Positions 1-64,000 of a stretch of DNA of 64,000 nt are shown here, piece by piece. The notes beneath the pieces were generated by a model, which saw nothing but the letters and a program-made list of their open reading frames with translations, did not search any database and was not told where the DNA came from. Origin of the DNA: Candidatus Giovannonibacteria bacterium (GTDB lineage: Bacteria; Patescibacteriota; Minisyncoccia; UBA11713; 2-01-FULL-45-33). How positions within the stretch are numbered: the stretch's first letter is position 1; each line of letters opens with the position of its first letter. Where the stretch lies: assembly GCA_016432405.1 (NCBI GenBank), contig CP066687.1:219040-283039 (forward strand). Reading direction: 5' to 3'. The translations under genes and the position numbers were made by a program.

Positions 1-334
1 TTTCAATGTGTTCCAAAACGTCCAGCAGGGTTACGATGTTATATTGTTCGTGCAGGTGGATTTTGGGGAATTCGCCTTTAATTAACGTAAAGTCCGGGTT
101 TAGCTTTTTTGCGAGATCGGCGGCGACATCGGAAAAATCAAGCCCAAAAATGTTTTTTGAGAAATTGCCAAGGAGGGCGGCGTTAAAACCCGTGCCGCAG
201 CCGATGTCCAGTGCCCTCTCAACTTTTTGGGCGCAGAACAATCGCAGGCATTCGGAGATAATCTTGCGGCGGCCGCGAAACCACCAATGGTCCTTTTCCG
301 TGTTATAAAGTTCTATGTATTGGGCTCTTTCCAT
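1..334 (-). CDS. Class I SAM-dependent methyltransferase. The N-terminus is present; the gene runs off the 5' window edge.
   Basis: Minus-strand translation reads MERAQYIELYNTEKDHWWFRGRRKII...LDIGCGTGFN...; motif I is GCGTG. The minus-strand ATG sits at 334-332. The ORF track missed this gene because it has no stop within the window. Confidence 0.7.
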   Translation of the reverse strand, partial: MERAQYIELYNTEKDHWWFRGRRKIISECLRLFCAQKVERALDIGCGTGFNAALLGNFSKNIFGLDFSDVAADLAKKLNPDFTLIKGEFPKIHLHEQYNIVTLLDVLEHIE

Positions 335-360
335 GCTATAATTTTATTTTGTAAATTGTT

Positions 361-1083
361 ATGCAAAAAATTGATTTTTCCATAATAGTGCCGGTGTATA
401 ACGAAGAGAAGCGCATACCAAGAAGTATAAACCAGATTTTTAGTTTTTTTAATAGTTGCGGCGATGCGGTGGAGGTGATTTTTGTCAGCGACGGGTCTAC
501 CGACGACACGGAAAAGGTTCTGGAAAGTTATCAGGCGAAGCAGGGTTTTAAAATCATAAAATACGGCAAGAACCGCGGGAAGGGTTATGCTGTCCGACAA
601 GGCGTTTTGGCGGCCAGCGGGCGCTGGATAATTTTCTTTGACATTGACTTGGCAGTTCCCCTAAGCGAGTTCTCGCATTTTAAATCTTTCGTTGCGGACG
701 GCGATCAGGTAATTATCGGCAGCCGCCGGCTGATGGATTCGCGAATAAACAAGCGCGAGCATTGGCTGCGTGAATTTCTCGGCGCCGGATTCAGCGCGCT
801 GTCCCGCGTTTTTGTTCGCGAGGTCGCCGATTTTACATGCGGCTTTAAATGTTTTTCCAAACAGGCCGCTGAACAAATTTTCCCCATTGCGCGGATAAAC
901 AGATGGGCGTTTGACACGGAGCTTCTGTATATCGCCAAATTAAAACGCATGCCAATCCGCCAGATGCCGGTAGAATGGTCGCATGATGATGATTCCAGAG
1001 TAAGGGTTTGGAAAGATGCGCTGGTTTCCTTAAAAGAACTCGCGCAAATAAAAATTAACCAGTTAAAGGGACTCTACGCATGA
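361..1083 (+). CDS. GT2 family glycosyltransferase, polyprenol-phosphate hexose synthase-like (DPM1/GtrB/CsbB-like)
   Basis: N-terminus IIVPVYNEE, DGSTDDT, FFDIDL (a DxD motif); 240 aa; typical lipid-phosphate sugar synthase architecture. Confidence 0.75.
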   Translation: MQKIDFSIIVPVYNEEKRIPRSINQIFSFFNSCGDAVEVIFVSDGSTDDTEKVLESYQAKQGFKIIKYGKNRGKGYAVRQGVLAASGRWIIFFDIDLAVPLSEFSHFKSFVADGDQVIIGSRRLMDSRINKREHWLREFLGAGFSALSRVFVREVADFTCGFKCFSKQAAEQIFPIARINRWAFDTELLYIAKLKRMPIRQMPVEWSHDDDSRVRVWKDALVSLKELAQIKINQLKGLYA

Positions 1084-1745
1084 AAGCGATAATTTTAGCC
1101 GCGGGCAGAGGGAAAAGGATGAGACATTTAACGGACGATTTGCCGAAACCGCTTTTAAAGCTTGCCGGAAAAACGTTTTTAGACTACATATTTGATTCTT
1201 TCACGGAAGAAATAAACGAGGCCATCTTGGTAATCGGCTATATGGGCGAGAAAATAAAAGAATATTTGGGAGAAAATTATAAAGGGCGGAAAATTTATTA
1301 TGTTGTGCAGAGAGAGCTCTCCGGCACGGGCAATGCGGTGCTTCTTACAAAGCATTTATTCAAGGAAAAAGAGCGTTTTTTGATATTTTACGCGGACGAA
1401 CTGGTTTCAAAAGACGACGTGGAAAAATGTTTGGAAAATGAATTCGGATGGCTGTGCTGGGAAGTAGAAAACCCGAGAGCGTCCGGCATCGTTACGATCT
1501 CTCCGGGAGGATTTATCACGGAGATAATAGAAAAACCCCAAAACCCGAAGTCAAACTTGGGCGGCGGAGGGTTAATGCTTGTGAACGCCGATTTGTTTGG
1601 ATGCGCTCCCGACAAGCACGAGACCGGAGAATATTATTTAACGTCCATGATGAATAAATTTGTAAAAGATCATAAGGTAAAAGCAGTCGTGTCAAAAAAC
1701 CGGCCGTCTTTCACCTCCCCGGAAGACATTAATAGAGTTATATAG
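1080..1745 (+). CDS. Sugar-1-phosphate nucleotidyltransferase (HddC/RmlA-like short form)
   Basis: MKAIILAAGRGKRMRHLT...PKPLLK is the G-rich NTP_transferase signature; 221 aa; ATGA overlap with the upstream gene. Confidence 0.7.
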   Translation: MKAIILAAGRGKRMRHLTDDLPKPLLKLAGKTFLDYIFDSFTEEINEAILVIGYMGEKIKEYLGENYKGRKIYYVVQRELSGTGNAVLLTKHLFKEKERFLIFYADELVSKDDVEKCLENEFGWLCWEVENPRASGIVTISPGGFITEIIEKPQNPKSNLGGGGLMLVNADLFGCAPDKHETGEYYLTSMMNKFVKDHKVKAVVSKNRPSFTSPEDINRVI

Positions 1746-1748
1746 CTT

Positions 1749-2432
1749 ATGAAAATGATTTCGGTAGTAGTCCCGGTTTATAACGAAGAGCATACAATAA
1801 GCGAGCTTCACGAACGTCTTGTGAAAACGCTGGCGGCCTGTTGTGATTCTTACGAGATTGTTTTTGTCAATGACGGCTCAACCGATAACACGGAAAAAAC
1901 AGCGCTGACTTTGAAGCCGCTTGAATTGATTTCTTTTGCAAAAAATCAAGGGCAGACCCCGGCGCTGAATGCCGGAATACGCAAAGCGAAAGGCGACATC
2001 ATTGTGTTTTTGGACGCTGATTTGCAGAACAACCCCGAGGACATCCCGAAACTTTTGGAAAAAATTTCGCAGGGTTGCGGCGCGGTGGTGGGTCGGCGCG
2101 AGCATCGGCAGGACCCTGCCGCTCGCACCATATTTTCCAAAGTGGCAAATTTTATCGCCCGTTTGCTTTTGGGCGTAAAAGTCCATGATTTCGGCTGCGG
2201 GCTTAAAGCATATCGCGCGGAATTTATCAAAAACTTTGAGCTTTGGGGGCAGGTGCAGGTTTTTTTGCCGGCAATTGCCAAGGCGCGCGGGGCGAAGGTC
2301 TGTGAAGTCGGCGTTGCGCATAACGACAGAAAAGCCGGGGTCTCCAAAATAAAAATTTCCAATATGGTAAAAGGCGGCCTGGGCCTTTTAAAAATCGCTT
2401 TTATTGCTAGATTTTTAAATCCTTACAGGTAA
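1749..2432 (+). CDS. GT2 family glycosyltransferase (second polyprenol-phosphate sugar synthase-like)
   Basis: VVVPVYNEE, NDGSTDNT, LDADLQN motifs; 227 aa. Confidence 0.7.
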   Translation: MKMISVVVPVYNEEHTISELHERLVKTLAACCDSYEIVFVNDGSTDNTEKTALTLKPLELISFAKNQGQTPALNAGIRKAKGDIIVFLDADLQNNPEDIPKLLEKISQGCGAVVGRREHRQDPAARTIFSKVANFIARLLLGVKVHDFGCGLKAYRAEFIKNFELWGQVQVFLPAIAKARGAKVCEVGVAHNDRKAGVSKIKISNMVKGGLGLLKIAFIARFLNPYR

Positions 2433-2439
2433 TCCGCTT

Positions 2440-4383
2440 ATGAAACAGCGTCCAAAAATTTTATTAATCGGCGCGGGGAGATTCGGCAAAAATCATTTAA
2501 GAGTACTGCGATTATTAGAAAAGCGCGGCAAATTGGCTTTGGCCGGAGTTGCCGTAAAGAGCAAGGCGTCGGAAAAATTCGTCAAAAGAGAATACGGCGT
2601 GCCGGTTTTTAAAAAAATAACCCCGGCGCTTCTTAGTTCCGTGGATGCCGTTGATATCGTAACGCCGCCCCATACGCATTTCGCTCTGGCCAAGCAATGT
2701 CTGCGTTATACGAATGTGTTTATTGAAAAGCCGTTGGCTGAAAAAACAAGCGACGCGGAGCGTCTCAATAATCTCGCGCGGAGCAAGGGGCGGGTTTTGA
2801 TGGTTGGGCATATTTATCGCTACCACCCGCTTGCGCAAAAACTGAAATCAATGTTGCCGAAATTGAAAAATCTGGAAAAAATAGGCGGCGCGTTTATCAG
2901 CCCCATCGCGACTTACAGGGGCCAAGACCCGCTTCTGGAAGAGCTTCATTGGTTTGATGTTCTGGACTATTTATTCGGCAAAAAGCCGGACGCGGTTTGG
3001 AGCGGGGGCACAAAATATTTGCGGGACGTTTATTTGCGCTATCCGGGCGGCGCTGATGCACATTTGAAAATTGGCTGGGAGAACGGCCAAAAAATCAGGG
3101 CGCTGAATTTCGTTACGAAAGGAGGCAAAAAAATAGTTTGCGATTTTGAGCGCCCGGCGGCCGCAGAACCGCTGAAAAAAGAGCTTGAGGCGTTTATCGG
3201 CGCTCTTTGCGGACAAAAAAACGCTTACCCGAATGGCGAGGTTGGGGCCAGGATTGTTGAGATAGCCGAGCGGGCGAAGAGGCATTCCCCGCCAAAAACG
3301 CCGCGCGTCGCGGTCATAGGCGGAGGGATTTTCGGCGCGACCGCCGCGCTTGTTTTGGGCAGACATTTCCCGGTAGTTTTATTTGAAAAAAATCCGGATA
3401 TTTTCGGTGAAGCAACGCTGGCCAATCAATACAGGCATCACTATGGGTATCATTATCCGCGGAGCCCCGAAACCATAAAAGAGGTTCAGGAAGCGAGGCG
3501 CGATTTTGAATCGGTTTATCGCGAGGCGGTATCCTCCGGATTCCCAAGTTATTATTGCGTTTCCCGAAAAGGGTCGCTGGTTTCCGCGAAACAATTTTTG
3601 GAAGTTTGCAAAAAAAATAACCTGCCTGTCAAAATCGCGTATCCGCCGGACATATTTTTAAACCGCAATACGGTGAGCGTTTCCATCCGGACGCCGGAGG
3701 CAGTGTATGATTATAAGAAATTAAAGGGCTTGGTCTGGCGGACACTTCGCCAAAATCCGAATATTAAAGTCAAGCTCAACTCGGAGATTGTATCCGCACG
3801 GCTGAACAATGCCGGGAAGAAAATCTTGGTTATCAAAGCCAAAAGCGGCGCAAAAGGCCCGGAAGAATTTGACTATGTGATTAACGCCACTTACGCCCGA
3901 TACAATAATTTTTGCGGCTGGCTCGGCTTCCCTCTGAAAAATTTGAATTTCCGGCTGAAGGAACTGGCCGTTGTGCGCCTCAAAACGCAGGAGAAGTGCG
4001 CTGTCACCATTATGGACGGGCCTTTCGCTACAATTGTGCCGATGGATGGCCGCAGCGATTTATACACTTTGGGGGACGTGCCGCTCTCCGTCCACAAAAA
4101 TTACAATAATTTAAAAGGCCTTTCTTTGGATAAAATCCGCAAACTTCCGGCATCGCGCTGGGAGAAAATGAAGAAAAGATGCTCCGAATGGTTCCCGGCG
4201 CTAAAAAACAGCGAGTACATTAAATCAATGTTCGTTATTTTGCCGACAGAGCCCGCTTCCGCCGGAACAGACGCGCGCCCGACCGTCGTCGCTTCCCACG
4301 GGTTCGGCTGCTTCTCAATCTTCAGCGGCAAAATTATAACCGCTGTTTCCGCCGCCAAACAAATCCTGCGGGAGTTGCAATGA
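2440..4383 (+). CDS. Two-domain oxidoreductase: N-terminal Gfo/Idh/MocA NAD(P)-binding domain fused to a C-terminal FAD-dependent oxidoreductase domain
   Basis: N-terminus ILLIGAGRFGKNHL...FIEKPLA (the Gfo/Idh/MocA EKP motif). A second Rossmann motif RVAVIGGGIFGATAALVLG lies at about residue 290 and is DAO/FAD-like. 647 aa. Confidence 0.55.
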   Translation: MKQRPKILLIGAGRFGKNHLRVLRLLEKRGKLALAGVAVKSKASEKFVKREYGVPVFKKITPALLSSVDAVDIVTPPHTHFALAKQCLRYTNVFIEKPLAEKTSDAERLNNLARSKGRVLMVGHIYRYHPLAQKLKSMLPKLKNLEKIGGAFISPIATYRGQDPLLEELHWFDVLDYLFGKKPDAVWSGGTKYLRDVYLRYPGGADAHLKIGWENGQKIRALNFVTKGGKKIVCDFERPAAAEPLKKELEAFIGALCGQKNAYPNGEVGARIVEIAERAKRHSPPKTPRVAVIGGGIFGATAALVLGRHFPVVLFEKNPDIFGEATLANQYRHHYGYHYPRSPETIKEVQEARRDFESVYREAVSSGFPSYYCVSRKGSLVSAKQFLEVCKKNNLPVKIAYPPDIFLNRNTVSVSIRTPEAVYDYKKLKGLVWRTLRQNPNIKVKLNSEIVSARLNNAGKKILVIKAKSGAKGPEEFDYVINATYARYNNFCGWLGFPLKNLNFRLKELAVVRLKTQEKCAVTIMDGPFATIVPMDGRSDLYTLGDVPLSVHKNYNNLKGLSLDKIRKLPASRWEKMKKRCSEWFPALKNSEYIKSMFVILPTEPASAGTDARPTVVASHGFGCFSIFSGKIITAVSAAKQILRELQ

Positions 4384-4411
4384 CGGAAATTTTATAGTTG
4401 TATATATTAAT

Positions 4412-5398
4412 ATGCAATCGTCAATAATATTGAGCAGAGTGCCGTTTCGGCTGCCATTGGGCGGAGGGTCTACGGATATGCCCTCGTATTATAAAAAATA
4501 CGGGGGGTTTATATTTACCGCCGCAATCAATATGTATATGGACGTCTTGATTAAAGCGACCCGTTCGGACGATCTTATCCACGTGCATTACAAATCTTTT
4601 GAAGCCGTGCCTTCGGTTGGAGAAATCCGCCATGAGCTGGCCAGAGAGGCGCTGAAGATGACCGGCCACGAAAAAGGCATAGCCATTTCTTTTAAGGCGG
4701 ATACGCCCGCCGGCACCGGCCTTGGCTCCTCCGGCGCGTGCTCCGTGGCTTTGCTTAAAGGGCTGTCGGCTTACAACGGAAACGAGATGCCGAGCGAAGA
4801 AGCCGCCGAAAAATCATTTGAGATAACCCAGTCCCTTGGGCTTCACGACGGCAAACAGGACCCATACGCCTGCGCCCTTGGCGGCTTTTCCGTTTTGGAT
4901 ATTGATACCGACGGCAAAGTAAATGTTACAAAACCGGTTTTCGCCAAGGAGACAGTAGATAAATTTTTAAATAATACCCTGCTTTTTTACACCGGCGTCA
5001 GCCGGGAGAGCGACCCGATATTGGCCGCGCAGGATAAAGAAAAAGTTCTGGAGTTGAAACACAAAACCAAAGCGATTGGCCTCGAGGTTTATAAAGCGTT
5101 TCAGAACGGAGATTTAGACCGCTTTGGCTCTTTGATGGACGAGCATTGGCGGGTCAAAAAATCAATGTCTTCGCAAATGGCCAACCGGCGGTTTGACGAA
5201 ATTTACGAAGCGGCGAAAAACGCCGGCGCTTTGGGCGGCAAAATTCTGGGAGCCGGCGGCGGCGGATACTTTTTATTTTACTGCCCGTCGCAAAAATCCA
5301 AAGAGTCCGTGCGCGCCGCGCTAAGCGGCTACGGGCTGCGGGAGATGGATTTTAGCATTGACTATAAAGGCGCTCGCGTCCGGAGAGTTAATTTTTAA
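4412..5398 (+). CDS. hddA: GHMP family sugar kinase, D-glycero-alpha-D-manno-heptose-7-phosphate kinase-like
   Basis: PAGTGLGSSGACSVALL is the GHMP motif II; 328 aa; the genomic context contains gmhA, gmhB and a transaldolase. Confidence 0.6.
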   Translation: MQSSIILSRVPFRLPLGGGSTDMPSYYKKYGGFIFTAAINMYMDVLIKATRSDDLIHVHYKSFEAVPSVGEIRHELAREALKMTGHEKGIAISFKADTPAGTGLGSSGACSVALLKGLSAYNGNEMPSEEAAEKSFEITQSLGLHDGKQDPYACALGGFSVLDIDTDGKVNVTKPVFAKETVDKFLNNTLLFYTGVSRESDPILAAQDKEKVLELKHKTKAIGLEVYKAFQNGDLDRFGSLMDEHWRVKKSMSSQMANRRFDEIYEAAKNAGALGGKILGAGGGGYFLFYCPSQKSKESVRAALSGYGLREMDFSIDYKGARVRRVNF

Positions 5399-5399
5399 A

Positions 5400-7139
5400 A
5401 TGTCCGGATTTTTAAAAGAGCACAGGTTTATACTGATTTCCGCGATTTTTTTGGCGCTTGCGGTTATCTCGCCTACACTGCTGTTCCCGCTCCTCGCCGG
5501 CGATTCGTATAAGGGCATCAATCTTGGCGAATGGGACGACGACGCGGCATATATTGCCAAAGGCAGGGAAATTCTTGAAAGCCATTCTTTGGGCAATATT
5601 TTTCTTAAAATCGGCAAAAACGATTCGTCTGACCCTCACCAGGTTTACATAGAATATCTTCTTCTCGCGCCGGTTAGAATGCTGGGGCTTTCCAGCGTAG
5701 CGAAAAGTCATATCGTGGCGCTTTACGGCTTTTATGCTTTTTTGGGCGTTGCTTTGTTGATTTTATTCATTTATTTTTTTGTTCTTAACTTATCCGGCAA
5801 TAAATTGCTTTCAGCCGCAGCCGCATTGTTCGCAGTCGGCGGCCACGAGTTAGTAAAGCTGTACCACCTTCCGGTTACCGCCGTCGCCTACAATTTCAAC
5901 ATATTTTCCCGGCCGATTATGCCCGTTTACGGGCTTCTTGCGCTTTTTATTTACATAAATTTACTGGCAAAAAGTTTGCGTGAATCGGGATGGAGGTGCG
6001 TTTTTTGGGCAGGAATTTCTTTCGGCGCGTTGTTTTACGTTTACCCCTACACATGGACTTTCGCCCTGGCGCTGACAGGGAGCTTGTTTCTGATTTATCT
6101 TTTTTTGAGGGATTGGGGGCAGGCCAAAAAAGTTTTTTACATTTCGGCGATCGGTTTTGCTGTTGGATCTTACGCGCTCGTTTTATTTTTATCGTTTATT
6201 TCTTCGGAAATTGGCAAACAAATCGCCGGCTTTACAACGTTTATTTCCCACGCCCCCGCGCCTTTCAGCAAGCTCTCTTTTTTGATTTTGATTATGGCAA
6301 TTATTTACGCCTATAAAAATCGCGATAAAAAAGACTACCCGATTCTTTTGGCGATTATTCTAGCCAGCTGGATAACCCTAAATCAGCAGGTAATTACCGG
6401 GCGCGATCCGCAAGGAGTTGATCATTACTTTTGGTACTTTACCATTCCTACTTCCATTGTGGCGGGGTCTTATGTTTCGTGGGCGCTTGTGTGGGGCTGG
6501 GAGCGCGGGAAATTAATATTGCAAAAATACGGAAGCGCTTTGCTTGGCATTGTAATCATCGTTGCTTTTTTAAATACCGCGGGACAGCAATACGCAAGGA
6601 CGATTGTGATGATGGGCACCAAAGAATACGCCCAGAGTTACCGTCCGATTATTGACACGCTGAATCGCGATCCGAAACCGGGAGTTATTTTAAGTTCAGA
6701 GCTTTTCTACGGAGAGTTTTTCCCAGTATACACCGACCACGATTTATTTTGGGCCATGCACGCATTCAATTTCGCTACCCCGATAGAAAGAATGAAAGAC
6801 GCGCTTTATTTGTACGCGTATTTAGATAAAGAGGCCAGAGGCGATTTTGCCGGCGCGCTTTATAAGATAGACGCCGGCGGAGTTAAAAAAGCGTATGGGC
6901 GCCATTACTCATCAATCTATACTGCTTTAAGCAGAGAGAAAACCATAGATTTGCTTTCCGGCGAATACAAAAAAATAGTTGATAATCCCGAAGGAATCAT
7001 TAACATTTTAAAGAAAGCCGAAGTCAATTATATCGTCTGGGACAAGAATACAAACCCGGAGTGGGACCTTTCCCCGCTTGCTAATAATCTTCAAGAAATT
7101 GCCGCGTCAAACAATATTTATTTATATGCGTTGAAATAA
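5400..7139 (+). CDS. Large polytopic membrane protein, putative GT-C-type glycosyltransferase (paralogue 1 of 3)
   Basis: About 11 predicted TM helices, an acidic first-loop motif GEWDDDAAY, and a C-terminal soluble domain of about 200 aa. It is paralogous to 7144..8967 and 19786..21522. I moved the start to the ATG at 5400, just after the upstream stop. Confidence 0.5.
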   Translation: MSGFLKEHRFILISAIFLALAVISPTLLFPLLAGDSYKGINLGEWDDDAAYIAKGREILESHSLGNIFLKIGKNDSSDPHQVYIEYLLLAPVRMLGLSSVAKSHIVALYGFYAFLGVALLILFIYFFVLNLSGNKLLSAAAALFAVGGHELVKLYHLPVTAVAYNFNIFSRPIMPVYGLLALFIYINLLAKSLRESGWRCVFWAGISFGALFYVYPYTWTFALALTGSLFLIYLFLRDWGQAKKVFYISAIGFAVGSYALVLFLSFISSEIGKQIAGFTTFISHAPAPFSKLSFLILIMAIIYAYKNRDKKDYPILLAIILASWITLNQQVITGRDPQGVDHYFWYFTIPTSIVAGSYVSWALVWGWERGKLILQKYGSALLGIVIIVAFLNTAGQQYARTIVMMGTKEYAQSYRPIIDTLNRDPKPGVILSSELFYGEFFPVYTDHDLFWAMHAFNFATPIERMKDALYLYAYLDKEARGDFAGALYKIDAGGVKKAYGRHYSSIYTALSREKTIDLLSGEYKKIVDNPEGIINILKKAEVNYIVWDKNTNPEWDLSPLANNLQEIAASNNIYLYALK

Positions 7140-7143
7140 ATAC

Positions 7144-8967
7144 ATGTCTAATTTTTTTACCGAACATAAATTTATATTGATTTCCGCAGTCGGTTTGGCG
7201 CTTTTGGTGATATCGCCGGCCCTGCTTTTCCCGTTTATGGCCGGCGATGCGTATAAGGGCATAAATGTTGGTGAGTGGTCGGACGACTTCCATTATATCG
7301 CCAAAGGCAGAGAGATTCTGGAAGGCCATTCTTTGGGCAATATTGTTCTTAAAATCGGCAAAAACGATTCGTCCGACCCGCACCAGGTTTATATAGAATA
7401 TCTTCTTCTCGCGCCGGTTAGAATGCTGGGGCTTTCCCGCGCGGCGGCAGATTATATTGTTCCTATATACACTCTTTACGCTTTTTTGGGAGTTTTCCTT
7501 TTAATCCTCTCCATTTATTTTTTCATCCTGCGCCTCTCCGCGCATAAATTATTGTCCGCGGCGATAGCGCTATTTACAATAGGCGGCTACAGTTTGGTGA
7601 AGCTTTACCATGTGCCGATTACTGCAACCAATCCGGACCCCAACATATTCAGCCGGCCGATTATGCCCGTTTACGGGCTTCTGGCGCTTTTTATTTACAT
7701 CAATTTGCTTGCGAGAAGTTTAAAATCATCGGAGAAAAAACATATTCTTTGGTCCGGCATTGCCTTCGGAGCGCTGTTTTACGTTTACCCCTACACATGG
7801 ACTTTTGCCCTGGCGCTGACAGGGAGCTTGTTTCTGATTTATATTTTTTTGAGGGATTGGGAATCAGCGAAAAAAGTTTTTTGGGTTTTTACAATCGGGC
7901 TTGCCGTTGGCGCTTACACTCTTTTTAAAACGTTTTCATTTCAGTATTCGGAAATCGGCAAACAAATTTTATATTACGGGATTACTTTAAACCATAGTCC
8001 GGCGCCTTTCAGCAAGATTTTATTTTTGGCGTTAATTTTGGCAGTTATCTTTGCGTGCCGAAATAAATGGAGCAGGAACGCCCCCTTGCTTTTGTCTATT
8101 GTTCTCGCAAATTGGATAGCTTTGAACCAGCAGGTAATTACCGGGCGAGTCCCGCAAATAATGCACTATTTTTGGTATTTTACGATACCGACTTCTATCG
8201 TCGTTGGGGCTTACCTTGGATGGGCGCTTGTGTGGGGCTGGGAGCGCGGGAAATTAATATTGCAAAAATACGGAACCATTTTTTTGGCGGCGCTAATTAT
8301 CACCGCTTATTTTAATGCGGCTTCGCGGCAGTATCAGGTGACGCTGATTACGCGGGAGGCCAAAGAATACAGGCAGAACTACCGCCCTATTATTGACGCG
8401 TTGAAGTCGGATGCCGAACCGGGAGTTATCCTCGCGTCATCCCTGCCTTACGCAATGTTATTTCCGGTGTACACGCATCATGATTTATTTTGGGGGCATG
8501 CTACTGCTTTGGTTTACAATACGCCGATGGAAAGAATTAAAGATGCGCTGTACGTGTATATGTATTTGGATAAGAGCGCCAGAGACAATTTTTTGGGCCG
8601 GCTTCGCGATGTAGATGCCGGATACGGAGTTGGAGGCGAATGGGGAACCAGTTTTTACCCGCTTATTTATTTTTTTGTGGCCGGTTTTAATTCCGGTTTT
8701 GATTACGAGGAATATGGTTTTCGTTTGGCCAAGGGCGACCCGGCGACGGTTAAAAGCAGAGACGAAACGTCGGCCTTACTTTTCCGCGGATATCAAAAAG
8801 TAGCCAGTCCGGAAGGCATTGCAGGCATTCTGAAAAAAGGCGAGGTCAATTACGTCGTTTGGGATAAAAACAAAAATCCGGAGTGGAATTTGTCGCCCCT
8901 TTCCGGAAATTTAAGAGAGGTTGCCGCGTCTAACAATATTTATTTGTACAAATTTGGCGGTGACTGA
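7144..8967 (+). CDS. Large polytopic membrane protein, putative GT-C-type glycosyltransferase (paralogue 2, tandem to paralogue 1)
   Basis: Same architecture as paralogue 1. It shares several 55-80 nt stretches of nucleotide identity with it, for example 6479-6533 matches 8221-8275. Confidence 0.5.
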   Translation: MSNFFTEHKFILISAVGLALLVISPALLFPFMAGDAYKGINVGEWSDDFHYIAKGREILEGHSLGNIVLKIGKNDSSDPHQVYIEYLLLAPVRMLGLSRAAADYIVPIYTLYAFLGVFLLILSIYFFILRLSAHKLLSAAIALFTIGGYSLVKLYHVPITATNPDPNIFSRPIMPVYGLLALFIYINLLARSLKSSEKKHILWSGIAFGALFYVYPYTWTFALALTGSLFLIYIFLRDWESAKKVFWVFTIGLAVGAYTLFKTFSFQYSEIGKQILYYGITLNHSPAPFSKILFLALILAVIFACRNKWSRNAPLLLSIVLANWIALNQQVITGRVPQIMHYFWYFTIPTSIVVGAYLGWALVWGWERGKLILQKYGTIFLAALIITAYFNAASRQYQVTLITREAKEYRQNYRPIIDALKSDAEPGVILASSLPYAMLFPVYTHHDLFWGHATALVYNTPMERIKDALYVYMYLDKSARDNFLGRLRDVDAGYGVGGEWGTSFYPLIYFFVAGFNSGFDYEEYGFRLAKGDPATVKSRDETSALLFRGYQKVASPEGIAGILKKGEVNYVVWDKNKNPEWNLSPLSGNLREVAASNNIYLYKFGGD

Positions 8968-8997
8968 TAAGCGCGGCGGAGGTTGTATAATAAAGCC

Positions 8998-9618
8998 ATG
9001 CAGCAGAGCGACCATATAGAAACGTATTTAAACGAAGTTGTAGAGATTACAAAACGCATAGACCGTGGCTCTATACGCAAAATCGTCGGGATCTTGCGGG
9101 ATTTAAGAAATAAAAAAGGGCGCCTGTTTATTATCGGCGTCGGCGGTTCGGCGGCAAACGCCTCGCATGCTGTTAATGATTTCCGAAAAATTGCCCATAT
9201 TCAATCTTACGCTCCAACGGATAACGTCGCCGAGCTTACCGCTAGAGTAAACGATGACGGCTGGGATTCTGTTTTCGCGCGCTGGCTAGAGCATAATCAC
9301 ATAACGCCCAATGACGCAGTTTTGGTTTTGTCAGTTGGCGGAGGCAACGCTGAAAAAAACATAAGCGCAAATATTGTACATGCGCTGAATCACGCCAAAG
9401 AGCGCGGCGCAAAAATATTGGGCATTGTGAGCCGCGACGGCGGGTATACAGCTAAAGTCGCCGATGCCTGTGTTTTGGTGCCGGTTGTGAATCCGGACAA
9501 CGTGACGGCGCACGCGGAAGCATGGCAGGCGGTGCTGTGGCACGCGATTGTTTTTCATCCTGAATTAAAAATGACTGAAGGAAAATGGGAAAGCATAGAA
9601 AAACCGATGTTGTCTTAG
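8998..9618 (+). CDS. gmhA: SIS-domain sedoheptulose-7-phosphate isomerase
   Basis: LFIIGVGGSAANASHAVNDF...LVLSVGGGN...GAKILGIV is the phosphoheptose isomerase signature. GGAGG lies upstream. The ORF track starts at a TTG at 8983; I prefer the ATG at 8998. Confidence 0.75.
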   Translation: MQQSDHIETYLNEVVEITKRIDRGSIRKIVGILRDLRNKKGRLFIIGVGGSAANASHAVNDFRKIAHIQSYAPTDNVAELTARVNDDGWDSVFARWLEHNHITPNDAVLVLSVGGGNAEKNISANIVHALNHAKERGAKILGIVSRDGGYTAKVADACVLVPVVNPDNVTAHAEAWQAVLWHAIVFHPELKMTEGKWESIEKPMLS

Positions 9619-9633
9619 AGACAACAATTTTTC

Positions 9634-9662
9634 TTGACTAATATTAAAGGATTTGCTAGCAT
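9634..9662 (+). promoter_or_regulatory. Candidate sigma70-like promoter upstream of the P-loop kinase / gmhB / tal genes
   Basis: TTGACT, a 17-nt spacer, then TGcTAGCAT (extended -10-like) in a 76-bp intergenic gap. Confidence 0.3.
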
Positions 9663-9694
9663 AGCGGCTAGAAAATAAAACCCGGAGGTGACTC

Positions 9695-10330
9695 GTGATA
9701 GCAAATTTCCGTTTTGCGTTGGACAAACCAACGCTCATTTTGGGCGCGGGCATAGCAAGCAGCGGGAAAAGCACGGTTTTCAGGCCGATTGCGGCCGCGT
9801 TGTTTGATTCGGTGTATGTAGAAAAGGACCTGATTAACGATGCTTTTTTATGGATGCCCAAAAGCGGGGAAAGGCGGGACATGTCCCGTTATCTGGTTTC
9901 CGAGCGCATTTCAAATCAGAGTCCCATTTACAGGGATCACATATGGCTGCAAAGCTACCACTGCATGCTGATGTTGGCGCGGCAGGCGCTGGAGTTGGGG
10001 AAGCACCCGATCTTGGAAGGAAATTACGTTAAGGAAATTCGGTGGGGATATATTGAAAAGGTTTTGTTGCCCCAGCTCGCCGGTATCAACTATAAGCTTA
10101 AAATTCTTCTTGCGCATGCTCCGGCTGATTTGATTCGCGAAAGGATAATAAAACGCGACGAAGGCCGCGACAAAAAAGTAATAAGTTCCGACGAAGAATG
10201 GCAGCGCTTGCTTGCCGAACAGCCGCCCATCCCGCCAGAGATTGAGAAGTACCCGCATATGAAAATTGACACCTCCGAAGCGTTGTCTCTCCAAGCGCTT
10301 TTTGAGATCATGAGGTTTTTGGCTGATTAG
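9695..10330 (+). CDS. P-loop NTPase / predicted kinase (AAA_33 / zeta-toxin-like fold)
   Basis: Walker A GAGIASSGKST near the N-terminus. GTG start with GGAGGTG 5 nt upstream. 211 aa. Confidence 0.5.
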   Translation: MIANFRFALDKPTLILGAGIASSGKSTVFRPIAAALFDSVYVEKDLINDAFLWMPKSGERRDMSRYLVSERISNQSPIYRDHIWLQSYHCMLMLARQALELGKHPILEGNYVKEIRWGYIEKVLLPQLAGINYKLKILLAHAPADLIRERIIKRDEGRDKKVISSDEEWQRLLAEQPPIPPEIEKYPHMKIDTSEALSLQALFEIMRFLAD

Positions 10331-10394
10331 TTTTTGAGAGCCTCGGCTCGCCGCGTTACTGGCGGGCCTTTTATTTTGTTATTATTTTAGACAT

Positions 10395-10940
10395 ATGGCG
10401 CATGTCGGCAACAAAGCTGTTTTTTTTGACAGGGATGGCGTGATTCTCAAAGCGGTAGTAGATGCCGGCGTGCCGCGGCCGCCGTACAGCGTTGCTGAAT
10501 ATAAAGAGAAAAGCGGAATTATGCCTGGGGCAAAAGAAGCGGTTGAAGCGGTGCGCAGAAACGGCTTTCTTGCTATTTTGGCAACGAACCAGCCGGATAT
10601 TCGGTATGGGAGGATCACAAAGGAAGACTGGCAGTGGATACAGAACCAGATTGTGGATATTCCGTTTGACGATATTTTTATATGCTTTCACGGACGAGAT
10701 GACGGGTGCGAGTGCAAAAAACCGAAGCCGGGAATGCTGATTGCGGCCGCAAAAAAATGGGGGATTGATTTAAAAAAAACTTTTATGGTCGGGGATTCTG
10801 AAAGCGACGTGAAAGCCGGCCAAGCCGCAGGATGCAAAATAATTTTAATAGACCATGAACAAAATAAAAATTTGGAGCCCGATTTCAGGGTGACAAATTT
10901 ATCGGAAGTGGTAAAATTGATAAATGAAAATATTTATTGA
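10395..10940 (+). CDS. gmhB: D-glycero-D-manno-heptose-1,7-bisphosphate phosphatase (HAD superfamily)
   Basis: FFDRDGVI is the HAD motif I. CFHGRDDGCECKKPKPGM is the GmhB zinc-loop CxCxKP motif. MVGDSESD is motif III. Confidence 0.8.
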   Translation: MAHVGNKAVFFDRDGVILKAVVDAGVPRPPYSVAEYKEKSGIMPGAKEAVEAVRRNGFLAILATNQPDIRYGRITKEDWQWIQNQIVDIPFDDIFICFHGRDDGCECKKPKPGMLIAAAKKWGIDLKKTFMVGDSESDVKAGQAAGCKIILIDHEQNKNLEPDFRVTNLSEVVKLINENIY

Positions 10941-11658
10941 TAGCGCGAATTTAAACGATATTGAGGAGGCCTTAAAACGCGGATTCGCGGAGGGGATTAC
11001 GACAAATCCGTCTCTTCTGGCAAAAGAGCCGAAATCCTCTTTTGAGGCGCACATCGGAAAAATTGTGGAGCTGATTAAAAAACATCAGCCGGGTATTCAT
11101 TTGAGCGTGGAAGTTTTTTCGCGCGACCAAAAAATTATTTTGGAGCAGGCACAGAAATTTATGAAGCAGTTTGCTTATCCGCAAATGAGCATTAAGGTGC
11201 AAGTTGGGTGGGATGAACTTGAAACCATTAAAAAATTGAGCGCGGCTGGCATTTCGGTAAACTGCACTGCCTGTATGAATGTGACGCAAGCCGTGATGGC
11301 CGCGCGTGCTGGCGCAAAATACGTCAGTTTGTTTTGGGGCAGAATCCGCGACGGCGGGACAGATGCGGCAATGTCTAAAGAGCGAGATGAAGCCGTAAAT
11401 AAAAGAGCTTTAGACAGCGACGATTTCAATCCTTTTAAGGTTGTTCAGGCGACGCGGCAGATTTTTGACCAGGACAAAATTCCATCAGAAATTATCGCGG
11501 GCAGCATGCGCAGTGCCGTTGACGTCAGAAACGCGCGTTTAGCCGGCGCTCATATTGTGACCGTGCCCCCCAAATTTTTTCCAGATATGATTTCCCACTT
11601 CAAAACCGACCAAGTCGTCAACCAATTTTTGACTGATTTTGAAAAATGGATGAGCTAA
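10924..11658 (+). CDS. tal: Transaldolase / fructose-6-phosphate aldolase family (short type)
   Basis: FIDSANLNDIE...GITTNPSL signature; 244 aa; the product sedoheptulose-7-phosphate is the GmhA substrate. Confidence 0.7.
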   Translation: MKIFIDSANLNDIEEALKRGFAEGITTNPSLLAKEPKSSFEAHIGKIVELIKKHQPGIHLSVEVFSRDQKIILEQAQKFMKQFAYPQMSIKVQVGWDELETIKKLSAAGISVNCTACMNVTQAVMAARAGAKYVSLFWGRIRDGGTDAAMSKERDEAVNKRALDSDDFNPFKVVQATRQIFDQDKIPSEIIAGSMRSAVDVRNARLAGAHIVTVPPKFFPDMISHFKTDQVVNQFLTDFEKWMS

Positions 11659-12521
11659 AAAAAACTATAAAAAATTTAATAATCTCAATGCGGCCAAGGC
11701 AGTGGATAAAAAACCTCTTTCTTTTTGCCGCCATAATTTTCGTAAAGCAGTTTTCGGATATTGAGAAGCTGGCGGCTGTTTTTGAGGCCTTTATCATTTT
11801 CTGCTTCGCCTCAAGCGCGATTTATCTGCTAAATGACGCAGTGGACGCGCCGTATGACCGCAGACACCCGCAAAAACGCCTAAGGCCGATCGCCGCTGGA
11901 GAGCTCCCAGTATTCGGAGCTGTTTTCGCAGCCGCGGTTTTCGGAGCGCTCTCCGTTTTTTGGAGTTTTTACATAAATAATTTTTTCGCGCTTGCCGTTA
12001 TCGGATTTTTGGCGCTTAATGTTTTATATTCGTTTTATCTCAAGCGTTTCGTGATAATTGACGTGATAACAATCGCTTTGGGTTTTGTCATCCGCGTCAT
12101 CGCCGGCGCAGTCGCCATAGACGTCCGGTTTTCGGAATGGCTGATTCTTTCAACTTTTTTCCTGACGCTTTTTTTGGCTATTTCCAAGAGGAAAAACGAG
12201 CTTATGCATGCAGAGGAAACCGAAGCGCGCGAGGGGCTTGGCAGATATTCTCTCGCTCTCTTGGACCAGATGAATGCGATTGTTTTGCCTTCCACCATTA
12301 TCACCTACGCTTTTTATACGTTCAGCTCCGAGCACAGCAAGCTTCTCATGATTACAATACCCATCGTGCTTTACGGGCTTTTTCGGTATTTATTTTTGAT
12401 AAACATAAAAACGCGGAGCGACGATGGTCCCACGGACGATTTGCTTTTAGACAAACATTTGCTCGCCACTGTTTTTATCTGGCTCGCGGTTTCCGTAGCA
12501 ATGATTCTTTATGCCGGATAG
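11646..12521 (+). CDS. UbiA-family prenyltransferase, polyprenyl-phosphate phosphoribosyltransferase (DPPR synthase, Rv3806c)-like
   Basis: LLNDAVDAPYDRRHPQKRLRPIAAGEL carries the NDxxDxxxD motif; about 8 TM helices; 291 aa. Confidence 0.6.
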   Translation: MDELKKTIKNLIISMRPRQWIKNLFLFAAIIFVKQFSDIEKLAAVFEAFIIFCFASSAIYLLNDAVDAPYDRRHPQKRLRPIAAGELPVFGAVFAAAVFGALSVFWSFYINNFFALAVIGFLALNVLYSFYLKRFVIIDVITIALGFVIRVIAGAVAIDVRFSEWLILSTFFLTLFLAISKRKNELMHAEETEAREGLGRYSLALLDQMNAIVLPSTIITYAFYTFSSEHSKLLMITIPIVLYGLFRYLFLINIKTRSDDGPTDDLLLDKHLLATVFIWLAVSVAMILYAG

Positions 12522-12540
12522 ATTTTTTGAGGAGCTGGAT

Positions 12541-12918
12541 ATGCCGCGGCAGGGGGCTGTGATTTTTTTGGACATTGACGGCACTTTGCGGCCGGACGGA
12601 GATCAAGGAATGAGTCAGGAGGTTTTAAATAAGCTGGCGGAGCTTAAGGCCAAAAACGAAGTTCATTTAATCAGCAATAAAGGCAACGGCGCAAAAAAGC
12701 CGAGCCGAGAAGCGGCAGAGGGCGTTGATATGGCCGGGAAAAAAGTTGTGGTGATAGGCGATAAATTTTTGACGGACGGGCTGTTCGCGAAAAATATCGG
12801 AGCCGAATTCGTTAAAGTCAGAAGAAAAATTTCAGGCCGGGAGAATTTTTTTGTTAAAGTCGCGTATTTTATTGACGATTTTATTTCTGCTATATTATGG
12901 AAACAAAAAAATATTTAA
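12541..12918 (+). CDS. HAD superfamily phosphatase (small, IIIA-like)
   Basis: [11 protein letters not shown] is the HAD motif I; GDKFLTDG is motif III. GAGGAG lies 7 nt upstream of the ATG at 12541. Confidence 0.55.
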
Positions 12919-13940
12919 TAACAGGCGGCGCCGGGTTTTTGGGAATTAACCTCGCGCGTTTTCTGCTCAAAAAAGGGCAGAAAGTAAGAATTCTGGATTT
13001 GGCCCAGTTTGATTACCCGGAGAGAAACAAGGTTGAGGCGCTGCTCGGGGACACAAGAGATAAATCAGGCGTTGATAAAGCGATGGACAGAATTGACATT
13101 GTTGTCCATGCGGCGGCCGCGTTGCCGCTTTATTCGCAAAAAGACATATACTCCACGGAAGTGGACGGAACAAAAAACGTTTTAGAAAGCGCCGGGCGGC
13201 GCAACGTTGACAGATTTATACATATTTCCAGCACGGCGGTTTACGGCATTCCCGACCACCACCCGATTTACGAAAATGATAAGCTTCAGGGAGTTGGGCC
13301 TTACGGCGAGGCGAAAATTCTGGCGGAGAAATTTTGCGAGGAAGCAAGAAAAAATGGAATGTGCGTTACAATTCTCCGGCCGAAATCTTTTGTGGGACCC
13401 GAGCGGTTGGGGGTTTTCGCGCTTTTTTACGATTGGGCGGGCACCGGGCACAATTTCCCCATGATCGGCAACGGAAAAAACAGCTACCAGCTTTTAGACG
13501 TTGAAGATTTATGCGAGGCGATTTTTCTTTCGGCTACCTTGCCGAAAGAAAAGGCCAACGACACTTTCAATGTCGGCGCAAAGGATTTTGCGACGATGCG
13601 CCGGGACTGGCAGGCGGTTTTGGACCGCGCGGGATTCGGCAAAAAAATTATCGGTTTGCCCGCTGCCCCCATGATTTTTGTTTTGAGATTCTTGGAGATT
13701 TTGCGCCTTTCACCTCTTTACAAATGGGTTTATGAAACCGCAGGCAAGGACTCTTTTGTGTCAGTGGAAAAAGCTGAACGGATTTTGGGATTCCGTCCAA
13801 AATATTCCAACAAAGAAGCGCTCGTCCGCAACTATGAATGGTATTTGGCTAATCTGGATAAATTTAAAAACCAGACCGGGGTATCCCACCGCGTCCCGTG
13901 GAAACAGGGGATTTTAAAAATCGCTAAGCTTTTTTTTTGA
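12897..13940 (+). CDS. NAD-dependent epimerase/dehydratase (extended SDR)
   Basis: ITGGAGFLG glycine-rich motif; YGEAK is the catalytic YxxxK; 347 aa. Confidence 0.7.
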
Positions 13941-13943
13941 GTT

Positions 13944-14537
13944 ATGCGGTTTGACCTTTTGCGGGCCGCAATTGTGGGGGAAGCCATCGCGCTTTTGACT
14001 TTGCCGACGTTAAAAAATATAAATTTTTTTGAGCCGACATTTGTCGCCGTCTGGCTGGTCTTCGTGCCCGCGGCGGCGCTCGCCGGTTTTTATTTGATTT
14101 ATTTGACGTCGGCGAGGCGGCCCGTCTTGCTGGAGTTGGGAAAATACGGCCTCGTCGGATGCTTCAATTTTTTTCTGGACGCGGGCATTTTCAACTTTTT
14201 TATTTTAATTACTGGCATTGCCAGGGGTTGGCCGGTGGACGTTTTTATAATAATTGCTTTTGCGATAACGATAACGCAAAGTTTTTTGTGGAATAAATTC
14301 TGGATTTTTAAGGCGAACGATTTGGCCAATGCGCGCGCGCAGTACGCAAAATTTTTCAGCATGACTGTTGTCACTTCCCTTTTAGGGCTTTTGTTTATGC
14401 ATCTTATGATAAATACCATCGGTGCTCCCTCCGGTTTTGATTTGAAAGTTTGGGCGAATCTCGCGCTTTTAGTTTTGATACCGACGTCTGCCCTGGGCAA
14501 TTTCCTTGGCTATAAGTTTTTTGTTTTTAAAAAATGA
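13944..14537 (+). CDS. GtrA-family protein (lipid-linked sugar translocase / flippase family)
   Basis: LGKYGLVGCFNFFLDAGIFNFF...SFLWNKFWIFK is the GtrA signature; 4-5 TM helices. Confidence 0.65.
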   Translation: MRFDLLRAAIVGEAIALLTLPTLKNINFFEPTFVAVWLVFVPAAALAGFYLIYLTSARRPVLLELGKYGLVGCFNFFLDAGIFNFFILITGIARGWPVDVFIIIAFAITITQSFLWNKFWIFKANDLANARAQYAKFFSMTVVTSLLGLLFMHLMINTIGAPSGFDLKVWANLALLVLIPTSALGNFLGYKFFVFKK

Positions 14538-15202
14538 CTCACGCCGAATATTGCAGCAAGTTTATTCCCGCCGGCGGCAGGGTCTTGGATGTGGGCTCCG
14601 GCAGGGGCGATTTTCTGCGCGAGATGGCCGGCTTGGGATTTGACGCGTGCGGAGTTGAGCCGAACACCGAGCGGATTTTTTCCGCAATAGGCGGACCAGC
14701 CTTTGGCCGGGAAAAGGTTGTGAAGGTAAGCGCCGAAAACTTGCCGTTCCCCGATAATCATTTTGATTTTGTAAATTGCGCCGAGGTCAGCGAGCACGTT
14801 GACGATCCTTCTAAGATGCTCCAAGAAATTTTTCGGGTTCTAAAGCCCGGAGGGAAATGCTACACAAGTTTTCACAATCGCTTGGGGGTTTACGACTATC
14901 ATTATCGGCTTTATTTTATAAACTGGATGCCGAGGGTTTGGACAGAGCCGATTTTAAAATTTTTAGGAAAACAAAAAGAGGACGGCCCGGCCGGACGCCA
15001 GAAACTGACCACGATGCATTATTATACTTACGGACAAGTTTTGAAAATGCTTCACAATGCCAGTTTTTCCGCAGAAGACATCCGAAAAGAGAAAATTAGA
15101 CAATTCTTCGGCATCACGCGCTTGCCGTTTTTTATTTTATATTTCACATTGCTTCGTCCGTTATATTTCAACACCTTCCATTTTTTGCTTGCCAAACCTT
15201 AA
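14534..15202 (+). CDS. Class I SAM-dependent methyltransferase
   Basis: VLDVGSGRGDF is motif I; LKPGGKCY is the post-II motif. Confidence 0.7.
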   Translation: MTHAEYCSKFIPAGGRVLDVGSGRGDFLREMAGLGFDACGVEPNTERIFSAIGGPAFGREKVVKVSAENLPFPDNHFDFVNCAEVSEHVDDPSKMLQEIFRVLKPGGKCYTSFHNRLGVYDYHYRLYFINWMPRVWTEPILKFLGKQKEDGPAGRQKLTTMHYYTYGQVLKMLHNASFSAEDIRKEKIRQFFGITRLPFFILYFTLLRPLYFNTFHFLLAKP

Positions 15203-15227
15203 TCCGACCTGATAAGTTATAAGAGAT

Positions 15228-16985
15228 ATGAGATTTCTTGTAACCGGAGGGTGCGGATTTATGGGGTCAAATTTTATCCATTATGTTTTGGATAATTTCC
15301 CCGAGAGCGCTGTCATAAATCTTGACCTCTTGACGTACGCCGGAAACGAGGAAAATCTTCGCGGCGTCCCGCCATCCAGATACCGGTTTGTGAAAGGTGA
15401 CATTTGCGACACGGAGCTCGTAAAAAAGCTGATGCGGGAATCCGACTTCGTCGTAAACTTCGCCGCCGAGAGTCATGTGGACAGGTCAATCCATTCCGAC
15501 GCCGACGATTTTGTCCATACCAATGTCGTAGGAGTCCACTCGCTTTTGAAAGCGTTGAGGGGCTCGCCTAACGTTAAAAAGATGGTTCATATCTCGACGG
15601 ACGAAGTCTGGGGCGATTTGCATTTTAAGTCGCAGGAGAAGTTTACCGAAGAGTCGCCGCTTAGGCCGAGTTCTCCGTACGCCGCTTCCAAGGCCGCCGG
15701 CGAAATGCTTGTGCGTGCTTATCATAAAACCTATGGCCTGCCGGTGGTCATTTCGCGTTCGGTCAACAATTTCGGGCCGAGGCAGCATCCGGAAAAAGTG
15801 ATTCCGTTTTTCGCCATGCTGGCAATGGACAACAAGCCCCTGCCGATTCACGGCAGCGGTTTAAATGTGCGGTCGTGGATTCACGTAGACGACCACACCC
15901 GCGCCGTCCTCGCTCTTTTGGAAAAAGCTCCCTCGGGGGAGATATACGGCGTTTCCGCAGATGAAGAGTGCTCAAACATGGATATTGCCGGAAAAATATT
16001 GAGAATTTTAAACAAGCGGGAAAACCTGGTTACTTTCGTTGAAGACCGTCCGGCAAATGACAGGAGGTATGCGGTTAATCCGTCAAAGCTGCTCGCTTTA
16101 GGATGGCGCCCCCAGCGTTCGCTGGACAGCCACATCCCGGTGACCATTGATTGGTATAAAGAAAATCAGACATGGCTTAGTAGTGTTGCCAGGAAGTATG
16201 AAAGCACGAGCGAAGAGATGCGGCGTTCGTCCGCAGATATCAGAAAAAGGGCGCTTGCTGGTTCGCCCGCCAGATCTCTTTCAATTTTTTTCCCGTGCCT
16301 TAACGAGAAAGGGACAATCGCCACAATGGTTTTGGAAGGCAGAAAAACCGCCGTGTCGCTCACGGACGATTTTGAAATTATTGTCGTAGACGATGGCTCC
16401 ACCGACGGCAGCCGCGAGCTTCTTTTGGAGCTTCAAAAGAGCGTTCCGGAATTAAAATTAGTTTTTCGCGAAAAGAGGGGTTACGGCGCGGCGCTTAGAA
16501 ATGGATTTAAGGCGGCAACAAAAGAGCTTGTTTTTTATACCGATGGCGACGGGCAATATGACGTGAGTGAATTACCGATGCTGTGGAATAAATTAACCAA
16601 CGAAGTAGATATTGTAAATGGCTACAAAATTAAACGAGCCGACCCGTTGTACCGCATTATCATTGGTTTTATTTATCAGCATGTTACAAGATGGGCGTTT
16701 TGGTTGCCAATTAGAGACCCTGATTGCGACTTCCGCTTAATTCGCAGAAAAGTGTTTGACACGGTTGAGCTTAAAAGCGATACCGGCACCATAACTATTG
16801 AGATTGTAAAAAGAATTCAGCAAGCCGGCTTCCGTTTTGTTGAAGTTGGAGTTTCGCATTACAACCGCACATATGGAAGTTCTCAATTTTTTAACTTCCG
16901 TAGGATCGTTGTCACATTATGGCGTTTGGCTTTTTTGTGGGTGGAGCTGATTATATTTTCGGGCAGACGAAAAAATCATGGATGA
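15228..16985 (+). CDS. rfbB: Bifunctional fusion: dTDP-glucose 4,6-dehydratase (RmlB-like) N-terminal domain plus a GT2 glycosyltransferase C-terminal domain
   Basis: N-terminus VTGGCGFMGSNFIHYVL...NLDLLTYAGNEENL with YAASKAAGE, typical of RmlB. C-terminus from about residue 345: VVDDGSTDGS...YTDGDGQYD, a GT2 DxD core. 585 aa. Confidence 0.65.
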   Translation: MRFLVTGGCGFMGSNFIHYVLDNFPESAVINLDLLTYAGNEENLRGVPPSRYRFVKGDICDTELVKKLMRESDFVVNFAAESHVDRSIHSDADDFVHTNVVGVHSLLKALRGSPNVKKMVHISTDEVWGDLHFKSQEKFTEESPLRPSSPYAASKAAGEMLVRAYHKTYGLPVVISRSVNNFGPRQHPEKVIPFFAMLAMDNKPLPIHGSGLNVRSWIHVDDHTRAVLALLEKAPSGEIYGVSADEECSNMDIAGKILRILNKRENLVTFVEDRPANDRRYAVNPSKLLALGWRPQRSLDSHIPVTIDWYKENQTWLSSVARKYESTSEEMRRSSADIRKRALAGSPARSLSIFFPCLNEKGTIATMVLEGRKTAVSLTDDFEIIVVDDGSTDGSRELLLELQKSVPELKLVFREKRGYGAALRNGFKAATKELVFYTDGDGQYDVSELPMLWNKLTNEVDIVNGYKIKRADPLYRIIIGFIYQHVTRWAFWLPIRDPDCDFRLIRRKVFDTVELKSDTGTITIEIVKRIQQAGFRFVEVGVSHYNRTYGSSQFFNFRRIVVTLWRLAFLWVELIIFSGRRKNHG

Positions 16986-17373
16986 AATCATATTAAAATC
17001 GGTTAAGGGGCCGGTTGGCGAGCTACACGCAGGCAAGATCTACGAGCAAATACCGTTTGCCATAAAAGAGTTTTACGTTATACAGAATGTCCCCAATCGG
17101 CAGATTGCGCGCGGGATGCACGCGCATAAAAAACGGGAGCAGGTAATTTTTTGCCTGCAGGGCTCATTCACGCTCCATATGGATGACGGAAACAAAAAAT
17201 GGAGCGTTGTAATGAATGACCCGGCGCGCGGCATGCGGCTTAAAAAAAGAGTGTGGCATTCAATGACGGATTTTTCCAAGGACTGCATTATGCTTGTCGT
17301 GGCAGACGATTTTGAAGACGCAAGCGATTACATCAGGGATTACGACGAGTTTTTGAAGTTTGTAAAAACATGA
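16978..17373 (+). CDS. fdtA: dTDP-4-dehydro-6-deoxyglucose 3,4-ketoisomerase (FdtA/QdtA, WxcM-like cupin)
   Basis: ARGMHAHKKREQVIFCLQGSFTLHMDDG matches the FdtA RGxHAHKxxxQ...GSF core; 131 aa. Confidence 0.65.
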   Translation: MDEIILKSVKGPVGELHAGKIYEQIPFAIKEFYVIQNVPNRQIARGMHAHKKREQVIFCLQGSFTLHMDDGNKKWSVVMNDPARGMRLKKRVWHSMTDFSKDCIMLVVADDFEDASDYIRDYDEFLKFVKT

Positions 17374-18206
17374 ATCAAGCCAGATGCACAATATGCGGCA
17401 ACGCTGCCAATAATCTGACTAAAGATGCCGAGCTTTTTATTTACGAGTGCTCTTTGTGTAGCCATGTGTTTGCTGTTATACCTGCGGACCAGCAAAAAAA
17501 ATATAATCATGATTATTTTACCAAAGAACACGAGAACTGGTTTAAAAATCCGAACACGAAACTTTTTCGCTTTATAGCCGGTCAAATCAATGCGCATTTT
17601 GGTCAGAAAAATATTGCGCTTTTGGATGTTGGCTGCGGCAACGGAGATTTTCTAAAATTTTTTTACCGGCACCGCGGCAATTCAACGTTATGCGGCATAG
17701 ACGTTGCTCGGCTTTTTGAAGACGCAAACATTTCTTTTTTACATGGCGATTTTAATACGATGGAGCTCAAGCAAAATTTTGACGTTGTTACCAGTCTGAT
17801 GGCTATTGAGCATATAGAGAATCCTGTTTTATTTACTAAAAAGATTTTCAGCGCTTTGGAGCGCGATGGCATGGCTGTTGTGGCGACTATCAACAGCAAC
17901 GGCCTAATTTATCGTTTAGCCGGCTTATTGAAGGCGCTGGGCATTCGAGGCCCGTACGAAAGGCTTTATGACCACGCGCATCTGCAGCATTATACAAACG
18001 CGTCTTTGAAAAAACTTTTGGAAAACTGCGGATTTGAAGTTCTTTTGCAAAGAAATCATAATTTCCCGCTAGCCGCCTTAGATGTGCCCAAAAGCAATGT
18101 AGTTTTAGAAACCGTTTATCGCGCCGGAGTAGCCGCTATTTTTACGCTTACCTCGGTTTTCGGCGGAGGCATGGACCAGACCATAATTTGTAGAAAGGCC
18201 CCATGA
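17370..18206 (+). CDS. SAM-dependent methyltransferase with an N-terminal Cys4 zinc ribbon
   Basis: CTICGN...CSLCSH zinc ribbon; LLDVGCGNGDF is motif I. Confidence 0.6.
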   Translation: MNQARCTICGNAANNLTKDAELFIYECSLCSHVFAVIPADQQKKYNHDYFTKEHENWFKNPNTKLFRFIAGQINAHFGQKNIALLDVGCGNGDFLKFFYRHRGNSTLCGIDVARLFEDANISFLHGDFNTMELKQNFDVVTSLMAIEHIENPVLFTKKIFSALERDGMAVVATINSNGLIYRLAGLLKALGIRGPYERLYDHAHLQHYTNASLKKLLENCGFEVLLQRNHNFPLAALDVPKSNVVLETVYRAGVAAIFTLTSVFGGGMDQTIICRKAP

Positions 18207-18721
18207 TTCAATTTTTTGACTTTCACAAAAATTATTACACGGGAATAAAAGGCGTATATTTTCGTAGAATTTTAAAAAAAATAATAAAAATAGGTGATTT
18301 GAGCAGTAAACGGGTGCTTGATTTCGGCTGCGGGAGGGGCGAACTAAAAAAACTTTTGCCGAGCGTTGTGGGCTACGACATTTTGCCTGATTTGAGCGAC
18401 GTAGCGGACTGGAGAAGCGTTAAATTTGACACGGTGGTGGCGAACGAAGTATTCTATCTTTTTTCCAAAAAAGAGCTTGAGATTTTTTTAGACGAACTTT
18501 ATAAATGCAATCCCAAAGCAGAATTGATTGTCGGTATCAGCAGGCAGAGTATTTTAAACAACATCGCCAAATATCTCGGCGACGTAAAAGACGCTTATGC
18601 TGGGACTAAGCTTTCGCCGAGCGAGGAATTGGCTGTCTTGAAAGACAGAATGAATGTGATTGACAAAAAAACTGTATGGTTTATGTGTAATATATACTTA
18701 CTTCGTTTTAAACATTTGTAG
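18203..18721 (+). CDS. Small class I SAM-dependent methyltransferase
   Basis: VLDFGCGRGEL is motif I; 172 aa. Confidence 0.55.
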   Translation: MIQFFDFHKNYYTGIKGVYFRRILKKIIKIGDLSSKRVLDFGCGRGELKKLLPSVVGYDILPDLSDVADWRSVKFDTVVANEVFYLFSKKELEIFLDELYKCNPKAELIVGISRQSILNNIAKYLGDVKDAYAGTKLSPSEELAVLKDRMNVIDKKTVWFMCNIYLLRFKHL

Positions 18722-18722
18722 C

Positions 18723-19793
18723 ATGATTAAATTCGTAGATTTTACAAGAGAATACATATCTATAAAGAGCGAAATAGACGCCGCTATCAAGAAAGTCTTG
18801 CGGCGCGGAGTTTTCATTTTGGGTCCGGAGGTGGAAAATTTTGAAAAAAAATTCGCGAAATATTGCGGCGTCCGATACGCCGTGGGAGTCGCGTCCGGCA
18901 CGGACGCGCTCTATTTGAGCTTGCTGGCTTTGGGTATTGGGCGAGGAGATGAGGTGATTGTGCCGGTAAATACCGCTTTGGCGACTGCTATGGCCGTTAA
19001 GATGAGCGGAGCCAAGCCGGTTTTTTGCGACTCTGATGAAAATTTTTTGATAGACATAGACAAAATCCCGGCGCTTATAAATAAAAAAACAAAAGCGCTT
19101 ATCCCAGTGCATCTTTACGGCAGGGCGTGCAATATGGATAAATTAAGAGTCGTCGCAAAAAAACACAAACTATTTTTAATAGAAGATTGCGCGCAGGCGG
19201 CTGGGGCAAAATGGCGCGGCAAAAAAGCCGGCGGCTGGGGGGATTTTAGCTGCTTTAGTTTTTATCCGACAAAGAATTTGGGCGCTTACGGGGATGGGGG
19301 AGCCGTAACAACAAATAGCGAAGACCATTATAAAAAATTACGGGCATTGCGCTTTTACGGGGCGCACGACCGGATAACCAGCGCGATGTTCGGCATAAAC
19401 AGCCGTTTGGACGAAAAGCAGGCCGCGATTTTGAGCGTTAAGTTGAAATATCTGGATAACTGGAACAAAAAAAGAGCGTCCCTGGCCGATCTTTATAGAA
19501 AACTGATTACTAATAAAAATATTACTTTGCCTGCGGCAAATTCTGGCGAACACGTCTATCATTTATTCGTCGCGCGCGCGAAAAACCGCGACGCTCTGAT
19601 GAACGTGCTGAAAAAGAAAAGCGTTCAAACTATGATTCACTATCCGCTTCTTCTTCATGAGCAGCCGGTTTTTAATTACAAAGGCAAATTTGCCAACGCC
19701 GAAAAATATTCCAAAGAAATTTTTTCTTTGCCTATTCATCCGTTTTTGAAAAAAGAAGAAGTAGCGCGGATAGCCAAAATTTTAAATGCGTGA
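18723..19793 (+). CDS. DegT/DnrJ/EryC1/StrS family sugar aminotransferase (FdtB/QdtB-like)
   Basis: ILGPEVENFEKKFAKYCG...AVGVASGTDAL; FSFYPTKNLGA contains the PLP-lysine region. I chose the ATG at 18723, directly after the upstream stop. Confidence 0.75.
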   Translation: MIKFVDFTREYISIKSEIDAAIKKVLRRGVFILGPEVENFEKKFAKYCGVRYAVGVASGTDALYLSLLALGIGRGDEVIVPVNTALATAMAVKMSGAKPVFCDSDENFLIDIDKIPALINKKTKALIPVHLYGRACNMDKLRVVAKKHKLFLIEDCAQAAGAKWRGKKAGGWGDFSCFSFYPTKNLGAYGDGGAVTTNSEDHYKKLRALRFYGAHDRITSAMFGINSRLDEKQAAILSVKLKYLDNWNKKRASLADLYRKLITNKNITLPAANSGEHVYHLFVARAKNRDALMNVLKKKSVQTMIHYPLLLHEQPVFNYKGKFANAEKYSKEIFSLPIHPFLKKEEVARIAKILNA

Positions 19794-21522
19794 ACACGGC
19801 TTGATTATTATTTTGGGGCTCCTTCTGACTCTTTTGATTGAGGCGCCGCTTTTGGTGTTTCCTTTTGTTTCAAAAAATTATCAGGGCATCAACATTCCGC
19901 ATTTCGGCACCGATTCGCATTTTTATTTAAGCCGCGCCAAAGAAGCTTTGGAAGGGCGCGGCATGGGCAATCCGTGGCTGCGCGAAGGCAAGGAGCGGCA
20001 AGACATTATGTTTATGTATAACGAGCGCGCGCTTACTGCGCCGATAAGATTTCTGGGGCTTGCTGATAGAATCAATGTTGTAACTCTGTATAACATCTAT
20101 AATTTTATCGGGATTTTTATTTTGATTTTACTTGCTTATTTTTTTGTTTGGCAACTTTCGGGAAGCAAACTTTTATCCGCCGTCGCGGCGGTGTTTGCGA
20201 TCGGCGGCTACCATATTGTCTACAGGCAATTTCTTTACAATGATTTCAACATCTACGGCCGGCCGATGTTTCCTTACATGAGTTCTTTGGCTTTTTTTGC
20301 GTATTTAAATCTTTTAGTGTTATGGCTTAGGACGAAAAAATTTATTTACGGGCTTTTCTCCGCCGTCGCGCTTGGTTCGCTTTTTTACATATACTTTTTT
20401 GCCTGGACTTTCGCTTTGGCTTTAAACGGAGCGCTGTTTTTGCTGTATTTTCTAAAGCGCGAATGGGCGCCCGCAAAATCGCTGACTCTTATTTCCGCGG
20501 CCGGCGTACTTATCGGGTTTTATAATCTTTTTCAGATGTGGGCGCTCTTTCAATCCGACATCGGCGCGCAGATTGCGTATTTCCATTGGTCAAGCCGCAC
20601 GCATCTGCCGATTTTCAGTAAAATCGGCGCCGCCATGCTTTTGCTCCTCGCGTTTTTTTGGTACCGGAAACGAAATAATGAAAGGATTATTTTAATTTCG
20701 GCTTTGATTTTGGCCGGCTGGATTTCTTTAAACCAACAAATAATCACCGGCAAGGCGGTTGAGATCGGGCATTACTACTGGTATTTCATTGTCCCGCTTT
20801 CCATTCTCGCCGGCTTGTACATGTTATGGGAACTGCTGGATAATTTCGCGTGGCGGAAGCAGTTGTTTGCGTCTATGCTGGTTGTCGTATTTTTGCACGG
20901 CGCACTGGGGCAGTATCGTTCTTTTTTCATTACCTTGCCGGGGAAGGAATATGAGCAATCATACCGGCCGATAATTGCGGAATTAAAAAAAGACGCTGCC
21001 CCCGGAGTTGTATTGGCCGCGGACGACTATTTGGCTTATCTGATTGCAATTTATACCGACCGTGATTTATTTTGGGCGGGAGCGGCTTCGCAGACGATAA
21101 TGCCTTTTTCGCGTTTTTCCGACATGCTTTATGTTTACGCATATTTAAATAAAGAGGCGCGAGGGGATTTTGCCGGCTACTTGCGCAGCTTGATGAGCGA
21201 TGCAACCGACGACTCTTTTTATAAAGGCCTTTACGGATTTATAGAGGGGTTTTCCTCCGGCATGGATTATTATGATTATGTTTATAAAGCGAAAACAGAC
21301 AAAAATGTTATAGGTCCGCACAGGGAGCGGCTGATTGCCGATCTCGCTCGCGAATATTCTCAATTGACGGGCGGCGGCGGGATGGCCGGCTTGTTGAAAA
21401 AATACGGCGTCAAATACATTGTTTGGGACAAAAACAGACATCCCGAATGGGACTTGTCTTTTCTGAAATTTAAACTGCTTCTTGAGCATAACAATATAGA
21501 CCTTTACGAGGTTATATATTGA
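19786..21522 (+). CDS. Large polytopic membrane protein, putative GT-C-type glycosyltransferase (paralogue 3)
   Basis: Same architecture as 5400..7139 and 7144..8967. Shared motifs include INQQIITGK, YYWYF and a C-terminal YIVWDKN..PEWDLS. Confidence 0.5.
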   Translation: MREHGLIIILGLLLTLLIEAPLLVFPFVSKNYQGINIPHFGTDSHFYLSRAKEALEGRGMGNPWLREGKERQDIMFMYNERALTAPIRFLGLADRINVVTLYNIYNFIGIFILILLAYFFVWQLSGSKLLSAVAAVFAIGGYHIVYRQFLYNDFNIYGRPMFPYMSSLAFFAYLNLLVLWLRTKKFIYGLFSAVALGSLFYIYFFAWTFALALNGALFLLYFLKREWAPAKSLTLISAAGVLIGFYNLFQMWALFQSDIGAQIAYFHWSSRTHLPIFSKIGAAMLLLLAFFWYRKRNNERIILISALILAGWISLNQQIITGKAVEIGHYYWYFIVPLSILAGLYMLWELLDNFAWRKQLFASMLVVVFLHGALGQYRSFFITLPGKEYEQSYRPIIAELKKDAAPGVVLAADDYLAYLIAIYTDRDLFWAGAASQTIMPFSRFSDMLYVYAYLNKEARGDFAGYLRSLMSDATDDSFYKGLYGFIEGFSSGMDYYDYVYKAKTDKNVIGPHRERLIADLAREYSQLTGGGGMAGLLKKYGVKYIVWDKNRHPEWDLSFLKFKLLLEHNNIDLYEVIY

Positions 21523-21523
21523 T

Positions 21524-23173
21524 ATGCAGAGCGGCAGGGAAACTATCGTAATCGTTGGCTATGGCTGGGTGGGGCAGGCAAACGCCTTGGCGCTTACTCG
21601 GATGGGACACGAGGTTTTTTACTATGACATCGCGCCGCCTGTTTTGAGATATGCGGATAAGCACGCCGAGCTTTATGAAAGAATAAAACCGCTCGGAGAA
21701 GTTTTAGAAAAAGACGGCGAAAACACTTGGTATATTGTCGCCGTGGGAGACAGGGTGCTGGAAGACGGCTCGCAGGATATAACGCTTATAAAAAAAACCT
21801 TGGACGCGTTGAAACCGGCGCGCGGCAGAATAATTTTGCGCTCAACCGTTTTGTCGCAAAATTTGGAGAAGCTCAATTTTGATTTTTATGTTCCGGAATT
21901 TTTGCACGAACGCCACGCGGTTGAAGAATGCTTGAACCCGTATTATTTTGTTTTGGGCAAGCGAGGCAATATAGATGAACCAAATTTTTTGATGGACTGG
22001 CGGCTCCGGGCTAAAAAAGTTTTTAAAGGCACCCCCAAGCAGGCGTCCTACATCAAATATCTCTCCAATCTTTGGAACGCGGCCAGAGTCGCTTTTATAA
22101 ATGAATTCGGTGACTTGGCGCGGGACGAGGCGGTTATTGATTTTGTTTTTGAGAAAAAAAATTATTTGAGATATGGACAGGCGTTCGGCGGGCATTGCCT
22201 GCCCAAGGACCTTTTGGCGTTCTGGAGCGCGCACGCGGCGGATAAGAATGTAGAGCTCCTTCGCGCGGCTTATTTAAGCAATGAGCTCCACAAAAAAAGC
22301 GAGGCGGAGCAGGGCCCTTTGCCGGAATGGTTTTCGTCTTGGGAGGAGGAGCGGCGGGCGCTCGGCGAGATGCGCACGGGGGCTTTTTTGTGGAATAAAT
22401 TTAATTTAGCGCCGCCGGTTCAGGCGGCGCGGAGGAGATTAAGGTTTTTGGTGAATATCGCCTCGCGCCTTACTCCGAAGAGGTCGTTGGGAAACGTTAA
22501 AGAGATTTGGAATGATTTGGCGCGCAAAAACGCCAGATATTTCACGAACACCAAAACGCCGAGCGGCCGGGACGTAAATGAATTTGAGCTTCGGGAAACT
22601 GGTTTGGCGGATTATGAAAAATATGTCGCCGAGGATACTTTGCTCGCGCCGGTTTTGCGCAATCCGCCAGCTGGCCCCGACGGCACCGTCGGGGCTGGCG
22701 GACAAAATCAGTCAAGCGTTCTGGAGGTCGGCTGCGGGCTTGGGAGAATGACGGAATTTTTTCCGCGGCATTTTGCCAAAACTTCGGCTATTGATATCTC
22801 GGATATTATGGTGGAAAGCGCCAAAAAAAGGGTGGCGGACGCGAAAAACATAGATTTTAAAATTTCTGACGGCAAAACCATTGCCTTTCCGGACAATCAT
22901 TTTAATTTGGTTTTTTCATACCAGACGCTTCAGCATATCCCCGCGCGCGAAATTTTGGCTGAAAAATTTACAGAAATTTATCGGACATTGAAGCCCGGCG
23001 GGATGGCGAAACTGCATCTTCGCACTGGGCGTGGCCCCTACAAATGGCACTGGGCGTACGGCGTTTCGGTAACGCCCGTTGAAACAAAAGGGCTTGCCGA
23101 AACCGCCGGTTTTAAATTTATCAAGCACGAAATAGAAAACCCAAAAAGCTTATGGGTTTGGCTTGCTAAATAA
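21524..23173 (+). CDS. Chimeric protein: nucleotide-sugar dehydrogenase-like N-terminal region fused to a class I SAM methyltransferase C-terminal domain
   Basis: IVIVGYGWVGQANA Rossmann motif. GGHCLPKD matches the catalytic-Cys motif of UDP-glucose/GDP-mannose dehydrogenases. C-terminus VLEVGCGLGRM...LKPGG is an MTase. Confidence 0.5.
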   Translation: MQSGRETIVIVGYGWVGQANALALTRMGHEVFYYDIAPPVLRYADKHAELYERIKPLGEVLEKDGENTWYIVAVGDRVLEDGSQDITLIKKTLDALKPARGRIILRSTVLSQNLEKLNFDFYVPEFLHERHAVEECLNPYYFVLGKRGNIDEPNFLMDWRLRAKKVFKGTPKQASYIKYLSNLWNAARVAFINEFGDLARDEAVIDFVFEKKNYLRYGQAFGGHCLPKDLLAFWSAHAADKNVELLRAAYLSNELHKKSEAEQGPLPEWFSSWEEERRALGEMRTGAFLWNKFNLAPPVQAARRRLRFLVNIASRLTPKRSLGNVKEIWNDLARKNARYFTNTKTPSGRDVNEFELRETGLADYEKYVAEDTLLAPVLRNPPAGPDGTVGAGGQNQSSVLEVGCGLGRMTEFFPRHFAKTSAIDISDIMVESAKKRVADAKNIDFKISDGKTIAFPDNHFNLVFSYQTLQHIPAREILAEKFTEIYRTLKPGGMAKLHLRTGRGPYKWHWAYGVSVTPVETKGLAETAGFKFIKHEIENPKSLWVWLAK

Positions 23174-23209
23174 AAACACCCTTGTTATAATCCGTAAGGA
23201 GGTAAAAAT

Positions 23210-24214
23210 ATGAAAAAAATACTGATAACCGGAGGGGCGGGGTTTATTGGATGCCATTTATCCAGGCACCTATTGGACACGCATAAAGAGGATTTAGAGC
23301 TGGTTTTAGTTGACAATCTCCAGCGTGGGACAATGGATGAGGATTTTAAGAAGGTTTTGGAAGACAAACGGGTAACGTTTCTGAATCTTGACCTTACCGA
23401 TCTTGCCTCTTACGCCAAGCTGGGCGCGGGATATGACCACGTCTATCATCTGGCGGCGATTAACGGAACAAAGCTTTTTTACGAAATCCCGCAGGAGGTT
23501 TTGCGCATAAACGCGCTCTCGCTTATCTATATGCTGGAATGGTTCAAAAAGCATAGTGCTCAAGGCAAGTTTTGTTTTACTTCGTCAAACGAAGCATACG
23601 CAAGCGCCCTCTCCGCTTTCGGGAAGCTTCCGATTCCTACGCCGGAGAAAGTTCCTTTGGTGATTGACGATCCCTACAACGCGCGCTGGTCGTACGCTTC
23701 CACCAAGCTAGTGGGTGAATTGTTTGTGATTCACTACGCCAAGGCGTACAACTTCCGGGCGCTTATCGTGCGGCCGCATAACTTTTATGGTCCGCGCGCT
23801 GGGTATCATGGCCACGTCATACCTGATTTTTCAGAAAGAATCGCGGCTAAAGTTGACCCATTTCCGATTTTCGGCGCGGATGAGACGAGGACATTTTGCT
23901 ATATCTCTGACGCCGTGCGGGCTATGCGGATGCTGATGGATTCTCCAAAAACCGACGGCCAGCCGATAGAGACCGTGCATATCGGAGATTTCCATGAAAT
24001 CACAATGAAGGGACTCGCGGAAAAGTTGTTTGAAATCACCGGCTGGAAGCCGGAAAAATTGGATATCAAAACCGCGCCTCCCGGAAGCGTCCGGCGCCGC
24101 CTGGCGGACGTTTCCAAACTTCAAGCCCTTACCGGCTGGAAGCCGGAAGTTTCGCTGGAAGACGGCCTCAAACACACCTACGACTGGTATTTAGCGAATC
24201 CGAAAAAAGGATAA
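23210..24214 (+). CDS. NAD-dependent epimerase/dehydratase (extended SDR)
   Basis: [14 protein letters not shown]; YASTK is the YxxxK motif; 334 aa. Confidence 0.7.
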   Translation: MKKILITGGAGFIGCHLSRHLLDTHKEDLELVLVDNLQRGTMDEDFKKVLEDKRVTFLNLDLTDLASYAKLGAGYDHVYHLAAINGTKLFYEIPQEVLRINALSLIYMLEWFKKHSAQGKFCFTSSNEAYASALSAFGKLPIPTPEKVPLVIDDPYNARWSYASTKLVGELFVIHYAKAYNFRALIVRPHNFYGPRAGYHGHVIPDFSERIAAKVDPFPIFGADETRTFCYISDAVRAMRMLMDSPKTDGQPIETVHIGDFHEITMKGLAEKLFEITGWKPEKLDIKTAPPGSVRRRLADVSKLQALTGWKPEVSLEDGLKHTYDWYLANPKKG

Positions 24215-24243
24215 AAAAAGAGCCCCAATGGGGGCTTTTTTGT
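24213..24243. terminator. Bidirectional rho-independent terminator between convergent genes
   Basis: GAGCCCC-AAT-GGGGGCT hairpin flanked by an A-tract upstream and a T-tract downstream. Confidence 0.6.
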
Positions 24244-24248
24244 CTGGT

Positions 24249-24710
24249 CTATTTGTTATTGCACCGGACGCAGACCCAGTCTTCTCCTTTTATTTTGACT
24301 ATGTCCCGAAGCGGGATTTCCCCATCCGGATCGTAGAGCCGTGTTTTTATCATCGCCTCGCCGCATCTGGGGCAGGAACTTTCCGTTGTCTTGCCGAGAA
24401 ATGCAGGGTAGTGAATATCACCAGCCCGCCAGTCGGCGATATTTTTCAAGATGTTGGTAAGCTCAACGTGTTTAGGGTGTTTTCTATAAGCTTGGAATGC
24501 CTCGTTGCTCTCAAAAATACCGATTTCAACGAGATGAAAATTCTTTCGCAGGTCGAGGTTCCAGTCCACTTTCCAGAAGAGGATTCCTGCTTCTTTGCCG
24601 CCGCAATCTTGATCTAATGTCTGGTAGCGATCATAGACCTCTTGTCTCTTCACCGCCGTAGAGTACTCTTTAAATGAAATCAAAACTACGTGCCATAGAG
24701 CTCTTTGCAT
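24249..24710 (-). CDS. Dabb-type stress-responsive alpha/beta-barrel domain protein with a C-terminal Cys4 zinc ribbon
   Basis: HVVLISFKE...YRKHPKHVE is Dabb-like; CPRCG...CVRCN is the ribbon; 153 aa. Confidence 0.45.
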   Translation of the reverse strand: MQRALWHVVLISFKEYSTAVKRQEVYDRYQTLDQDCGGKEAGILFWKVDWNLDLRKNFHLVEIGIFESNEAFQAYRKHPKHVELTNILKNIADWRAGDIHYPAFLGKTTESSCPRCGEAMIKTRLYDPDGEIPLRDIVKIKGEDWVCVRCNNK

Positions 24711-24750
24711 ATTCGGCCCTCCTTTGTATTTTCAGTCTAGAACTAGAAAT

Positions 24751-24780
24751 ATACTAGCAGATCGCGGTTTATATTGTCAA
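24751..24780 (-). promoter_or_regulatory. Sigma70-like promoter for the Dabb gene
   Basis: Read on the minus strand: TTGACA, an 18-nt spacer, then TAGTAT, followed by AAGGAGGG 6 nt before the ATG. Confidence 0.4.
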
Positions 24781-24787
24781 GCGGATG

Positions 24788-25894
24788 TTATTTCGCAAAA
24801 AACTTTTTTATCTCGTCGCAAACTCTTAAGATATCCTCGTCCGTCAGCGTGAAGGCCGAGGGAAGCCAGAGGGATTTCGGCAAAAGCTCGGTGCTCACCG
24901 GAAAATTGTCATCAGGGAGCTTGTAGGGAGTTTGTCTGTGGATAGGATGCCAGTATTTTCTGCAATCAATATTTTTTTCGCGAAGATATTTTTCAAGTTC
25001 GTCTCGTTTGTCCGTCATAATATCCGTCCATTGCGGCATTTCTTCACTCGTGGACGGAAAAATTTTTATTTCTTTAACATCTTTTAAGTTTTCCGCGTAA
25101 AGCTCGTAATTTCTCTTCATCCTTGCGAATCTTTCCGAAAGATGCGCGAACTGCCCAAGTCCTACGGCAGCCTGCAAATCAGTCATGCGGAAATTGTAGC
25201 CGATTGTATCATGCAGGTCGTCCCCTCCCGTGCCGCGGACCGGGCGGCCTTGATCTTTCAGCGGGCGCAATTTTTTTAAAATTTCATCGCTGTTCGTCAC
25301 AATCATCCCGCCCTGCCCGGTGGCTAAGGTTTTGTTGGCGGCGAAAGAAAAACATCCGGCATCTCCGAACGTGCCCAAATATTTCCCTCCGCCGGAGGCG
25401 GAATGTTTTGAGCCGAGCGCTTCGGCAGCGTCTTCCACCACGAAAATATTATTTTTTTTGGCGATGTCCAAAATGGCTTCCATGTCGGCGACTCTTCCGG
25501 TAACATGCACCGGGATTATCGCTTTGGTTTTGGGCGTTATGGCTTTTTTTACGGCCTCAACGCTCACCGTAAGCGTTTTTGGGTCAATGTCAACTAATAC
25601 CGGTTTCGCGCCTGTGAGCTCCACGGCGTTTGCGGTTGCGATAAAAGTCGCGTCAGGCACGATGACTTCGTCCTCATGCCCGACGCCGACGGCTTTTAAA
25701 GACAAAAAAATGGCCGCTGTGCCGCTGGTCGTCGCTACGGCGTGTTTCGCGCCAACGAAATAAGCGATTTTCTTTTCAAATTCCTCCGTAAGCGGGCCTT
25801 CGTTTATAAAATTGGTGTCCAGCGCTCGCTTGATGAATTCGTAGTCCTCTTTTTCAACCCGCGGCTGCCACCAGGGGATTTTTTTATTTTCCAT
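24788..25894 (-). CDS. DegT/DnrJ/EryC1/StrS family sugar aminotransferase
   Basis: WWQPRVEKEDYEFIKRAL...AVATTSGTAAI...FSFAANKTL; 368 aa. Confidence 0.75.
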   Translation of the reverse strand: MENKKIPWWQPRVEKEDYEFIKRALDTNFINEGPLTEEFEKKIAYFVGAKHAVATTSGTAAIFLSLKAVGVGHEDEVIVPDATFIATANAVELTGAKPVLVDIDPKTLTVSVEAVKKAITPKTKAIIPVHVTGRVADMEAILDIAKKNNIFVVEDAAEALGSKHSASGGGKYLGTFGDAGCFSFAANKTLATGQGGMIVTNSDEILKKLRPLKDQGRPVRGTGGDDLHDTIGYNFRMTDLQAAVGLGQFAHLSERFARMKRNYELYAENLKDVKEIKIFPSTSEEMPQWTDIMTDKRDELEKYLREKNIDCRKYWHPIHRQTPYKLPDDNFPVSTELLPKSLWLPSAFTLTDEDILRVCDEIKKFFAK

Positions 25895-25895
25895 A

Positions 25896-27112
25896 TTACT
25901 TTATTATTTTTGGCGTTGGCAACGGCATTATAAATTTGCCCTTATATCCGTTTTTGCGGAGTATCTTCATAAGCTCTTCTCCGATGTGCCAGGAAAGCAC
26001 TAAAGCGTAGTCCGGCTGGTCTTTGAATAATTTGTTTTCCTCGAGCACGGGAATATGCGTTCCGGGGGTGAAGAGGCCGATTTTGGGCGAGCCGGCTTTT
26101 TCAACGGAATAATCAAGAATCCGGCTGTCTATTTTCGTAAAGCCCAAAAGGGTGTTGGAGCGGGCGGAACTGGTTATCCCCGCTATTTTTGCCCTTTTTT
26201 GTTTTAAATCAATCAGCAGTTTCAGCAGATTATTTTTCGCGCTTATTGCCTGCGTTCTGAATCGCGCCCAGTTTTTTGGGTCGTAAAGTCCGGCGCGCTC
26301 TTCATCGCGGATAAGTTTTTTGGCGCGTTCGGACATTTTCTTTTTTCCGGCCGCCGCGTAAACCCTTATTGACCCGCCGGCGGCGGAGATGCGCTCGGCG
26401 TCAATCAAGCTCATCCCGGCGAGAGCAAAAAGCTTGATTAAGGGCTTGAGAGAATAAAACCGCAGGTGCTCATGGTATATAGTGTCAAATTCAAATTTTT
26501 CCACGATATCCATAAGATATTGCGATTCGGAAACAAACACTCCGTCCGGCGCAAGCACGTTTTTGATATTTTTTGTAAGCTCAACTGGGTTTGGGATATG
26601 CGCAAAAGTGTTTGTTGCGGTGACGATTTTCGCTTTTCCGTATTTTTTTAATATTTTCTTCGCGGTGCTTTGTGTGAAATATTCCTGTATTGTCGGGATG
26701 CCGCGTTTATTCGCGTCTTTCGCGGCGTCAGTCGGCTCTATCCCCAAAACGCGCACGCCTTTTTCTTTAAAACCCTGAAGGAGTGTTCCGTCGTTTGAGC
26801 CGATATCTATGATTAAGTCATTTTTGGAAAGATTATATTTTTTTTCCACGGAGCCGGCGAGCTCGCGGAAATTCCTGATAAGCATATTCGTAAGCCCGGT
26901 GCGGTACGGATAGTTTTTCGGGAAAACGAGCTCGGGAGCAATGATTGAATCCAGTTGCAAAAGCCCGCATTTCGCGCAGCGGCATAAATTGAGCGGATAA
27001 GTCATTTCCGGTTTGCCCAGTTGTTGTTTTGTTAGATACGCCTGCACAATCGGCTGATGCCCCAAATTCAGCACCGACTCCAGTTTTTTATTTCCGCAGA
27101 TTTGACATTTCA
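25896..27112 (-). CDS. NDP-hexose C-methyltransferase family (TylCIII/EryBIII-like: zinc-binding domain, MTase, C-MTase C-terminal domain)
   Basis: The start MKCQICGN...CRCAKCG is the zinc-ribbon N-domain. LIIDIGSNDGTLL is motif I. I chose the minus-strand ATG at 27112; the longer ORF-track extension to 27554 is probably spurious. Confidence 0.6.
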
Positions 27113-27120
27113 TGACTATA

Positions 27121-27149
27121 TTATAACCTATTGCATTTAAATTGGTTTT
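27121..27149 (+). promoter_or_regulatory. Candidate sigma70-like promoter for the 27198 gene, in a divergent intergenic region
   Basis: TTGCAT, a 17-nt spacer, then TATACT. GGAGGG RBS lies 7 nt before the ATG at 27198. Confidence 0.35.
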
Positions 27150-27197
27150 AGTATATACTCTACGTTCAGATGCCCAAAACACAGAGGAGGGCTGAAG

Positions 27198-27920
27198 ATG
27201 AAGACATGGGAGAGATACCCAAATTTGGCTAGAGCGGTTAAAAGGACGCATGAGGAGGTGGAAAGGGAATTCAACGTTCAGGCGTTCCATTGCCATGATT
27301 TTTTCCACGCTTTCCGCGTCAGCAACTGGGCGGAGAGAATCGCACCTGATCCCGAAACCGCCCGGAAAGCTGGAGTCGCAGGGCTTCTGCACAACGATGA
27401 CAGAATTATGCAAATAAAGCTCGGCCTTGGGTTTGCGGACAAAGTTCCCACTGATTTGCGGGTGGAGATGATGATCAGCTGGCTTGATGCCGAGCCCACC
27501 GGGACATTTTTGCCGAAAGAAGAGAAAGAAATCATTAATGCGGTGCTCAAGCATTCCAATCGTAATGGGCCGGATGACAGCTTGGTGCTGATTACATTGA
27601 TGGACGCGGACAGATTAGTGAATCTGGAAGCGGATTGCATTATTCGCAACGGGCAGTATTTCGGAAACGCGCTGCAGGTCGTTGACCCGGTCTATCTCTT
27701 GGATGACCCGAAAGCCAACTTTCGAGATCCACGCTCGATTTTGTGGACGATGCCCACGCGGTTTGATTGGGAGCAAGAAGGCGGATTTGTTGGGTTGCGG
27801 CTGCCAAAGGCCCGCGAATTCGCAAAGAGGCGCTTCGCCTTTTGGCGGCTCTTTATCCAAGAAACGATTGAACAAATTAAAGAATCCGGAGCCGTCCCAT
27901 TCCCGGATTTTGAAAGCTAG
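27198..27920 (+). CDS. HD-domain metal-dependent phosphohydrolase-like protein
   Basis: FHCHDFFHAF contains the H..HD motif; LLHNDDR and DADRL are downstream motifs; 240 aa. Confidence 0.4.
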   Translation: MKTWERYPNLARAVKRTHEEVEREFNVQAFHCHDFFHAFRVSNWAERIAPDPETARKAGVAGLLHNDDRIMQIKLGLGFADKVPTDLRVEMMISWLDAEPTGTFLPKEEKEIINAVLKHSNRNGPDDSLVLITLMDADRLVNLEADCIIRNGQYFGNALQVVDPVYLLDDPKANFRDPRSILWTMPTRFDWEQEGGFVGLRLPKAREFAKRRFAFWRLFIQETIEQIKESGAVPFPDFES

Positions 27921-27933
27921 AAATCTAGCGAGC

Positions 27934-27964
27934 AACCGCCAGCCGAGCTGGCGGGTTTTTTATT
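27934..27964 (+). terminator. Rho-independent terminator
   Basis: AACCGCCAGC-CGAG-CTGGCGGGTT hairpin followed by TTTTTTAT. Confidence 0.6.
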
Positions 27965-27989
27965 ATTATGTTAATTTATATCGTATCGC

Positions 27990-28589
27990 ATGGATAAAAA
28001 TCCTAATCAATTAAATTCTCCGCAATACGATAAATCTCTGCTCAAATCGGCGGGCGAGAATGTTTTTATCAGCGCGAATGTGGAAATCAGAAGGCCGCAT
28101 TTAGTTTCTATTGGAAGTAACGTAGATATTGATTCTGGGTGTTATCTTACACCCGGATTGGAAATAGGCGATTATGTGCATATTGCGGCCTATGTTACTG
28201 TTATTGGTTGGCCAAACGGGTTTCTCAAAATGGGAAATTTTACCAATATCGCCGTGGGCGGAAGAATCATTTGCGTTTCGGATACTTTTTCGGGCGACGG
28301 GCTTATCGGCGCGCAGGGGATACCGGATGAATTCCGGAAGCTCAAAATCGCGCCCGTTGTTTTTGAAAATTTCGCCAATGTCGGCGCGGGGGCGATTATT
28401 TTGCCTGGGGTGACATTGCGCGAAGGGTCGGTTGTCGGCGCGGGGGCGGTTGTCACCAAAGACACGGAGCCGTGGACGATTTACGCAGGAAATCCGGCCA
28501 GGCCGATTAAAAAAAGGCCCAAAGAAAAAATGCTGGAATACGCCGCCAAGCTGGGGTATCCGAACGGCCATAAAACATTTAACACTTAA
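27990..28589 (+). CDS. Left-handed beta-helix (hexapeptide-repeat) acyl/acetyltransferase, sugar N-acetyltransferase-like (FdtC/QdtC or PglD-like)
   Basis: Hexapeptide repeats IGSNVDIDSGCYL, IGDYVHIAAYV and VGAGAIILPGVTL; 199 aa. Confidence 0.6.
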   Translation: MDKNPNQLNSPQYDKSLLKSAGENVFISANVEIRRPHLVSIGSNVDIDSGCYLTPGLEIGDYVHIAAYVTVIGWPNGFLKMGNFTNIAVGGRIICVSDTFSGDGLIGAQGIPDEFRKLKIAPVVFENFANVGAGAIILPGVTLREGSVVGAGAVVTKDTEPWTIYAGNPARPIKKRPKEKMLEYAAKLGYPNGHKTFNT

Positions 28590-28597
28590 CATGTGAC

Positions 28598-29788
28598 ATG
28601 AGGATTGTTTTTGTCACTTCCAAACTGAATTTCAAAACCGCGGGCGGCTCAATTGAGGAACTTGATTTACTTATGCAGACTTTGCAAAATTTAGGGAACT
28701 CCGTTAAAACAGTTACCGCTTTTTCCGCCAACAACGTTATTCCGGAAAAACGCCCCTACGAAGTCATAGAGGAGCAAATTACTTCCAAGCGTCTTTTGGG
28801 CATCGCCTGGCAGCTTTATAAAATTTTAAAAAAATATGAGCAGATGGCCGACATTTTCCACATTGACGGCCATATTTTTTTATACGGCGCTGGGCTCTAT
28901 AAGCTTTTGGGCGGGCGGGATGCACGCCCCGTGGCGGCGTATTTTAACTATTACCTGATGTGTTGGGAGGACACGGCTATCAGTTTGACGTCGCCGCCTG
29001 AAGAAAATATTTTGATTCGCGCAAAAAAGAAAATCCGCTGGCTGATAGAAAAATGTATCGGCATGCCGCTTGCTAACCGCATTGATATTTTTGCGTTTGT
29101 CAGCCCGAATTTGAAAGCGGTATACGAAGATTTCGGCCTGCGAAAAGACCCAAACACTTTTGTAATAGGCGACTTGATTGATTTTCAGAAAATTATGCGT
29201 GAGAACGGAATTTCGGAAGATACTTACCTGAACCGGAACAAGCGCACGGGGCCGTTTCTCCTTTTTTACTCCAGTCGGATGATCCGCGGGAAAGGCTTTG
29301 ATTTGCTGCTTCACGGATTTTCACGTCTCCGGAACAAAGAGAATTTTAAATTGATTTTGACCGGCATCGGGCCGGAGGCGGAGACGCTCAAAAAAATGGC
29401 GAAGGACCTGGGAATTGAAAAATACGTTGAGATGCCCGGATGGGTCACGTGGGAACGCCTGCTCCAATACAACAAGGAGGCGGATATTTACATACAGGTG
29501 GGCTGGAAGCCGGAGGGTACCTCTATTTCCCAGCTCTACGCGATGGCTTTCGGCGTGCCATCTATCTTGCCCGGAGGCGGAGGGCTTGAGTGGCAGGCAA
29601 AAAACACCGCGATTTACGTCCGAAACGGCGCTCACGACGATTTGGCGCGCGCCATAGAAAAACTGGCGGGCGATTTTGAGCTCCGCGCCGAGCTTTCCAG
29701 AAATTGCTACAAGCGCATCAAAGAAAATTCAATGGATTACAGAAAACAGATTCCAATCTGGAACGAGAAACTTAAATCTTTGGTTTGA
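28598..29788 (+). CDS. GT4 family glycosyltransferase (GT-B fold, Glycos_transf_1)
   Basis: C-terminal half GIGPEAETLKKMAKDLGI...GWKPEGTSISQLYAMAFGVPSI matches the GT4 EX7E region; 396 aa. Confidence 0.65.
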   Translation: MRIVFVTSKLNFKTAGGSIEELDLLMQTLQNLGNSVKTVTAFSANNVIPEKRPYEVIEEQITSKRLLGIAWQLYKILKKYEQMADIFHIDGHIFLYGAGLYKLLGGRDARPVAAYFNYYLMCWEDTAISLTSPPEENILIRAKKKIRWLIEKCIGMPLANRIDIFAFVSPNLKAVYEDFGLRKDPNTFVIGDLIDFQKIMRENGISEDTYLNRNKRTGPFLLFYSSRMIRGKGFDLLLHGFSRLRNKENFKLILTGIGPEAETLKKMAKDLGIEKYVEMPGWVTWERLLQYNKEADIYIQVGWKPEGTSISQLYAMAFGVPSILPGGGGLEWQAKNTAIYVRNGAHDDLARAIEKLAGDFELRAELSRNCYKRIKENSMDYRKQIPIWNEKLKSLV

Positions 29789-30608
29789 CGCAATATAAAT
29801 TCACGAATTCGCCGAAATTTGTGCCATCGGCGGATTTGGGTATGAATCTTGCGTAGTCGGCGTCACTTGTCGCCGGACTTAATTTTGACAAGCCCTGTTT
29901 TGTGATGGCGAAAATTTGGAAGCCGAAGGACTCAATGAAATTTAAAAAATTTAACGGCGTGTTTCCGGCCGCTCGAACCCACGCGGGGGCGAATTCAATG
30001 ATTAAGGCCAGATTTTTGTTTTCTGAAAGTATTTTTTTCATACCTTGAAGAGCCGCGTACTCGCCACCTTCTATGTCCATTTTTATAATATCCACCTTAT
30101 TTACGTCGTTTTTTTGCAGGAATGAATCTAGGTTGGCTGCCCGGACGCTTATTTTTGTTTTTTTAAAATCCAGCGGTACGTTGGGCAACACACTGCCCAC
30201 GCCGCTTTTTTCATCGTAGTGGTAAAAATCAATCTGACCGGTTTTGTCGGATATGGCAAGCCGGTATGATTTTATGTTTTTCAGCCGCCCGATATTTTTT
30301 TGCAGCAGGATAAAATTTTCCGGGTCTGCCTCAAAAGCGTAAACTGTTCCGCTGCCCCCAACTAATTCCGAAGCAATCCGGGCGTAATAGCCGATATGCG
30401 CTCCGACGTCAATTATTGTCATTCCGGGCTTTACGATTTTTTTAAAAAGAGAAATTGTTTCCGGCTCGTAGAGGTCAAAAAGCATGTCCAGTTTCCAGCG
30501 CCTGATATAATTTTTCGGAAAGTGGTAGCCCACGGAAAAAGCATAAACATCAACCAAGGCGTCAAACAGCTTATGCAAAAACAGCGCTCTATATATCTTT
30601 CTTAGCAT
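29772..30608 (-). CDS. FkbM family methyltransferase
   Basis: IIDVGAHIGYY and IKMDIEGGE are FkbM hallmarks; 278 aa. Confidence 0.65.
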   Translation of the reverse strand: MLRKIYRALFLHKLFDALVDVYAFSVGYHFPKNYIRRWKLDMLFDLYEPETISLFKKIVKPGMTIIDVGAHIGYYARIASELVGGSGTVYAFEADPENFILLQKNIGRLKNIKSYRLAISDKTGQIDFYHYDEKSGVGSVLPNVPLDFKKTKISVRAANLDSFLQKNDVNKVDIIKMDIEGGEYAALQGMKKILSENKNLALIIEFAPAWVRAAGNTPLNFLNFIESFGFQIFAITKQGLSKLSPATSDADYARFIPKSADGTNFGEFVNLYCVKPKI

Positions 30609-32100
30609 ACGATTTAATTTTTTTTGCCAAGAGATCGGCCAAGGGCTCCAGGACGGCCCGCTTTTTTCCCAAATCGGCTTCGTGCTCCCAGATATATGAC
30701 AGGTCCAGCGGAGCGGCGTCTTCCAACATTCCTTGAATGTACGCTAAAAGCTCTTTCTCATCAAAATTAAACCGCCGGAGCTGGTCTTCTACGATATATG
30801 GCAGCATATCTATCTGCTCGCATTTTTTTACCATGGATATGGCGTTGTAAAACTGGTCGCCGAATGTGATGACCGGTTTTCCCAGAAAAAGCGCTTCCCA
30901 GCCCGCCGTGCTTGTGATGGTTAGCACAAGTTTTGCTTTCGGCAATATCTCAAAGCTTGTTATTGACGGGTCCAGCAGTTTGACGTTCGGTATTTTTTTG
31001 AGCTCCTTATAATATGAGCGCGGCCGGAAAGGCACCATTTGCGGATGTTCTTTGATGTAGAGTTTAAAATGAACCGGCAAAGAGCGCGCGATTTGCCGGA
31101 CCAGCGTCAGCTGGTTGGCGTGGAACGGCGCGTGGAGGAGCGTGGAAATTTCCGGCTCCATCTGCAGGGTGTAATAAGCAAAATCCACATCCGGGTTAAA
31201 AGCATCATATAGGTCTTCCACGCCGATGAGGTTTCTTATTTTGCGTTTGGCGCGGTCATAAAGAGAATACAGGGGATTAATGTAGGTATAATCGCTTCTA
31301 TCAATTTTAGCGGCATAGTCGTAAACCTCTTTAGAATAAACGCGCACGAATCTTACAAAATTTTTTGGTTTTAAAAAATTAAAGTGGCTTGCTCTCTTTA
31401 CGGCCAGCTTTTTAATGTCCACCCCTTCATAGTAAGGATGCGGCGCGCTTCTGAAATCGCGCAGAAAATTGGAAGCTTTCTCCAGCCGCTTGAAATCGGT
31501 GCCCCCGGCCATAATCTCTTTTGCTATTTCCTCCACCTCCGTAAATCGGTCGTATCTCTTACTGATTATGGTTTTGTTTTTTGTGTATCCCGGCAGAATC
31601 GCTATCGGCTGAATTCCTTTTTTCACGGCTATCTCGTGCAAAAGATATCCTCCCATGCCGCCGAGCACGGAGAAGACAAGCGCGTCCGGTTTTTCTTTGT
31701 CCAAAAATTCAATAATCGCTTTGGCCCTTACTTGAAGGATGCGCATCATCTCTTCGTGAGTATAGGGCGGAGCGGCGTACGGATACTCGCGCACCAGCTG
31801 GTTAAACATTACGACCCTGTCAACGGCTATGTACGGCCATAGATTTGGAATCCCGTAGGCGCGCTCCAGCCAATTTAAATACGCCAAATCAAGCGGCTCC
31901 GTTTTGTACCGCTTATGAATCTCCTCGTCAAAAATTAAAGAGCTGTATTTAATCTCTTTTTGGTTCGCCAAAAAATCATGGCTCGTCCTAAGCGAAGTAT
32001 AGCCGCAAAATTCGGTTATGCCGTATTTTTCCTTTAGCGTGATTGCAAGGCAATGCGCGATATAAGCGAAGCGGCGCTGGGCCAAAAAGCAAATTTTCAT
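30589..32100 (-). CDS. Capsule polysaccharide biosynthesis protein family (KpsS/KpsC/LpsZ-like, Capsule_synth)
   Basis: 503 aa soluble protein. YTLQMEPEIS resembles the family's conserved LQvxxDs region. LFLGKPVITFG resembles the GT-B donor site. Confidence 0.45.
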   Translation of the reverse strand: MKICFLAQRRFAYIAHCLAITLKEKYGITEFCGYTSLRTSHDFLANQKEIKYSSLIFDEEIHKRYKTEPLDLAYLNWLERAYGIPNLWPYIAVDRVVMFNQLVREYPYAAPPYTHEEMMRILQVRAKAIIEFLDKEKPDALVFSVLGGMGGYLLHEIAVKKGIQPIAILPGYTKNKTIISKRYDRFTEVEEIAKEIMAGGTDFKRLEKASNFLRDFRSAPHPYYEGVDIKKLAVKRASHFNFLKPKNFVRFVRVYSKEVYDYAAKIDRSDYTYINPLYSLYDRAKRKIRNLIGVEDLYDAFNPDVDFAYYTLQMEPEISTLLHAPFHANQLTLVRQIARSLPVHFKLYIKEHPQMVPFRPRSYYKELKKIPNVKLLDPSITSFEILPKAKLVLTITSTAGWEALFLGKPVITFGDQFYNAISMVKKCEQIDMLPYIVEDQLRRFNFDEKELLAYIQGMLEDAAPLDLSYIWEHEADLGKKRAVLEPLADLLAKKIKSYAKKDI

Positions 32101-32155
32101 GGTTATAATTATGTAACAACCGGGGTTTAAATGTGGTTATTATATATGACATACC

Positions 32156-32707
32156 ATGGCGATTCAAGAAATTTTTGAGCGGATAAAATTCTGGCGGACG
32201 GCTGACAGGATCGGGCCTGATATTCCATGGACTCATTGGAAACTGCATTTTAATTCCACGATGCGCGCGTTTTGTAAGAAGAAGTTCAGGCATTTTGACG
32301 CGACCGCGGAATTGCGCCCCGGCTCTTATTTTATCTGCCCTTCCAAAATCAGTATTGGCAAAGGCGTTATTGTCCGGCCAGGCAGTTTTTTGGCCGCCAA
32401 TCCAAAAGACGGAGAGCATGGGATTACTATAGAAGACGAAGTGCTTTTGGGGCCCGGGGTTCACATGTATACAACCGACCACGAATTTAAAAATCCGGAC
32501 GTCCCTATTTGTTATCAGGACTATAAGCCATCCAAGCCGATAGTTGTAAAGCGAGGGGCGTGGATTGGCGCCAACGTCGTCATTTTGGCTGGGGTTACCA
32601 TAGGAGAAAACAGCGTAATTGGCGCGGGCAGCGTGGTGAGTAAAGATATCCAGCCGCGCGTCGTCGCCGCCGGAAGCCCGGCAAGAGTCGTGCGCTCGCT
32701 TTCATGA
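32156..32707 (+). CDS. Hexapeptide-repeat O-/N-acetyltransferase (maltose/galactoside acetyltransferase-like)
   Basis: IGANVVILAGVTIGENSVIGAGSVV hexapeptides; 183 aa. Confidence 0.6.
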   Translation: MAIQEIFERIKFWRTADRIGPDIPWTHWKLHFNSTMRAFCKKKFRHFDATAELRPGSYFICPSKISIGKGVIVRPGSFLAANPKDGEHGITIEDEVLLGPGVHMYTTDHEFKNPDVPICYQDYKPSKPIVVKRGAWIGANVVILAGVTIGENSVIGAGSVVSKDIQPRVVAAGSPARVVRSLS

Positions 32708-32710
32708 ATT

Positions 32711-33469
32711 ATGAAAAATATCCGCATCATACCGCGGCTGGACATAAAAGGGCCGAATGTTGTAAAGCCGGTGCATACGGAAGCGCTGCGCGTTGTGGGC
32801 GACCCGAAAGAATCGGCTATACGTTATCACAAAGAGGGCGCGGACGAGCTGATTTACTTGGACATCGTTGCAAGTTTATATCAGAGGAATCTTGATTTTG
32901 ATTTATTAAAATCCGTAACCGAAAATATTTTCATACCGGTAACCGTCGGCGGCGGCATCCGGACGATTCATGACATAAATAACGCTCTGCGTTCGGGAGC
33001 GGATAAAGTCGCGATTAACACTTACGCTGTCCGCCACCCGGAATTTTTAAGCGAGGCGGCAAAAGAATTCGGCTCTCAATGTATTGTGCTTTACATTGAA
33101 GCAAAAAAACAGCCCAACGGCGCTTATGAGGCGTACACAGATGGCGGAAGGGAGCATTCTGGGCTTGATGCCGTAGAATGGGCAAGACGCGGTATTGAGC
33201 TTGGCGTCGGCGAGATTTTGGTGACATCGGTTGACCGCGACGGAACCAGACGGGGGTATGATTTGGATTTAATCCGACGAATCAGCGCCTTCTCGCCGGT
33301 TCCGGTTATCGCGCACGGCGGCGCTGGGGATTTGGAATCTTTGGACAAAGTTATTATGGATGGGAAAGCAGATGCCATTTCTGCATCCTCAATTTTTCAT
33401 TACGGAGATTTTAAGATAGGAGATGTTAAAAATTATCTAAAAGCAAAAAATATAAATGTCCGAACCTAA
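32711..33469 (+). CDS. HisF-like cyclase subunit of the glycan amidotransferase complex (WbuZ-like imidazole glycerol phosphate synthase paralogue)
   Basis: IIPRLDIKG...VVK and VTVGGGIRT...VDRDGT are HisF motifs. It sits beside a HisH-like gene and a PP-loop amidotransferase. Confidence 0.7.
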   Translation: MKNIRIIPRLDIKGPNVVKPVHTEALRVVGDPKESAIRYHKEGADELIYLDIVASLYQRNLDFDLLKSVTENIFIPVTVGGGIRTIHDINNALRSGADKVAINTYAVRHPEFLSEAAKEFGSQCIVLYIEAKKQPNGAYEAYTDGGREHSGLDAVEWARRGIELGVGEILVTSVDRDGTRRGYDLDLIRRISAFSPVPVIAHGGAGDLESLDKVIMDGKADAISASSIFHYGDFKIGDVKNYLKAKNINVRT

Positions 33470-34064
33470 AATAACAATTATTGATTACGGTGTTGGAAAT
33501 CTGCATAGTCTGCGGCGGGCATTTAAGTTTTTTGAAATTGATGCGGCGATTTCTGAAGACGCGGATGAAATTTTAAACTCGGATGCCGTAGTTTTGCCCG
33601 GGGTCGGTTCTTTTGAGGCGGGAATGAGAGGCCTTAAGGTTCGCGGGCTCGTTGATGCCGTGAAAGAATTTGCTGTCAGCAACAAGCCGATGCTTGGCAT
33701 ATGTTTGGGCGCGCAGATTTTGCTTTCAGAAGGGCATGAGTTCGGGGTTTTTGAAGGGCTGGACATAATTCCTGGCAAAGTTACGCGTTTCCCGGAGCTT
33801 GCCGGCGGGGAGAAAATACCGCATATCGGATGGAATAGAGTCAGCTCGCCCGGCGGAGACGCGTGGAACAAAGATTTTTATTTCGTACATTCTTATATTT
33901 TGCGGCCGGAAAAAAGGGAGCACATTTTCGGGCTTACAACTTACGGCGGGCAGGAATTTTGCTCGGTTGTGAAAAAAGGCAACATTTACGGGACGCAGTT
34001 CCATCCGGAGCGCAGCGGCGATGCCGGGCTTGAGATAATTAAAAATTTCATTAAGATCGCATGA
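33456..34064 (+). CDS. HisH-like glutamine amidotransferase subunit (WbuY-like)
   Basis: IIDYGVGNLHS...LPGVGSF...GICLGAQIL...HSY...QFHPE; the class I GATase triad is present. Confidence 0.7.
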   Translation: MSEPKITIIDYGVGNLHSLRRAFKFFEIDAAISEDADEILNSDAVVLPGVGSFEAGMRGLKVRGLVDAVKEFAVSNKPMLGICLGAQILLSEGHEFGVFEGLDIIPGKVTRFPELAGGEKIPHIGWNRVSSPGGDAWNKDFYFVHSYILRPEKREHIFGLTTYGGQEFCSVVKKGNIYGTQFHPERSGDAGLEIIKNFIKIA

Positions 34065-35335
34065 TTTCAAAAGTTAAGAACACGCAAGTCAAATACGGTT
34101 TGCCGCAAGAGGTTAAGTTTTGTAAAAAGTGCGTAATTTCCAACCAGCGGCCGAATTCAGCAATTGAATTCGCGCACACAAGCGACACTCGCAAAGCCAC
34201 GATTAACTTTGATGCTGAAGGAGTTTGTGATGCGTGCCGCTTTGCCAAAATAAAAAAAACTCAAATTGACTGGGCCGAACGTGAACGGCAGTTGGCGGCA
34301 TTGTGCGGTAGATACCGCAAAAATAACGGAGAATACGACTGCATCGTTCCGGGGTCCGGGGGCAAAGATAGTTTTTACGCCGCCCATATTTTGAAATATA
34401 AATACGGCATGCACCCGTTGACGGTGACTTGGGCGCCGCATCTTTATACCGATTGGGGGTGGAAAAATTTTCAGGCGTGGATTCACGCCGGGTTTGACAA
34501 TTACTTGCATACGCCGAACGGCAATGTGCATCGCTTATTAACCCGCCTTGCTCTTGAAAAACTTTTTCATCCCTTCCAGCCGTTTATTTTGGGGCAAAAA
34601 TCCCTCCCGCCAAAATTAGCCGTATCTTTTAATATCCCCTTGGTTTTTTACGGAGAAAATGAAGCAGAATACGGCAACCCAATTGCGGATATGTCCACTG
34701 CCAAACGCGACCGGTCTTATTTCACGGCGAAAGATCAATCCAAAATTTATTTAGGCGGCGTATCCGTAGCGGATCTTAAACAGCGCTACGATATTTCAGA
34801 TAACGATCTTCAGCAGTATTTCCCCGCCGATCCGGCAAGAATGGAAAAAATCGCTTTGGAGGTACATTATCTGGGATATTATTTAAAGTGGCATCCGCAA
34901 TCCTGTTATTATTACGCGGTGGAACACGGTGGCTTTCAGGCCGCCCCGGAACGCAGCCCGGGGACATACGGAAAATATACCAGCATTGATGATAAAATGG
35001 ATGACTTGAATTTTTACACAATGTTCATAAAATTCGGCATTGGGCGCGCGACTTGGGATGCGGCGCAGGAAATAAGATCGGGCGATATAACGCGCGATGA
35101 AGGGGTATCGCTTGTGAGAAGATTTGACGGAGAATACCCCGCAAGATTTGAGGACGAACTTTTTCAGTATTTAAGCATTACGAAAAAGGACTTTTCGCCA
35201 AAGATTGTTAAAATGTTTGATTATCCTGCGATGAACAAAAAATATTTTATGAAATTAGCCGACGAATTTAGGTCGCCGCATTTATGGGAGCGTCTGCCGA
35301 ACGAAGAGTGGCGATTGAAACGCCAAGTCAGTTAA
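34061..35335 (+). CDS. N-acetyl sugar amidotransferase (WbuX/PseA-like PP-loop ATP pyrophosphatase)
   Basis: N-terminal zinc ribbon CKKC...CDAC; PP-loop CIVPGSGGKDS; 424 aa. Confidence 0.65.
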   Translation: MISKVKNTQVKYGLPQEVKFCKKCVISNQRPNSAIEFAHTSDTRKATINFDAEGVCDACRFAKIKKTQIDWAERERQLAALCGRYRKNNGEYDCIVPGSGGKDSFYAAHILKYKYGMHPLTVTWAPHLYTDWGWKNFQAWIHAGFDNYLHTPNGNVHRLLTRLALEKLFHPFQPFILGQKSLPPKLAVSFNIPLVFYGENEAEYGNPIADMSTAKRDRSYFTAKDQSKIYLGGVSVADLKQRYDISDNDLQQYFPADPARMEKIALEVHYLGYYLKWHPQSCYYYAVEHGGFQAAPERSPGTYGKYTSIDDKMDDLNFYTMFIKFGIGRATWDAAQEIRSGDITRDEGVSLVRRFDGEYPARFEDELFQYLSITKKDFSPKIVKMFDYPAMNKKYFMKLADEFRSPHLWERLPNEEWRLKRQVS

Positions 35336-35350
35336 AAAAGTTTTAAAAGC

Positions 35351-36076
35351 ATGAAAGAAAAACTTTTGGCCATTATTCCCGCAAGAGGGGGGTCTAAACG
35401 CATTCCCAATAAAAACATCAGGAATTTTTTTGGCAAACCTTTGATTGCGCATACGATTTTGCAGGCAAAAGAAAATTCTTTTATTGACAGGGTGGTTGTG
35501 GACACGGATTCCCAAAAAATTGCGGCGATTGCGCGAAGATGCGGAGCGGAGGTGCCGTTTTTGCGCCCCAAGCGCTTGGCTGCAGACAAAGCCAGCGTCA
35601 ATGATTCGGCCGTTTATTTTCTAAAGAGATTAAAAAAAGAAGAAGGATACGAACCGGAATATGTAATGTTTTTGCACACAACCTCGCCGCTTCGCGAACA
35701 AAAGGACATTCATGAATGCTGGGAATTTATGAAAAAAAGCGGCGCCACAACCGTTCTTACCGTGTGCCCCACGCATCCGCGCCTTTATTATCTGGGCGCG
35801 AAAAATAAAATCATTTTGGCTAACAGCCCCGGAGACAAGCTGCCGTCTAATGTCCAGCAATGGCGCAAGGCGTACATTTTAAACGGCTGTTTCGTGTATA
35901 TTGTAAAAACATCCGCGTTGCTTAAAGAAAAAGACATTTTTACCAGCGATACAAGAGCCGTGGTTTGTGACAGGTGGCGGTCGGTTGATTTAGATAATCC
36001 CGAAGATTGGGTTTTGGCGGAATTGCTCTACAAAAATCGGAAAAAACTGGGTAAGCAAATTAAAAATTTTAAATAA
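35351..36076 (+). CDS. Acylneuraminate/nonulosonate cytidylyltransferase (NeuA/PseF/LegF family)
   Basis: LAIIPARGGSKRIPNKN is the CTP_transf_3 signature; 241 aa. Confidence 0.7.
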   Translation: MKEKLLAIIPARGGSKRIPNKNIRNFFGKPLIAHTILQAKENSFIDRVVVDTDSQKIAAIARRCGAEVPFLRPKRLAADKASVNDSAVYFLKRLKKEEGYEPEYVMFLHTTSPLREQKDIHECWEFMKKSGATTVLTVCPTHPRLYYLGAKNKIILANSPGDKLPSNVQQWRKAYILNGCFVYIVKTSALLKEKDIFTSDTRAVVCDRWRSVDLDNPEDWVLAELLYKNRKKLGKQIKNFK

Positions 36077-36083
36077 ATTTTCT

Positions 36084-36989
36084 ATGAAAATCGGCTTAAT
36101 CGGATTCGGTTCAATAGGACAGCGGCATTATAACAATTTAGTTAAGCGTACAAAAAATGTCATTGTGTTTTCTAGAAGGGACGATGTCAATTTGCCGCGT
36201 CAGGTTAAAAATTGGCGCGAATTTAAAAAGTGCGGTCCGTATGACGGCATTATTATCGCGAACGAAACTTCTAAACATGTTGTGACAATAAAAAAATGCA
36301 TTGCTCTATCCGCCGGCTGGCGGACCAAAGCGCTTTTTATAGAGAAACCGCTATCGCATAATTTAAAAAATCTGAATTCGCTCGGTCGGCTTTTGCTGAA
36401 GAATCGGATAAGCGCTTTTGTTGGATACTGCTTTCACTTTTTCGGGCCATTTATTAAAATTAAAAAAATTATCAAGAGCGGCAAACTGGGCCGAATTTAT
36501 TACTTGCGCGCGTCGGTGGGGCAGGACCTGAAAGAGTGGCGGCCGGGGCGCGATTATCGCAAAATTTATTCTGCGAGAAAAAATCTTGGCGGAGGGGTTT
36601 TGCTGGATTTAGTGCACGATATTAATTATCCCGCATGGCTTTTGGACGATGTTTTAATCCCGCAACGTTCTTTGGTCAAAAAGATATCTGATTTAAAAAT
36701 AAATACGGAGGATTTGGCGGAAAGCGTTTTTGTCGGCAAAAAGACTGGGGTAATCGTGTCCGTGCACCAGGATTATTTAAGAATTCCCGGCAGACGGTCC
36801 CTGGAAATAGCGGGCTCCAAGGGTAGTTTAATATGGAATTCGTCGGACGCCGAAGACCGCGGTAAGATGTATCAAAGAGAAATTAATTTTTTTATCGGTT
36901 TGATAAAAGGCGGCAAGTATTTTTCCAATTGGGATGAAGCCGTTTGGGATGTTAAAAACATAGAATATTTGAAAAAACATGGCGGATAA
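36084..36989 (+). CDS. Gfo/Idh/MocA family oxidoreductase
   Basis: KIGLIGFGSIGQRH...FIEKPLS. Confidence 0.6.
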   Translation: MKIGLIGFGSIGQRHYNNLVKRTKNVIVFSRRDDVNLPRQVKNWREFKKCGPYDGIIIANETSKHVVTIKKCIALSAGWRTKALFIEKPLSHNLKNLNSLGRLLLKNRISAFVGYCFHFFGPFIKIKKIIKSGKLGRIYYLRASVGQDLKEWRPGRDYRKIYSARKNLGGGVLLDLVHDINYPAWLLDDVLIPQRSLVKKISDLKINTEDLAESVFVGKKTGVIVSVHQDYLRIPGRRSLEIAGSKGSLIWNSSDAEDRGKMYQREINFFIGLIKGGKYFSNWDEAVWDVKNIEYLKKHGG

Positions 36990-37971
36990 GCTTACATTTT
37001 TGCAAATTGGGCTTGGGTCAATGGGTAAGCGGCGGGTGCGCAATCTTTTTGCCAACGGCGAGCAGAATGTTGTCGGCCTTGATTTTTCGGCGGAAAGGAG
37101 AAAAGAAGCGGAAGAAAAATACGGCATTAAAACATTTGATAATTTAAATAAAATTCAGGTTGAAAACATTGATGCGGTGAGCATCTCCACGCCCCCAGAC
37201 AAGCACGGGGATTACATCCGCTGGGCGCTTGCCAATAAAAAACATTTTTTTGTTGAGCTCGCGACGACAGACGACGGTTATGAAGAAATCCGCCGGCTGG
37301 CGGATAAAAATTCGGGCATTGTTATGGCGCCCTCCTGCTCATTTCGTTTTTTTCTCCCGATTAAAATGGTGAAAAAGTTTGTTGACAGCGGGCGCATCGG
37401 GAAAGTTTTGGCTTTTCACCATCATGCGGGCCAATATTTGCCGGAATGGCATCCGTGGGAAGATTACCGCCAAATTTATTTTGCCAAAAAAGAAACCGGC
37501 GCTTTCCGCACGATGTTTTTATTTGAACTTAGCTGGCTGAATTGGCTTTTCGGGCATCAGGCCAACGTCGTCTTCGGTTTTACGGATAAAATTTCGGACC
37601 TGGAGTTGGAAATGGGCGCCAAAGATATTACTTGGGCTTACTTAAAATATCAAAATAAAATTTTAGGCAGTCTGTTGATTGATGTCATTTCGCGCAAGCC
37701 ATTCCGGACGCTGCGTGTTTTGGGAAGCGATGGGGTGCTGGAATGGGAGTGGCTTGAGAATGTTATTAAAATTTACGATGCTAAAACAAAATTAACCGAT
37801 AATATTGATGTTCCGAAAGGCAACTCTGCAACCGGCTATTTGACCGCCGAGGATATGTATAACGACGAAATGAAAGCATTTGTTGACGCTATCTACGGCC
37901 GCGCGCCTTATCCTTATACTTTTGAAGAAGACTTGCGAAATTTACGGACTCTATATAAACTTGAGGAATAA
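36979..37971 (+). CDS. Gfo/Idh/MocA family oxidoreductase (second copy)
   Basis: FLQIGLGSMGKRR...FVELATT; 330 aa. Confidence 0.55.
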   Translation: MADKLTFLQIGLGSMGKRRVRNLFANGEQNVVGLDFSAERRKEAEEKYGIKTFDNLNKIQVENIDAVSISTPPDKHGDYIRWALANKKHFFVELATTDDGYEEIRRLADKNSGIVMAPSCSFRFFLPIKMVKKFVDSGRIGKVLAFHHHAGQYLPEWHPWEDYRQIYFAKKETGAFRTMFLFELSWLNWLFGHQANVVFGFTDKISDLELEMGAKDITWAYLKYQNKILGSLLIDVISRKPFRTLRVLGSDGVLEWEWLENVIKIYDAKTKLTDNIDVPKGNSATGYLTAEDMYNDEMKAFVDAIYGRAPYPYTFEEDLRNLRTLYKLEE

Positions 37972-37973
37972 AT

Positions 37974-38720
37974 ATGAGTACGCAAAACCCGTTTAATAAA
38001 AAAATTGTTCGAGAGCACGATAAGTTATATTTAAGCGAGAATCGCAAACTTAAAGTTAAAGAGAAGTTTAAGTCAATAATACGGATTGCGGATCGTCATT
38101 TGCGGAAACTTACGCGCCCTGAAATATTGGATGTCGGCTGCGCGACCGGCGACTTTCTCCACTATCTGCGCGCGCGCTATCCCAATGCTTCGCTTACCGG
38201 ATTGGATATTATGCCCGCGCTTTTGAAACTGGCAAAACGCGAGGTGCCGCAGGCAAGTTATGTGCGCGGCGATATTTATACGGGAAGAGGACTGCCCAAG
38301 AGTAAATTTGACGCGGTATTTCTTCTGGCCGTGCATAGCATATTTGATGATGTTGGTTCTTGGTTAGATAATTTACTTCGATTGGTAAAACCCAATGGCC
38401 ATATATTTGTCGATGGGCTTTTCAACCCCGAGGATGTTGATGTGGTTATGCGCGTGCGTTATGCAAAGCCGGGTTCGCGCTATCAGCGCGGATGGAATAT
38501 GTTTTCGCAGAAAACAGTGCTTGAACATTTGCGCAAACGAGGCGCGAAGGGCGCCTTTCATCGCTTCGTTATAGGAATCGATATCCCGCGGCATAAGGAC
38601 GACCCCCTGCGATCATGGACTTTTAAGCTTGAAAACGGCGAACGCGCTATCATCAACGGAACGCAAATACTCCACCAGTTCTACTTTTTAGAAATTACTC
38701 TCGGCAAAAATGATTCTTAA
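37974..38720 (+). CDS. Class I SAM-dependent methyltransferase
   Basis: ILDVGCATGDF is motif I; VKPNGHIFV is a later motif. Confidence 0.65.
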   Translation: MSTQNPFNKKIVREHDKLYLSENRKLKVKEKFKSIIRIADRHLRKLTRPEILDVGCATGDFLHYLRARYPNASLTGLDIMPALLKLAKREVPQASYVRGDIYTGRGLPKSKFDAVFLLAVHSIFDDVGSWLDNLLRLVKPNGHIFVDGLFNPEDVDVVMRVRYAKPGSRYQRGWNMFSQKTVLEHLRKRGAKGAFHRFVIGIDIPRHKDDPLRSWTFKLENGERAIINGTQILHQFYFLEITLGKNDS

Positions 38721-39942
38721 TAAAGGCAGGATTAAGAAAACAGAAAGTGAGACCCTCAAAACTTTTCGGGAAGAAATTCCTTCGCAATACTTTTCCCATA
38801 AAAACGAAGCCGCGTACAGGGATTATGTAAAGAACGCCGAATTTGTTTATAGAGAGCTGTTCAAATTCCCTCCGCAAATGTTTCGCGGCGCGGAACTTAT
38901 AGACTTCGGGGCGGGAACGGGGGAAAACACCGTGTATCTTGCAAGCTGGGGCGCCAAGTGCACGCTTGTTGAAATGAATTCCAAAGCGCAGAGCATCTCA
39001 AAAGAGGTGTTTAAACAATACGCGCGGAATTTTGACGACCATACTTTTATTTGTTCATCGATTTTTGATTATAGCCCGGAGAGCGGCAAGCTGTATGACA
39101 TTGTTCATTGCAGGGCCGTGCTCTCGCACACCGCAGCAAAGGAAATTGCTTTCCAAAAAATCGCGAGGATGGTCAAACCGGGCGGATTTCTGATTTTCGG
39201 AGACCCAAATAAGGCCGGGGGATTCCAGAATATGCTGCAGCGCTTCGCTGTCTATCATTTTGCTTCAACGCCCGACGAAATGGTAGAGGTTTGCGAATTT
39301 CTTTTTAAAGAAGACATTGACCGCAGTGAGAAGTTTATTCCTCGCACGCGCCGCGCCATCATTTTTGACAGATGGGTAATTCAATCCCAGGACGACCCTT
39401 CTGTTGCGGAAGTTACTGGCTGGATAAAGAAGAGCGGCATGCGTTTATATTCGTCATACCCCTCGTTCACGATGCCCCTTTTGGGGGACTCGCTGCATCA
39501 CCAGCCAAAGTTTGATGCTGCATCTGTATCTAATCTTGCTAGTCTTGGCGCGCTTACCGAACTGGTTTGGATGCTGCAGACAGAATCGGATAGCAAGGTC
39601 TTTCCCAAATTCATGAGCGGGCTGAATCCGCTTGCGGCGGCGCTTGCGAATCTTACATCATATGTGGCGAACTTCAATAAAAATACAAAGCTCGATGTTG
39701 GCCGTTTTCAAGAATTATCGCGCGCGCTGGCAAATTCTTCCGACGCGCTGAATTTTCTCCAGCCCCTTCGCGAGAAGCTTCTGCGAGCTCTTGGGGAAGC
39801 CGACGAGTTTGTTAGTTTGGTTCATACATCCGACTTAAATAAACTGCGCAAGTTTATAGAAAAAACAGAGGTTCTTTTTAAGGGCGCTTGCGGCTTGCGC
39901 CATGCGGATTTCATCGCTTACAAACCAATAGAGAATCGTTAA
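38710..39942 (+). CDS. SAM-dependent methyltransferase domain protein with a C-terminal extension
   Basis: LIDFGAGTGEN is motif I; VKPGGFLIF is a later motif; 410 aa. Confidence 0.55.
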   Translation: MILNKGRIKKTESETLKTFREEIPSQYFSHKNEAAYRDYVKNAEFVYRELFKFPPQMFRGAELIDFGAGTGENTVYLASWGAKCTLVEMNSKAQSISKEVFKQYARNFDDHTFICSSIFDYSPESGKLYDIVHCRAVLSHTAAKEIAFQKIARMVKPGGFLIFGDPNKAGGFQNMLQRFAVYHFASTPDEMVEVCEFLFKEDIDRSEKFIPRTRRAIIFDRWVIQSQDDPSVAEVTGWIKKSGMRLYSSYPSFTMPLLGDSLHHQPKFDAASVSNLASLGALTELVWMLQTESDSKVFPKFMSGLNPLAAALANLTSYVANFNKNTKLDVGRFQELSRALANSSDALNFLQPLREKLLRALGEADEFVSLVHTSDLNKLRKFIEKTEVLFKGACGLRHADFIAYKPIENR

Positions 39943-39950
39943 AAAACAAT

Positions 39951-41084
39951 ATGAAAATCAACAGTCATAACGAATGGGACAAACTTCGGGAGATTATTGT
40001 TGGCCGCGGCGAAGGCCAGGCGCCACTTTTGTTTACAGAGCCCGGCCCGATTTCGGAGACTCTTTTGGAAAAAGCCAATCGTTTGGCGCGCGAAGCCTCG
40101 CCCAAATGGCTAATTGACGAAATAAATGAAGATTTAGAGGGATTAAGCGACGCGCTTAAATCCTTCGGCGTTAAGGTACATCGGCCGGAGACGTCGCATA
40201 TAAATAATTTCTTTGCAACGCCTTACTTCCGGGCGGCCGGAGATTATTGCTACAACATGAGAGACCTTCATCTTGTTGTTGGAAATACTGTTATTGAATC
40301 TCCATCTCAAGAAAAACATAGATATTTTGAGGCATCTGGTCTCTATGATATTTGGTATGAATATTTCAAAGAAGGATTTCGCTGGATTGCCGGGCCGAAG
40401 CCGAAACTTGCCGGCAATCCCATGATTACTTATTATGATGGCGAAAAAGATGAGTACGAAGACGGGCAGAAATTTATAAAATTAACCGAAAATGAAATTC
40501 TTTTTGAGGCAGCCAATACCGTGAGAATGGGCAAAGACTTGCTTTATCTGGTATCCAGATCAGGCAATAATCTTGGCGCAAAATGGTTGCAGAGCGTATT
40601 GGGTGATGAATATCGCGTGCACACTACTGAAAAAATTTACCGCTCCAGCCATATTGACTCAACTGTTTTGGCTTTGCGTCCTGGTCTTGTTTTGCTTAAT
40701 GCGACAAGGGTGTCGCCGGAGACTTGCCCTCCGATTTTAGATTCGTGGGAGAAAATTTATTTTACTGATATTGTTCCGGCGCCGGAGTCAACTGTAAAAT
40801 TTCACAAAGAGGTTCGTAAAAAGGTTCATGCCGAGCTTGCGTCTTTGGGCGTTCAATCAAGCCTTGATTCTATAGCATCGGATTGGATTGGCATGAATAT
40901 TCTTTCGGTGGATCCAAGCACCGTAATCGTTGACGAGCGGCAGGTTTCTTTAATCAATCTTTTAAAAAAACACAAAATTACTCCGGTCCCAATCCGCTTC
41001 AGACATTCTTATTACATGGGCGGCATCCATTGCAGCACACTGGACACGGTCAGAGAAAGCAAGCTGGAGAGCTATTTCAGTTAA
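39951..41084 (+). CDS. Amidinotransferase superfamily enzyme (guanidino-group modifying enzyme fold; glycine/inosamine amidinotransferase-like)
   Basis: C-terminal GGIHCSTLD is the catalytic Cys motif of the amidinotransferase/ADI/DDAH fold; about 378 aa. I chose the ATG at 39951, after the upstream stop at 39942. Confidence 0.5.
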   Translation: MKINSHNEWDKLREIIVGRGEGQAPLLFTEPGPISETLLEKANRLAREASPKWLIDEINEDLEGLSDALKSFGVKVHRPETSHINNFFATPYFRAAGDYCYNMRDLHLVVGNTVIESPSQEKHRYFEASGLYDIWYEYFKEGFRWIAGPKPKLAGNPMITYYDGEKDEYEDGQKFIKLTENEILFEAANTVRMGKDLLYLVSRSGNNLGAKWLQSVLGDEYRVHTTEKIYRSSHIDSTVLALRPGLVLLNATRVSPETCPPILDSWEKIYFTDIVPAPESTVKFHKEVRKKVHAELASLGVQSSLDSIASDWIGMNILSVDPSTVIVDERQVSLINLLKKHKITPVPIRFRHSYYMGGIHCSTLDTVRESKLESYFS

Positions 41085-41089
41085 AATCT

Positions 41090-42034
41090 ATGGCATATCC
41101 AAAAAAAATTCCGCACGGGATTATGTTTCATCACTTTTATAATGAAGCGCATCCCCGGGGGCAGGGCGCCATTTCCGCCGACGATTTAGACAACATATTA
41201 CGCTATGTTGGCATTGAAAGAATTTTGCCGCCGCTTGAGTGGTTAAAACGATTGAAAGAAAGCAAATTAAAAGACGGGGATGTTTGCCTGACTTTTGATG
41301 ACGCCCTTTTATGCCAGACGGAAATCGCCTTGCCTGTTTTAGAGAAATACGGTCTTAGGGCTTTTTGGTTTGTTTACTCCGGCGTTTTTGAAGGAAGACT
41401 GGAGAATCTGGAGCTCTACAGATTTTTCCGGGTAAAACATTTTGATAACATAGATGATTTTTATCAATTATTTTTAAAAAAAGTTTCTGATTTGGGAATG
41501 ACTGTACAAGTAAATTCGGAGTTTGAAAAAAAGATGCTGGCGGACTTCCCGTTTTACTCCGTAAATGACGTCCGATTTCGTTTTTTGCGCGACAAAGTGT
41601 TGGGAAAAGAGGATTACGAAAAAATAATGAATACTATGTTAAAAGATTATGGCTTGGACAAAAAAGAAATGTCGAAAAGTTTATGGATGTCGAACAGAAA
41701 TTTAAAATATCTTAGCGATAACGGACATATTGTTGGATTGCATTCTTATTCTCATCCCACATCATTTGCGGATTTGCCTTTTAAAGCGCAACTTGACGAG
41801 TATAAAAAAAATTACTCGCACATAAAACGAGTCACCGGCCAAAACCCGGTTGCCGTAGCGCATCCGGTGAATTCCTACAACGCGGACACGCTGAAGATTT
41901 TGGAAGAGCTAGGCATTATTTGCGGTTTTCGTTCAAATATGTTTCCAAAAACAAAAATGGGGGCGCTTAACGCCAACGCTTTTGAAATGGCCAGAGAAGA
42001 CCACGCCAATATTGCAAGGATGATGGAAACGTGA
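41090..42034 (+). CDS. Polysaccharide deacetylase (NodB homology, CE4-like)
   Basis: VCLTFDDAL is the NodB motif 1; HSYSHP is a His motif. I moved the start to the ATG at 41090. Confidence 0.55.
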   Translation: MAYPKKIPHGIMFHHFYNEAHPRGQGAISADDLDNILRYVGIERILPPLEWLKRLKESKLKDGDVCLTFDDALLCQTEIALPVLEKYGLRAFWFVYSGVFEGRLENLELYRFFRVKHFDNIDDFYQLFLKKVSDLGMTVQVNSEFEKKMLADFPFYSVNDVRFRFLRDKVLGKEDYEKIMNTMLKDYGLDKKEMSKSLWMSNRNLKYLSDNGHIVGLHSYSHPTSFADLPFKAQLDEYKKNYSHIKRVTGQNPVAVAHPVNSYNADTLKILEELGIICGFRSNMFPKTKMGALNANAFEMAREDHANIARMMET

Positions 42035-42071
42035 TAAGGTTCCGAAAGATTACATAAGAGGAGGTGAGGCG

Positions 42072-43256
42072 ATGTCTGAAGCCAAGATATGGATTTTGGA
42101 GAGGGGAGCAAAAAATGTTCTCTTGGCGTGTGGAAATCCGGGCGCTTATTCTGTCGTCGGTCCGTTGGTCGCCGCGCTAAAAGAAGACGCGCTCTGCGAG
42201 ACAATTATTGTTCTGACCTCGGGTTTTTCCAACAATGCGTTTGCCGAACAATTCGGAAAAGATTTTGTTCTGGTCGCCGGGCATAAGCTGGTTTTGGCGG
42301 ATTTGCTTGATCTTGCGGGACGAAAATGCATTGATATTGTTTTCGGAACGCTTAATGCCTTTAATAGTCCGGACGGCGTTGTGCTTTTTGGAGGAAAAAG
42401 TGTTCTTGGGGCTAAAAAGATATTTCTAGTTCTTGAGAGCTGGGGACAGCGGTTTAATCCGATTTTCGCGCCAAACAAGAAAAGAATGGACGAGATAAAC
42501 GGTATTTTTGTAAATGATGAGCTGGCTAAGGCGATTTTCGTTGAGAGCTGCGGTTTCCCGGAAGAAAAAATTTTTGCTACAGGCACGCCGAATTTAGATT
42601 CATTGGATGTGGCGAAAGCTGATAGTCACCGCAAAATGGCGCGAAACGAATGGGGCGTTAGCGAGGGCGATATTGTTATTTTGTACATCGGCGGCATCTC
42701 CAGCGAACTCCGCGATTGGTATGGTGCTAGGGAATATCTTGACGAAATTTCTTTTCGGATTTTGACGGACGAAGTTCAAAGCATTGCCCTGCATTTTCCC
42801 GAGAAGAATTTTGTTCTGGTCTTGCGGCCGCATCCCAGAGATTTGCAAAGAGAAGCCAAGCGCGCTTTGATTAGAAGCGCCGGCGTTTCAAAGAATTTAA
42901 TTTTCAAATCCGGCGGGCCTCCTTTTACCATAAACGACGCCGCTTACGGGGCTGACGTGATCTGCGGCATTATAAGTACGGAGAATTTTCTAGCGCCGCT
43001 TCGCGGCAGAAAAGCGATTTTCCTCGGCCTTAAAGGCAAAAACATGGGTTGGGAGACGTTGGAAGAAGTTTATGGAAAGCCGGGGATTGAGGCGATTGCC
43101 AAAATTTCGCCGGATGTCAAAATAGCCGATTCGCCGGAAAGTTTGGAGGATATTTTGGCCGATTTTGTGACGCGGCCGCGGACCAAGCCGCGCCTTGCTC
43201 CGGATTTTAAATCGGCAAAAAAGATTTTAGATATGGCTTTAGCGCAGGCGCAGTAA
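42072..43256 (+). CDS. Hypothetical protein, possibly GT-B-fold (epimerase/UDP-sugar hydrolase/glycosyltransferase-like)
   Basis: Alternating Rossmann-like beta-alpha pattern; it resembles nothing specific beyond the fold; 394 aa. Confidence 0.3.
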   Translation: MSEAKIWILERGAKNVLLACGNPGAYSVVGPLVAALKEDALCETIIVLTSGFSNNAFAEQFGKDFVLVAGHKLVLADLLDLAGRKCIDIVFGTLNAFNSPDGVVLFGGKSVLGAKKIFLVLESWGQRFNPIFAPNKKRMDEINGIFVNDELAKAIFVESCGFPEEKIFATGTPNLDSLDVAKADSHRKMARNEWGVSEGDIVILYIGGISSELRDWYGAREYLDEISFRILTDEVQSIALHFPEKNFVLVLRPHPRDLQREAKRALIRSAGVSKNLIFKSGGPPFTINDAAYGADVICGIISTENFLAPLRGRKAIFLGLKGKNMGWETLEEVYGKPGIEAIAKISPDVKIADSPESLEDILADFVTRPRTKPRLAPDFKSAKKILDMALAQAQ

Positions 43257-43276
43257 CTCATTACTGCGCTCTTTTT
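43248..43276. terminator. Bidirectional rho-independent terminator between convergent genes
   Basis: GCGCAGTAA-CTCA-TTACTGCGC perfect 9-bp stem followed by TCTTTTTAT. Confidence 0.6.
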
Positions 43277-44069
43277 ATCCAATATACGGATTTAGAAATT
43301 TTGAGAAGTCGCGATTTTTTAATTTTCCCAAAACCGTTTCCGGCGCGGGCAAATTATCCAGATAATCTCGCGCCACCTCATCGGTGAAATCCGCGCCTCT
43401 AGTGTATTTTATCTGCAAAGATTTATCCTGCGGCACCGGCGTCATTTTATCAATCTTGCCGTTTTTGATGTTTTCAATTAAACCTTTGTGGGCGGCTTTT
43501 ACCGCTCTCATGCCTAGCAGGAGTGGGTCGCCGATCGGCTCGGGGAACGCGTGAAAAAGCATATCGCCGGAATCCAAACCGCGGCTTAAAAGATGAATTG
43601 TTGCGCCAACATAATCAAAGTTTCCATGATAGGCCGCCCAAAAATTGCAGGAATTCCCGCGGTAATAAGGCGAGGTTCCAATATGGATGTTGTACGTTCT
43701 ATTCTTGACCAAAAACTCAACCAGCGGGCCTTTTATATAGCTTGAGCCAAAGACAATGTATTTATCCGATTTTAAGGCATCCGACAAAGTCTCCATGTTC
43801 AGCATGCTTAAATCGCCGGCTTTTATTGACAGCACCCGCACATTTTTAGGCAGAAATCTTGGCGCGCCGAAAATTTGCCTCTCCGGTTCAATAACCGCGC
43901 TCTTAAAATATTTCTGCATTATTTCCGTTTTGTTGTAAAAATCAGCCACCTCGCCGGTGAAAACGGTAAAGGATTCTATTACCGCGTAAACCTCCTCGGC
44001 AATTTTGGACAAATCTTCTATTAAAGAGATGTGGCGCGCCTGATTGCTTGTGAATATGGTTATTTTCAT
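43275..44069 (-). CDS. Formyltransferase-domain protein (Formyl_trans_N; sugar N-formyltransferase candidate)
   Basis: YNIHIGTSPYYRGNSCNFWAAYHG matches the hxSLLPxxRG formyltransferase motif; 264 aa. Confidence 0.5.
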   Translation of the reverse strand: MKITIFTSNQARHISLIEDLSKIAEEVYAVIESFTVFTGEVADFYNKTEIMQKYFKSAVIEPERQIFGAPRFLPKNVRVLSIKAGDLSMLNMETLSDALKSDKYIVFGSSYIKGPLVEFLVKNRTYNIHIGTSPYYRGNSCNFWAAYHGNFDYVGATIHLLSRGLDSGDMLFHAFPEPIGDPLLLGMRAVKAAHKGLIENIKNGKIDKMTPVPQDKSLQIKYTRGADFTDEVARDYLDNLPAPETVLGKLKNRDFSKFLNPYIG

Positions 44070-44128
44070 TTCTCAATTATTATAAATGCGCAGAAAACTT
44101 AATGCAAGCGCCGTTTGTTTAAATATTA

Positions 44129-45271
44129 ATGAGGGAAATCGCTTATGTTTCGGGAACGCGGGCGGATTTTGGGCTGATGGCGCCGGTTTTGCGCGCTGTG
44201 CAAAAAAGCAAAAAACTGAAACTCCAGCTTTATATAACCGGCATGCATCTTATGCCTCGGTTCGGCAAAACCATAAATGAGGTGAGGAAATTTTTTCCAG
44301 CCGCCAAACACATTGACGCCGTTTTTGAAACGGATGATAGATTTGGCATGGCGCGGTTTGCCGGAGAATTTTTAAAAAAAGTCGCGGCGGTTTTTGAAAA
44401 ACAGAGGCCGGATACAGTTTTAATTTTGGGAGACCGGATTGAGATGCTGCTTACGGCCGCCGCCGCGCTTTATCTCGGCGTTCCCGTCGCACACATCCAC
44501 GGAGGCGAAAAAACTTTTACTTTGGACGAAGTCGCGCGGCACGCGATTACGAAAATGGCGCACATCCATTTCGCGGCCACAAAAGAATCTGCTGAAAGAA
44601 TTAGAAAGATGGGGGAGGAGGCGCGGAGAATCCATGTTGTCGGCGCGCCGGCGCTTGATGTAATTTTAAATGAAAAATTGCCGACTCGGGCGGAACTTTT
44701 TCAAAAACTGGGGATTAATCCTGAAGAGAAAGTTATTTTGCTAACCCAGCACCCTGTTAGCGAGGAGTTTAATGACGCCGGCAGGCAGATAAAAGAAACT
44801 CTGGCCGCGGTGAAATCTTTCGGGTTGCCCGTTGTGGCTATTTACCCGAATGCCGACCCCGGCGGAAGAGAAATTATTAAAGCCATTGAGAAAGAAAGGA
44901 AAAACCCGCTATTCAGGATATTCAAAAGCTTGGGGCATAAAGATTTTTTGGCGCTGGAGCGGGAAGCCGCGGTCTGGGTTGGGAATTCCAGCGCCGCGAT
45001 GATTGAATCCTCGTCTTTTAAGACGCCGTGCGTGAACGTAGGCGCGCGCCAATTGGGCCGCCGGCGCGGGGGAAACGTGATAGACGTCGGCTACAGCCGC
45101 TCTGAAATTAAAAAAGCAATAAAAAAGTCCTTGTACGATAAAAAATATCTGGTCCGGCTGAAAAAAATAAAAAATCCGTGGGGCGACGGCAAAACCGGCC
45201 CTCGTATTGCCAAGATTTTGGAGGATTTGGAAATCAACCGGAAATTATTGACTAAGCAAATCACTTATTAA
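44129..45271 (+). CDS. neuC: UDP-N-acetylglucosamine 2-epimerase (hydrolysing), NeuC/LegG family
   Basis: YVSGTRADFGLMAPVL...DTVLILGDRIEMLL...HIHGGE; 380 aa. Confidence 0.65.
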   Translation: MREIAYVSGTRADFGLMAPVLRAVQKSKKLKLQLYITGMHLMPRFGKTINEVRKFFPAAKHIDAVFETDDRFGMARFAGEFLKKVAAVFEKQRPDTVLILGDRIEMLLTAAAALYLGVPVAHIHGGEKTFTLDEVARHAITKMAHIHFAATKESAERIRKMGEEARRIHVVGAPALDVILNEKLPTRAELFQKLGINPEEKVILLTQHPVSEEFNDAGRQIKETLAAVKSFGLPVVAIYPNADPGGREIIKAIEKERKNPLFRIFKSLGHKDFLALEREAAVWVGNSSAAMIESSSFKTPCVNVGARQLGRRRGGNVIDVGYSRSEIKKAIKKSLYDKKYLVRLKKIKNPWGDGKTGPRIAKILEDLEINRKLLTKQITY

Positions 45272-45273
45272 AA

Positions 45274-46335
45274 ATGAACGGCTTGATTATCAGCGGCTAC
45301 GAAGTAAATTACGGCAATCCGCCGTTTATTATTGCTGAAGCGGGGGTTAATCATAACGGCGATTTTGATTTGGCGCTGAAACTAATTGACGCCGCGTCAA
45401 ACGCGGGAGCTGACGCGGTGAAATTCCAGACATTCCGTGCCGAGCAGGTTGTGACCGGAGCGGGCAAGATGGCCGATTATCAGAAAAAGAACATTGGCGC
45501 CGAAGAAAGCCAGCTGGAGATGTTAAGGAAATTGGAATTAAAAGAAGACTGGTATCCCGCATTGATCAAGCGCGCCAAAGAAAAAGGAATAATTTTTCTT
45601 TCTACGCCGCACGGCGGCTTCCAATCGGTTGATTTGTTGGAGTCCTACGATGTGCCGGCTTTTAAGTTCGGCTCGGGAGACCTTGCGAACACTCCGCTTT
45701 TGGAATACGCGGCGCGCCTCGGCAAGCCGATGCTTATATCAACGGGCATGTCTAATCTGGAAGATGTAAAAGAAGCAGTTGATGCGATAAAAAAAGCCGG
45801 CAACGACCAGATTTTGGTTTTTCATTGCACAACTGATTATCCCTTATCGTCAGAAGATGTTAATCTGCGCGCAATGCAGACATTGATGAAAGAGCTCGGC
45901 GGGCTTGTGGGGTATTCCGACCACACCGTGGGGCCGCAAGCAGCCATCGCGGCAGTTGCTCTTGGCGCCTGTATGATAGAAAAGCATTTTACTTTGGATA
46001 GAAAAATGAAAGGGCCGGATCACATTGCTTCCACCGAACCAAAAGAATTTCAAGAAATGGTTGCAATGTTAAAACAGGTGCCGCTAATGATGGGCAGTGG
46101 CGTAAAAGAGCTTCTTCCTGCCGAGCGCCAATACGTGACCGTGGCGAGAAAAAGCATTGTTGCCGCCTGCGACATTAAAAAAGGCGAAAAATTCACTCGC
46201 GAAAATCTGGATATCCGCCGCCCCGGCACCGGAATGCCGCCAAAATACTTAAATCAAATCATCGGCAAGACGGCCAAGTCAGGCATTCCAGCCGAAACCT
46301 TGATTAGCGAGGAAATGTTTTCTAATCAGGGTTAG
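45274..46335 (+). CDS. neuB: Nonulosonic acid synthase (NeuB/LegI/PseI family) with a C-terminal SAF domain
   Basis: FIIAEAGVNHNGD...KFQTF; 353 aa. Confidence 0.75.
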   Translation: MNGLIISGYEVNYGNPPFIIAEAGVNHNGDFDLALKLIDAASNAGADAVKFQTFRAEQVVTGAGKMADYQKKNIGAEESQLEMLRKLELKEDWYPALIKRAKEKGIIFLSTPHGGFQSVDLLESYDVPAFKFGSGDLANTPLLEYAARLGKPMLISTGMSNLEDVKEAVDAIKKAGNDQILVFHCTTDYPLSSEDVNLRAMQTLMKELGGLVGYSDHTVGPQAAIAAVALGACMIEKHFTLDRKMKGPDHIASTEPKEFQEMVAMLKQVPLMMGSGVKELLPAERQYVTVARKSIVAACDIKKGEKFTRENLDIRRPGTGMPPKYLNQIIGKTAKSGIPAETLISEEMFSNQG

Positions 46336-46349
46336 TTAAGGAGGACGAT

Positions 46350-46772
46350 ATGTCTAGAACTAAAGCAAGATTCAAAAATTGGAGAGTGCCGAGAATTCGG
46401 CACGGTAAGCCGACAAAATATAATTGGGTGGTCTTGCGGCCGGAAGGATTAAAACTCGGCAAAAATACGGACATCGGCGCTTATACTTTGATTGCGGCCC
46501 ACTATGGCGTGGAAATAGAGGACGACGTGCAGGTTGGCTCGCACTGCTCGCTTTACTCGTATTCCACGATTGACAATAAAAAGGGGAAAGTGGTGCTCAA
46601 GACAAATTGCCGCATCGGCACGCATAGCTCCGTGATGCCCGGAATTACAATTGGCGAAAACACCATCGTCGGCGCGCATAGTTTTGTAAATAAGAGTTTG
46701 CCGCCCAATGTAATTGCCGTCGGTGTTCCCGCAAGGGTTTTGAGAAAATTGTCCAAGAAACCCCGAGCGTAG
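46350..46772 (+). CDS. Hexapeptide-repeat acetyltransferase (NeuD/PseH/LegH-like)
   Basis: LbH repeats IGTHSSVMPGITIGENTIVGAHSFV; 140 aa. Confidence 0.55.
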   Translation: MSRTKARFKNWRVPRIRHGKPTKYNWVVLRPEGLKLGKNTDIGAYTLIAAHYGVEIEDDVQVGSHCSLYSYSTIDNKKGKVVLKTNCRIGTHSSVMPGITIGENTIVGAHSFVNKSLPPNVIAVGVPARVLRKLSKKPRA

Positions 46773-46788
46773 TCTGGGGGTTTTATAT

Positions 46789-47934
46789 TTGATCATGAAA
46801 AAATATCCTAGCGCAAAGCCGCATATCACCGCTAAAGAAAAAAAATACGTAATAGAAGTTTTAAACTCCGGTATTTTAAGTATCGGCCAAAAACAGGAAC
46901 AATTTGAAAAAAAATTCTCGGAGTTCGTGGGCACCAAGTATGCCATTGCTGTCTCTTCCGGCACGGCGGGGCTGCATCTCGCTATGATTGCGGCCGGCAT
47001 TGGGCCGGGCGATGAAGTAATTACAACGCCTTTTTCGTTTGTCGCGTCCGCCAACGCGATTTTGTACGTCGGCGCCAAGCCGGTTTTTGCGGATATTGAC
47101 CCTTTGACTTACAACATTGACCCGAATAAAATTGAACAAGCTATAACAAAAAAAACCAAAGCGATTTTGGTCGTGCACATCTTCGGCCAGCCGGCGGAAA
47201 TGGCTCCTATTTTGAAAATCGCCAAAAAGCATAATTTAAAAATTATTGAAGACGCCTGCGAATCTCTGGGCGCGAAATACAAAGGCAGGATGGCCGGGAC
47301 ATTCGGCGAATCGGCCGTTTTCGCTTTTTACGCGAACAAGCAAATGACTACCGGCGAAGGCGGAGTCATTGTAACCGGCGATAAAAGGATTTACGAGCTT
47401 TGCAGAAGTTTGCGCAACCAAGGCAGGGCCGAGAATATGCAGTGGCTGGACCACAACCGGCTCGGTTATAATTACCGGATGGACGAGATGAGCGCGGCCG
47501 TCGGCCTTGCGCAGATTGAGAATATTGATTTTCTTTTGAGCGAGCGCCGCATCGCCGATTGGTATCATGAATTTTTGGCGCCGCACGGCGGCTTGATTCA
47601 AGCTCCTCAAACGCATCCGCACAACACCCACACATGGATGGTTTACGTTGTCCGCATCAAAAACCTGCCCGACGGCAAGGCGGGTAAAAATATTAATCGC
47701 GACAGAGTCATACTTGACCTTCAAAAACAGGGAATTAGCACAAAGCCGTATTTGCCTTCAATCCATCTTTTCAGTTTTTACAGAAGCAGGTTTGGATTTA
47801 AACCGGGCGATTACCCGATCTCCGAAGCCGTGAGCGCAAGCGCGCTGGCTTTGCCGTTTTATATAGGCCTGAAAAAACAAGACATTAAATATATATCCAA
47901 TAAAGTCGCTGATGCCGTCAAAAAATACAACTAA
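46789..47934 (+). CDS. DegT family aminotransferase (PseC/LegC-like nucleotide-sugar 4-aminotransferase)
   Basis: ILSIGQKQEQFEKKFSEFVG...AVSSGTAGL...FAFYANKQMT; 381 aa. Confidence 0.7.
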   Translation: MIMKKYPSAKPHITAKEKKYVIEVLNSGILSIGQKQEQFEKKFSEFVGTKYAIAVSSGTAGLHLAMIAAGIGPGDEVITTPFSFVASANAILYVGAKPVFADIDPLTYNIDPNKIEQAITKKTKAILVVHIFGQPAEMAPILKIAKKHNLKIIEDACESLGAKYKGRMAGTFGESAVFAFYANKQMTTGEGGVIVTGDKRIYELCRSLRNQGRAENMQWLDHNRLGYNYRMDEMSAAVGLAQIENIDFLLSERRIADWYHEFLAPHGGLIQAPQTHPHNTHTWMVYVVRIKNLPDGKAGKNINRDRVILDLQKQGISTKPYLPSIHLFSFYRSRFGFKPGDYPISEAVSASALALPFYIGLKKQDIKYISNKVADAVKKYN

Positions 47935-48868
47935 AGTATTGATTTGCGGGGGCGCCGGCTATGTCGGCGGACATCTCGCCGATTTGCTTATGGAAAAAAG
48001 ATACAACGTTGCCGTTTATGATAATCTTATCTACGAAGATCGCTATTTGAAAAATATAAATTTTATTTACGGAGATATCCGCGATAAAGAAAAATTGGGC
48101 CGGATTATAAACAATTTTGACATTGTTATTTGGCTGGCGGCTATAGTTGGGGATGAGGCGTGCGCGATTAATCCTACTGTTACCAGAGAAATTAATCTCT
48201 CCGCCGTTCAGTGGCTTACTAGAAATTATAAAGGCAAAATAGTTTATACTTCCACCTGCTCTGTTTACGGGAAAAACGACGGCTTGCTGGATGAATCGTC
48301 GGAGGTCAAGCCATTGTCGCATTACGCTGCAACCAAATTGAACGCAGAAAAAGAAATTATGGCGCGTTCAAACGACTATCTTATATTCAGGCTCGGCACT
48401 CTTTTTGGCGCAGGAGACAGGCACGCGCGGTTGAGATTTGATCTCGCCGTTAATTTGCTGACCCAAAGAGCCGCCGCGAATGAGCTCTTGACGGTTTTCG
48501 GCGGCGAGCAATGGAGACCGCTAATGCACGTCAAAGACGCCGCGGAGGGAATAGTGTTCGGAATAGAAAATAACCTGAACGGCCTGTTTAATTTAAGCGC
48601 CAAGAACTACAAGGTTTCTGAAATCGCGGATACGATAAAAAAGATAATTCCCGACGCAAAAGTTGAACACGATAATGTCACGTTTGAAGACTTGAGAAAT
48701 TATAAAGTTTCTTCTGCAAAGTTCATGTCATACGGATGGAAGCCGCGGTATAGTTTGGAAGACGGCGTGCGGGAAATTTACCAGCTTATCACGGCCGGCA
48801 GGATTCGCGACCCAAAAAACGCCATTTATTCTAATGGCCAATATTTAAAAAATGCAGAGCGAATTTAA
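47912..48868 (+). CDS. NAD-dependent epimerase/dehydratase (extended SDR)
   Basis: VLICGGAGYVGGHL; YAATK is the YxxxK motif; overlaps the upstream gene by 23 nt. Confidence 0.65.
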   Translation: MPSKNTTKVLICGGAGYVGGHLADLLMEKRYNVAVYDNLIYEDRYLKNINFIYGDIRDKEKLGRIINNFDIVIWLAAIVGDEACAINPTVTREINLSAVQWLTRNYKGKIVYTSTCSVYGKNDGLLDESSEVKPLSHYAATKLNAEKEIMARSNDYLIFRLGTLFGAGDRHARLRFDLAVNLLTQRAAANELLTVFGGEQWRPLMHVKDAAEGIVFGIENNLNGLFNLSAKNYKVSEIADTIKKIIPDAKVEHDNVTFEDLRNYKVSSAKFMSYGWKPRYSLEDGVREIYQLITAGRIRDPKNAIYSNGQYLKNAERI

Positions 48869-49889
48869 AAATAAGAATATTTTAGTCACTGGCGGCACAG
48901 GCTCAATCGGTTCTGAAATCGTCCGCCAGCTTTTGAAATTTAAGCCGAGAGTTGTCCGTATTTTTGCCAGGCACGAAGATCGGCACTACCAGCTGATGCA
49001 TGAATTCGGATTGGAAAACAACAAACTGCGTTTTGTTATCGGGGATATTCGCGACAAAGACCGCCTGCGAATGGCAATGGAAGGGGTTGACGTGGTTTTT
49101 CATGCCGCGGCTTTAAAACAAGTGGCAATGTGCGAATATAACCCTTTTGAAGCCGTGAAAACCAATATTATAGGCACGCAAAATATCATAGAAGTTGCGC
49201 GGGACCTTAACATACCTAAAGTTATCGGCATATCCACCGACAAGGTTGCCGAGCCAGAGGGGATTTTGGGCGTGTCAAAACTTATGGCTGAAAAATTATT
49301 TTTGGCTTCGTACTATTACAAAGGCGACAAGAAAACCAAATTCGCTTGCGTCAGATTCGGCAATGTTTTGGGCAGCCGCGGGAGCATTCTTCCTTTGCTA
49401 AAAAAGCAAATTTTAAGCAATGGCGCCGTGACCATCACCGATCCGCAGATGACGAGATTTGTTATGACAATTCCTCAAGCGGCCAATTTGGTGTTGGAGG
49501 CTGCCGGATTGATGCGGAGGCAGGAAATTTTTGTGCTTAAGATGCCGGCGGTCAAAGTTTTAGATTTGGTTAAAACCGCCGTCAGGCATTATGCGCCGCT
49601 TTTTGGCAAAAAAGAGCGGGATATAAAGGTCAATATTATCGGCAGGCGCGCCGGCGAGAAAATACATGAAAAATTGCTGGCCGACCATGAACTGCCGCGG
49701 GCGTTTGAGACCAAGGATATGTATATTTTGACTCCGCATGAAAAGGTTGTAGGGAAAGAATACAAAGAAAAGTATCCGGCAAAGTTGATAGCCGCAGAGA
49801 ATAAAAGTTTTTCTTCGGAATTTGCGCCAAAGCTTTCCGAAGACCGCCTTTCGGCGCTGGTCAAAGAGGCGGATTCACGCCAAATTTGA
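48852..49889 (+). CDS. UDP-N-acetylglucosamine 4,6-dehydratase, PseB/LegB/CapD family (Polysacc_synt_2)
   Basis: ILVTGGTGSIGSE...ISTDKVAEPEGILGVSKLMAEKLF matches the PseB ISTDKAxxPxNxYGxTK core; 345 aa. Confidence 0.7.
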   Translation: MQSEFKNKNILVTGGTGSIGSEIVRQLLKFKPRVVRIFARHEDRHYQLMHEFGLENNKLRFVIGDIRDKDRLRMAMEGVDVVFHAAALKQVAMCEYNPFEAVKTNIIGTQNIIEVARDLNIPKVIGISTDKVAEPEGILGVSKLMAEKLFLASYYYKGDKKTKFACVRFGNVLGSRGSILPLLKKQILSNGAVTITDPQMTRFVMTIPQAANLVLEAAGLMRRQEIFVLKMPAVKVLDLVKTAVRHYAPLFGKKERDIKVNIIGRRAGEKIHEKLLADHELPRAFETKDMYILTPHEKVVGKEYKEKYPAKLIAAENKSFSSEFAPKLSEDRLSALVKEADSRQI

Positions 49890-51688
49890 TGGTTGTAATG
49901 CAAAGCGCCGGCAAAAAGATTTTCGGTTTATTTAGATTATTCGGCGAAGCCTTCGGCGATTTTAAATGGGCGGTTGCGGCTTTCGCGCTTTTGAGTTTTT
50001 TAAGCAGTGTTTTGGAGGGCATCGGCATAAATGCTGTTATTCCTCTTTTTTCTTTTCTTAACAACGGCGCCGGCGGCACCGATATTATTTCGCGGATGAT
50101 TGGGAAGTTTTTTAATTTTTTTTATTTGCCGTTTACTTTGCAGTATTTGGTTTTGTTTATTGTCGTCGTTTTTGTTATAAAAGCCATCGTTTTTTTTGCG
50201 GCCAGTTTTATCGCGGCAAAAACAACCTCGGAGTTTGCCCGCAGGAAGCGCAGCTTGCTTTTTAGCCAAACCCTTTTCGCGGATTGGCCATATCTTACCA
50301 AACACAAACTTGGTTATTTGGATCAGATTTTAACAACTTACATCAATAACAGCTCCGCCCTGTTTTCCTACGTCAGCAGTTTGATTATTGTTGCCGCTAA
50401 TCTTTTAATTTACATTGTTTTGGCAGTCAATATATCGGCAACCGTCGCTTTCGCGGCATTTTTTCTGGCGTTGGCGTCCTTTTATGTTTTTAGGCCTCTT
50501 TTTAGAAAAAACGCAGCCGCGTCTTCGGAGATGAGCGCGATTTTTAAGGATGTGGCACATTTTATAAACGAGAGCATTTTGGGCATCAAAACAATTAAAT
50601 CCATCGAGGCCAAAGATAAAATTGCAGAGCGCGCTGACAATTATTTTGATCGGCTGAAGGAGCTTGATATAAGAATTACTCTGGCGTCCATATTAACCAG
50701 CGCGCTCATTCAGCCGCTAGCCCTTTTTTTTATAATGGCGGCGCTCCTTTATTTTTATATGTCGGATCAGGGTCTTAATATGGCATCTTTTGCGGTAATT
50801 GTCTATGCCATTAATAAAATTTTTACTCAAGCGCAACAGGGGCAATCTTTTTTCCACTCAGTCATTTCTTACGAGCCTTACTTGCGCGGATTAATGCATT
50901 ATGAGAACGAAATCCGCGGGCGCAAGGAAAAGGATTTAGGCGAGCGCGATTTTAATTTCCGGGATCGTTTGGAATTTAACAACGTCCATTTTACTTACGG
51001 CGCTTCTTACGGGCCGGTGCTTAATGGAATCAATTTTTTTATCAAAAAGGGGGAGATGGCCGGGCTTATTGGGCCTTCCGGCGTTGGCAAAACCACCATT
51101 GTTGACCTCATACTGCGCCTTTTGGAGCCGCAAAGAGGCGCAATTACTTTAGACGGTGTTGATATTTATAACCTTAAGCTCAAGGAGTGGCGAACCAGGG
51201 TCGGCTATGTTTCCCAGGATATTTTTTTGATGAATGACACCGTGGAAAATAATATAAAATTTTACGGAGAGAACGTAACTGATGATGATATGATTGAAGC
51301 GGCCAGAATGGCCAACATTTTTGATTTCATTGAATCTTTGCCCGAAAAATTTAAAACATTCGTTGGCGAGCGGGGCATTCAGCTTTCGGTTGGCCAGCGT
51401 CAGCGCATAGCCCTGGCGAGAGTTTTAGCCAGACATCCAGAAATTTTACTTTTGGACGAGGCCACCAGTTCTTTGGATAACGAATCCGAAATTTTAATTC
51501 AAAAATCAATTGAGGGTTTGAGGGGCAAAATAACCGTGCTGGCCATTGCTCACCGCTTGTCCACGGTTAAAGCTTCTGATAAGCTTATAGCATTGGATGC
51601 CGGGAAAATTATTGAAGAAGGGTCTCCGGCAATGCTTCTCAAAAATGAGGATTCTTATTTCTTCAAAACTTATAATTTAAGAGCATAA
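49889..51688 (+). CDS. ABC exporter, fused permease and ATPase (MsbA/PglK-like type I exporter)
   Basis: Six N-terminal TM helices. Walker A GPSGVGKTT, signature LSVGQRQR and Walker B LLLDEATSSLD. I chose the ATG at 49889, which overlaps the upstream stop. Confidence 0.75.
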   Translation: MVVMQSAGKKIFGLFRLFGEAFGDFKWAVAAFALLSFLSSVLEGIGINAVIPLFSFLNNGAGGTDIISRMIGKFFNFFYLPFTLQYLVLFIVVVFVIKAIVFFAASFIAAKTTSEFARRKRSLLFSQTLFADWPYLTKHKLGYLDQILTTYINNSSALFSYVSSLIIVAANLLIYIVLAVNISATVAFAAFFLALASFYVFRPLFRKNAAASSEMSAIFKDVAHFINESILGIKTIKSIEAKDKIAERADNYFDRLKELDIRITLASILTSALIQPLALFFIMAALLYFYMSDQGLNMASFAVIVYAINKIFTQAQQGQSFFHSVISYEPYLRGLMHYENEIRGRKEKDLGERDFNFRDRLEFNNVHFTYGASYGPVLNGINFFIKKGEMAGLIGPSGVGKTTIVDLILRLLEPQRGAITLDGVDIYNLKLKEWRTRVGYVSQDIFLMNDTVENNIKFYGENVTDDDMIEAARMANIFDFIESLPEKFKTFVGERGIQLSVGQRQRIALARVLARHPEILLLDEATSSLDNESEILIQKSIEGLRGKITVLAIAHRLSTVKASDKLIALDAGKIIEEGSPAMLLKNEDSYFFKTYNLRA

Positions 51689-51689
51689 C

Positions 51690-53204
51690 ATGAGACGATT
51701 ATTTAACTTGCCTATCCACCAATTTTTATTCGCGATATTCCCGGTCCTTTCCCTTTTTTTTCACAATAGAGACGAGGTTTCATACTACGAAGCCGTGCTC
51801 CCTTTTTTCGCCTCCGCCGCCGGCGCGCTGTTATTCTTTCTATTTTTAAGTTTTGTTATTAAGAATTACAAAAAAGCCGGAATCATAACGTCATTATTTA
51901 TTTTGTTCTTCTTTTCTTTCGGGGCCGCTTACGGATATTTTTTCCTCGGCTTTGCGCGGACAAGATATATTCTTGCTTTGTGGCTCCTATTATTCTTTTT
52001 GAGCGCTTACTTTATCTGGAAAACAAAGAAGGATTTGGATGACGTGACGCGCGCCCTGAATATCGCGAGCATTGTCCTTATGGCGATGCCGCTCGGCGCG
52101 CTCCTTTGGTACGAGTCAAGGATTGCGTTTTCGGCCGTGTCCGGAGATCCTAAGGCGCGCCAAAATGAAAGTCGGGCCGCGTATCCGGAATACAATAGCG
52201 GGCGAGGCGCGCCCGATATTTATTACATCGTCTTGGACGCGTACGCGAACGAAAAAACCCTTAAAGAACTCTATGGCTACGACAACAAAGAATTTATAGA
52301 TTATCTTACTGGTATGGGATTTCACGTTGTGCGCGAGAGCAGAAGCAATTACCCGCACACTTCATTGTCACTGGCGTCCACATTGAATATGAAATATGTT
52401 AATTATCTTGTTGAGGAATATAATGGAGACTATCCAAAAATTGCCAACGCGCTAAAACAATTAATAGAAGATAGCGAGGTCGCGCGTATATTAAAACACT
52501 ACGGCTATTCCGTTGTGCATTTAAGCTCCGGCTGGGGAGAAACAAATTACAACCGGCGCGCCGATTTGAGTTTCCGGGTTGACAATTCAATGGACCCGTT
52601 TTCAATCTTGGTTCTGAAAACAACTGTTTTGGGTCCTGTATACCAAAGGTATTTCACATATATTCAGCGAGAAAGGGTTCTGTATACTTTTAAAACGTTG
52701 CGCGAAATGCCTCGCCTGCCGGGCCCTAAATTCATTTTTGCCCACATATTGTCGCCGCACCCGCCGTTTGTGTTTAAGCAGAATGGTGAAGAAGTGCCGA
52801 ATGGCAAATATATGCTGGAGGGAGATATTTGGAAGCAAAAAGAGCAATATCTTGACCAATTAATCTTTATAAATCAAGTAGTAAAAGAAACGCTTCGGGA
52901 AATAATATCGGCGGACAGCGATGCCATTATTTTAATACAGTCGGATCATGGCACCTCAACGCTTGACAAACAGGACGCCTCCGCCGCGGCTTTTTTTCAA
53001 GAGAGGATGAGAAATTTTAACGCGTACCGTCTCCCGGGAATCAGCGGCGTTGAAGAGCGCGCGACCAATGTAAATACGTTCAGGATAATTCTTAACGAGC
53101 AATTCGGCTTCGATTTTGATTTCTTGGAAGACCGGAGTTACTATTCTGATAGCGCGACTGCTTATGACTTGATTGACGTGACTGACAAAGCCGATTACCA
53201 TTAA
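51690..53204 (+). CDS. Membrane-anchored sulfatase/alkaline-phosphatase superfamily protein (LtaS/phospho-alcohol transferase-like)
   Basis: Five N-terminal TM helices followed by a soluble domain carrying YYIVLDAY and LIQSDHG motifs; 504 aa. Confidence 0.5.
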   Translation: MRRLFNLPIHQFLFAIFPVLSLFFHNRDEVSYYEAVLPFFASAAGALLFFLFLSFVIKNYKKAGIITSLFILFFFSFGAAYGYFFLGFARTRYILALWLLLFFLSAYFIWKTKKDLDDVTRALNIASIVLMAMPLGALLWYESRIAFSAVSGDPKARQNESRAAYPEYNSGRGAPDIYYIVLDAYANEKTLKELYGYDNKEFIDYLTGMGFHVVRESRSNYPHTSLSLASTLNMKYVNYLVEEYNGDYPKIANALKQLIEDSEVARILKHYGYSVVHLSSGWGETNYNRRADLSFRVDNSMDPFSILVLKTTVLGPVYQRYFTYIQRERVLYTFKTLREMPRLPGPKFIFAHILSPHPPFVFKQNGEEVPNGKYMLEGDIWKQKEQYLDQLIFINQVVKETLREIISADSDAIILIQSDHGTSTLDKQDASAAAFFQERMRNFNAYRLPGISGVEERATNVNTFRIILNEQFGFDFDFLEDRSYYSDSATAYDLIDVTDKADYH

Positions 53205-53223
53205 AGTATCTCGCTAAGGTATT

Positions 53224-53469
53224 ATGAAATATTATAAAACAGCGTTGTCCGGCATTTTGCTTTTAGGCCTTGTTTTTCCGGTTGTTGCTTACGCCTATTT
53301 GGATCCGGGCACCGGAAGCTACATTCTTGGAATAATTATCGCCCTTTTTGCGGGCGTTGCCGTCGCCTTCAGGGTTGTTTTGCGCAAAATTATAATTTTT
53401 CTCGGCAGTATTTTTTCAAAAGCAGCGCAAACGAAAAAAAAGGACGACGGGATAAACGGAAATGCTTGA
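53224..53469 (+). CDS. Small hypothetical membrane protein
   Basis: Two hydrophobic helices; 81 aa; no recognisable motif. Confidence 0.3.
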   Translation: MKYYKTALSGILLLGLVFPVVAYAYLDPGTGSYILGIIIALFAGVAVAFRVVLRKIIIFLGSIFSKAAQTKKKDDGINGNA

Positions 53470-54625
53470 GTTAGTAAGAGAAATAAAAGATTTCTGCCGT
53501 TTTTTTTGGAGAACCCCCGGAGTAAAAAGGGGAATAGTTTTTTACGCCGAAGACGGCGGTTTTTATCCCTACTTTGAAGGATTGATTAATGAGCTTATAA
53601 GCAACTACAAACAGGATATTTATTATATTACTTCCGGACGTGGCGACCCCGTGTTAAAAAGTCATCCTTTTAAACTAAAGCCGTTTTATTTAAATAAACT
53701 TCTGCCCATTTTTATGCCCCTTGTTAAATGCGGGGTTTTTGCGGCAACGCTGAATGACCTGCACCGGCTGCACATTAAAAGGTCTATCTACGACGTCCAT
53801 TATGTCTATGTTCCGCACACGCTCGTGAGTACGCATATGGTTTTTAGATTCGGCGCTCTTGATTATTATGATTCAATATTGTGCGCCGGGCCGCGCCACA
53901 TGGAAGAAATTATAAAAAGCGAGCAACTGTACGGCTTAAAACCGAAAGAGCTGGTTAACGCCGGATATTACCGCTTGGAGCGGATTTTTAAAAAATATCA
54001 TGCGCGCGGCGCATCCGCCGACGTCCGCGCCGGCGGCAAAAAAACCGTTCTTGTCGCGCCGTCTTACGGAAAAAATAACGTGATTGAAAGCTGCGGAGAA
54101 AAACTTGCCGGCATGCTTTTAAAAAGCGGATATAAAGTTGTAGTCAGGCCGCATCCCGAGACCACCAAACGATTCCCCGCGTTGATAAACCGTCTGCGCG
54201 AGCGGTTTTTTGCGAACCCCGATTTCTTGATAGATGAATCCATTGAGTCAGATGAGCAAACGATCAGAGCCGATGTTTTGGTGTCGGATTATTCCGGCAT
54301 TTCTCTGGAATACGCTTTTGGAACGGAGAGGCCGGTATTGTTTATTGACGTGCCGCTTAGAGTCAACAATCCAAGATATAAAGAGTTGGGTTTGGAGCCG
54401 ATAGAAATTTCATTGCGCGGTGAAATCGGGCTGGTTTTATCGCCGGAGAAAATAGATTTGGCTCCGGATTTTGTTTTAAAACTGATAGCCGAAAAAGAAA
54501 AATACAGGGAAAAAATAATTGGTTTAAGGCAAAAATATATTTATTCTTTCGGCCGCTCCTCTGAAATAGGGGCCGAGCACATAATGTCTCATTTATTCGC
54601 GCGGCGCGAAAACGACACCTTGTAG
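53462..54625 (+). CDS. CDP-glycerol glycerophosphotransferase family protein (TagB/TagF-like)
   Basis: GVFAATLND...YVYVPHT...VSDYSGISLEYAF matches the C-terminal TagF catalytic region; 387 aa; tagD lies nearby. Confidence 0.5.
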   Translation: MLELVREIKDFCRFFWRTPGVKRGIVFYAEDGGFYPYFEGLINELISNYKQDIYYITSGRGDPVLKSHPFKLKPFYLNKLLPIFMPLVKCGVFAATLNDLHRLHIKRSIYDVHYVYVPHTLVSTHMVFRFGALDYYDSILCAGPRHMEEIIKSEQLYGLKPKELVNAGYYRLERIFKKYHARGASADVRAGGKKTVLVAPSYGKNNVIESCGEKLAGMLLKSGYKVVVRPHPETTKRFPALINRLRERFFANPDFLIDESIESDEQTIRADVLVSDYSGISLEYAFGTERPVLFIDVPLRVNNPRYKELGLEPIEISLRGEIGLVLSPEKIDLAPDFVLKLIAEKEKYREKIIGLRQKYIYSFGRSSEIGAEHIMSHLFARRENDTL

Positions 54626-55132
54626 TTCCAGGATCTTTACTCCTTTTTCTCTGCAGGTTTTCCTTGCCCTTTCAACAAGTTCTTCAAAGAGCTTATTATC
54701 AGCGAGGACATTAACATAAAGGTCGTCTTTATCAAACATAATATGCGTTGCGAGAATGCTGTCTATAATCTCGGCGAGTTTTTCAACGCCCGCTTTCGTT
54801 TCAATTTTCGGCACCAGATTTATGTTCCCGGGAAGGCGGTTTTTGATTGCCGCAATTGCCAAGGGCGTTTCAACGTTTGACACGGCGAAATGTTTAATTT
54901 GCTTGTAGCGCGGAACAAGCTCCAAGACATCGTCCAAAGAAATTGTCGGGAGAGGCGGTTTTGACCGTCCAGAAGGATAATCAAGATAAATATCGCCCGC
55001 GGTTTTATTGAGTAAATCCTCAAGCTCGCTTTTTTCCCGCAGCCACGCGACGTTAACGCGCGTCACCGCGCTTTCTCCGCGGAGAGATTCTACCGCGCCG
55101 TTTTTGAACAGGTGGTGAGAAACAATAAACAT
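54593..55132 (-). CDS. Hypothetical protein with an HpcH/HpaI-aldolase or pyruvate-kinase-like barrel motif
   Basis: LVPKIETKAGVEKLAEI...MFDKDDL resembles the metal-binding motif of the HpcH/PK TIM-barrel family; at 179 aa it is shorter than typical members. Confidence 0.25.
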   Translation of the reverse strand: MFIVSHHLFKNGAVESLRGESAVTRVNVAWLREKSELEDLLNKTAGDIYLDYPSGRSKPPLPTISLDDVLELVPRYKQIKHFAVSNVETPLAIAAIKNRLPGNINLVPKIETKAGVEKLAEIIDSILATHIMFDKDDLYVNVLADNKLFEELVERARKTCREKGVKILELQGVVFAPRE

Positions 55133-55133
55133 A

Positions 55134-55562
55134 TTAACTTTTCTTTATGCGTTTTATAAGGTCGCTTGTTGAGATGCCGTCATGATAGTCAAGGCGCACG
55201 ACGGAGCCGCCAATGGAAAGCATCGTTTCTTCTCCCGGCATAATTTTATTGCTTTTGTCCCATCCGGCGCCCGGCCCTTTGGCTAAAATGTGGGGTTTGT
55301 GAAGAAGTATGTTTTTGTCTGGCTTTAATTCGTCTTGCACAACCACTTCGTCAACATAAACGCAGTGCTTGAGGACTTCAATGCGGTGCTTGAGCGTTAT
55401 TGCTGGTTTTCGCTTAAAACTTTCCGCGACGTCGTCTGTAAAAAGCCCGACTATAAGATGGTCGCCAAGCGCCTTCGCTTCTCTTAAAAGCTTCACATGG
55501 CCGCTGTGAAATAAATCAAAGACGCCGTAAGTATAAACTCGTTTTTTACGTTTTTTCGCCAT
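55134..55562 (-). CDS. tagD: Glycerol-3-phosphate cytidylyltransferase
   Basis: YTYGVFDLFHSGHVKLLREAKALGD is the cytidylyltransferase HxGH signature; 142 aa. Confidence 0.8.
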   Translation of the reverse strand: MAKKRKKRVYTYGVFDLFHSGHVKLLREAKALGDHLIVGLFTDDVAESFKRKPAITLKHRIEVLKHCVYVDEVVVQDELKPDKNILLHKPHILAKGPGAGWDKSNKIMPGEETMLSIGGSVVRLDYHDGISTSDLIKRIKKS

Positions 55563-55630
55563 TATGTAGAATAATATACCTTATTAGTCGCGGCGTTGCA
55601 AGATGCCGGCGGCAAAGATACAATAATTCA

Positions 55631-57085
55631 ATGAGGATATTTTTAATGTCATGGTCGGGCAAGGAAGTCGGGATGATAGAAATCGTAAAGCGGCTCAAAG
55701 AAGGTGGCCACGAAATTGTTTATTGGGTTTGTGATTTTGGCAAAGAGGCGGATTATAAAACTTTTCCAGGCACGATTTTTCACGACCACTACGAAGCAAT
55801 AGCGGGCAAGCCGGCCCCGGGCGTTAACGCCGAAGAGTTCCCTTCGGTCGGACGGGACGCAATCCAGCAATTTTACGCCACCGAGTCGGTTGTTTTAACC
55901 ATGATGAACAAGAGGTTGGGACACTTAGCAATCAACGAGAGGAAGCATTTGTATTATCATATTTTGCAGTACTGGCGCGGAGTATTTGATAAATATAACC
56001 CGGATGCGATTCTTTTTCTTTCCGCGCCGCATGCGCTTTATGATTACATTGTTTACGCGCTGGCTAAAAGCAGAAATGTTAAAACGCTGGTGGTTGAGGT
56101 TTCGGTAGTGAACGATCGGCTGCTGCTTTATGAAGATTTTAAAGACGGGCATCCGTCGCTTAAACCGCAGGTTTGGAAAAATCAATCGGGTAAATTTAGC
56201 GTCGCGAATTTAAGCGAGGATTTGCGGGATTACTATTCTAAACACAGAAAGTTGTCTCAAAGCCCCGAGGACATTTCGGATTTTAGAGATGCGACATATA
56301 AGGAAATTAATGTTTTTTTAAAAGGAAGATTTGGCGCAGCGCATGCCTTTAAAGAACGGCTGCGGCTGATTGTGAATAGCGCCAAAGACCTTTCTTTGCC
56401 TAAAAAATCCATAAGGTTTTTTATCAACAGGCTTGGCCCCAATATGAAAAAAGAATATTTATCAGTTCAATCTCCTCCGGATTTCAGCAGAAATTTTGTT
56501 TATGTTCCGCTTCACACGCAACCAGAGCAAAACACCGTCACCCAGGGAGATGTTTTTGTAGATCAGCTTTTAATGCTGGAAATTTTAGCGGCGTCTTTGC
56601 CGAAGGGTTGGCTAATTTATGTCAAGGAACACCCTTTTCAGTGGTTGCCTCGCGGCCCGGCATTTTTTAACGATCGCCCGCGGGGTTATTATAAATCTAT
56701 TGCTGCCCTGAAAAACGCGAGAATAATGCCGATTGGAACGAACACGTTTGAGCTGATTCATTATGCTAAAGCGGCGGCCGCGGTTACCGGAACCGCCGCG
56801 TGGGAAGCAGTAATGAGGTCAAAACCCGCTTTGCTTTTTGGGCATGTTTGGTTTCAAAATAGCCCCGGGGTTTTTCGGGTGGATAGCGTTGAATCCTGCC
56901 GCCGGGCTTTTGCTGAAATTGAAACTTGGCGCGGATTTGATGAAGCCGAACTAATCAAGTTTTTAACGGCCTTTGATAAAGCCAGTTTTCGCGGCTACAC
57001 CGACCAGGAATACGCAGCATGCAGTGATTTGAGCAGGGAAGAAAATATAAACAATTTTTTACGCGCCATATATGAACAGCTATGA
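55631..57085 (+). CDS. Capsule polysaccharide biosynthesis protein family (KpsS/KpsC-like), second copy
   Basis: VYVPLHTQPEQNT resembles the Capsule_synth conserved core; similar in size to 30589..32100; 484 aa. Confidence 0.4.
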   Translation: MRIFLMSWSGKEVGMIEIVKRLKEGGHEIVYWVCDFGKEADYKTFPGTIFHDHYEAIAGKPAPGVNAEEFPSVGRDAIQQFYATESVVLTMMNKRLGHLAINERKHLYYHILQYWRGVFDKYNPDAILFLSAPHALYDYIVYALAKSRNVKTLVVEVSVVNDRLLLYEDFKDGHPSLKPQVWKNQSGKFSVANLSEDLRDYYSKHRKLSQSPEDISDFRDATYKEINVFLKGRFGAAHAFKERLRLIVNSAKDLSLPKKSIRFFINRLGPNMKKEYLSVQSPPDFSRNFVYVPLHTQPEQNTVTQGDVFVDQLLMLEILAASLPKGWLIYVKEHPFQWLPRGPAFFNDRPRGYYKSIAALKNARIMPIGTNTFELIHYAKAAAAVTGTAAWEAVMRSKPALLFGHVWFQNSPGVFRVDSVESCRRAFAEIETWRGFDEAELIKFLTAFDKASFRGYTDQEYAACSDLSREENINNFLRAIYEQL

Positions 57086-58667
57086 TATGAACCGGCTTAC
57101 AAGGGCCATCTCCTTATTTCTAATACTGGCTTCGCTTGCGTATCCGATTTTTGTTTTTACTATTTTCCCGAACTGGGTTATTGATGACGCTTTTATCACT
57201 TTTAGATACGCGGAAAATTTGGCGAAGTCCGGTGAATTTACTTGGAACGTCGGCGAGCCGCCGATTGAGGGATATACCGGCGTATTTTTGCCCGCGGCGC
57301 TCGCCGTTTTTATAAAATTTGGTTTTGACCCGATTAACGTAAGCCGCGCCATCGGCGTTTTTTCTTTCTTTTTGGGGTGGCTTATGCTTTTTTTATCGCT
57401 ACGGCTGCTGAAGTCCGATAAATTTGTCCTCGGCATTATATTGCTGCTTTACAGCACGACGCCGATTTTATTTACTCACGCCTCTTCCGGGCTGGAAACA
57501 ATGCTTTTTATCGCTTCTATTTTAGCGTCGTCATATTTCTTACTGCGGTTTTTATTGCGCGGGGAGAGCGCGCCCTTGTTTTTGTCTCTGCTTCTTACAA
57601 GTTTGGTGCGGCCGGAGGGCGTTGCGCTTGCCGGGTTTTTTGCGGCTGCCGCGGCGCTTTATGAATTTAGACAACGGCGCGGAAGTTTAAAAATTTTTAT
57701 AATCGGCTTCGCGATTTTTTACTTTGTGCCCGCGCTTCTTTATTTCCTGTGGCGATTAAATTATTATCATGCCCTCTTGCCGAATACTTATTACGCAAAA
57801 AGCGACGTCGGGTTTAGCGTGGACATTTTAATTGACATTTTCAGGTTTCTGCGCGGAAACTTTGCGCTCCCAATTTTGGCGGGCATAGCGCTCTTACTGC
57901 CGGAAATTGACTGGTTTTGGGCGCGGATAAAAAGTCGCGCGGGAGGGTTTTGGGAATCCAATATTTTATACGTTTTTCTGCCGACCGCGGCTTTCGCGGC
58001 TTTACTTATGCTGTTTTATGCGCGCTCTCACCTTACTACGAATTTCTCCGAGCGTTTTTATACTTCGTTGATGCCGGCAATGTGGCTGGGATTGGCTTTC
58101 GCATTTAATTTTGGTTTTGCGGTTCTTAATTATATTAAAGGCAACAAAAAACTTGGTTATAAGTTGGCAATATTTTTGTTCTTTGCTTTAAGTTCATATC
58201 AAATTTTATTCCATGCGGCGAAACTGAAAAACGAAATAACTTTTGCCAATGATGAAAAAACCGAAAAAGAGAGTCAGCATTATTTAGCTGGCGGGTTTCT
58301 TCAAAAAAATCTGTCGCCGACAGATTGGGTGGTAATTTATTTGGATGCTGGCGCGGTGCCGTATTTTTCTAAAATGAAAGCCGTTGATTTCGGCGCGCTA
58401 AACGACCCTGTTTTGGCGCGCGGCAAGCTGTCGCCCAAAGAGCGCATAGATTATTTTTATTCTAAAAATCCGGCGGCGATTTTTATTACCAGTTCTTCTT
58501 TAGAGAGAGTGGAGTCCGACAAGGAGGCCATGGCGATTGCCGGCGACCCGCGCTTTCAAGGATATGCGCTTGCGCAAAAATACCCATCGCCGTTTGCTTA
58601 CCGTTATCCGGTAATAAACCATCAACTGCTTTTTTTACGAAACGACATATATTCTAAATTAAAATGA
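57072..58667 (+). CDS. GT-C fold membrane glycosyltransferase (ArnT/PMT/arabinofuranosyltransferase-like)
   Basis: DDAFITFRYAENLAKSGEF is the first-loop acidic motif typical of GT-C enzymes that use polyprenyl-phosphate sugars. About 11 TM helices plus a C-terminal soluble domain; 531 aa. Confidence 0.6.
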   Translation: MNSYDMNRLTRAISLFLILASLAYPIFVFTIFPNWVIDDAFITFRYAENLAKSGEFTWNVGEPPIEGYTGVFLPAALAVFIKFGFDPINVSRAIGVFSFFLGWLMLFLSLRLLKSDKFVLGIILLLYSTTPILFTHASSGLETMLFIASILASSYFLLRFLLRGESAPLFLSLLLTSLVRPEGVALAGFFAAAAALYEFRQRRGSLKIFIIGFAIFYFVPALLYFLWRLNYYHALLPNTYYAKSDVGFSVDILIDIFRFLRGNFALPILAGIALLLPEIDWFWARIKSRAGGFWESNILYVFLPTAAFAALLMLFYARSHLTTNFSERFYTSLMPAMWLGLAFAFNFGFAVLNYIKGNKKLGYKLAIFLFFALSSYQILFHAAKLKNEITFANDEKTEKESQHYLAGGFLQKNLSPTDWVVIYLDAGAVPYFSKMKAVDFGALNDPVLARGKLSPKERIDYFYSKNPAAIFITSSSLERVESDKEAMAIAGDPRFQGYALAQKYPSPFAYRYPVINHQLLFLRNDIYSKLK

Positions 58668-60016
58668 TTTTAGATGTCATTAAATCGCGGCGCACCCAGC
58701 GGCATTTTTCCGATAAGCCCGTGCCGGAGGAATATGTTGAAAAAATTCTTGAGGCGGCCAGCTGGGCGCCGAGCTCCTGCAATATGCAGCTTCTGGGGCT
58801 GATTCGCGTAACCGACCCGGCGCTCCGCCAAAAACTTGTTTATGAAGCGAAGTCCGCCGGCGAGGCCGCGAGAGCCCCGGTGCTTTTTGTGGCTACTTAC
58901 GATAAAAGATTCAGCCAGGAATACCATTCAAACATCCAATCCGGCGCGGCGGCGATTCAAAATATGGTCCTTACCGCGGAAAGTCTTGGTTTGGGAGCTT
59001 ATTGGGCGGCGAGCGTTGGGAAAGAAGAAATTGTGCGGAGCATTTTTAAAATACCTGAAAGGCGCGAGATTCTTGCTTTGGTTATGTTCGGCTGGCCGGA
59101 CAAAAAGCCGATTCCTCCGCGGCGAAGGCCGCCGGCGGAGTTTGTGCATAATAATTTCTACGACGGCAGCCGCGACCTGCCGCTTTCCGGGGACCCGGAC
59201 GACTGGCCAATTGAGCAGTTGAAAGCATTTCAGGAATTCAGGGTCTGGAGCGGCGCGAAATACCGCCCCTATCTTAGGGAGGAGTTCTCGGCGGTTCTTG
59301 ATTCAATCAAAGCGCACGCGCCCGCTGACGCGAAGGAATGGATTGATTTTTTGCCGTCAACCGGCGCGTATTTGGAGGGCTTGGTCAGGATTTTTCCGCG
59401 CGCGAGATTTAAAATTCTGGAGATTGCCGACCAACTGGCGCGTTTTTCAATAGAAAGAATCGGCGGCGCGGGCAAGCCGGAGAACCCTGTTGATTACGCC
59501 AATTACAATTTTGCGGGCGCGGAAAGCAGAGCCGACGCGGTTTCCTGCCTTTTTCGTTTGGAAGCGTATCCGACCGATTTGCATGAAAAAATACTGGAAG
59601 ATCTGTCGTCTTTGGTAAAGCCGGGCGGTATGCTGATTTTAGGCGTCTGCAACAAATTTTCTTATTTTTTGCCCCTGCACCGCCTCAAGGCGCGCCGCAA
59701 AAAAGAAATTCGTTTTCCGGTGATGACTCCGCAGATGGTGGCGCCATTCAAGCCGGTTGATCCGGACTGGACTTGTGGGATATTAAGGAGAGCTGGGTTC
59801 AGTTTGGAAGCGCGGGAATGTTTGTTTCTTTTTCCGACAATTGAAGAGCTGACTCCTTATTACAGCAAGTCCCCGCCATTGCCGTTTTCATTATTTGTCA
59901 AAGCCGCGAGGATGTTTTCTAAAATGATGCCGCGGCAGGTTTGGAGAAAATACGCGAAGATACAATTATTTTTTTTGAGGAAGGAGAACGATGGACGCCC
60001 CTCTGGGATTTCTTAA
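58664..60016 (+). CDS. Fusion of a nitroreductase-family flavoprotein domain and a methyltransferase-like domain
   Basis: N-terminus RRTQRHFSDKPVPEEYVEKILEAASWAPSSCNMQ is nitroreductase-like. C-terminus VKPGGMLILGV is MTase-like. 450 aa. Confidence 0.45.
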   Translation: MILDVIKSRRTQRHFSDKPVPEEYVEKILEAASWAPSSCNMQLLGLIRVTDPALRQKLVYEAKSAGEAARAPVLFVATYDKRFSQEYHSNIQSGAAAIQNMVLTAESLGLGAYWAASVGKEEIVRSIFKIPERREILALVMFGWPDKKPIPPRRRPPAEFVHNNFYDGSRDLPLSGDPDDWPIEQLKAFQEFRVWSGAKYRPYLREEFSAVLDSIKAHAPADAKEWIDFLPSTGAYLEGLVRIFPRARFKILEIADQLARFSIERIGGAGKPENPVDYANYNFAGAESRADAVSCLFRLEAYPTDLHEKILEDLSSLVKPGGMLILGVCNKFSYFLPLHRLKARRKKEIRFPVMTPQMVAPFKPVDPDWTCGILRRAGFSLEARECLFLFPTIEELTPYYSKSPPLPFSLFVKAARMFSKMMPRQVWRKYAKIQLFFLRKENDGRPSGIS

Positions 60017-61736
60017 AAAAGCGTCCGGCGCACTTTGGGGCGCCTCGGAGAGGAACGGAAATATTTTTTGCGCGAAACACGGAGTTGAACACACCGGAAA
60101 AATCGCTTACGCGGCGATATTGAATTTGGAGCTTTTTGACGCGACAGGCGAAGCGGAATATTTAAAGCGCGCGAGGATTTACGCGGAGTTCGTGTATTCT
60201 AAAATAAAACCCGAGCCCTCGGAAAAATATTGGATAGTCTGGCCCGGGAATTATTCAAGATATAATATGTCCAATTCAAGTTTGGACGCCGGGGCCGGGA
60301 TTGACGCGCTTTCATCTCTTCTGCTTCATCCAAAGAGCGGCCTTTCGGGTGAAACGATAGAAAAATATCGTGACGCCGTGCGGAAAGTCGCCTCCAGCTA
60401 TCTCACGGAAGCGGCTTCAGAAAAGCCGATTACCAACCAGAGATTATGGGCGGGGACGGGGCTCGCCGCCGCTTACGCTTTATTCCGCGAAGACAAGTGG
60501 AAAGACGCCGTTTTAAAAGGCATTGAGCGCGCTCTTCGGGAGCAGTGGGCGGACGGTTTTTTTTCTTACCATCCTTCTCCGGAGAAATCCGGCATGCCGG
60601 ACTCCGCGCGCGACCTCACTTCCTTTTACCATTCCCGGCACATCGGTTTTATATTGTATTCTCTGGCCCGGCTGGGGGTTGATTGGCGCGCGTACGAAGC
60701 AAATTTAAGCAAGGGGATTCGGGCGCTGGTCGCGCTAATCGGCAGAGACGGGCTAAAAAACGTCCGGGCCGAAGCCAAACGCTGGTATTGGCACTCCTTT
60801 TACGAGGTGGCGAGTTATTCTTTTGACCTCTACGCGCTTTTGGTATGGGGCGAACGCGCCGGAGACGAATTGGCAACAGAGTACGCGCGGCTTATGTGGG
60901 AGCGCTTGGAGAGCGAGCAGGCAAAAGACGGCTGGATTTTGGCTTCCAATGCGGGAGAAAATTTTCAATGTAAAATTTTCTGGACTTGCCAAACCGCCTG
61001 GCTTGCGCGCGTGCGGAATTTTGTTCCGCAAAAAACAAATATGCCGCAAGACGAATATACTTACTTCCCTGACGCCGACATTTTGCGCGTCGGGAAGCCG
61101 TCGTATCTTGTAACTCTGCGCGGAAAGACGTTTGCTCCAACAATGAGCTGGGGTTCCGGCTACGGCGGAGGCAATGCGCTTTATTTTGGTAATGCTTCCG
61201 AAGGATTTGCTAATAAATACCCGGCGCGCCATGGAGAGGTGGAGAGCGGCACGGGCTATGGCAGTTGGGTGGCTGCGCCGTCGTCTTTTTCGCTTCGCGC
61301 GCGCATTCAGCGCGCGTTAAAGCTTCTTAAAAACGAGCGGCACGAATTGAAAAGCCACATGTTTTATATGTTTGTTGAGCTCCGCGCCGGAAATATCCGG
61401 GCTTTTGGACACCTCTTCGCTGGACATTTTTTAAAACGCATCTTGTCCGCATTTTCGCCTTTGATTTCCACGGAGTGGAGCAGGGATGTTGCTGCCGACG
61501 TTTCTCCGCGCGCGGCATTTTATAAAGTGGCTCCGGCGGCGCGCGACGGAGAAGTGCGCGACGATTTTATTTTGGAAAGAAAATACATATTCGGGGAAAA
61601 TACGGTCTCCGTCCGCGACCAAGTGACCGTTAAACGGCCGCTTCGTTATCTTGCGCTGGTTGAGGGCGTGGGCGGAGAAACCCGCGTTTTTCATCCGAAG
61701 CAAAACGACACAATTGTCATAGAATATGAACTATGA
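59991..61736 (+). CDS. Hypothetical soluble protein, possibly an alpha/alpha-toroid polysaccharide lyase/epimerase-like fold
   Basis: 581 aa with no diagnostic motif; Trp/Tyr-rich repeats such as WYWHSFYEV. Confidence 0.25.
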   Translation: MDAPLGFLKKASGALWGASERNGNIFCAKHGVEHTGKIAYAAILNLELFDATGEAEYLKRARIYAEFVYSKIKPEPSEKYWIVWPGNYSRYNMSNSSLDAGAGIDALSSLLLHPKSGLSGETIEKYRDAVRKVASSYLTEAASEKPITNQRLWAGTGLAAAYALFREDKWKDAVLKGIERALREQWADGFFSYHPSPEKSGMPDSARDLTSFYHSRHIGFILYSLARLGVDWRAYEANLSKGIRALVALIGRDGLKNVRAEAKRWYWHSFYEVASYSFDLYALLVWGERAGDELATEYARLMWERLESEQAKDGWILASNAGENFQCKIFWTCQTAWLARVRNFVPQKTNMPQDEYTYFPDADILRVGKPSYLVTLRGKTFAPTMSWGSGYGGGNALYFGNASEGFANKYPARHGEVESGTGYGSWVAAPSSFSLRARIQRALKLLKNERHELKSHMFYMFVELRAGNIRAFGHLFAGHFLKRILSAFSPLISTEWSRDVAADVSPRAAFYKVAPAARDGEVRDDFILERKYIFGENTVSVRDQVTVKRPLRYLALVEGVGGETRVFHPKQNDTIVIEYEL

Positions 61737-61740
61737 CGCA

Positions 61741-61761
61741 CTTGGAAGTCCGGCTTCCAAG
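61741..61761. repeat. REP-like 21-bp perfect palindrome (8-bp stems, 5-nt loop), copy 1
   Basis: CTTGGAAG-TCCGG-CTTCCAAG; identical to the copy at 62422-62442; it sits exactly between two convergent stop codons. Confidence 0.7.
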
Positions 61762-61931
61762 TTAATCAAACAATAACGTTTCCAGCTCTTTGTAAAGCTG
61801 TTTACGCGCCAATATGTCTTTGAGCGATTCTTTTGCGAAAGTTTTATACTCCGCAATGTTTCTAAATTGATCTAGGATTATTTTTTTCTCACAAGTCCCT
61901 TTTTGTTTTTCTACATATTCTTCCCAACTCG

Positions 61932-61952
61932 ACTTGGAAGCTCGGCTTCCAA
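61932..61952. repeat. Intragenic REP-like palindrome, copy 2, in frame and encoding LGSRASK
   Basis: CTTGGAAG-CTCGG-CTTCCAAG inside the RAYT coding sequence. Confidence 0.6.
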
Positions 61953-62208
61953 GTCGGTGGATGCGGTCGTTTAAATTTACATAAGCGCTTATATGCAGAA
62001 GATACTCATTGGAGTCAATATGGCGAGATTTAAATTTACCTTGGAACAATACTCCACTGCGGTGATATTTATTATTAAAATAGTTTGTAAAACCAGTGCC
62101 GAGTCTTTGCATAAATTTTTCTACGCCCCTTTCTTCGGTTTGCTGAAGAATAAAATGATAGTGATTTGGATTAAGGCAGTAAGCTACGCAATTTACTAAT
62201 TTGCGTTG

Positions 62209-62229
62209 CTTGGAAGCCGAACTCCCAAG
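62209..62229. repeat. Intragenic REP-like palindrome, copy 3, one stem mismatch, in frame and encoding LGSSASK
   Basis: CTTGGAAG-CCGAA-CTCCCAAG inside the RAYT coding sequence. Confidence 0.5.
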
Positions 62230-62421
62230 TTGATTTTTTACGAAAGAATTCTCATAAATACTGCCTATTGGTTTTAACGTGTTAAATTCCTGCATGCTTT
62301 GCAGAAATCTCTCAAAATCGTATTTATCCAAAAAAATTTTTCGCTTATCGGTTCCGCGATTATAGATGTGATAAAATTCCCCAACGGAGAATACCTCTTT
62401 TCTCATATTGTTATATTAGCA

Positions 62422-62442
62422 CTTGGAAGTCCGGCTTCCAAG
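62422..62442. repeat. REP-like 21-bp perfect palindrome, copy 4, upstream of the RAYT start
   Basis: CTTGGAAG-TCCGG-CTTCCAAG; 16 nt upstream of the RAYT ATG on the minus strand. Confidence 0.7.
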
Positions 62443-62521
62443 TATTGCCGGATAGAGTTTTGCCATAATCACTTGACAAAAATCATTGAAAAAGCTAGGG
62501 TTACAGAAAGGAGGGGAAATT

Positions 62522-62698
62522 ATGCTTGGTCACATGGAAAAACCGGCAGAAGTTGCTAGGTCCGCGAAAGATGTAGTTTTGGAAGTATTGGATGAGTGGG
62601 ACAAAAAGATCAAGAAGATGGAAGAAGAAAACAATCTCCCCAACCCGACTACTTTGCTGGACTACGTCCGCAAAGACATCGAGAAAGCACTGGCTTAG
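62522..62698 (+). CDS. Small hypothetical protein (58 aa, charged/helical)
   Basis: AGGAGG 7 nt upstream of the ATG at 62522; followed by a terminator. Confidence 0.35.
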   Translation: MLGHMEKPAEVARSAKDVVLEVLDEWDKKIKKMEEENNLPNPTTLLDYVRKDIEKALA

Positions 62699-62707
62699 CC
62701 GCGCGAA

Positions 62708-62735
62708 TGGGCCCAATCTTGGGCCTTTTTCTTTT
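62708..62735 (+). terminator. Rho-independent terminator
   Basis: GGGCCC-AATCTT-GGGCC hairpin followed by TTTTTCTTTT. Confidence 0.55.
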
Positions 62736-62774
62736 GCCTTGCCGCAGGGTTTGGTTTTAGGTATCATTTAAACC

Positions 62775-64000
62775 ATGTCGCAAAAAACAATAGACATCAT
62801 TGTTAAAATAATCAAAGTCGGGCTTTGCGTTTTGCCGGCCGCCACGCTTATCGTGGGCGGAAATTTTTTCGCCAATATTTTTCTCCCCGGGGTGGGGGAT
62901 TTATTTTTTCCGTTCATTACCGGAAAAAACTTTTTCTTCAGGATAGTTGTTGAAATTTTGTTCGCCCTCTGGGCGCTGGCGGCGATTTTTGACAAGCGCT
63001 TCCGCCCGACATTGTCGCCCGTTTTTTGGGCGGTTTCGGCCACGCTCGTAATTCTGGTTTTATCCACTATTTTCGGGGAGAATCCTTACCGCAGTTTTTG
63101 GTCCAATTATGAACGAATGGAGGGGCTCGTGGGGCATCTTCATCTTTTTGCGTATTTCGTAATGCTCATCGGCGTTTTTAAATCGCAAACCGACTGGCGG
63201 AGATTTTTTTACTCAAGCATCGCAGTAAGTTTCATAATCACGACTTATTCGTATCTGCAGTTTATGGGGAGGTTGGAAATCCATCAGTCAAGCGATCGGC
63301 TTGACGCGACTTTAGGAAACGCGACGTATCTTGCGATTTACATTATTTTTCACCTCGCGCTTCTGGCTTATTATTTATTTCAACCTGCCCGCCAATTGGC
63401 AGGCGGGGAAAAACGAGTTTGGATAAAAGGTCTTTTTGCGGCGCTCATTGTTTTGGAGACCCCGATTGTGTTTCTTACCGCAACCAGAGGCGCGATTTTG
63501 GGGCTCATGGGGGGCGCGGTGCTTTTTGCTTTGCTTTTGGCGCTGTTGGATTGGGGTGCGAAGAGCAGGCTTTATAAACTTGTTGCCGCCGGGCTTGTTG
63601 CGGCTGTTTTTTTAATGGTCGGCGCGTTTTTTGCGTTAAAGAATACTAATTTTGTCCAAAAAAATTATGTGCTTAGCCGCTTTGCCCAGCTTTCGCCGCA
63701 GGAGCAGACAACCAAATCGCGCTTTACTATCTGGAGCATGGCGCTGGAGGGGTTTCAGGAACATCCTGTTTTGGGAGTAGGACTTGAAAATTTTAATCTT
63801 GTCTTCAATAAGCACTATAAAGCCATGTTGTGGCCGCAGGAGCCGTGGTTTGACAGGGCGCACAACGTATTTTTTGACTGGCTGGCGCAGGGCGGGGCGC
63901 TGGGGCTGATTGCTTACCTCGGAATCTTCATTGCGGCTATCTTCACGCTTTGGAAAAATCAATCGGATAAGTTCGCCACTGCCGCTTTCACGTCGCTTTT
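62775..64000 (+). CDS. O-antigen ligase / Wzy_C-domain polytopic membrane protein; the 3' end runs off the window
   Basis: At least 10 TM helices. LTATRGAILGL matches the Wzy_C motif xxRGAxLxL. The ORF track missed it because it has no stop within the window. Confidence 0.55.
   Translation, partial: MSQKTIDIIVKIIKVGLCVLPAATLIVGGNFFANIFLPGVGDLFFPFITGKNFFFRIVVEILFALWALAAIFDKRFRPTLSPVFWAVSATLVILVLSTIFGENPYRSFWSNYERMEGLVGHLHLFAYFVMLIGVFKSQTDWRRFFYSSIAVSFIITTYSYLQFMGRLEIHQSSDRLDATLGNATYLAIYIIFHLALLAYYLFQPARQLAGGEKRVWIKGLFAALIVLETPIVFLTATRGAILGLMGGAVLFALLLALLDWGAKSRLYKLVAAGLVAAVFLMVGAFFALKNTNFVQKNYVLSRFAQLSPQEQTTKSRFTIWSMALEGFQEHPVLGVGLENFNLVFNKHYKAMLWPQEPWFDRAHNVFFDWLAQGGALGLIAYLGIFIAAIFTLWKNQSDKFATAAFTSL

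Follow-up and report, generated by a model that had tools for sequence, protein, structure and literature searches.

The Arn pathway of lipid A modification (ArnA/B/C/D/E/F/T) combines an SDR enzyme, a DegT aminotransferase, a polyprenyl-phosphate glycosyltransferase of GT2 type, a small flippase and a GT-C enzyme in the handling of an amino-deoxy sugar, UDP-Ara4N, and its ArnA component is a bifunctional fusion uniting non-consecutive steps. ArnC (PmrF), the undecaprenyl-phosphate Ara4FN transferase of this pathway, takes the finished amino sugar as its donor (bioRxiv 10.1101/2025.01.29.634835). A GT2 polyprenyl-phosphate glycosyltransferase is also encoded together with a GtrA-family protein and a polytopic GT-C enzyme in the GtrA/GtrB/GtrC systems and in the CsbB/GtcA/YfhO and GacI/GacL systems that correspond to them in Gram-positive bacteria, all of which employ the common UDP-Glc or UDP-GlcNAc, made elsewhere. 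A GT-A domain with two interfacial helices suffices for membrane targeting and lipid-phosphate glycosylation, as seen in human DPM1 (type II), which has no transmembrane (TM) helices, and in the TM-less PfDPMS truncation delta230-352, which is still membrane-targeted and active (PMC5526996). The pathways to Fuc3N (FdtA/FdtB), Qui3N (QdtA/QdtB) and mycaminose (Tyl1a/TylB), where the genes for RmlB, a 3,4-ketoisomerase and a C-3 aminotransferase are grouped, deliver their dTDP-sugars to cytoplasmic Leloir glycosyltransferases for S-layer glycan, O-antigen or macrolides.

The locus described here has likenesses to each of these. It lies in a 64-kb stretch of DNA (the window) from Candidatus Giovannonibacteria (Patescibacteria/CPR), and at its centre a single gene joins the 4,6-dehydratase RmlB to a GT2 glycosyltransferase. 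Our preferred explanation, held with reasonable though by no means full confidence, is that the product is a bifunctional protein, RmlB plus a TM-less polyprenyl-phosphate glycosyltransferase, acting in an Arn/Gtr-like system. In contrast to the Arn pathway, the sugar would be dTDP-based and 6-deoxyhexose-derived, with a 3,4-ketoisomerase taking part; no formyltransferase or deformylase is evident at the locus, the organism is without a lipid A target and the fusion partner is a 4,6-dehydratase. Gtr-type systems differ in that here the operon itself includes a dedicated dTDP-amino-sugar pathway, joined by fusion to the GT2 domain, which lacks TM helices, while the candidate GT-C enzyme comes from a family without a Pfam model. 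Unlike the sugars of the Fuc3N, Qui3N and mycaminose pathways, that made here would go onto polyprenyl monophosphate, and neither an N-acyltransferase of the FdtC/QdtC kind nor an N-methyltransferase resembling TylM1 is recognisable in the operon. A literature search, incomplete in coverage and so weak as evidence, returned no account of an RmlB-GT2 fusion, nor of any CPR system based on a lipid-linked 3-amino-3,6-dideoxyhexose.

The fusion gene and its RmlB half

The reading frame at 15228..16985 (+) is open throughout, with no interruption, and encodes 585 residues (NCBI QQG42876.1; public annotation, dTDP-glucose 4,6-dehydratase only). Pfam places an SDR/4,6-dehydratase domain at residues 4-302 and a GT2 domain (PF00535) at residues 352-512. 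A sequence-only reading of this DNA had described a single 585-residue ORF with a complete dehydratase and a complete GT2 domain. This is borne out, in that the catalytic residues of both domains are intact and every motif then quoted is found (GGCGFMGSNF 7-16, STDE 123-126, YAASK 151-155, DDGSTDGS 388-395 and TDGDGQYD 438-445); from its sequence, the protein can be taken as genuinely bifunctional. Public gene callers begin the protein at Met12 (15261), downstream of a GGAGG motif. The correct start is nevertheless 15228, since a Met12 start would cut off the conserved GxxGxxG loop. A scan for promoters and terminators gave counts no higher than in shuffles and was uninformative.

The RmlB domain (residues 1-320; 15228..16187, +) carries the GxxGxxG loop at residues 7-13, S123-T124-D125-E126 and Y151xxxK155. 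Against TIGR01181, the NCBIfam equivalog for dTDP-glucose 4,6-dehydratase, it scores 406.2 bits over residues 3-318 (cutoff 365.1), and a PDB search matched it to 2hun at E 2e-93. The AF2 model of this half superposes on 2hun with a TM score of 0.95 and an rmsd of 1.2 Å, and also superposes on 1ker, 1keu and 1r66. G7/G8/G10/G13, T124-D125-E126 and Y151/K155 are all present and are 100% conserved among aligned homologues; their roles, as NAD-binding loop, Thr-Asp-Glu triad and YxxxK pair, we take to be those established by structural work on RmlB. The N-terminal half is therefore predicted to be an active dTDP-glucose 4,6-dehydratase.

The linker and the reality of the fusion

The linker (residues 319-349; 16182..16274, +) is made up of the RmlB C-terminal tail, some ten additional residues and the GT2 N-terminus, and a single long helix predicted for residues 314-343 takes in part of it. 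The roughly 30-residue linker reported earlier is thus real, but consists mostly of native termini: RmlB proteins that stand alone run to about residue 333, and GT2 proteins that stand alone start at about residues 343-347, leaving only some ten residues extra.

An identical product (574/585 residues) is found on 11 contigs, from independent assemblies and at least four sequencing runs, QQG42876.1 itself being encoded on a contig of 651 kb. Three diverged orthologue clusters, at 69-78% identity, retain one ORF and a homologous linker, and the same fusion occurs in the GTDB representative L011, a second Ca. Giovannonibacteria genome. The sequence-only reading had argued against an assembly artefact and suggested looking for the fusion in related genomes; the first point holds on these data, and the fusion was indeed found, both in L011 and in the orthologues. 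It had also held that separate genes in close relatives, with a stop codon at the junction, would point to an artefact. Separate genes do occur in distant relatives (L007 and L010), but what they show is the ancestral unfused state, not an artefact. The fusion is very rare: the RmlB-then-GT2 order is confined to a single cluster out of 1.84 billion at 50% identity. Only four sequences span both domains.

The GT2 half

The second module (residues 350-585; 16275..16982, +) is assigned to the polyprenyl-phosphate glycosyltransferases through phmmer searches of the PDB and through NCBIfam. The phmmer matches were to ArnC (E 7e-17; six entries, query 2-218), DPMS (5e-10; PfDPMS) and GtrB (6e-5), the top matches covering about 215 of the 236 residues. 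The best GT2-type NCBIfam matches were ArnC, dolichyl-P hexose transferase and AglJ, all under their equivalog cutoffs. ArnC, at about 25% identity, is the closest solved relative, sharing the DxDxQ motif, the basic residues and the juxtamembrane (JM) helices. D439-G-D441-G-Q443 (16542..16556, +), which corresponds to the metal/donor motif DADLQ in ArnC, GtrB and DPMS, aligns with ArnC D100-A-D102-L-Q104 and is 98-100% conserved in 65 family members; in polyprenyl-phosphate glycosyltransferases this donor/metal motif reads DADLQ[NDH] (bioRxiv 10.1101/2025.01.29.634835). K467, R470 and R476, 95-100% conserved in 65 family members, are the alignment counterparts of ArnC R128, R131 and R137. Lipid-phosphate-binding residues in the known enzymes are R128 and R137 of ArnC and R117, R131 and S135 of PfDPMS.

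These three basic residues lie just before or at the start of a predicted interfacial (juxtamembrane) helix, residues 474-491 (16647..16700, +). A second helix, residues 557-581 (16896..16970, +), aligns with JM2 of ArnC; it is hydrophobic to amphipathic, with embedded Arg and Glu, and forms the only hydrophobic segment of the protein. No transmembrane hairpin comes after it, the protein stopping four residues later. In P0095, P0097 and P0098 cytoplasmic SAM-dependent domains directly follow the counterpart of this helix, which therefore cannot span the membrane. By contrast, ArnC and GtrB have two C-terminal TM helices and a β-hairpin for tetramerisation, and PfDPMS has four TM helices; lacking TM1/TM2 and the C-terminal β-hairpin of ArnC, the GT2 half is unlikely to form ArnC-like tetramers. 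Its layout is the same minimal one as in DPM1 and TM-less PfDPMS, with a different donor nucleotide and sugar, and no DPM2- or DPM3-like partners were identified at the locus. Taken together, these features suggest that the GT2 half is probably a short, TM-less polyprenyl-phosphate glycosyltransferase of the ArnC/DPMS/GtrB type, not a chain-building enzyme, that its two interfacial helices would hold it at the cytoplasmic face of the membrane, and that its acceptor is likely a lipid carrier and not a glycan.

Neighbouring genes

Upstream of the fusion are a GtrA-family membrane protein (13944..14537, +; PF04138), a candidate flippase for the lipid-linked sugar, and a class I SAM methyltransferase of 222 residues (14534..15202, +), 79% identical to its counterpart in L011. 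A UbiA/HAD/SDR module directly precedes the GtrA gene, whose product could instead work for that system. Downstream come an FdtA-type dTDP-4-keto-6-deoxyglucose 3,4-ketoisomerase (16978..17373, +; PF05523), a 278-residue class I SAM methyltransferase (17370..18206, +; Pfam and PDB search), a conserved 172-residue cassette protein (18203..18721, +) whose Pfam and PDB searches reveal a weak methyltransferase likeness, and a DegT-family sugar aminotransferase of C-3 type (18660..19793, +; PF01041), for which gene callers prefer a start at 18723 (356 residues). Orthologues of the 172-residue protein, 42-45% identical, adjoin FdtA and DegT in L001 and L010.

The ketoisomerase matches FdtA (2pa7) at E 3e-30 and QdtA at 1e-24 in the PDB, while the best named matches of the aminotransferase are QdtB (3frk; 1e-93) and DesV (2oga; 8e-89), with ArnB, perosamine synthase and WecE behind. 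Both proteins fit a route to a dTDP-3-amino-3,6-dideoxyhexose, as judged from these matches, and the proposal of such a pathway in the sequence-only reading gains support from the closeness of the one to 2pa7 and of the other to C-3 aminotransferases. Of the genes then listed downstream, FdtA, one methyltransferase and DegT stand, while the second supposed methyltransferase, the 172-residue protein, is only weakly so. The suggestion of N-methylation finds no sequence support: PDB searches with the three methyltransferase-like proteins gave generic class I matches, with no TylM1, DesVI or other sugar N,N-dimethyltransferase among them. No orthologue of RmlA, the glucose-1-phosphate thymidylyltransferase that provides dTDP-glucose, lies beside the fusion. 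The sole nucleotidyltransferase in the window (1080-1745) is only 28% identical to the RmlA of related cassettes.

Beyond the aminotransferase lies a 578-residue membrane protein (19786..21522, +) with about ten hydrophobic segments and no Pfam match. Its AF2 model (pLDDT 95.3, pTM 0.93) has a predicted GT-C fold: each of the 29 Foldseek matches with E < 0.1 was to a GT-C enzyme, at TM scores of 0.3-0.5. The protein is thus a candidate extracytoplasmic transferase; D43, in its first, extracytoplasmic loop, is near-invariant and may well be catalytic. Some members of its family are fused to GT2 domains. The genes for GtrA (13944-14537), the GT2 half (16275-16982) and the GT-C-like protein (19786-21522) thus occur together, and the same trio is encoded together in L007, L010 and L011. 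The best reading of the locus is as an Arn/Gtr-like three-component system that would load a lipid carrier with a dTDP-derived 3-amino-3,6-dideoxyhexose, to be transferred outside the cytoplasm.

Proposed order of reactions

In the pathway that we envisage, the RmlB half would convert dTDP-glucose to dTDP-4-keto-6-deoxyglucose, FdtA would isomerise this to the 3-keto form and DegT would aminate the latter to dTDP-3-amino-3,6-dideoxyhexose, possibly followed by methylation. The GT2 half would then transfer the sugar to polyprenyl phosphate, GtrA would flip the lipid-linked sugar across the membrane and the adjacent GT-C enzyme would join it to a cell-surface acceptor. The fused activities would accordingly not be consecutive: the FdtA and DegT reactions, and perhaps methylation, come in between, and for that reason direct channelling from one to the other is unlikely. 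The physical coupling of an early step to glycosyl transfer, as proposed in the sequence-only reading, is real as a fusion but does not imply simple substrate channelling. Likelier benefits are co-expression at fixed stoichiometry, a membrane location for the otherwise soluble pathway, and a dimeric GT2 half held together by the RmlB dimer.

Origin and distribution of the fusion

Elsewhere the GT2 module is usually a standalone protein of about 235 residues in a conserved Patescibacteria cassette composed of GtrA, RmlB-RmlA-GT2-FdtA-DegT and a GT-C enzyme. In L007 and L010 the genes run GtrA, RmlB-RmlA-GT2-FdtA-DegT and, further on, PMT_2; related arrangements are present in L008, L001 and L011, and a GtrA gene adjoins the cassette in L007, L010, L011, L012 and L014. 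Among 80 loci of the GT2 family from across phyla, DegT is found within 6 kb at 45, and DegT and an SDR both at 40. The fusion derives from genes that are neighbours in this cassette.

The GT2 module is elsewhere fused to RmlA, to methyltransferase and radical SAM domains and, in L034, to a multi-pass membrane domain. In the data seen it is never fused to DegT, the last enzyme, the early enzymes that are fused being RmlA and RmlB. This is the opposite of what channelling would predict and makes the donor sugar uncertain. Of other candidate fusions among the 80 loci, the long stretches at the N-terminus in L027, L067 and L074 proved to be spurious Arg-rich extensions of the ORF in high-GC DNA, and the partial upstream matches in L046, L023, L039, L040, L070 and L079 are not RmlB fusions. 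RmlB is itself a recurrent fusion partner in public data, as in RmlB-RmlD proteins, an intein-containing RmlB and P0372. The last is an independent join of a DPM1-like GT2 domain to RmlB, with the opposite domain order and a GT2 domain only 28% identical to that described here.

Comparison with the orthologous locus in L011 revealed a replaced tract at 16248..16967 (+), with 50-67% nucleotide identity as against 85-97% in its flanks. This tract reflects a recombinational replacement of the GT2 half, the breakpoint falling at the linker.

Alternative explanations

A false joining of adjacent rmlB and GT2 genes through a lost stop codon or frameshift would be compatible with their separate state in more distant relatives and with a linker so little longer than the native termini. 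It is scarcely credible, and was rejected, given recovery of the same product on 11 contigs from at least four runs and, as QQG42876.1, on a contig of 651 kb, and retention of the fusion by three diverged clusters and L011; moreover, an RmlA gene separates rmlB from GT2 in unfused relatives, so that one missing stop codon would not be enough to create the fusion. It is also very improbable that the RmlB half has no catalytic role and is merely a dimerisation or dTDP-binding scaffold for GT2. Degenerate enzyme domains do act as scaffolds in other fusions, and the RmlB half is unusually conserved in the fusion clade (80-94% identity), a point that may be counted in favour of such a role. Nevertheless, its NAD-binding and catalytic residues are all intact and the whole domain scores above the equivalog cutoff. 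The window contains no second RmlB orthologue, other SDRs being at most about 30% identical, over partial alignments only, and the pathway therefore needs the fused domain.

The identity of the acceptor and that of the donor each admit another reading. PF00535 is a broad family, the weaker PDB matches include chondroitin synthase and other chain-building GT2 enzymes, and the TM helices of ArnC and GtrB are missing, all of which could suit a conventional Leloir enzyme adding sugar to a growing glycan or to another soluble or lipid-PP-linked acceptor. We nevertheless judge this distinctly unlikely, since the top PDB and NCBIfam matches, near full module length, are all polyprenyl-phosphate glycosyltransferases, the DxDxQ motif, basic acceptor residues and two JM-position helices are conserved, active TM-less enzymes of the class are known, and the module recurs beside GtrA and GT-C genes as well as in fusions to large membrane domains. 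Also unlikely, if a little less so, is that the donor is dTDP-glucose or dTDP-4-keto-6-deoxyglucose, with consecutive steps channelled and tailoring taking place elsewhere or on the lipid-linked sugar. The choice of fusion partners, only RmlA, RmlB or post-helix tailoring domains (methyltransferase, radical SAM) and never DegT, speaks for this, as does the 60-76% identity of the GT2 module across CPR despite variable tailoring genes, which fits a common, simple donor. However, the gene order RmlB-RmlA-GT2 by itself accounts for the fusions that occur, aminotransferases accompany the GT2 family in different phyla, and ArnC, the closest relative, uses a finished amino sugar. Moreover, in every characterised case known to us the substrate of an FdtA or DegT homologue is a dTDP-linked sugar, and no precedent was found for a ketoisomerase or aminotransferase acting on a lipid-linked sugar. 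We thus continue to favour a finished dTDP-3-amino-3,6-dideoxyhexose as donor and a lipid carrier as acceptor.

Implications

Patescibacterial episymbionts rely on contact with their hosts at the cell surface, and to our knowledge almost nothing has been established experimentally about how CPR bacteria build their cell surface. The locus offers a concrete, testable pathway in which a dTDP-amino-sugar route would lead to an ArnC-like lipid-carrier loader, GtrA and a GT-C family absent from Pfam. The RmlB-GT2, RmlA-GT2, GT2-methyltransferase, GT2-radical SAM and GT2-GT-C fusions provide Rosetta-stone evidence tying these components together. More speculatively, and with appreciable doubt, the TM-less polyprenyl-phosphate glycosyltransferase might be viewed as a modular membrane-docking hub for CPR sugar-nucleotide pathways, repeatedly fused (to RmlA, RmlB, methyltransferases, radical-SAM and GT-C) and swapped by recombination as a specificity cassette. 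It would then belong to an undescribed lipid-linked route putting a cationic 3-amino, possibly methylated, 3,6-dideoxyhexose on the envelopes of ultra-small bacteria without LPS, a functional analogue of Ara4N charge modification operating through an unannotated GT-C family.

If the preferred pathway is correct, it would add polyprenyl-monophosphate-linked 3-amino-3,6-dideoxyhexose to the lipid-linked donors known so far. Since all the components belong to known families, an established theme would be extended and no new principle introduced. The minimal polyprenyl-phosphate glycosyltransferase, of 235 residues, could serve as a compact model enzyme, and the public name of QQG42876.1, which mentions the dehydratase only, is corrected by the present analysis.

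A dehydratase and a glycosyltransferase in one reading frame

An uninterrupted ORF at 15228-16985 (+) encodes 585 amino acids, in which Pfam recognises an extended-SDR/4,6-dehydratase domain (residues 4-302) followed by the GT2 domain PF00535 (residues 352-512). At 406 bits, the score with TIGR01181, the NCBIfam equivalog for dTDP-glucose 4,6-dehydratase (RmlB), clears the cutoff of 365. Solved RmlB structures are matched by the N-terminal half at E 2e-93; in an AlphaFold2 model of the whole protein (mean pLDDT 92.1, pTM 0.73), this half superimposes on Pyrococcus horikoshii RmlB with a TM-score of 0.95 and an rmsd of 1.2 Å. The sequence-only reading, which had described just such an RmlB plus GT2 ORF, is thus borne out by Pfam, NCBIfam and inspection of the frame; each motif that it quoted is present, with conservation across homologues of 98-100% except at D388 (89%) and G390 (91%). 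Each half is an intact representative of its family.

The true start codon is at 15228. Automated gene callers instead choose Met12 (15261), which lies 3' of an internal GGAGG motif (the two together spanning 15245-15261), and so cut 11 residues from the database proteins P0001 and P0003. Since this choice deletes the invariant GxxGxxG, the NAD-binding glycine loop, the 15228 start is preferred. The fusion protein is NCBI entry QQG42876.1, publicly labelled only 'dTDP-glucose 4,6-dehydratase', an annotation that its GT2 half corrects.

The fusion is real, as had been argued earlier from the unbroken frame, and an assembly artefact is effectively excluded. The identical product is present on 11 contigs, assembled separately from four or more sequencing runs (SRR12113418, -19, -22, -25), and the contig that carries QQG42876.1 is 651 kb long and belongs to a Candidatus Giovannonibacteria MAG. 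Three more protein clusters, at 78, 71 and 69% identity, carry both domains in one ORF, the linker being homologous in all four fusions. The same fusion in related genomes, proposed earlier as a check, thus occurs in these clusters and at locus L011 of Ca. Giovannonibacteria RIFCSPHIGHO2_01_FULL_45_24, the only other locus to span the junction when 185,579 species were examined with one genome apiece. When all 1.84 billion representatives of 50%-identity clusters were scanned with HMMER, the RmlB-then-GT2 order appeared in a single cluster, scores dropping from 1066 bits to 422 bits, the latter for RmlB alone. An unrelated 606-residue protein, P0372, has the independent, reversed order of GT2 then RmlB, its GT2 only 28% identical, so that the two types have been joined at least twice. 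The present fusion, in which genes next to each other in a cassette were joined, is rare and restricted to one lineage, and is not described in the literature searched, coverage of which was incomplete. Elsewhere in public metagenomes, the RmlB homologues P0380, P0436 and P0487 are broken by inteins (Intein_splicing and LAGLIDADG domains).

The GT2 half resembles polyprenyl-phosphate glycosyltransferases

Among solved structures, the best relatives of the GT2 half, with alignments that cover about 215 of its 236 residues, are without exception polyprenyl-phosphate glycosyltransferases (Pren-P GTs): ArnC (E 7e-17), the dolichyl-phosphate mannose synthase (DPMS) of Pyrococcus (5e-10) and the GtrB of Synechocystis (6e-5). 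The top GT2-type NCBIfam matches are likewise ArnC, dolichyl-phosphate hexose transferase and AglJ. D439-G-D441-G-Q443 is the counterpart of the family DADLQ motif, and K467, R470 and R476 align with ArnC R128, R131 and R137; undecaprenyl phosphate is bound in ArnC by R128 and R137 (bioRxiv 10.1101/2025.01.29.634835). Across 65 relatives, conservation at the DxDxQ and K467/R470/R476 positions is 95-100%. A conventional Leloir GT2 is disfavoured by the similarity to ArnC, DPMS and GtrB, by this conservation of acceptor residues and by the genomic context. We infer that the GT2 half would act as the lipid-carrier loader in a three-component surface-glycosylation system, a role missed in the earlier, otherwise largely correct interpretation.

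ArnC has two transmembrane helices and a β-hairpin, all of which the GT2 half lacks. Modelled helices 474-491 and 557-581 lie at the sites of the ArnC/DPMS juxtamembrane helices; the protein stops four residues past the latter and has a single hydrophobic segment. Helix 557-581 is unlikely to span the membrane because methyltransferase or radical-SAM domains, SAM-dependent and necessarily cytoplasmic, directly succeed it in P0095, P0097 and P0098, database proteins closely related to this one. Precedent for such a minimal enzyme is provided by human DPM1, with no TM helix, and by PfDPMS, which remains membrane-targeted and of wild-type activity when its entire TM domain is removed (PMC5526996).

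Alignment with L011 at the DNA level gives 85-97% identity over the flanking genes and RmlB half, 50-67% just over the GT2 half (approximately 16248-16967 against L011 10150-10890) and at least 90% again in fdtA. Among the encoded proteins, identity is 94% between the RmlB halves but 58-61% between the GT2 halves, and the window's GT2 half is nearer to free-standing GT2s from other lineages of CPR (72-76%) than to the GT2 halves of its fusion orthologues. L011 and another relative's locus, L001, have an additional standalone GT2 gene 3' of the fusion, absent from the window. On the simplest reading, the two domains would have been fused once and the GT2 module later exchanged by recombination, its left breakpoint falling at the linker or close to it and the fused state being kept throughout.

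A conserved cassette and its operon

The GT2 module is usually standalone (230-250 residues), with 60-76% identity across many Patescibacteria lineages and 40-63% in many other phyla. The cassette around it is conserved: the loci of two unfused relatives, L007 and L010, have a divergent GtrA gene, then RmlB, an RmlA-like gene, GT2, FdtA (3,4-ketoisomerase), DegT (sugar aminotransferase) and a PMT_2-family GT-C gene, and L008, L001 and L011 are variants with extra methyltransferases. This gene order explains which fusions occur: RmlA-GT2, from adjacent genes (P0099, and P0120 = L012); RmlB-GT2, in the window, where no RmlA gene intervenes; GT2-methyltransferase (P0095); RmlA-GT2-methyltransferase (P0098); and GT2-radical SAM (P0097). 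In a Gammaproteobacteria MAG a GT2 of the same family (53% identity) is joined to a multi-pass membrane domain of about 500 residues (L034, 6718-8964).

In the window, GtrA (13944-14537) and a methyltransferase (14534-15202) precede the fusion, which is followed by FdtA (16978-17373), a further methyltransferase (17370-18206), a conserved 172-residue protein (18203-18721), DegT (ending at 19793) and a 578-residue membrane protein (19786-21522). Small overlaps, of a few bases each, between most neighbouring genes suggest a single operon. The entire 64-kb window is one glycan-biosynthesis island; no RmlA orthologue was found in it. Every component of the fusion system comes from a known family, and the locus offers an entry point into CPR envelope glycobiology.

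The probable sugar and its proposed route to the surface

The isomerase is closest in the PDB to FdtA (2pa7, E 3e-30), with QdtA second. Although the two top PDB matches of DegT, 7b0d and 7n63, have uninformative names, the best named ones are the C-3 aminotransferases QdtB and DesV, the C-4 enzymes ArnB, perosamine synthase and WecE lying well behind. With an FdtA-like isomerase and a C-3-type aminotransferase the cluster could, judging by these matches, make a dTDP-3-amino-3,6-dideoxyhexose, galacto or gluco, as proposed from the sequence. The accompanying suggestion of N-methylation fared less well: the operon methyltransferases show generic class I similarity only, so this modification would be a guess.

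In the proposed pathway, the RmlB half would convert dTDP-glucose to dTDP-4-keto-6-deoxyglucose, FdtA would isomerise the 4-keto to the 3-keto form and DegT would aminate C-3, possibly followed by methylation. The GT2 half would then load the sugar onto polyprenyl phosphate on the cytoplasmic side of the membrane, GtrA would flip the lipid-linked sugar and a GT-C enzyme would move it to a surface acceptor. No such lipid-linked amino-sugar system in CPR is reported in the literature searched, coverage again being incomplete. A DegT-type aminotransferase gene lies no more than 6 kb away at 45 of 80 loci of the GT2 family, drawn from many phyla, and at 40 it is accompanied by an SDR gene, FdtA being largely confined to CPR loci. 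This co-occurrence suggests that members of the family generally attach amino-deoxy sugars to a lipid carrier, like ArnC.

The fused steps bear on two other readings. That the GT2 donor is instead dTDP-glucose or the 4-keto sugar gains some support from the fusion of GT2 only to early enzymes, but FdtA and DegT would then have to act on lipid-linked sugars, for which precedent was not found, and we consider this improbable. An idle scaffolding role for the RmlB half is unlikely, all its catalytic residues being intact and no other RmlB being present in the island. On a late, aminated donor at least two other steps lie between the fused ones, making direct channelling unlikely; the coupling of early sugar modification to transfer proposed earlier would then be something other than simple channelling. 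Fixed stoichiometry, membrane tethering of a soluble pathway or GT2 dimerisation are more plausible benefits, the last because RmlB is a homodimer and the GT2 half lacks ArnC-type oligomerisation elements. ArnA of the Arn pathway provides a precedent for fusion of non-consecutive steps.

A predicted GT-C enzyme beside the fusion

The 578-residue protein at 19786-21522 has no Pfam or NCBIfam match. It comprises about 10 hydrophobic segments and then a soluble C-terminal domain, and its AlphaFold2 model (101-sequence alignment; pLDDT 95.3, pTM 0.93) gave 29 Foldseek matches at E < 0.1, all of them GT-C glycosyltransferases (PglB/STT3/AglB, DPY19, AftA, ArnT, ALG9/12, Pmt4, PimE). The first-loop aspartate, D43, is almost invariant. 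By predicted fold this is a GT-C enzyme; its gene and that of GtrA thus accompany the fusion. Two further paralogues occur at 5358-7139 and 7144-8967, none of the three (about 590 residues, 40-64% identity) being covered by a Pfam or NCBIfam model. Found widely among Patescibacteria, the family includes several members with an N-terminal GT2 (P0248, P0278, P0291, P0297, P0330 and others, about 850 residues) and seems to be a GT-C family that lacks annotation.

Two more TM-less ArnC/GtrB-like GT2 genes, at 361-1083 and 1749-2432, border a nucleotidyltransferase gene (1080-1745); their best solved relatives are Pren-P GTs (GtrB 8e-13, ArnC 2e-33). The window therefore totals three TM-less Pren-P-GT-like GT2s and three GT-C-like proteins.

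Other genes of the island

UbiA prenyltransferase, HAD phosphatase, SDR and GtrA genes are consecutive at 11646-14537, GtrA lying directly 3' of the other three, and SIS isomerase, kinase, HAD and transaldolase genes precede them at 8983-11658. The 8983-14537 module resembles the polyprenyl-phospho-pentofuranose three-component systems described by Kelly et al. 2024 (PMC11127046) and also the mycobacterial decaprenyl-phospho-arabinose pathway. GtrA (13944-14537) may serve this pathway instead of, or besides, that of the fusion.

Two other fusions are present: a 647-residue protein (2440-4383) joining GFO/IDH/MocA and FAD-dependent (DAO-type) oxidoreductase domains, and a 549-residue protein (21524-23173) in which a UDP-glucose/GDP-mannose dehydrogenase, represented by its N-terminal and central domains and seemingly without the C-terminal one, is joined to a class I methyltransferase. 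A second DegT aminotransferase (24788-25894) adjoins a sugar C-methyltransferase (25896-27554, minus strand; Methyltransf_13/14, TylC3-like architecture) with an additional N-terminal region of about 150 residues. A nonulosonic-acid (legionaminic/pseudaminic-like) pathway occupies 32156-49889, with genes for a PseB-like dehydratase, DegT, NeuB, a NeuC-like 2-epimerase, a CMP-sugar synthetase and a HisF/HisH-like pair.

Follow-up and report, generated by a model that had tools for sequence, protein, structure and literature searches.

A HisF/HisH-like pair and an N-acetyl sugar amidotransferase form a predicted acetamidino-forming module in a nonulosonic acid operon of Candidatus Giovannonibacteria

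The Legionella pneumophila LPS-locus protein ORF28 is a homologue of Campylobacter jejuni PtmG, the enzyme that turns CMP-Leg5Ac7Ac into CMP-Leg5Am7Ac; PtmH and Legionella ORF8 N-methylate Leg5Am7Ac (PMC3766260). The Legionella O-antigen residue has been reported as Leg5Am7Ac. The L. pneumophila enzyme has been crystallised (PDB 8WEX), its authors inferred its ATP dependence, and a preprint suggests that the amidotransferase may prefer nucleotide sugars. In the same N-acetyl sugar amidotransferase (NASAT) family, E. coli O145 WbuXYZ and P. aeruginosa WbpG amidate hexosamine derivatives (FucNAc and ManNAc3NAcA, respectively) rather than nonulosonates, and the zinc-site tetracysteine motif CxxC...[GN]xCxxC has been defined (PMC10607449). 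NCBIfam names WbuZ and AglZ as HisF paralogues of glycosyl amidation. The Methanococcus maripaludis AglXYZ system likewise amidates a hexosamine derivative and not a nonulosonate. We know of no assay of any reconstituted NASAT-HisH-HisF complex.

Layout of the trio and identity of its proteins

The window analysed here is a 64-kb stretch of DNA from a CPR bacterium, Candidatus Giovannonibacteria, and is in its entirety a glycan island. The host genome is small (651 kb). In the window's ORF list, the interval 32711..35335 is filled exactly by three + strand ORFs, given here with their immediate neighbours.

30589..32100, - strand: candidate nonulosonate transferase, divergent from the operon (PF05159, 49.9 bits)
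32156..32707, + strand: LacA/Maa-type hexapeptide O-acetyltransferase, the operon's first gene (NCBIfam and Pfam Hexapep)
32711..33469, + strand: HisF-like (beta/alpha)8 barrel, WbuZ/AglZ-type paralogue, predicted ammonia-channel subunit (252 aa; PF00977, 221 bits)
33456..34064, + strand: class-I glutaminase, HisH-like and of WbuY/AglY type, predicted to release ammonia from glutamine (202 aa; TIGR01855, PF00117)
34061..35335, + strand: NASAT (WbuX/WbpG/PtmG family), PP-loop ATP pyrophosphatase domain and zinc tetracysteine motif (424 aa; TIGR03573)
35351..36076, + strand: CMP-nonulosonate cytidylyltransferase, NeuA/LegF type (PF02348, CTP_transf_3, 88.7 bits)

The HisF-like and HisH-like frames overlap by 14 nt and the HisH-like and NASAT frames by 4 nt, so the three genes are probably translationally coupled. 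The O-acetyltransferase gene stops 4 nt before the HisF-like gene, and 15 nt separate NASAT from the cytidylyltransferase, which indeed directly follows the trio as the first-pass annotation had it. The cytidylyltransferase scores 170.5 bits on the PseF model, below the cut-off of 205.7, and its best PDB matches are NeuA 9FTB (113 bits) and the N. meningitidis CMP-NeuAc synthetase (80 bits). The divergent gene product weakly matches (27.8 bits) the model of the BFO_1060 glycosyltransferase family, which is the Pse/Leg transferase family of T. forsythia (PMC5420450).

NASAT matches TIGR03573 (WbuX, N-acetyl sugar amidotransferase) with 389.2 bits (cut-off 203.2; E 2e-116). This is its sole NCBIfam match, and neither asparagine synthetase nor ExsB/QueC was matched at E<=1e-3. 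The PP-loop SGGKDS occupies residues 99-104 and aligns with the identical loop in 8WEX, and the translation contains the tetracysteine motif as C21-x2-C24 ... G54-V-C56-x2-C59. The protein is about 68% identical to the Legionella enzyme 8WEX over 414 residues (693 bits). It also has the 8WEX-like extra segment between its two CxxC pairs, a segment that, according to the 8WEX authors, WbuX, WbpG, and other family members lack. The protein thus is the WbuX/PseA-like amidotransferase with a zinc motif and SGGKDS that had been proposed, and not an AsnB or ExsB homologue. Its predicted function is the conversion of an acetamido to an acetamidino group with ATP.

NCBI annotation names the other two proteins HisF and HisH. 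If these names were right, the pair would be a genuine imidazole glycerol phosphate (IGP) synthase fortuitously located beside NASAT. Consistent with this, the HisH-like protein clearly passes the hisH model TIGR01855 (199.8 bits, cut-off 105.4), the HisF-like protein passes the hisF model TIGR00735 by 0.25 bits (294.8 against 294.55), and the latter retains D11, K19, and the phosphate-binding glycines. The HisF-like protein misses the TIGR03572 WbuZ cut-off (269.1 against 299.7 bits), a model that the first-pass annotation had proposed as a check, as well as that of AglZ/HisF2 (NF038364; 204.6 against 310 bits). Six other NASAT-linked HisFs also fall below both cut-offs, so this subgroup is outside the reach of the two models. 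In large free-living genomes, HisFs linked to a NASAT lie in the same ambiguous band (261-296 bits on hisF and 253-294 on WbuZ); for comparison, T. maritima HisF scores 355.8 bits on hisF versus 272 on WbuZ.

Against an IGP synthase, the HisF-like protein and 71 NASAT-linked paralogues split from four canonical HisFs in 200/200 neighbour-joining bootstraps, the canonical set being E. coli, T. maritima, P. aerophilum, and the reconstructed LUCA-HisF, with one of the four sequences entered by hand. Its identity to canonical HisFs is 37-55%. At catalytic position 130, the window protein and 68 of the 71 NASAT-linked homologues have Glu where T. maritima, P. aerophilum, and LUCA-HisF have Asp; of the canonical cyclase-site pair Asp11 and Asp130, the window protein keeps only D11. 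The HisF/HisH pair directly abuts NASAT in 66 of 72 loci, its reading frames overlap with NASAT, and the window ORFs scanned contain no other histidine-pathway gene. To our knowledge, CPR bacteria generally lack amino-acid biosynthesis, which also counts against an IGP synthase. We consider such an enzyme extremely improbable here. The 200/200 split, D130E, the narrow hisF pass, and the failure on WbuZ indicate that the public annotation probably misnames the HisF-like protein when it calls it a histidine enzyme. The earlier expectation that neither protein would group with bona fide histidine enzymes therefore holds for HisF, but is weak for HisH, whose split from canonical HisH appears in 77/200 bootstraps and is not robust. 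The HisH-like triad C83/H183/E185 is intact and aligns with that of T. maritima HisH, and the ammonia-gate residues R5, E46, K99, and E167 of the HisF-like protein are conserved. HisF active-site residues are strictly conserved and D130E is clade-wide, which may mean, though we think it unlikely, that the HisF-like subunit binds the nucleotide-sugar or joins catalysis instead of being a passive ammonia pipe.

Related loci and the nonulosonate genes

The comparison set has 80 species-level NASAT loci from many phyla, 49 of them with full 10-kb flanks. Within 10 kb of NASAT, these 49 loci contain HisF in 47, HisH in 46, a cytidylyltransferase in 47, NeuC in 48, NeuB in 46, and an aminotransferase in 46 cases. 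As NASAT relatives adjoin the same genes across these loci, the trio belongs to the usual gene set of legionaminic-type nonulosonic acid operons. Sugar operons of this kind with the same module occur in many bacterial phyla, which makes the present one ordinary. The counts for the cytidylyltransferase, NeuC, and NeuB also support the initial suggestion that an acetamidino-modified nonulosonic acid is likely. Homologues of the divergent transferase adjoin the NASAT clusters of three related loci (L007, L008, and L085).

In the window, the remaining nonulosonate genes form a second block at 44129..49889 on the same strand. It starts 8.8 kb downstream of the trio, close to the 9 kb first given.

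44129..45271, + strand: NeuC/LegG-type hydrolysing UDP-sugar 2-epimerase (TIGR03568 passed, 410.4 bits, cut-off 235.9)
45274..46335, + strand: NeuB/LegI-type nonulosonic acid synthase (TIGR03569 passed, 436.3 bits, cut-off 399.65)
46350..46772, + strand: short hexapeptide-repeat acetyltransferase, candidate 4-N-acetyltransferase (140 aa; NeuD/PglB/VioB subfamily)
46789..47934, + strand: DegT-family sugar 4-aminotransferase (below both PseC and LegC cut-offs)
47912..48868, + strand: extended SDR, GalE-like, between the aminotransferase and the dehydratase (PDB 6VO6, 173 bits)
48852..49889, + strand: soluble UDP-GlcNAc dehydratase of the Polysacc_synt_2 type without the catalytic Tyr (STDK...L-x3-K)

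The profile-match E-values of the trio and the nonulosonate genes are far beyond chance. NeuB falls below the PseI cut-off (305.7 against 340.25 bits); it scores a median of 284 bits with NASAT-linked NeuBs, whereas N. meningitidis NeuB and C. jejuni PseI give 204 and 181 bits, respectively. The acetyltransferase scores 64.5 bits on the NeuD/PglB/VioB subfamily model, matching only its C-terminal part. The aminotransferase misses the cut-offs of PseC (306.7 against 423.5 bits) and LegC (293.0 against 420 bits), its best PDB match is perosamine synthetase (293 bits; PglE ca. 195, PseC ca. 168), and it is 60-69% identical to its counterparts in L085 and L059. The SDR has a YxxxK motif and scores only 70.8 bits with Pal 6BWL.

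The dehydratase at 48852 had been described as PseB/LegB-like, a description that fails on both models. It scores 315.5 bits on PseB (cut-off 407.75) and 236.5 on FnlA; the LegB model yields 75.3 bits for this protein and 51.5 bits as a second score, with a cut-off of 475, which most related loci exceed with a true LegB of 520-545 bits. The catalytic Tyr position holds Leu in the window protein and Met in its counterparts from L059, L085, and L013, and the Tyr is also missing in PglF, WbpM, and FnlA-scoring homologues. By these scores the protein is neither PseB nor LegB, and it also lacks the catalytic Tyr of PseB. Among solved structures the protein matches Pen 6BWC (285 bits), FlaA1 (222 bits), CapE (212 bits), and PglF (172 bits). 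Pen belongs to the B. thuringiensis pseudaminic pathway, and PglF/WbpM are UDP-GlcNAc 4,6-dehydratases of the C5-retaining group (PMC8987622). Counting against a pseudaminic acid pathway, the PseB, PseC, PseI, and PseF equivalog cut-offs are all missed, and no ORF between 27990 and 53204 matches PseG. The legionaminic pathway runs through LegB/C/H/G/I/F or through PglFED plus NeuCBA; its LegB-type dehydratase and LegC-type aminotransferase are likewise matched by neither window protein.

Predicted reaction, sugar identity, and alternatives

It is highly likely, in our view, that the trio is a glutamine-dependent amidotransferase that acts on a 5,7-diacetamido-3,5,7,9-tetradeoxy-nonulosonic acid and turns one of its acetamido groups into an acetamidino group. 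Specifically, the HisH-like protein would hydrolyse glutamine via C83/H183/E185, the released ammonia would travel through the HisF-like barrel past the intact gate R5/E46/K99/E167, the NASAT PP-loop would use ATP to activate the amide oxygen, giving AMP and PPi, and the amidine would arise when ammonia takes the place of the activated oxygen. As substrate we consider most likely the CMP-activated legionaminic-type sugar of the same operon, which would be made by the dehydratase (48852), aminotransferase (46789), acetyltransferase (46350), NeuC (44129), NeuB (45274), and cytidylyltransferase (35351) in this order. Amidination would most likely take place at N5, the position modified in the Leg5Am7Ac of both Legionella and Campylobacter. 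The predicted product is a zwitterionic, net-neutral sugar with a positively charged acetamidino group on the cell surface. The gene assignments, motifs, clade placement, and recurrent gene neighbourhood are observations, from which the chemistry, its timing at the CMP level, the N5 site, and the stereochemistry are inferred.

For the configuration of the sugar, we favour a legionaminic-like reading, because NeuC and NeuB pass their models while PseI, PseB, PseC, and PseF fail and no PseG is present among the scanned ORFs, because the window NeuB scores higher with NASAT-cluster NeuBs than with solved Neu- or Pse-type synthases, because a true LegB occurs in most related loci, and because the nearest characterised NASAT comes from the Leg5Am7Ac producer Legionella. 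The first-pass proposal of a legionaminic-like route through NeuC instead of PseG thus stands as far as these enzymes go. It does not extend to stereochemistry: the front end is atypical, and with a dehydratase that is neither PseB nor LegB and an aminotransferase that is neither PseC nor LegC, C8 and C7 cannot be called and legionaminic stereochemistry is not established.

The same chemistry could act on a different 5,7-diamino-nonulosonate isomer of 8-epi-legionaminic, pseudaminic-like, or undescribed configuration, which we regard as possible but rather unlikely. This idea arises from the non-LegB, Tyr-less dehydratase and non-LegC aminotransferase with which the pathway begins; the former scores far higher on PseB and FnlA than on LegB and has Pen as its best solved relative (PMC8987622), and the latter reaches 350-588 bits with the aminotransferases of L059, L085, L042, and L013, compared with a median of 178 bits with those of the related loci, which are mostly of LegB type. 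The same front end recurs in L059, L085, and L013, and 8eLeg5Am7Ac occurs naturally in Aliivibrio salmonicida (PMC7371886). Arguing for legionaminic configuration instead are the Neu/Leg-type NeuC and NeuB, the closeness of NASAT to the Legionella enzyme, the Tyr-to-Met/Leu signature (TDK...M-x3-K) of the C5-retaining PglF/WbpM group (PMC8987622), and the report that Legionella NeuC/B/A turn a UDP-diNAcBac precursor into CMP-Leg5Ac7Ac (PMC3766260). Far less probable is that the trio amidates another N-acetyl sugar of the island, such as a FucNAc- or ManNAc3NAcA-type hexosamine, with the cytidylyltransferase adjacent by accident. WbuX (L-FucNAm) and WbpG (ManNAc3NAmA) do work in hexosamine pathways (PMC10607449), a preprint reports a possible acetimidoyl UDP-HexNAc, and the window contains many other sugar-modifying enzymes and several amino-sugar pathways that could in principle supply such a substrate. 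However, at least 46 of the 49 full-flank loci have their NASAT relative, with 67% identity or more, inside a NeuC/NeuB/cytidylyltransferase operon, the Legionella-type insert is reported absent from WbuX and WbpG, and neither an FnlB/FnlC-type nor a WbpA-E-type set is seen beside NASAT.

Returning to the acetamidino nonulosonate, candidate tailoring and export genes lie around and between the two blocks.

36084..36989 and 36979..37971, + strand: two tandem GFO/IDH/MocA oxidoreductases (PF01408, PF22725, PF02894)
37974..38720 and 38710..39942, + strand: two class-I SAM methyltransferases (Pfam methyltransferase domains)
41030..42034, + strand: polysaccharide deacetylase family protein, possible sugar N-deacetylation (PF01522, 63.8 bits)
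43275..44069, - strand: weak formyltransferase-like protein (PF00551, 25.0 bits, just below the cut-off of 26.1)
49886..51688, + strand: MsbA/PglK/HepA-like ABC exporter, possible flippase for a lipid-linked glycan (HepA, MsbA, and PglK models)

A GFO gene is directly beside the cytidylyltransferase in 22 of the 80 related loci, roughly a quarter. Among these loci, the methyltransferase pair recurs only in the sister Giovannonibacteria locus L007, which also encodes a 91% identical homologue of the formyltransferase-like protein. Judged from position, the methyltransferases are candidates for acetamidino N-methylation or sugar O-methylation. A deacetylase and formyltransferase pair has been reported in the Leg-like cluster of Ca. 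Kuenenia. The exporter scores 338.9 bits on HepA, 312.6 on MsbA, and 223.1 on PglK, none of which reaches its cut-off. The Tyr-less dehydratase and non-LegC aminotransferase occur in Giovannonibacteria, a Minisyncoccia (L059), a Peribacteria (L013), and a gammaproteobacterial MAG (L085). An unlikely, speculative reading is that they represent a variant pathway common to several CPR/Patescibacteria lineages, which would feed the usual NeuC/NeuB/cytidylyltransferase/NASAT back end and yield a heavily tailored, possibly new acetamidino nonulosonate stereoisomer displayed on the surface; the two oxidoreductases, two methyltransferases, deacetylase, and formyltransferase-like protein would be its Giovannonibacteria extension. 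If so, the tailored sugar on the surface of this ultra-small episymbiont might mediate host attachment.

Comparison with known systems

The closest known counterpart is the L. pneumophila NASAT (ORF28; 8WEX), which shares SGGKDS, the zinc tetracysteine motif, the extra segment, and ca. 68% identity with the window protein and is likewise associated with NeuC, NeuB, and NeuA-type genes. The window differs in that the HisF/HisH genes precede NASAT and the cytidylyltransferase directly follows, in that its dehydratase is soluble and Tyr-less with Leu at the catalytic position, and in its host, a CPR bacterium that is monoderm-like, has no LPS, and must therefore use another acceptor than Legionella. 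C. jejuni PtmG (Cj1324), which is proposed to act on CMP-Leg5Ac7Ac to give CMP-Leg5Am7Ac, shares its proposed reaction with the window NASAT, and the flagellin legionaminic locus provides optional N-methylation by the nearby methyltransferase PtmH (Cj1325/6) (PMC3766260; preprint); Campylobacter uses a GDP-GlcNAc route with LegB/LegC, whereas the window proteins fail both models. E. coli O145 WbuXYZ, P. aeruginosa WbpG, and M. maripaludis AglXYZ share the NASAT, HisH-like, and HisF-like combination and TIGR03573, although the window HisF-like protein reaches neither the WbuZ nor the AglZ cut-off. Finally, the window pair has the same fold, glutaminase triad, and ammonia-gate residues as IGP synthase HisFH, from which D130E, a separate clade, and a location in a sugar operon instead of one for histidine set the HisF-like protein apart.

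The amidotransferase trio and its closest characterised relative

Three plus-strand ORFs occupy the interval 32711..35335 exactly, with overlaps of 14 nt and 4 nt, and a cytidylyltransferase ORF follows after a gap of 15 nt:

32711..33469, plus strand, HisF-like protein (252 aa; PF00977)
33456..34064, plus strand, HisH-like protein (202 aa; TIGR01855, class-I GATase Pfam)
34061..35335, plus strand, N-acetyl sugar amidotransferase, NASAT (424 aa; TIGR03573)
35351..36076, cytidylyltransferase (241 aa; CTP_transf_3, PF02348)

In the NCBIfam and Pfam scans, the sole match of NASAT was TIGR03573 ("WbuX, N-acetyl sugar amidotransferase"; 389.2 bits against a cut-off of 203.2, E 2e-116), with no asparagine synthetase and no ExsB/QueC match. 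Its translation contains a tetracysteine zinc site, composed of C21xxC24 and G54-x-C56xxC59, and SGGKDS at residues 99-104. The HisH-like protein scores 199.8 bits on the TIGR01855 hisH model and has an intact C83/H183/E185 triad. The cytidylyltransferase matches PF02348 with 88.7 bits and the PseF model with 170.5, under the cut-off of 205.7, and its best relatives among solved structures are NeuA proteins. The first-pass annotation had described a HisF-like protein, a HisH-like protein and a zinc-ribbon PP-loop NASAT, directly followed by a NeuA/PseF-type cytidylyltransferase; this observation is confirmed in every detail.

Among solved structures, NASAT has one strong match, PDB 8WEX from L. 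pneumophila (693 bits, ~68% identity over 414 aligned residues). The 8WEX structure has a zinc-binding tetracysteine and a PP-loop at the base of a wide pocket, and its authors infer a chemistry converting ATP to AMP and PPi (PMC10607449). A segment of ~15 residues lies between its two CxxC pairs, which other NASATs, including WbuX and WbpG, lack (PMC10607449). The window NASAT aligns through this segment without a gap and therefore belongs to the Legionella-type subgroup, sharing with 8WEX a feature absent from WbuX and WbpG. Legionella ORF28 is a homologue of C. jejuni ptmG (Cj1324), whose product turns CMP-Leg5Ac7Ac into CMP-Leg5Am7Ac, and the acetimidoyl group is N-methylated by a separate methyltransferase, ORF8/PtmH (PMC3766260).

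The window NASAT is identical to an NCBI protein of a Candidatus Giovannonibacteria bacterium MAG, and the longest contig with it measures 651,549 bp. Its NCBI name is already "N-acetyl sugar amidotransferase", and its partners are named "imidazole glycerol phosphate synthase subunit HisF/HisH" (QQG42893.1, QQG42894.1). An annotated WbuXYZ-like locus was sought by blastn ("distant") in all complete genomes of E. coli, with 32711..36076 as the query, and there was no match.

Conserved neighbourhood and the HisF/HisH pair

We fetched 80 species-level loci encoding NASAT relatives of 67-95% identity; every window protein between 28598 and 53204 then served as a query against them. Their hosts are Proteobacteria, Nitrospirota, Cyanobacteria, Firmicutes, Elusimicrobia, Verrucomicrobia, several CPR lineages and others. 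Neighbours were counted in the 49 loci having the full 10 kb on either side.

Homologues of window genes in the 49 full-flank loci
HisF: 47
HisH: 46
Cytidylyltransferase: 47
NeuC: 48
NeuB: 46
DegT aminotransferase: 46

NASAT is immediately adjoined by the HisF/HisH pair in 66 of 72 loci. The common order is LegB - aminotransferase - NeuC - NeuB - ... - cytidylyltransferase - NASAT - HisF - HisH, with NASAT-HisF-HisH found in 57 loci. The CPR-type order is HisF - HisH - NASAT - cytidylyltransferase - GFO - NeuB - NeuC - aminotransferase - dehydratase, and HisH ends just ahead of NASAT in 14 loci. In loci of the common type the dehydratase is a true LegB, with 520-545 bits where the cut-off is 475. 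Thus, given these and the neighbour counts, the trio is a standard module of legionaminic-type operons, and its tie to nonulosonic acid, earlier read from adjacency in a single genome, holds well beyond it.

The HMM scores by themselves are ambiguous for the HisF-like protein. It passes hisF by 0.25 bits (294.8, cut-off 294.55) and fails WbuZ (269.1, cut-off 299.7) and AglZ/HisF2 (204.6, cut-off 310), so that of the two models proposed for checking the trio, TIGR03573 was passed and TIGR03572 was not. Six other HisFs encoded beside NASAT, including those of the large free-living Geotalea, Cohnella and Ramlibacter, fall into the same band (hisF 261-296, WbuZ 253-294). The T. maritima HisF, confirmed as bona fide by its hisF score, reaches 355.8 on hisF versus 271.6 on WbuZ. 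Linked HisFs score at or just below the hisF cut-off, so public pipelines call them histidine enzymes.

An alignment of 71 linked HisFs with canonical ones is more informative (T. maritima numbering). The ammonia-gate residues R5, E46, K99 and E167 are kept throughout the linked proteins, aside from two alignment gaps at R5, and there is next to no variation at D11, K19 or the phosphate-binding glycines. At position 130, the site of the second catalytic aspartate, the window protein and 68 of the 71 linked homologues have glutamate (D130E), whereas every canonical HisF examined has Asp. Neighbour-joining places the four canonical HisFs (E. coli, T. maritima, P. aerophilum and the reconstructed LUCA-HisF) apart from every one of the 72 linked sequences in 200/200 bootstraps; the nearest relatives of the window protein are those of L007 (a sister Giovannonibacteria locus), L008, L085 (a gammaproteobacterial MAG), L059 (Minisyncoccia) and L074. 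The corresponding HisH split is weak (77/200), and the case for HisH therefore consists of context and the intact triad. A grouping with histidine enzymes, which the first pass had named as refuting its reading, is contradicted for HisF by the bootstrap split. No other his genes occur among the scanned window ORFs, and CPR bacteria are generally known to lack amino-acid biosynthesis. We conclude that the pair would be the ammonia-generating and ammonia-channelling partner of NASAT, and its public "histidine" names are probably misleading. D130E, together with the strictly kept residues of the former cyclase site, raises the possibility that the HisF-like subunit may do more than conduct ammonia.

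The sequences themselves show which domains are present, the catalytic motifs and gate residues, the coupling within the operon and the conserved gene association; the steps of the mechanism come from family knowledge. HisH would hydrolyse glutamine, and the ammonia would move through the HisF-like barrel. NASAT would adenylate the acetamido oxygen, with ATP going to AMP and PPi, after which ammonia, taking the place of the activated oxygen, would form the amidine. The substrate is probably the CMP-sugar and the position probably N5, going by the PtmG/Legionella literature and the tight pairing with the cytidylyltransferase.

Upstream pathway and configuration of the sugar

NeuC (TIGR03568, 410 bits) and NeuB (TIGR03569, 436 bits) are encoded downstream on the same strand and pass their models; NeuB fails PseI (306). 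The DegT aminotransferase fails both PseC (307) and LegC (293), and PseG was not found among the ORFs from 27990 to 53204. Two further genes belong to this group:

46350-46772, same strand, hexapeptide acetyltransferase (140 aa), its match to the NeuD/PglB/VioB model being confined to the C-terminal hexapeptide region of that model
48852-49889, same strand, dehydratase (345 aa; PseB 315.5, FnlA 236.5, LegB 75.3)

With the end of NeuB only 15 nt ahead of it, the acetyltransferase cannot be longer. For the window NeuB, the median score with NeuBs of related clusters is 284 bits, compared with 204-208 for Neu-type and SpsE structures and 181 for C. jejuni PseI, which favours a Leg-type synthase.

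The SDR at 47912..48868 is not supported as a Pal partner of the Pen-like dehydratase: it scores 70.8 bits against Pal versus 173 against PDB 6VO6, which we take to be a C. jejuni GDP-heptose C4 dehydrogenase, and it is absent in L059 and L085.

The dehydratase, first described as PseB/LegB-like, keeps only part of that description. PseB is its best-scoring model and Pen (6BWC; PMC8987622) its best solved relative (285 bits, followed by FlaA1/PseB 222, CapE 212 and PglF 172), but LegB is remote. An identification as PseB was rejected, since the score is below the cut-off of 407.75 and the catalytic Tyr present in PseB and Pen is missing, the motif being STDK...L-G-V-S-K. The counterparts in L059, L085 and L013 (Peribacteria) have Met at this position:

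L059:18194-19189, CPR-type dehydratase, Met variant
L085:18261-19322, CPR-type dehydratase, Met variant
L013:5070-6167, CPR-type dehydratase, Met variant

All four Tyr-less proteins score ~306-315 bits on PseB, under its cut-off, and may be a subgroup of their own among the soluble UDP-GlcNAc dehydratases. TDK...M-x3-K is the signature of PglF and WbpM, both grouped among the C5-retaining UDP-GlcNAc 4,6-dehydratases (PMC8987622). Met is also present in the FnlA-scoring dehydratases of the NASAT loci L053, L070 and L079, and therefore the motif is not decisive between retaining and inverting chemistry. The aminotransferase is atypical too. Among solved structures it is closest to perosamine synthetase (293 bits; PglE ~195, PseC ~168), and it scores a median of 178 bits against those of related, mostly LegB-type, loci and 350-588 against its L059, L085, L042 and L013 counterparts. 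Taken together, two front ends supply one conserved back end.

In Legionella, NeuC, NeuB and NeuA lead from a UDP-diNAcBac precursor to CMP-Leg5Ac7Ac (PMC3766260). The legionaminic-acid-like route favoured in the first-pass annotation agrees with the passing NeuC and NeuB and with the lack of PseG among the ORFs scanned, but not with the dehydratase and aminotransferase, which fail the LegB and LegC models. The variant front end gives no prediction for the configuration at C7 and C8. A Legionella-like UDP route to legionaminic acid is the most likely reading, and another isomer is a less probable alternative.

Tailoring genes, the glycan island and known systems

The stretch from the cytidylyltransferase to NeuC encodes a pair of GFO/IDH/MocA oxidoreductases, a pair of SAM methyltransferases, a 377-aa protein with no family match, a polysaccharide deacetylase, a protein weakly resembling Glyphos_transf and, on the opposite strand, one weakly resembling formyltransferases. 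Three features of the neighbourhood are:

41030-42034, polysaccharide deacetylase, between the amidotransferase block and NeuC/NeuB
43275-44069, opposite strand, weak formyltransferase-like protein
30589..32100, divergent, candidate nonulosonate transferase (PF05159, 49.9 bits)

A GFO gene adjoins the cytidylyltransferase in about a quarter of related loci (22/80). The methyltransferases, the deacetylase and the 377-aa protein have homologues only in L007 among related loci, and the formyltransferase-like protein has one additional weak match in L085. That an acetimidoyl group can be N-methylated is known from PtmH and Legionella ORF8 (PMC3766260); roles of the tailoring genes, including candidate N-methylation, are inferred from position only. 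According to a recent preprint, a Leg-like cluster of Ca. Kuenenia contains a deacetylase and a formyltransferase, and its CMP-nonulosonates either have a free amine, are formylated or show a shift of +14 Da; the window resembles it in this gene pairing. The candidate transferase weakly matches the model of BFO_1060, of the T. forsythia Pse/Leg transferase family (PMC5420450), and has homologues beside the NASAT clusters of L007, L008 and L085. The dehydratase is followed by an MsbA/PglK-like ABC exporter. L001, a contig from another sample with an identical NASAT, encodes an FkbM methyltransferase of 268 aa and a PF05159 protein of 460 aa, both shorter than the same two genes in the window (29772-32100; 278 and 503 aa), which points to strain-level variation, or to a difference in the predicted starts, around the candidate transferase.

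By Pfam, the remainder of the window is of the same kind, so that sugar-nucleotide enzymes, glycosyltransferases, methyltransferases and exporters account for essentially all of the 64 kb; the window yielded no match in tRNA and Rfam scans. Other features of this island are:

1080-1745, nucleotidyltransferase
4412-5398, GHMP kinase
8983-9618, SIS-domain isomerase
10395-10940, HAD phosphatase
10924-11658, transaldolase-like protein
2440-4383, fusion of GFO/IDH/MocA and FAD-dependent oxidoreductase (647 aa)
15228-16985, fusion of SDR dehydratase and GT2 glycosyltransferase (585 aa)
21524-23173, fusion of UDP-glucose-dehydrogenase-like domains and SAM methyltransferase (549 aa)
24788-25894, minus strand, DegT aminotransferase
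25896-27554, minus strand, adjoining sugar C-methyltransferase (Methyltransf_13/14, zinc-binding domain)
61762-62406, minus strand, IS200-like Y1 transposase domain (PF01797, 28.8 bits), at the island edge

The first five genes are grouped together and look like a GDP-glycero-manno-heptose-type pathway, and the nonulosonate operon of the same window holds the SDR with 6VO6 as best solved relative. The DegT and C-methyltransferase pair suggests that a branched-chain amino sugar is made. Six ORFs (5358-7139, 7144-8967, 19786-21522, 55631-57085, 57072-58667, 59991-61736), 484-607 aa long, have no Pfam match at the thresholds used.

Once it has an acetamidino group, a nonulosonic acid is no longer negatively charged but zwitterionic and neutral overall, so that the charge and the antigenicity of the surface change; in Legionella the group is serotype-defining, and in Campylobacter it is of importance for flagellin glycans. 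The complete module in a Giovannonibacteria genome suggests that even ultra-small CPR bacteria devote genes to an elaborate surface decoration of the sialic-acid type. Probably misnamed HisF/HisH proteins of such clusters could inflate CPR metabolic reconstructions, and D130E would be a simple flag for NASAT-linked HisF paralogues. In full-text literature searches, we found no paper discussing nonulosonic acids in CPR or Patescibacteria bacteria. The module, its family, its enzymology and its role in Leg5Am7Ac biosynthesis are already known, and the GenBank name of NASAT is correct. What is new is modest: the CPR host, the Tyr-less dehydratase front end common to several CPR lineages, the D130E marker, and the likely histidine mis-annotation of NASAT-linked HisF paralogues.

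Follow-up and report, generated by a model that had tools for sequence, protein, structure and literature searches.

What does an amidinotransferase-like enzyme do in the glycan gene cluster of a Candidatus Giovannonibacteria genome, and which amine does it modify? The gene in question (AMT) lies at 39951..41084 on the + strand of the 64,000-nucleotide stretch of contig CP066687.1 that was analyzed here as a whole (the window). A first-pass annotation had read its product as an amidinotransferase-fold enzyme that might guanidinylate a deacetylated sugar amine or, by analogy with StrB1, an aminocyclitol. When fold, active site, and gene context are considered together, the best reading is that AMT works in the biosynthesis of NulOs rather than in aminocyclitol or amino acid metabolism. 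NulOs (nonulosonic acids), which include sialic, legionaminic (Leg), and pseudaminic (Pse) acids, are found as decorations on flagella, S-layers, capsules, and LPS, where they control the adsorption of phages, recognition by the immune system, and surface charge.

Family assignment

The AMT open reading frame runs on the + strand from an ATG at 39951 to a TAA at 41082-41084 and encodes a protein of 377 amino acids, which begins MKINSHNEWDKL and ends YMGGIHCSTLDTVRESKLESYFS. An alternative TTG start at 39888 would create a 55-nt overlap with the upstream gene. In the family alignment all homologues begin at the position of MKINSHNEWD, and the coordinates originally given for the gene are therefore correct.

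AMT is confirmed as a member of the AGAT/StrB1-type amidinotransferase family, within the guanidino-group-modifying (pentein) superfamily. The C-terminal motif GGIHCSTLD, from which a catalytic cysteine had been proposed, lines up position by position with the catalytic-Cys motifs GGFHCATLD of StrB1 and GGFHCWTCD of AGAT. A phmmer search against the PDB returned StrB1 (1bwd; E 1.7e-70), SxtG (1.6e-54), HsvA (1.9e-44), and AGAT (~1e-43), the alignments to characterized amidinotransferases spanning residues 3-376 in two stretches each, and gave no match to ADI or DDAH at E<10. The AF2 model (pLDDT 82.6, pTM 0.83) has the pentein alpha/beta-propeller fold; Foldseek ranks 1bwd first (E 5.6e-31, TM 0.74/0.80, 36% identity), and the top seven matches are all amidinotransferases. 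ADI and DDAH follow at E ~1e-9, 10-15% identity, and TM ~0.5, against the 1e-31 range for StrB1, which, together with the position of the gene in a glycan operon, argues against an arginine or agmatine deiminase of primary metabolism.

The comparison with Pfam PF02274, suggested earlier as a check on family, did not identify the protein, scoring 14.7 bits against a cut-off of 22.8 and covering the C-terminal 56 residues only, and no NCBIfam profile matched AMT. The assignment to the family is thus based on sequence comparison with the PDB and on comparison of structures. PF02274 takes its name from arginine deiminase, and its coverage of the AMT clade is poor; some homologues pass it.

Active site and donor binding

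Alignment maps D170, D254, H303, D305, R322, S355, and C407 of AGAT onto D105, E186, H234, D236, R253, S310, and C361 of AMT, and all seven AMT residues are invariant in 23/23 family members. C361 and H234 are also kept in essentially all full-length genes among the 114 tabulated from loci. The catalytic Cys361 (codon 41031..41033) aligns with StrB1 Cys332, and the arginine-donor site is intact, with D105 and D236 placed for the guanidinium and R253 and S310 for the carboxylate; from these residues we infer that L-arginine is the donor. Of the Cys-His-Asp triad that had been anticipated, the Cys and the His stand and the Asp does not: at the position of AGAT D254 and StrB1 D179, AMT carries a conservative Glu186 (codon 40506..40508; FEAAN instead of FDAAN or FDAAD) that is invariant within the window clade, so that the third triad residue is acidic, though not a strict Asp. 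As Glu occupies this position in 15 of ~100 amidinotransferase cluster representatives in a MAFFT alignment, Asp is not family-defining.

Glu is also the triad acid of the hydrolytic branches, DDAH and ADI, and it could be argued that AMT is a deiminase or amidinohydrolase acting through a Cys-His-Glu triad on a guanidino or acetamidino sugar. The presence of a WbuX/HisH/HisF acetamidino module in the same cluster would fit such an activity, as would the name "dimethylarginine dimethylaminohydrolase" that JGI pipelines give to some homologues. We consider a hydrolase improbable, because in both sequence and fold AMT matches amidinotransferases better than hydrolases by a margin of over 20 orders of magnitude, because Glu occurs sporadically across the amidinotransferase family itself, and because a sister clade with the same insert and NulO context (see below) is of the Asp type. 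The retention of Arg253 and Ser310, which bind a carboxylate, fits a free-arginine donor, and WbuX co-occurs with AMT in only ~7 of 48 related loci.

Beyond the shared active site, the clade is marked by a 33-residue insert (residues 276-308; 40776..40874) that appears as an alignment gap in StrB1 and AGAT. The AF2 model predicts a long helix at 279-298 within it; the insert carries an invariant Arg289 and ends two residues ahead of the substrate-binding Ser310. Arg289 and Arg231, the latter at the flap position of AGAT Asn300, are specific to the NulO clade and conserved in essentially all of its members. Judged from sequence, their conservation suits an anionic acceptor, which might be a nucleotide sugar or the carboxylate of a NulO.

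Comparison with characterized amidinotransferases

StrB1, the L-arginine:inosamine-phosphate amidinotransferase of Streptomyces griseus, is the closest characterized relative in sequence and structure. Around the catalytic His the two enzymes are of one length class (KIYRSSH in AMT, KLYASTH in StrB1), both lacking the additional residue that AGAT has in its flap, and they share the catalytic Cys and His (C332 and H227 in StrB1), the guanidinium Asp pair, and the Arg/Ser carboxylate site. The StrB1 acceptor, a phosphorylated sugar-like amine, is akin to the one proposed here for AMT. StrB1 differs in having Asp179 where AMT has Glu and in lacking the helical insert with Arg289 and the Arg231 near the catalytic His, and it belongs to a streptomycin-type aminocyclitol cluster, whereas AMT lies in a NulO operon with a NodB-type deacetylase and a methyltransferase.

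Human AGAT (L-arginine:glycine amidinotransferase; 1jdw), which uses a ping-pong mechanism through a Cys-amidino intermediate, aligns with AMT at all seven mapped active-site positions. It is more distant (28% identity), uses glycine as acceptor in place of the presumed sugar amine, and has Asp254 and Asn300 where AMT has Glu and Arg. Amidinotransferases of the SxtG, HsvA, and CyrA type (6u1r, 5wpi), which serve natural-product and polyamine pathways, share family and fold with AMT and illustrate that the scaffold takes varied amine acceptors; they are 29-32% identical, lack the insert, and reside in unrelated gene clusters.

The window contains a legionaminic acid-type operon

The genes surrounding AMT form a complete Leg-type NulO operon (~32.1-49.9 kb of the window), which allows the glycan cluster recognized in the first-pass annotation to be named more exactly; its product may be Leg, 8-epi-Leg, or another isomer. 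The core pathway lies downstream on the + strand and comprises a UDP-GlcNAc 2-epimerase of the hydrolyzing type (44129-45271; Epimerase_2, 271.8 bits), a NeuB synthase (45274-46335; 305.7 bits), a hexapeptide acetyltransferase (46350-46772), a DegT aminotransferase (46789-47934; 403.6 bits), an NAD epimerase/reductase (47912-48868), and a PseB/Polysacc_synt_2 dehydratase (48852-49889; 337.4 bits). Upstream on the same strand, a CMP-nonulosonic acid synthetase (35351..36076; CTP_transf_3, 88.7 bits) is PseF-like but falls below the equivalog cut-off.

The immediate neighbors are as first described. On the + strand, two overlapping genes for Gfo/Idh/MocA oxidoreductases (36084-36989 and 36979-37971; together 36084..37971) are followed by class I SAM methyltransferases of 248 amino acids (37974..38720) and 410 amino acids (38710..39942), the larger with a C-terminal extension of ~230 amino acids. 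Downstream of AMT, again on the + strand, lies a NodB-type (Polysacc_deac_1) deacetylase (41090..42034), a cytoplasmic protein of 314 amino acids that lacks a signal sequence and has the metal-binding and catalytic motifs TFDD and HSYSH. The 410-amino-acid methyltransferase, AMT, and NodB genes follow one another closely, with 5-8 nt between them, NodB beginning 5 nt past the AMT stop. Further downstream, a weak, below-cut-off formyltransferase-like gene (43275..44069) is the only minus-strand gene within the cluster and has a counterpart of 91% identity in a Giovannonibacteria relative. The window also holds a second amino sugar pathway, with a dehydratase (23210), an aminotransferase (24788), and a C-methyltransferase (25896), as well as several transferases.

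This context bears directly on the StrB1 analogy, under which AMT would be an inosamine-phosphate amidinotransferase supplied with its substrate by the Gfo/Idh/MocA and DegT enzymes. StrB1 is the best PDB match, and both Gfo/Idh/MocA proteins are weakly IolG-like (58-65 bits against a cut-off of 355). The identity to StrB1 is nevertheless only 36%, and StrB-like loci of Streptomyces (31-34% identity) have no neighbor in common with AMT. The Gfo/Idh/MocA genes are common parts of Leg-type clusters, being found also in two related Leg operons (L004 and L005), and the sister-clade operons and many loci of the window clade lack them; nor was an inositol-phosphate synthase, a kinase, or any other aminocyclitol gene seen. 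With no conserved context in its support, an aminocyclitol acceptor is barely plausible, and the aminocyclitol, deiminase, and primary-metabolism readings are all unlikely.

Upstream of the CMP-nonulosonic acid synthetase, the cluster encodes on the + strand (32711..35335) a HisF-like protein (32711-33469), a HisH-like protein (33456-34064), and the N-acetyl sugar amidotransferase WbuX (34061-35335; TIGR03573, 389 bits against a cut-off of 203). WbuX/PseA-type enzymes with such partners are the known route to acetamidino-Leg and acetamidino-Pse and, like the activity proposed here, place a cationic group of the amidine type on a nitrogen of a NulO or an amino sugar. Their fold is unrelated to that of AMT, and they use ATP and glutamine to convert an acetamide to an acetamidine, which needs neither deacetylation nor arginine. 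This module shares the cluster with AMT in the window and does so in only a minority of the related loci.

Related loci couple AMT to NodB and a methyltransferase

A GTDB scan yielded a comparison set of 48 related loci whose AMT proteins are 50-92% identical to that of the window and which come from CPR bacteria, a DPANN archaeon, SAR11, Prochlorococcus, Acidobacteriota, Planctomycetota, and others. Asp-type genomes are under-sampled, since the scan used patterns specific for Glu, and the Glu-type carriers that it returned are all MAGs and SAGs, with no cultured organism among them. The NodB gene directly adjoins AMT in 40 of the 48 loci and lies within 2.3 kb in 44. Some class I methyltransferase is adjacent in ~30 loci, and a homologue of the 410-amino-acid protein in ~24 of 45. 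In most loci, genes for NeuB, the 2-epimerase, and the CMP-transferase are found within 10 kb. The NodB partners retain TFDD or TLDD in 45/45 cases and H[ST]xxH in 38/45 and are without signal sequences. In L004 and L005, the NodB-AMT pair is placed inside an otherwise canonical operon of the order legI-legG-legH-NodB-AMT-ptmE-legB-legC. Viral contigs carry distant amidinotransferases only (29-38% identity, without the insert), which are uninformative on the AMT clade.

The adjoining methyltransferase invites comparison with the AGAT/GAMT pair, in which amidination is followed by N-methylation. It could be speculated that AMT and its neighbor similarly make a small, creatine-like N-methylguanidino metabolite, either one that has nothing to do with the sugar or one that is joined to it at a later stage, and the 410-amino-acid methyltransferase does weakly resemble sarcosine/dimethylglycine N-methyltransferase (35 bits, far below cut-off). 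However, the pair sits in NulO operons on more than 100 independent contigs, no conserved ligase or acyltransferase accompanies it that could attach such a metabolite, and neither the adjacency of NodB nor the Pse operons that lack PseH would be explained. A metabolite of this kind is therefore quite improbable.

An Asp-type sister clade in pseudaminic acid operons

A sister clade shares the 33-residue insert, retains the triad Asp, and is found in operons of the order PseB-PseC-(PseF)-PseG-PseI-(MT)-AMT, which in their minimal form (L064, L087, and L097) consist of PseB-PseC-PseG-PseI-AMT-PseF. The choice between Glu and Asp tracks operon type almost perfectly: Glu is found in 41 NodB, 3 Leg-type, and 0 Pse-type loci, and Asp in 34 Pse-type and 2 NodB loci. 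The only cultured carrier found, Calothrix sp. NIES-2100 (AP018178.1, at ~7.26 Mb), is of the Asp type.

None of the 15 complete sister-clade operons contains a hexapeptide acetyltransferase, only one (L067) has a GNAT close by, which is divergent and upstream, and no NodB is present in the sister-clade Pse operons; AMT therefore holds the usual place of the enzyme that caps the 4-amino group. In this it corresponds to PseH both in its place in the operon and in its logical step. PseH, like LegH, differs from AMT in fold, in using acetyl-CoA instead of arginine as donor, and in forming an acetamide instead of a guanidine. In Calothrix sp. NIES-2100 a GNAT is encoded two genes downstream of AMT; in view of this gene and that of L067, PseH may not be missing from the sister clade altogether, and it could be encoded elsewhere in the carrier genomes. 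The remaining unclassified small open reading frames examined near these operons were DUF29, NusG-like, methyltransferase, PhyH, and SDR proteins or had no match.

These operons also help to judge whether AMT might belong to the same glycan pathway but act on an amine other than that of the NulO ring, carried by another substituent (such as an aminoacyl or aminoalkyl group of the sugar) or by another sugar of the repeat unit, with NodB acting on a different residue. The second amino sugar pathway and the several transferases of the window would offer such acceptors. Against this, only NodB, the methyltransferase, and the NulO core genes accompany AMT consistently across phyla, and the minimal sister-clade operon offers no other amine-bearing intermediate. 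We give an acceptor outside the NulO ring a small but appreciable chance.

Proposed function

Our favored reading, which gene context makes somewhat more probable than its negation, is that AMT is a catalytically competent, L-arginine-dependent enzyme that converts a NodB-exposed sugar amine of the NulO pathway to a guanidino group, which is then N-methylated. In the mechanism envisaged, which follows AGAT and StrB1, Cys361 would attack arginine at its guanidino carbon, His234 and Glu186 would complete the triad, and Asp105 and Asp236 would grip the guanidinium and Arg253 and Ser310 the α-carboxylate. Ornithine would depart, and the S-amidino enzyme would hand its amidino group to the sugar amine.

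What we infer from the operons is the acceptor, the site that is modified, the sequence of the steps, and the target of methylation. In the Leg-type operon of the window, the acceptor amine would probably be made by the adjoining cytoplasmic NodB de-N-acetylase. The most economical target would be the GlcNAc-derived acetamido group that becomes N5, as its acetyl is the one that the pathway must install. Because Leg-type operons retain an acetyltransferase, the amidinated amine may be N5 or N7, and the step may take place on the nucleotide sugar, the free NulO, or the CMP-NulO. The 410-amino-acid methyltransferase encoded upstream might then N-methylate the guanidine, and the resulting (methyl)guanidino-Leg-type sugar would be activated by the CMP-transferase and exported into a surface glycan. 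The presumed order of deacetylase, amidinotransferase, and methyltransferase finds strong comparative support in the NodB and methyltransferase adjacencies of the related loci.

Taken across both branches, it is conceivable, with slightly less than an even chance in our estimation, that the insert-bearing clade as a whole makes guanidino or N-methylguanidino sialic acid-like sugars, the Asp type replacing PseH to give 7-guanidino products and the Glu type acting with NodB to give what would probably be 5-guanidino products. No guanidino-substituted NulO and no NulO-linked amidinotransferase was found in the literature searched, which does not in itself prove novelty, and the guanidino-NulO product is accordingly hypothetical.

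Significance

To our knowledge, the nitrogen substituents of NulOs are limited to acyl, acetamidino, and a few amino-acyl groups. If the proposal is true, guanidinylation with arginine as donor would give NulOs a chemically new kind of substituent that is permanently cationic, without the use of ATP or glutamine. The masses of a guanidino group (CH4N3) and an acetamido group (C2H4NO) are 58.0405 Da and 58.0293 Da, respectively, and the predicted mass shift relative to a di-N-acetyl sugar would be +0.0112 Da, with a further +14.016 Da upon methylation. As the guanidino group is heavier by only ~0.011 Da, mass spectrometry at low resolution would show such NulOs as ordinary di-N-acetyl Pse or Leg, and they may so far have escaped notice.

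The AMT module is spread over CPR bacteria, DPANN archaea, SAR11, Prochlorococcus, cyanobacteria, Acidobacteriota, and Planctomycetota. SAR11 and Prochlorococcus are among the most abundant marine bacteria, and in both, genes of this kind occupy islands that vary between strains and that phage pressure is believed to shape; the CPR and DPANN carriers are genome-reduced symbionts whose surfaces mediate host attachment. Zanamivir, a synthetic neuraminidase inhibitor, is a guanidino sialic acid, and a natural guanidino analogue of sialic acid would for that reason interest medicinal chemists.

Identity of the amidinotransferase

The open reading frame that the first-pass annotation placed at 39951-41084 of the forward strand (AMT) is real, running from an ATG to a TAA and encoding 377 amino acids, with a start on which the homologues agree. 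It follows a methyltransferase stop at 39942, and the NodB-type deacetylase gene (NodB; 41090-42034, forward strand) starts 5 nt past its own stop. A longer reading from a TTG at 39888 lacks support, since every homologue starts at MKINSHNEWD. The C terminus, YMGGIHCSTLDTVRESKLESYFS, lines up with the StrB1 and AGAT motifs that contain the catalytic Cys, as had been claimed, and Pfam bears out all of the named neighbors (two class-I methyltransferases, the NodB deacetylase, and two Gfo/Idh/MocA oxidoreductases).

In a search of all PDB chains, significant sequence matches were to amidinotransferases only, namely StrB1 (1bwd; E 1.7e-70), SxtG (1.6e-54), HsvA (1.9e-44), and human AGAT (~1e-43). 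An AlphaFold2 model built from a 23-sequence family alignment (mean pLDDT 82.6) retrieved StrB1 in Foldseek at E 5.6e-31 and TM 0.74-0.80, with the remaining amidinotransferases next. Arginine deiminase, DDAH, and ArgZ scored far lower (E ~1e-9, 10-15% identity), which argues against the arginine deiminase considered at first pass. The PF02274 profile check proposed there stayed sub-threshold (14.7 against 22.8 bits) and no NCBIfam model matched, the AMT clade being badly represented in curated profile libraries; family placement comes from the PDB and Foldseek matches.

Active-site residues were mapped by HMMER alignment to AGAT chains (AGAT numbering is chain position + 37). D105 and D236 correspond to AGAT D170 and D305 in guanidinium binding, E186 to the triad acid D254, H234 to the triad His H303, R253 and S310 to R322 and S355 at the arginine carboxylate, and C361 to the nucleophile C407, all seven being invariant in the 23-member alignment. 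The expected Cys-His-Asp triad is thus kept in its Cys and His, and its third member is Glu, the sole deviation from the AGAT active site. In a set of ~100 full-length sequences, each representing a 50%-identity cluster from an exhaustive HMMER search, 82 have Asp at this position and 15 have Glu, so that Glu is a recurrent, tolerated amidinotransferase variant and alone no mark of a hydrolase. That AMT is a hydrolase with a Cys-His-Glu triad is improbable, given that Glu is scattered across the amidinotransferase family and that an Asp-type sister clade occupies the same context. AMT groups with the AGAT/StrB1 family, with the caveats of the Glu and of the Pfam model that misses it, and falls outside both the StrB1 aminocyclitol group and the deiminase/DDAH branches; judged from its sequence, it is very probably a competent amidinotransferase-family enzyme.

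A legionaminic-type cluster

What was first described as a glycan cluster can be refined to a nonulosonic acid (NulO) operon of the legionaminic (Leg) type, with genes for a PseB/Polysacc_synt_2 dehydratase (48852), an NAD epimerase/reductase (47912), a DegT aminotransferase (46789), a hexapeptide acetyltransferase (46350), a NeuB synthase (45274), a 2-epimerase of the hydrolyzing type (44129), and a CMP-transferase (35351). The same operon contains, at 32711-35335, a trio of HisF-like, HisH-like, and WbuX N-acetyl-sugar amidotransferase (TIGR03573, 389 bits) genes, the known route to acetamidino sugars. This trio accompanies AMT in only ~7 of 48 related loci. As the WbuX system is also present, the cluster may be able to install two different cationic N-substituents.

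Around the cluster lie genes for TagF-like transferases and a KpsC/S-like protein, as well as an ABC transporter and a second pathway to an amino sugar; the glycan island spans at least 23-55 kb of the window. A KpsC/KpsS-like Capsule_synth protein (30589-32100, reverse strand) together with two TagF-like Glyphos_transf proteins, an ABC exporter, and a sulfatase/LTA-synthase-like protein (42072-43256 and 49886-54625) resembles machinery for the assembly and export of a capsule or a teichoic-acid-style glycan. The second deoxy-amino-sugar pathway (23210-27554) comprises an NDP-sugar dehydratase, a DegT aminotransferase, and a C-methyltransferase of 552 amino acids that carries a zinc-binding domain (Methyltransf_13/14). 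Inside the cluster, a single gene (43275-44069) is on the minus strand; 91% conserved in a Giovannonibacteria relative, it has weak, below-cutoff similarity to Formyl_trans_N/fmt and may encode an N-formyl-sugar enzyme.

The nearest relatives of the entire region are Candidatus Giovannonibacteria MAGs, with AMT at 92% protein identity and gene order kept, so that the window very probably derives from a CPR bacterium. Comparison of 35351-36084 and 42072-43256 with 4940-6148 and 11925-12284 of the relatives' loci (L001/L002) identified a Sulfotransfer_3 gene between the CMP-transferase and first Gfo genes that is present in the relative (92% identity) and missing from the window, and a TagF-like Glyphos_transf gene after NodB in the window, at a position that in the relative has no more than a small ORF. 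The glycan cluster is therefore mosaic between near-identical lineages.

A conserved NodB-AMT-methyltransferase module

The AMT family (1298 matches in a word-indexed search) shows unusually strong conservation, with identities of 65-92% over the best 120 of these. A GTDB scan with one genome per species gave 45 loci at 50-92% identity, from Parcubacteria, Saccharibacteria, one DPANN archaeon, Rokubacteria, Binatia, SAR202, Planctomycetota, Acidobacteriota, Leptospiraceae, Gammaproteobacteria, Pelagibacteraceae, and Prochlorococcus single-cell genomes, all of them uncultured hosts; Streptomyces StrB-like genes reached only 31-34%. The aminocyclitol role earlier proposed by analogy with StrB1 is hardly credible, as no aminocyclitol genes are present and StrB-like loci share no common context.

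When ORFs of related loci were compared with iterated profiles seeded from window proteins, a NodB-type gene directly adjoined AMT (gap of ≤202 bp) in 40 of 48 loci and in 44 was no more than 2.3 kb away. In ~30 loci AMT adjoined a class-I methyltransferase, and in ~24 the specific 410-amino-acid type; NeuB, 2-epimerase, and CMP-transferase genes lay within 10 kb in most. On two long contigs, the NodB-AMT pair is inserted in an otherwise canonical operon (NeuB, 2-epimerase, PglD-like acetyltransferase, NodB, AMT, CBS/NTP-transferase [PtmE-like], dehydratase, aminotransferase). These comparisons show AMT to be an integral, conserved part of NulO operons with NodB and methyltransferase, and, with the PDB and Foldseek homology, support the original picture of an amidinotransferase working beside a deacetylase and methyltransferases. 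An AGAT/GAMT-like small-molecule pathway, which would also pair amidination with methylation, is very improbable, since it would leave both the NodB adjacency and the embedding in the operon unexplained. In the NodB partners, the motifs for catalysis and metal binding are retained (TFDD/TLDD in 45/45, H[ST]xxH in 38/45); lacking an N-terminal hydrophobic segment, these are cytoplasmic enzymes and not exported polymer deacetylases.

The window methyltransferase (38710-39942, forward strand; 410 amino acids) has counterparts of 41-93% identity that adjoin AMT in about half of the loci, and carries a ~230-residue C-terminal extension without a Pfam, NCBIfam, or PDB match.

A sister clade in pseudaminic operons

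A 33-residue insert at AMT residues 276-308, absent from StrB1 and AGAT, marks a subclade; in the predicted model it forms a long helix ending two residues ahead of the substrate-binding Ser310. Within this subclade, the triad acid is Glu in members nearest the window protein and Asp in the rest (39-47% identity). Four Asp-type representatives that were inspected all lie in pseudaminic (Pse)-type operons ordered PseB, PseC, PseG-like, PseI, AMT, PseF. A metagenome scan with the Asp-type alignment added 80 loci; NeuB is at most two genes upstream of AMT in 44/78, NodB occurs in three loci only, and 15 contigs carry the complete Pse-AMT operon.

Across 114 insert-bearing genes, triad residue and operon type split nearly perfectly. 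Glu-type genes number 41 with NodB adjacent, 3 with a Leg-type 2-epimerase in a locus lacking NodB and PseG, none with PseG (Pse type), and 5 in other contexts or on short contigs; the Asp-type counts are 2, 1, 34, and 28. Both branches keep the donor site plus a clade-specific R231 (or K), at the flap position of AGAT Asn300, and R289, within the inserted helix, which would fit an acceptor with negative charge, for example a nucleotide sugar or a NulO carboxylate.

None of the 15 complete Pse-AMT operons has a hexapeptide acetyltransferase, and the small interspersed or flanking ORFs tested in Asp-type loci are DUF29, NusG-like, methyltransferase, PhyH, SDR, or unknown, with the exception of one divergently oriented GNAT (L067). 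In Pse operons AMT, often with a methyltransferase, thus occupies the usual place of PseH, the N-acetyltransferase responsible for capping the 4-amino group that PseC introduces. The pattern has exceptions: in Calothrix sp. NIES-2100, the one cultured carrier found, a GNAT lies two genes downstream.

In that Calothrix locus (AP018178.1), the gene after AMT (11450-13549) encodes a 699-amino-acid fusion of methyltransferase and PhyH, a 2-oxoglutarate dioxygenase domain, and a separate PhyH-like ORF stands behind the operon in L070 and L089; tailoring may also include a hydroxylation. A NusG-paralogue gene directly upstream of PseB in two Pse-AMT operons (L086, 259-771; L097, 615-1127) suggests that these long glycan operons are controlled by RfaH-like antitermination. 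Shorter amidinotransferase homologues without the insert (~300-337 amino acids, 29-38% identity) occur on 21 viral contigs (IMG/VR, L144-L164).

Proposed chemistry

It can be hypothesized, with good support from sequence and gene context, that L-arginine amidinates Cys361 with loss of ornithine and that the S-amidino enzyme hands the group to a primary amine, as in AGAT and StrB1, which share this mode of action and differ in the triad acid. A role in the NulO pathway is likely, and the acceptor amine would be on the NulO or its nucleotide-sugar precursor; another amine within the same glycan is an unlikely acceptor. In Pse operons, the amine made by the aminotransferase would stay free because the acetyltransferase is absent. 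In Leg operons, the acetyltransferase is kept and a de-N-acetylase added, and the simplest target would be the GlcNAc-derived acetamido group (future N5), which is otherwise unavoidable; loss of the acetyl at N7 once the NulO is assembled would agree with the data equally well. The methyltransferase could then yield an N-methylguanidine, in parallel to the AGAT/GAMT sequence. For the full statement, arginine-dependent amidination of a NodB-exposed sugar amine followed by N-methylation, we lean slightly in favor.

By outcome, the nearest analogue is the WbuX/PseA amidotransferase, which gives a cationic amidine-type N-substituent on NulO by an unrelated fold and chemistry and also occurs in the window. 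Full-text searches found no paper in which an amidinotransferase or a guanidino group is connected with nonulosonic, legionaminic, or pseudaminic acid, and we know of no natural guanidino NulO. The NulO operon, the Glu triad, the conserved module, and the PseH-replacing sister clade go beyond the first-pass annotation, and an established enzyme family here meets an established sugar pathway in a combination that predicts a new sugar class. If so, such a sugar would pass for the common di-N-acetyl form in all but high-resolution data, as the calculated gap between guanidino (CH4N3, 58.0405 Da) and acetamido (C2H4NO, 58.0293 Da) is only 0.0112 Da, or ~33 ppm at m/z 335.
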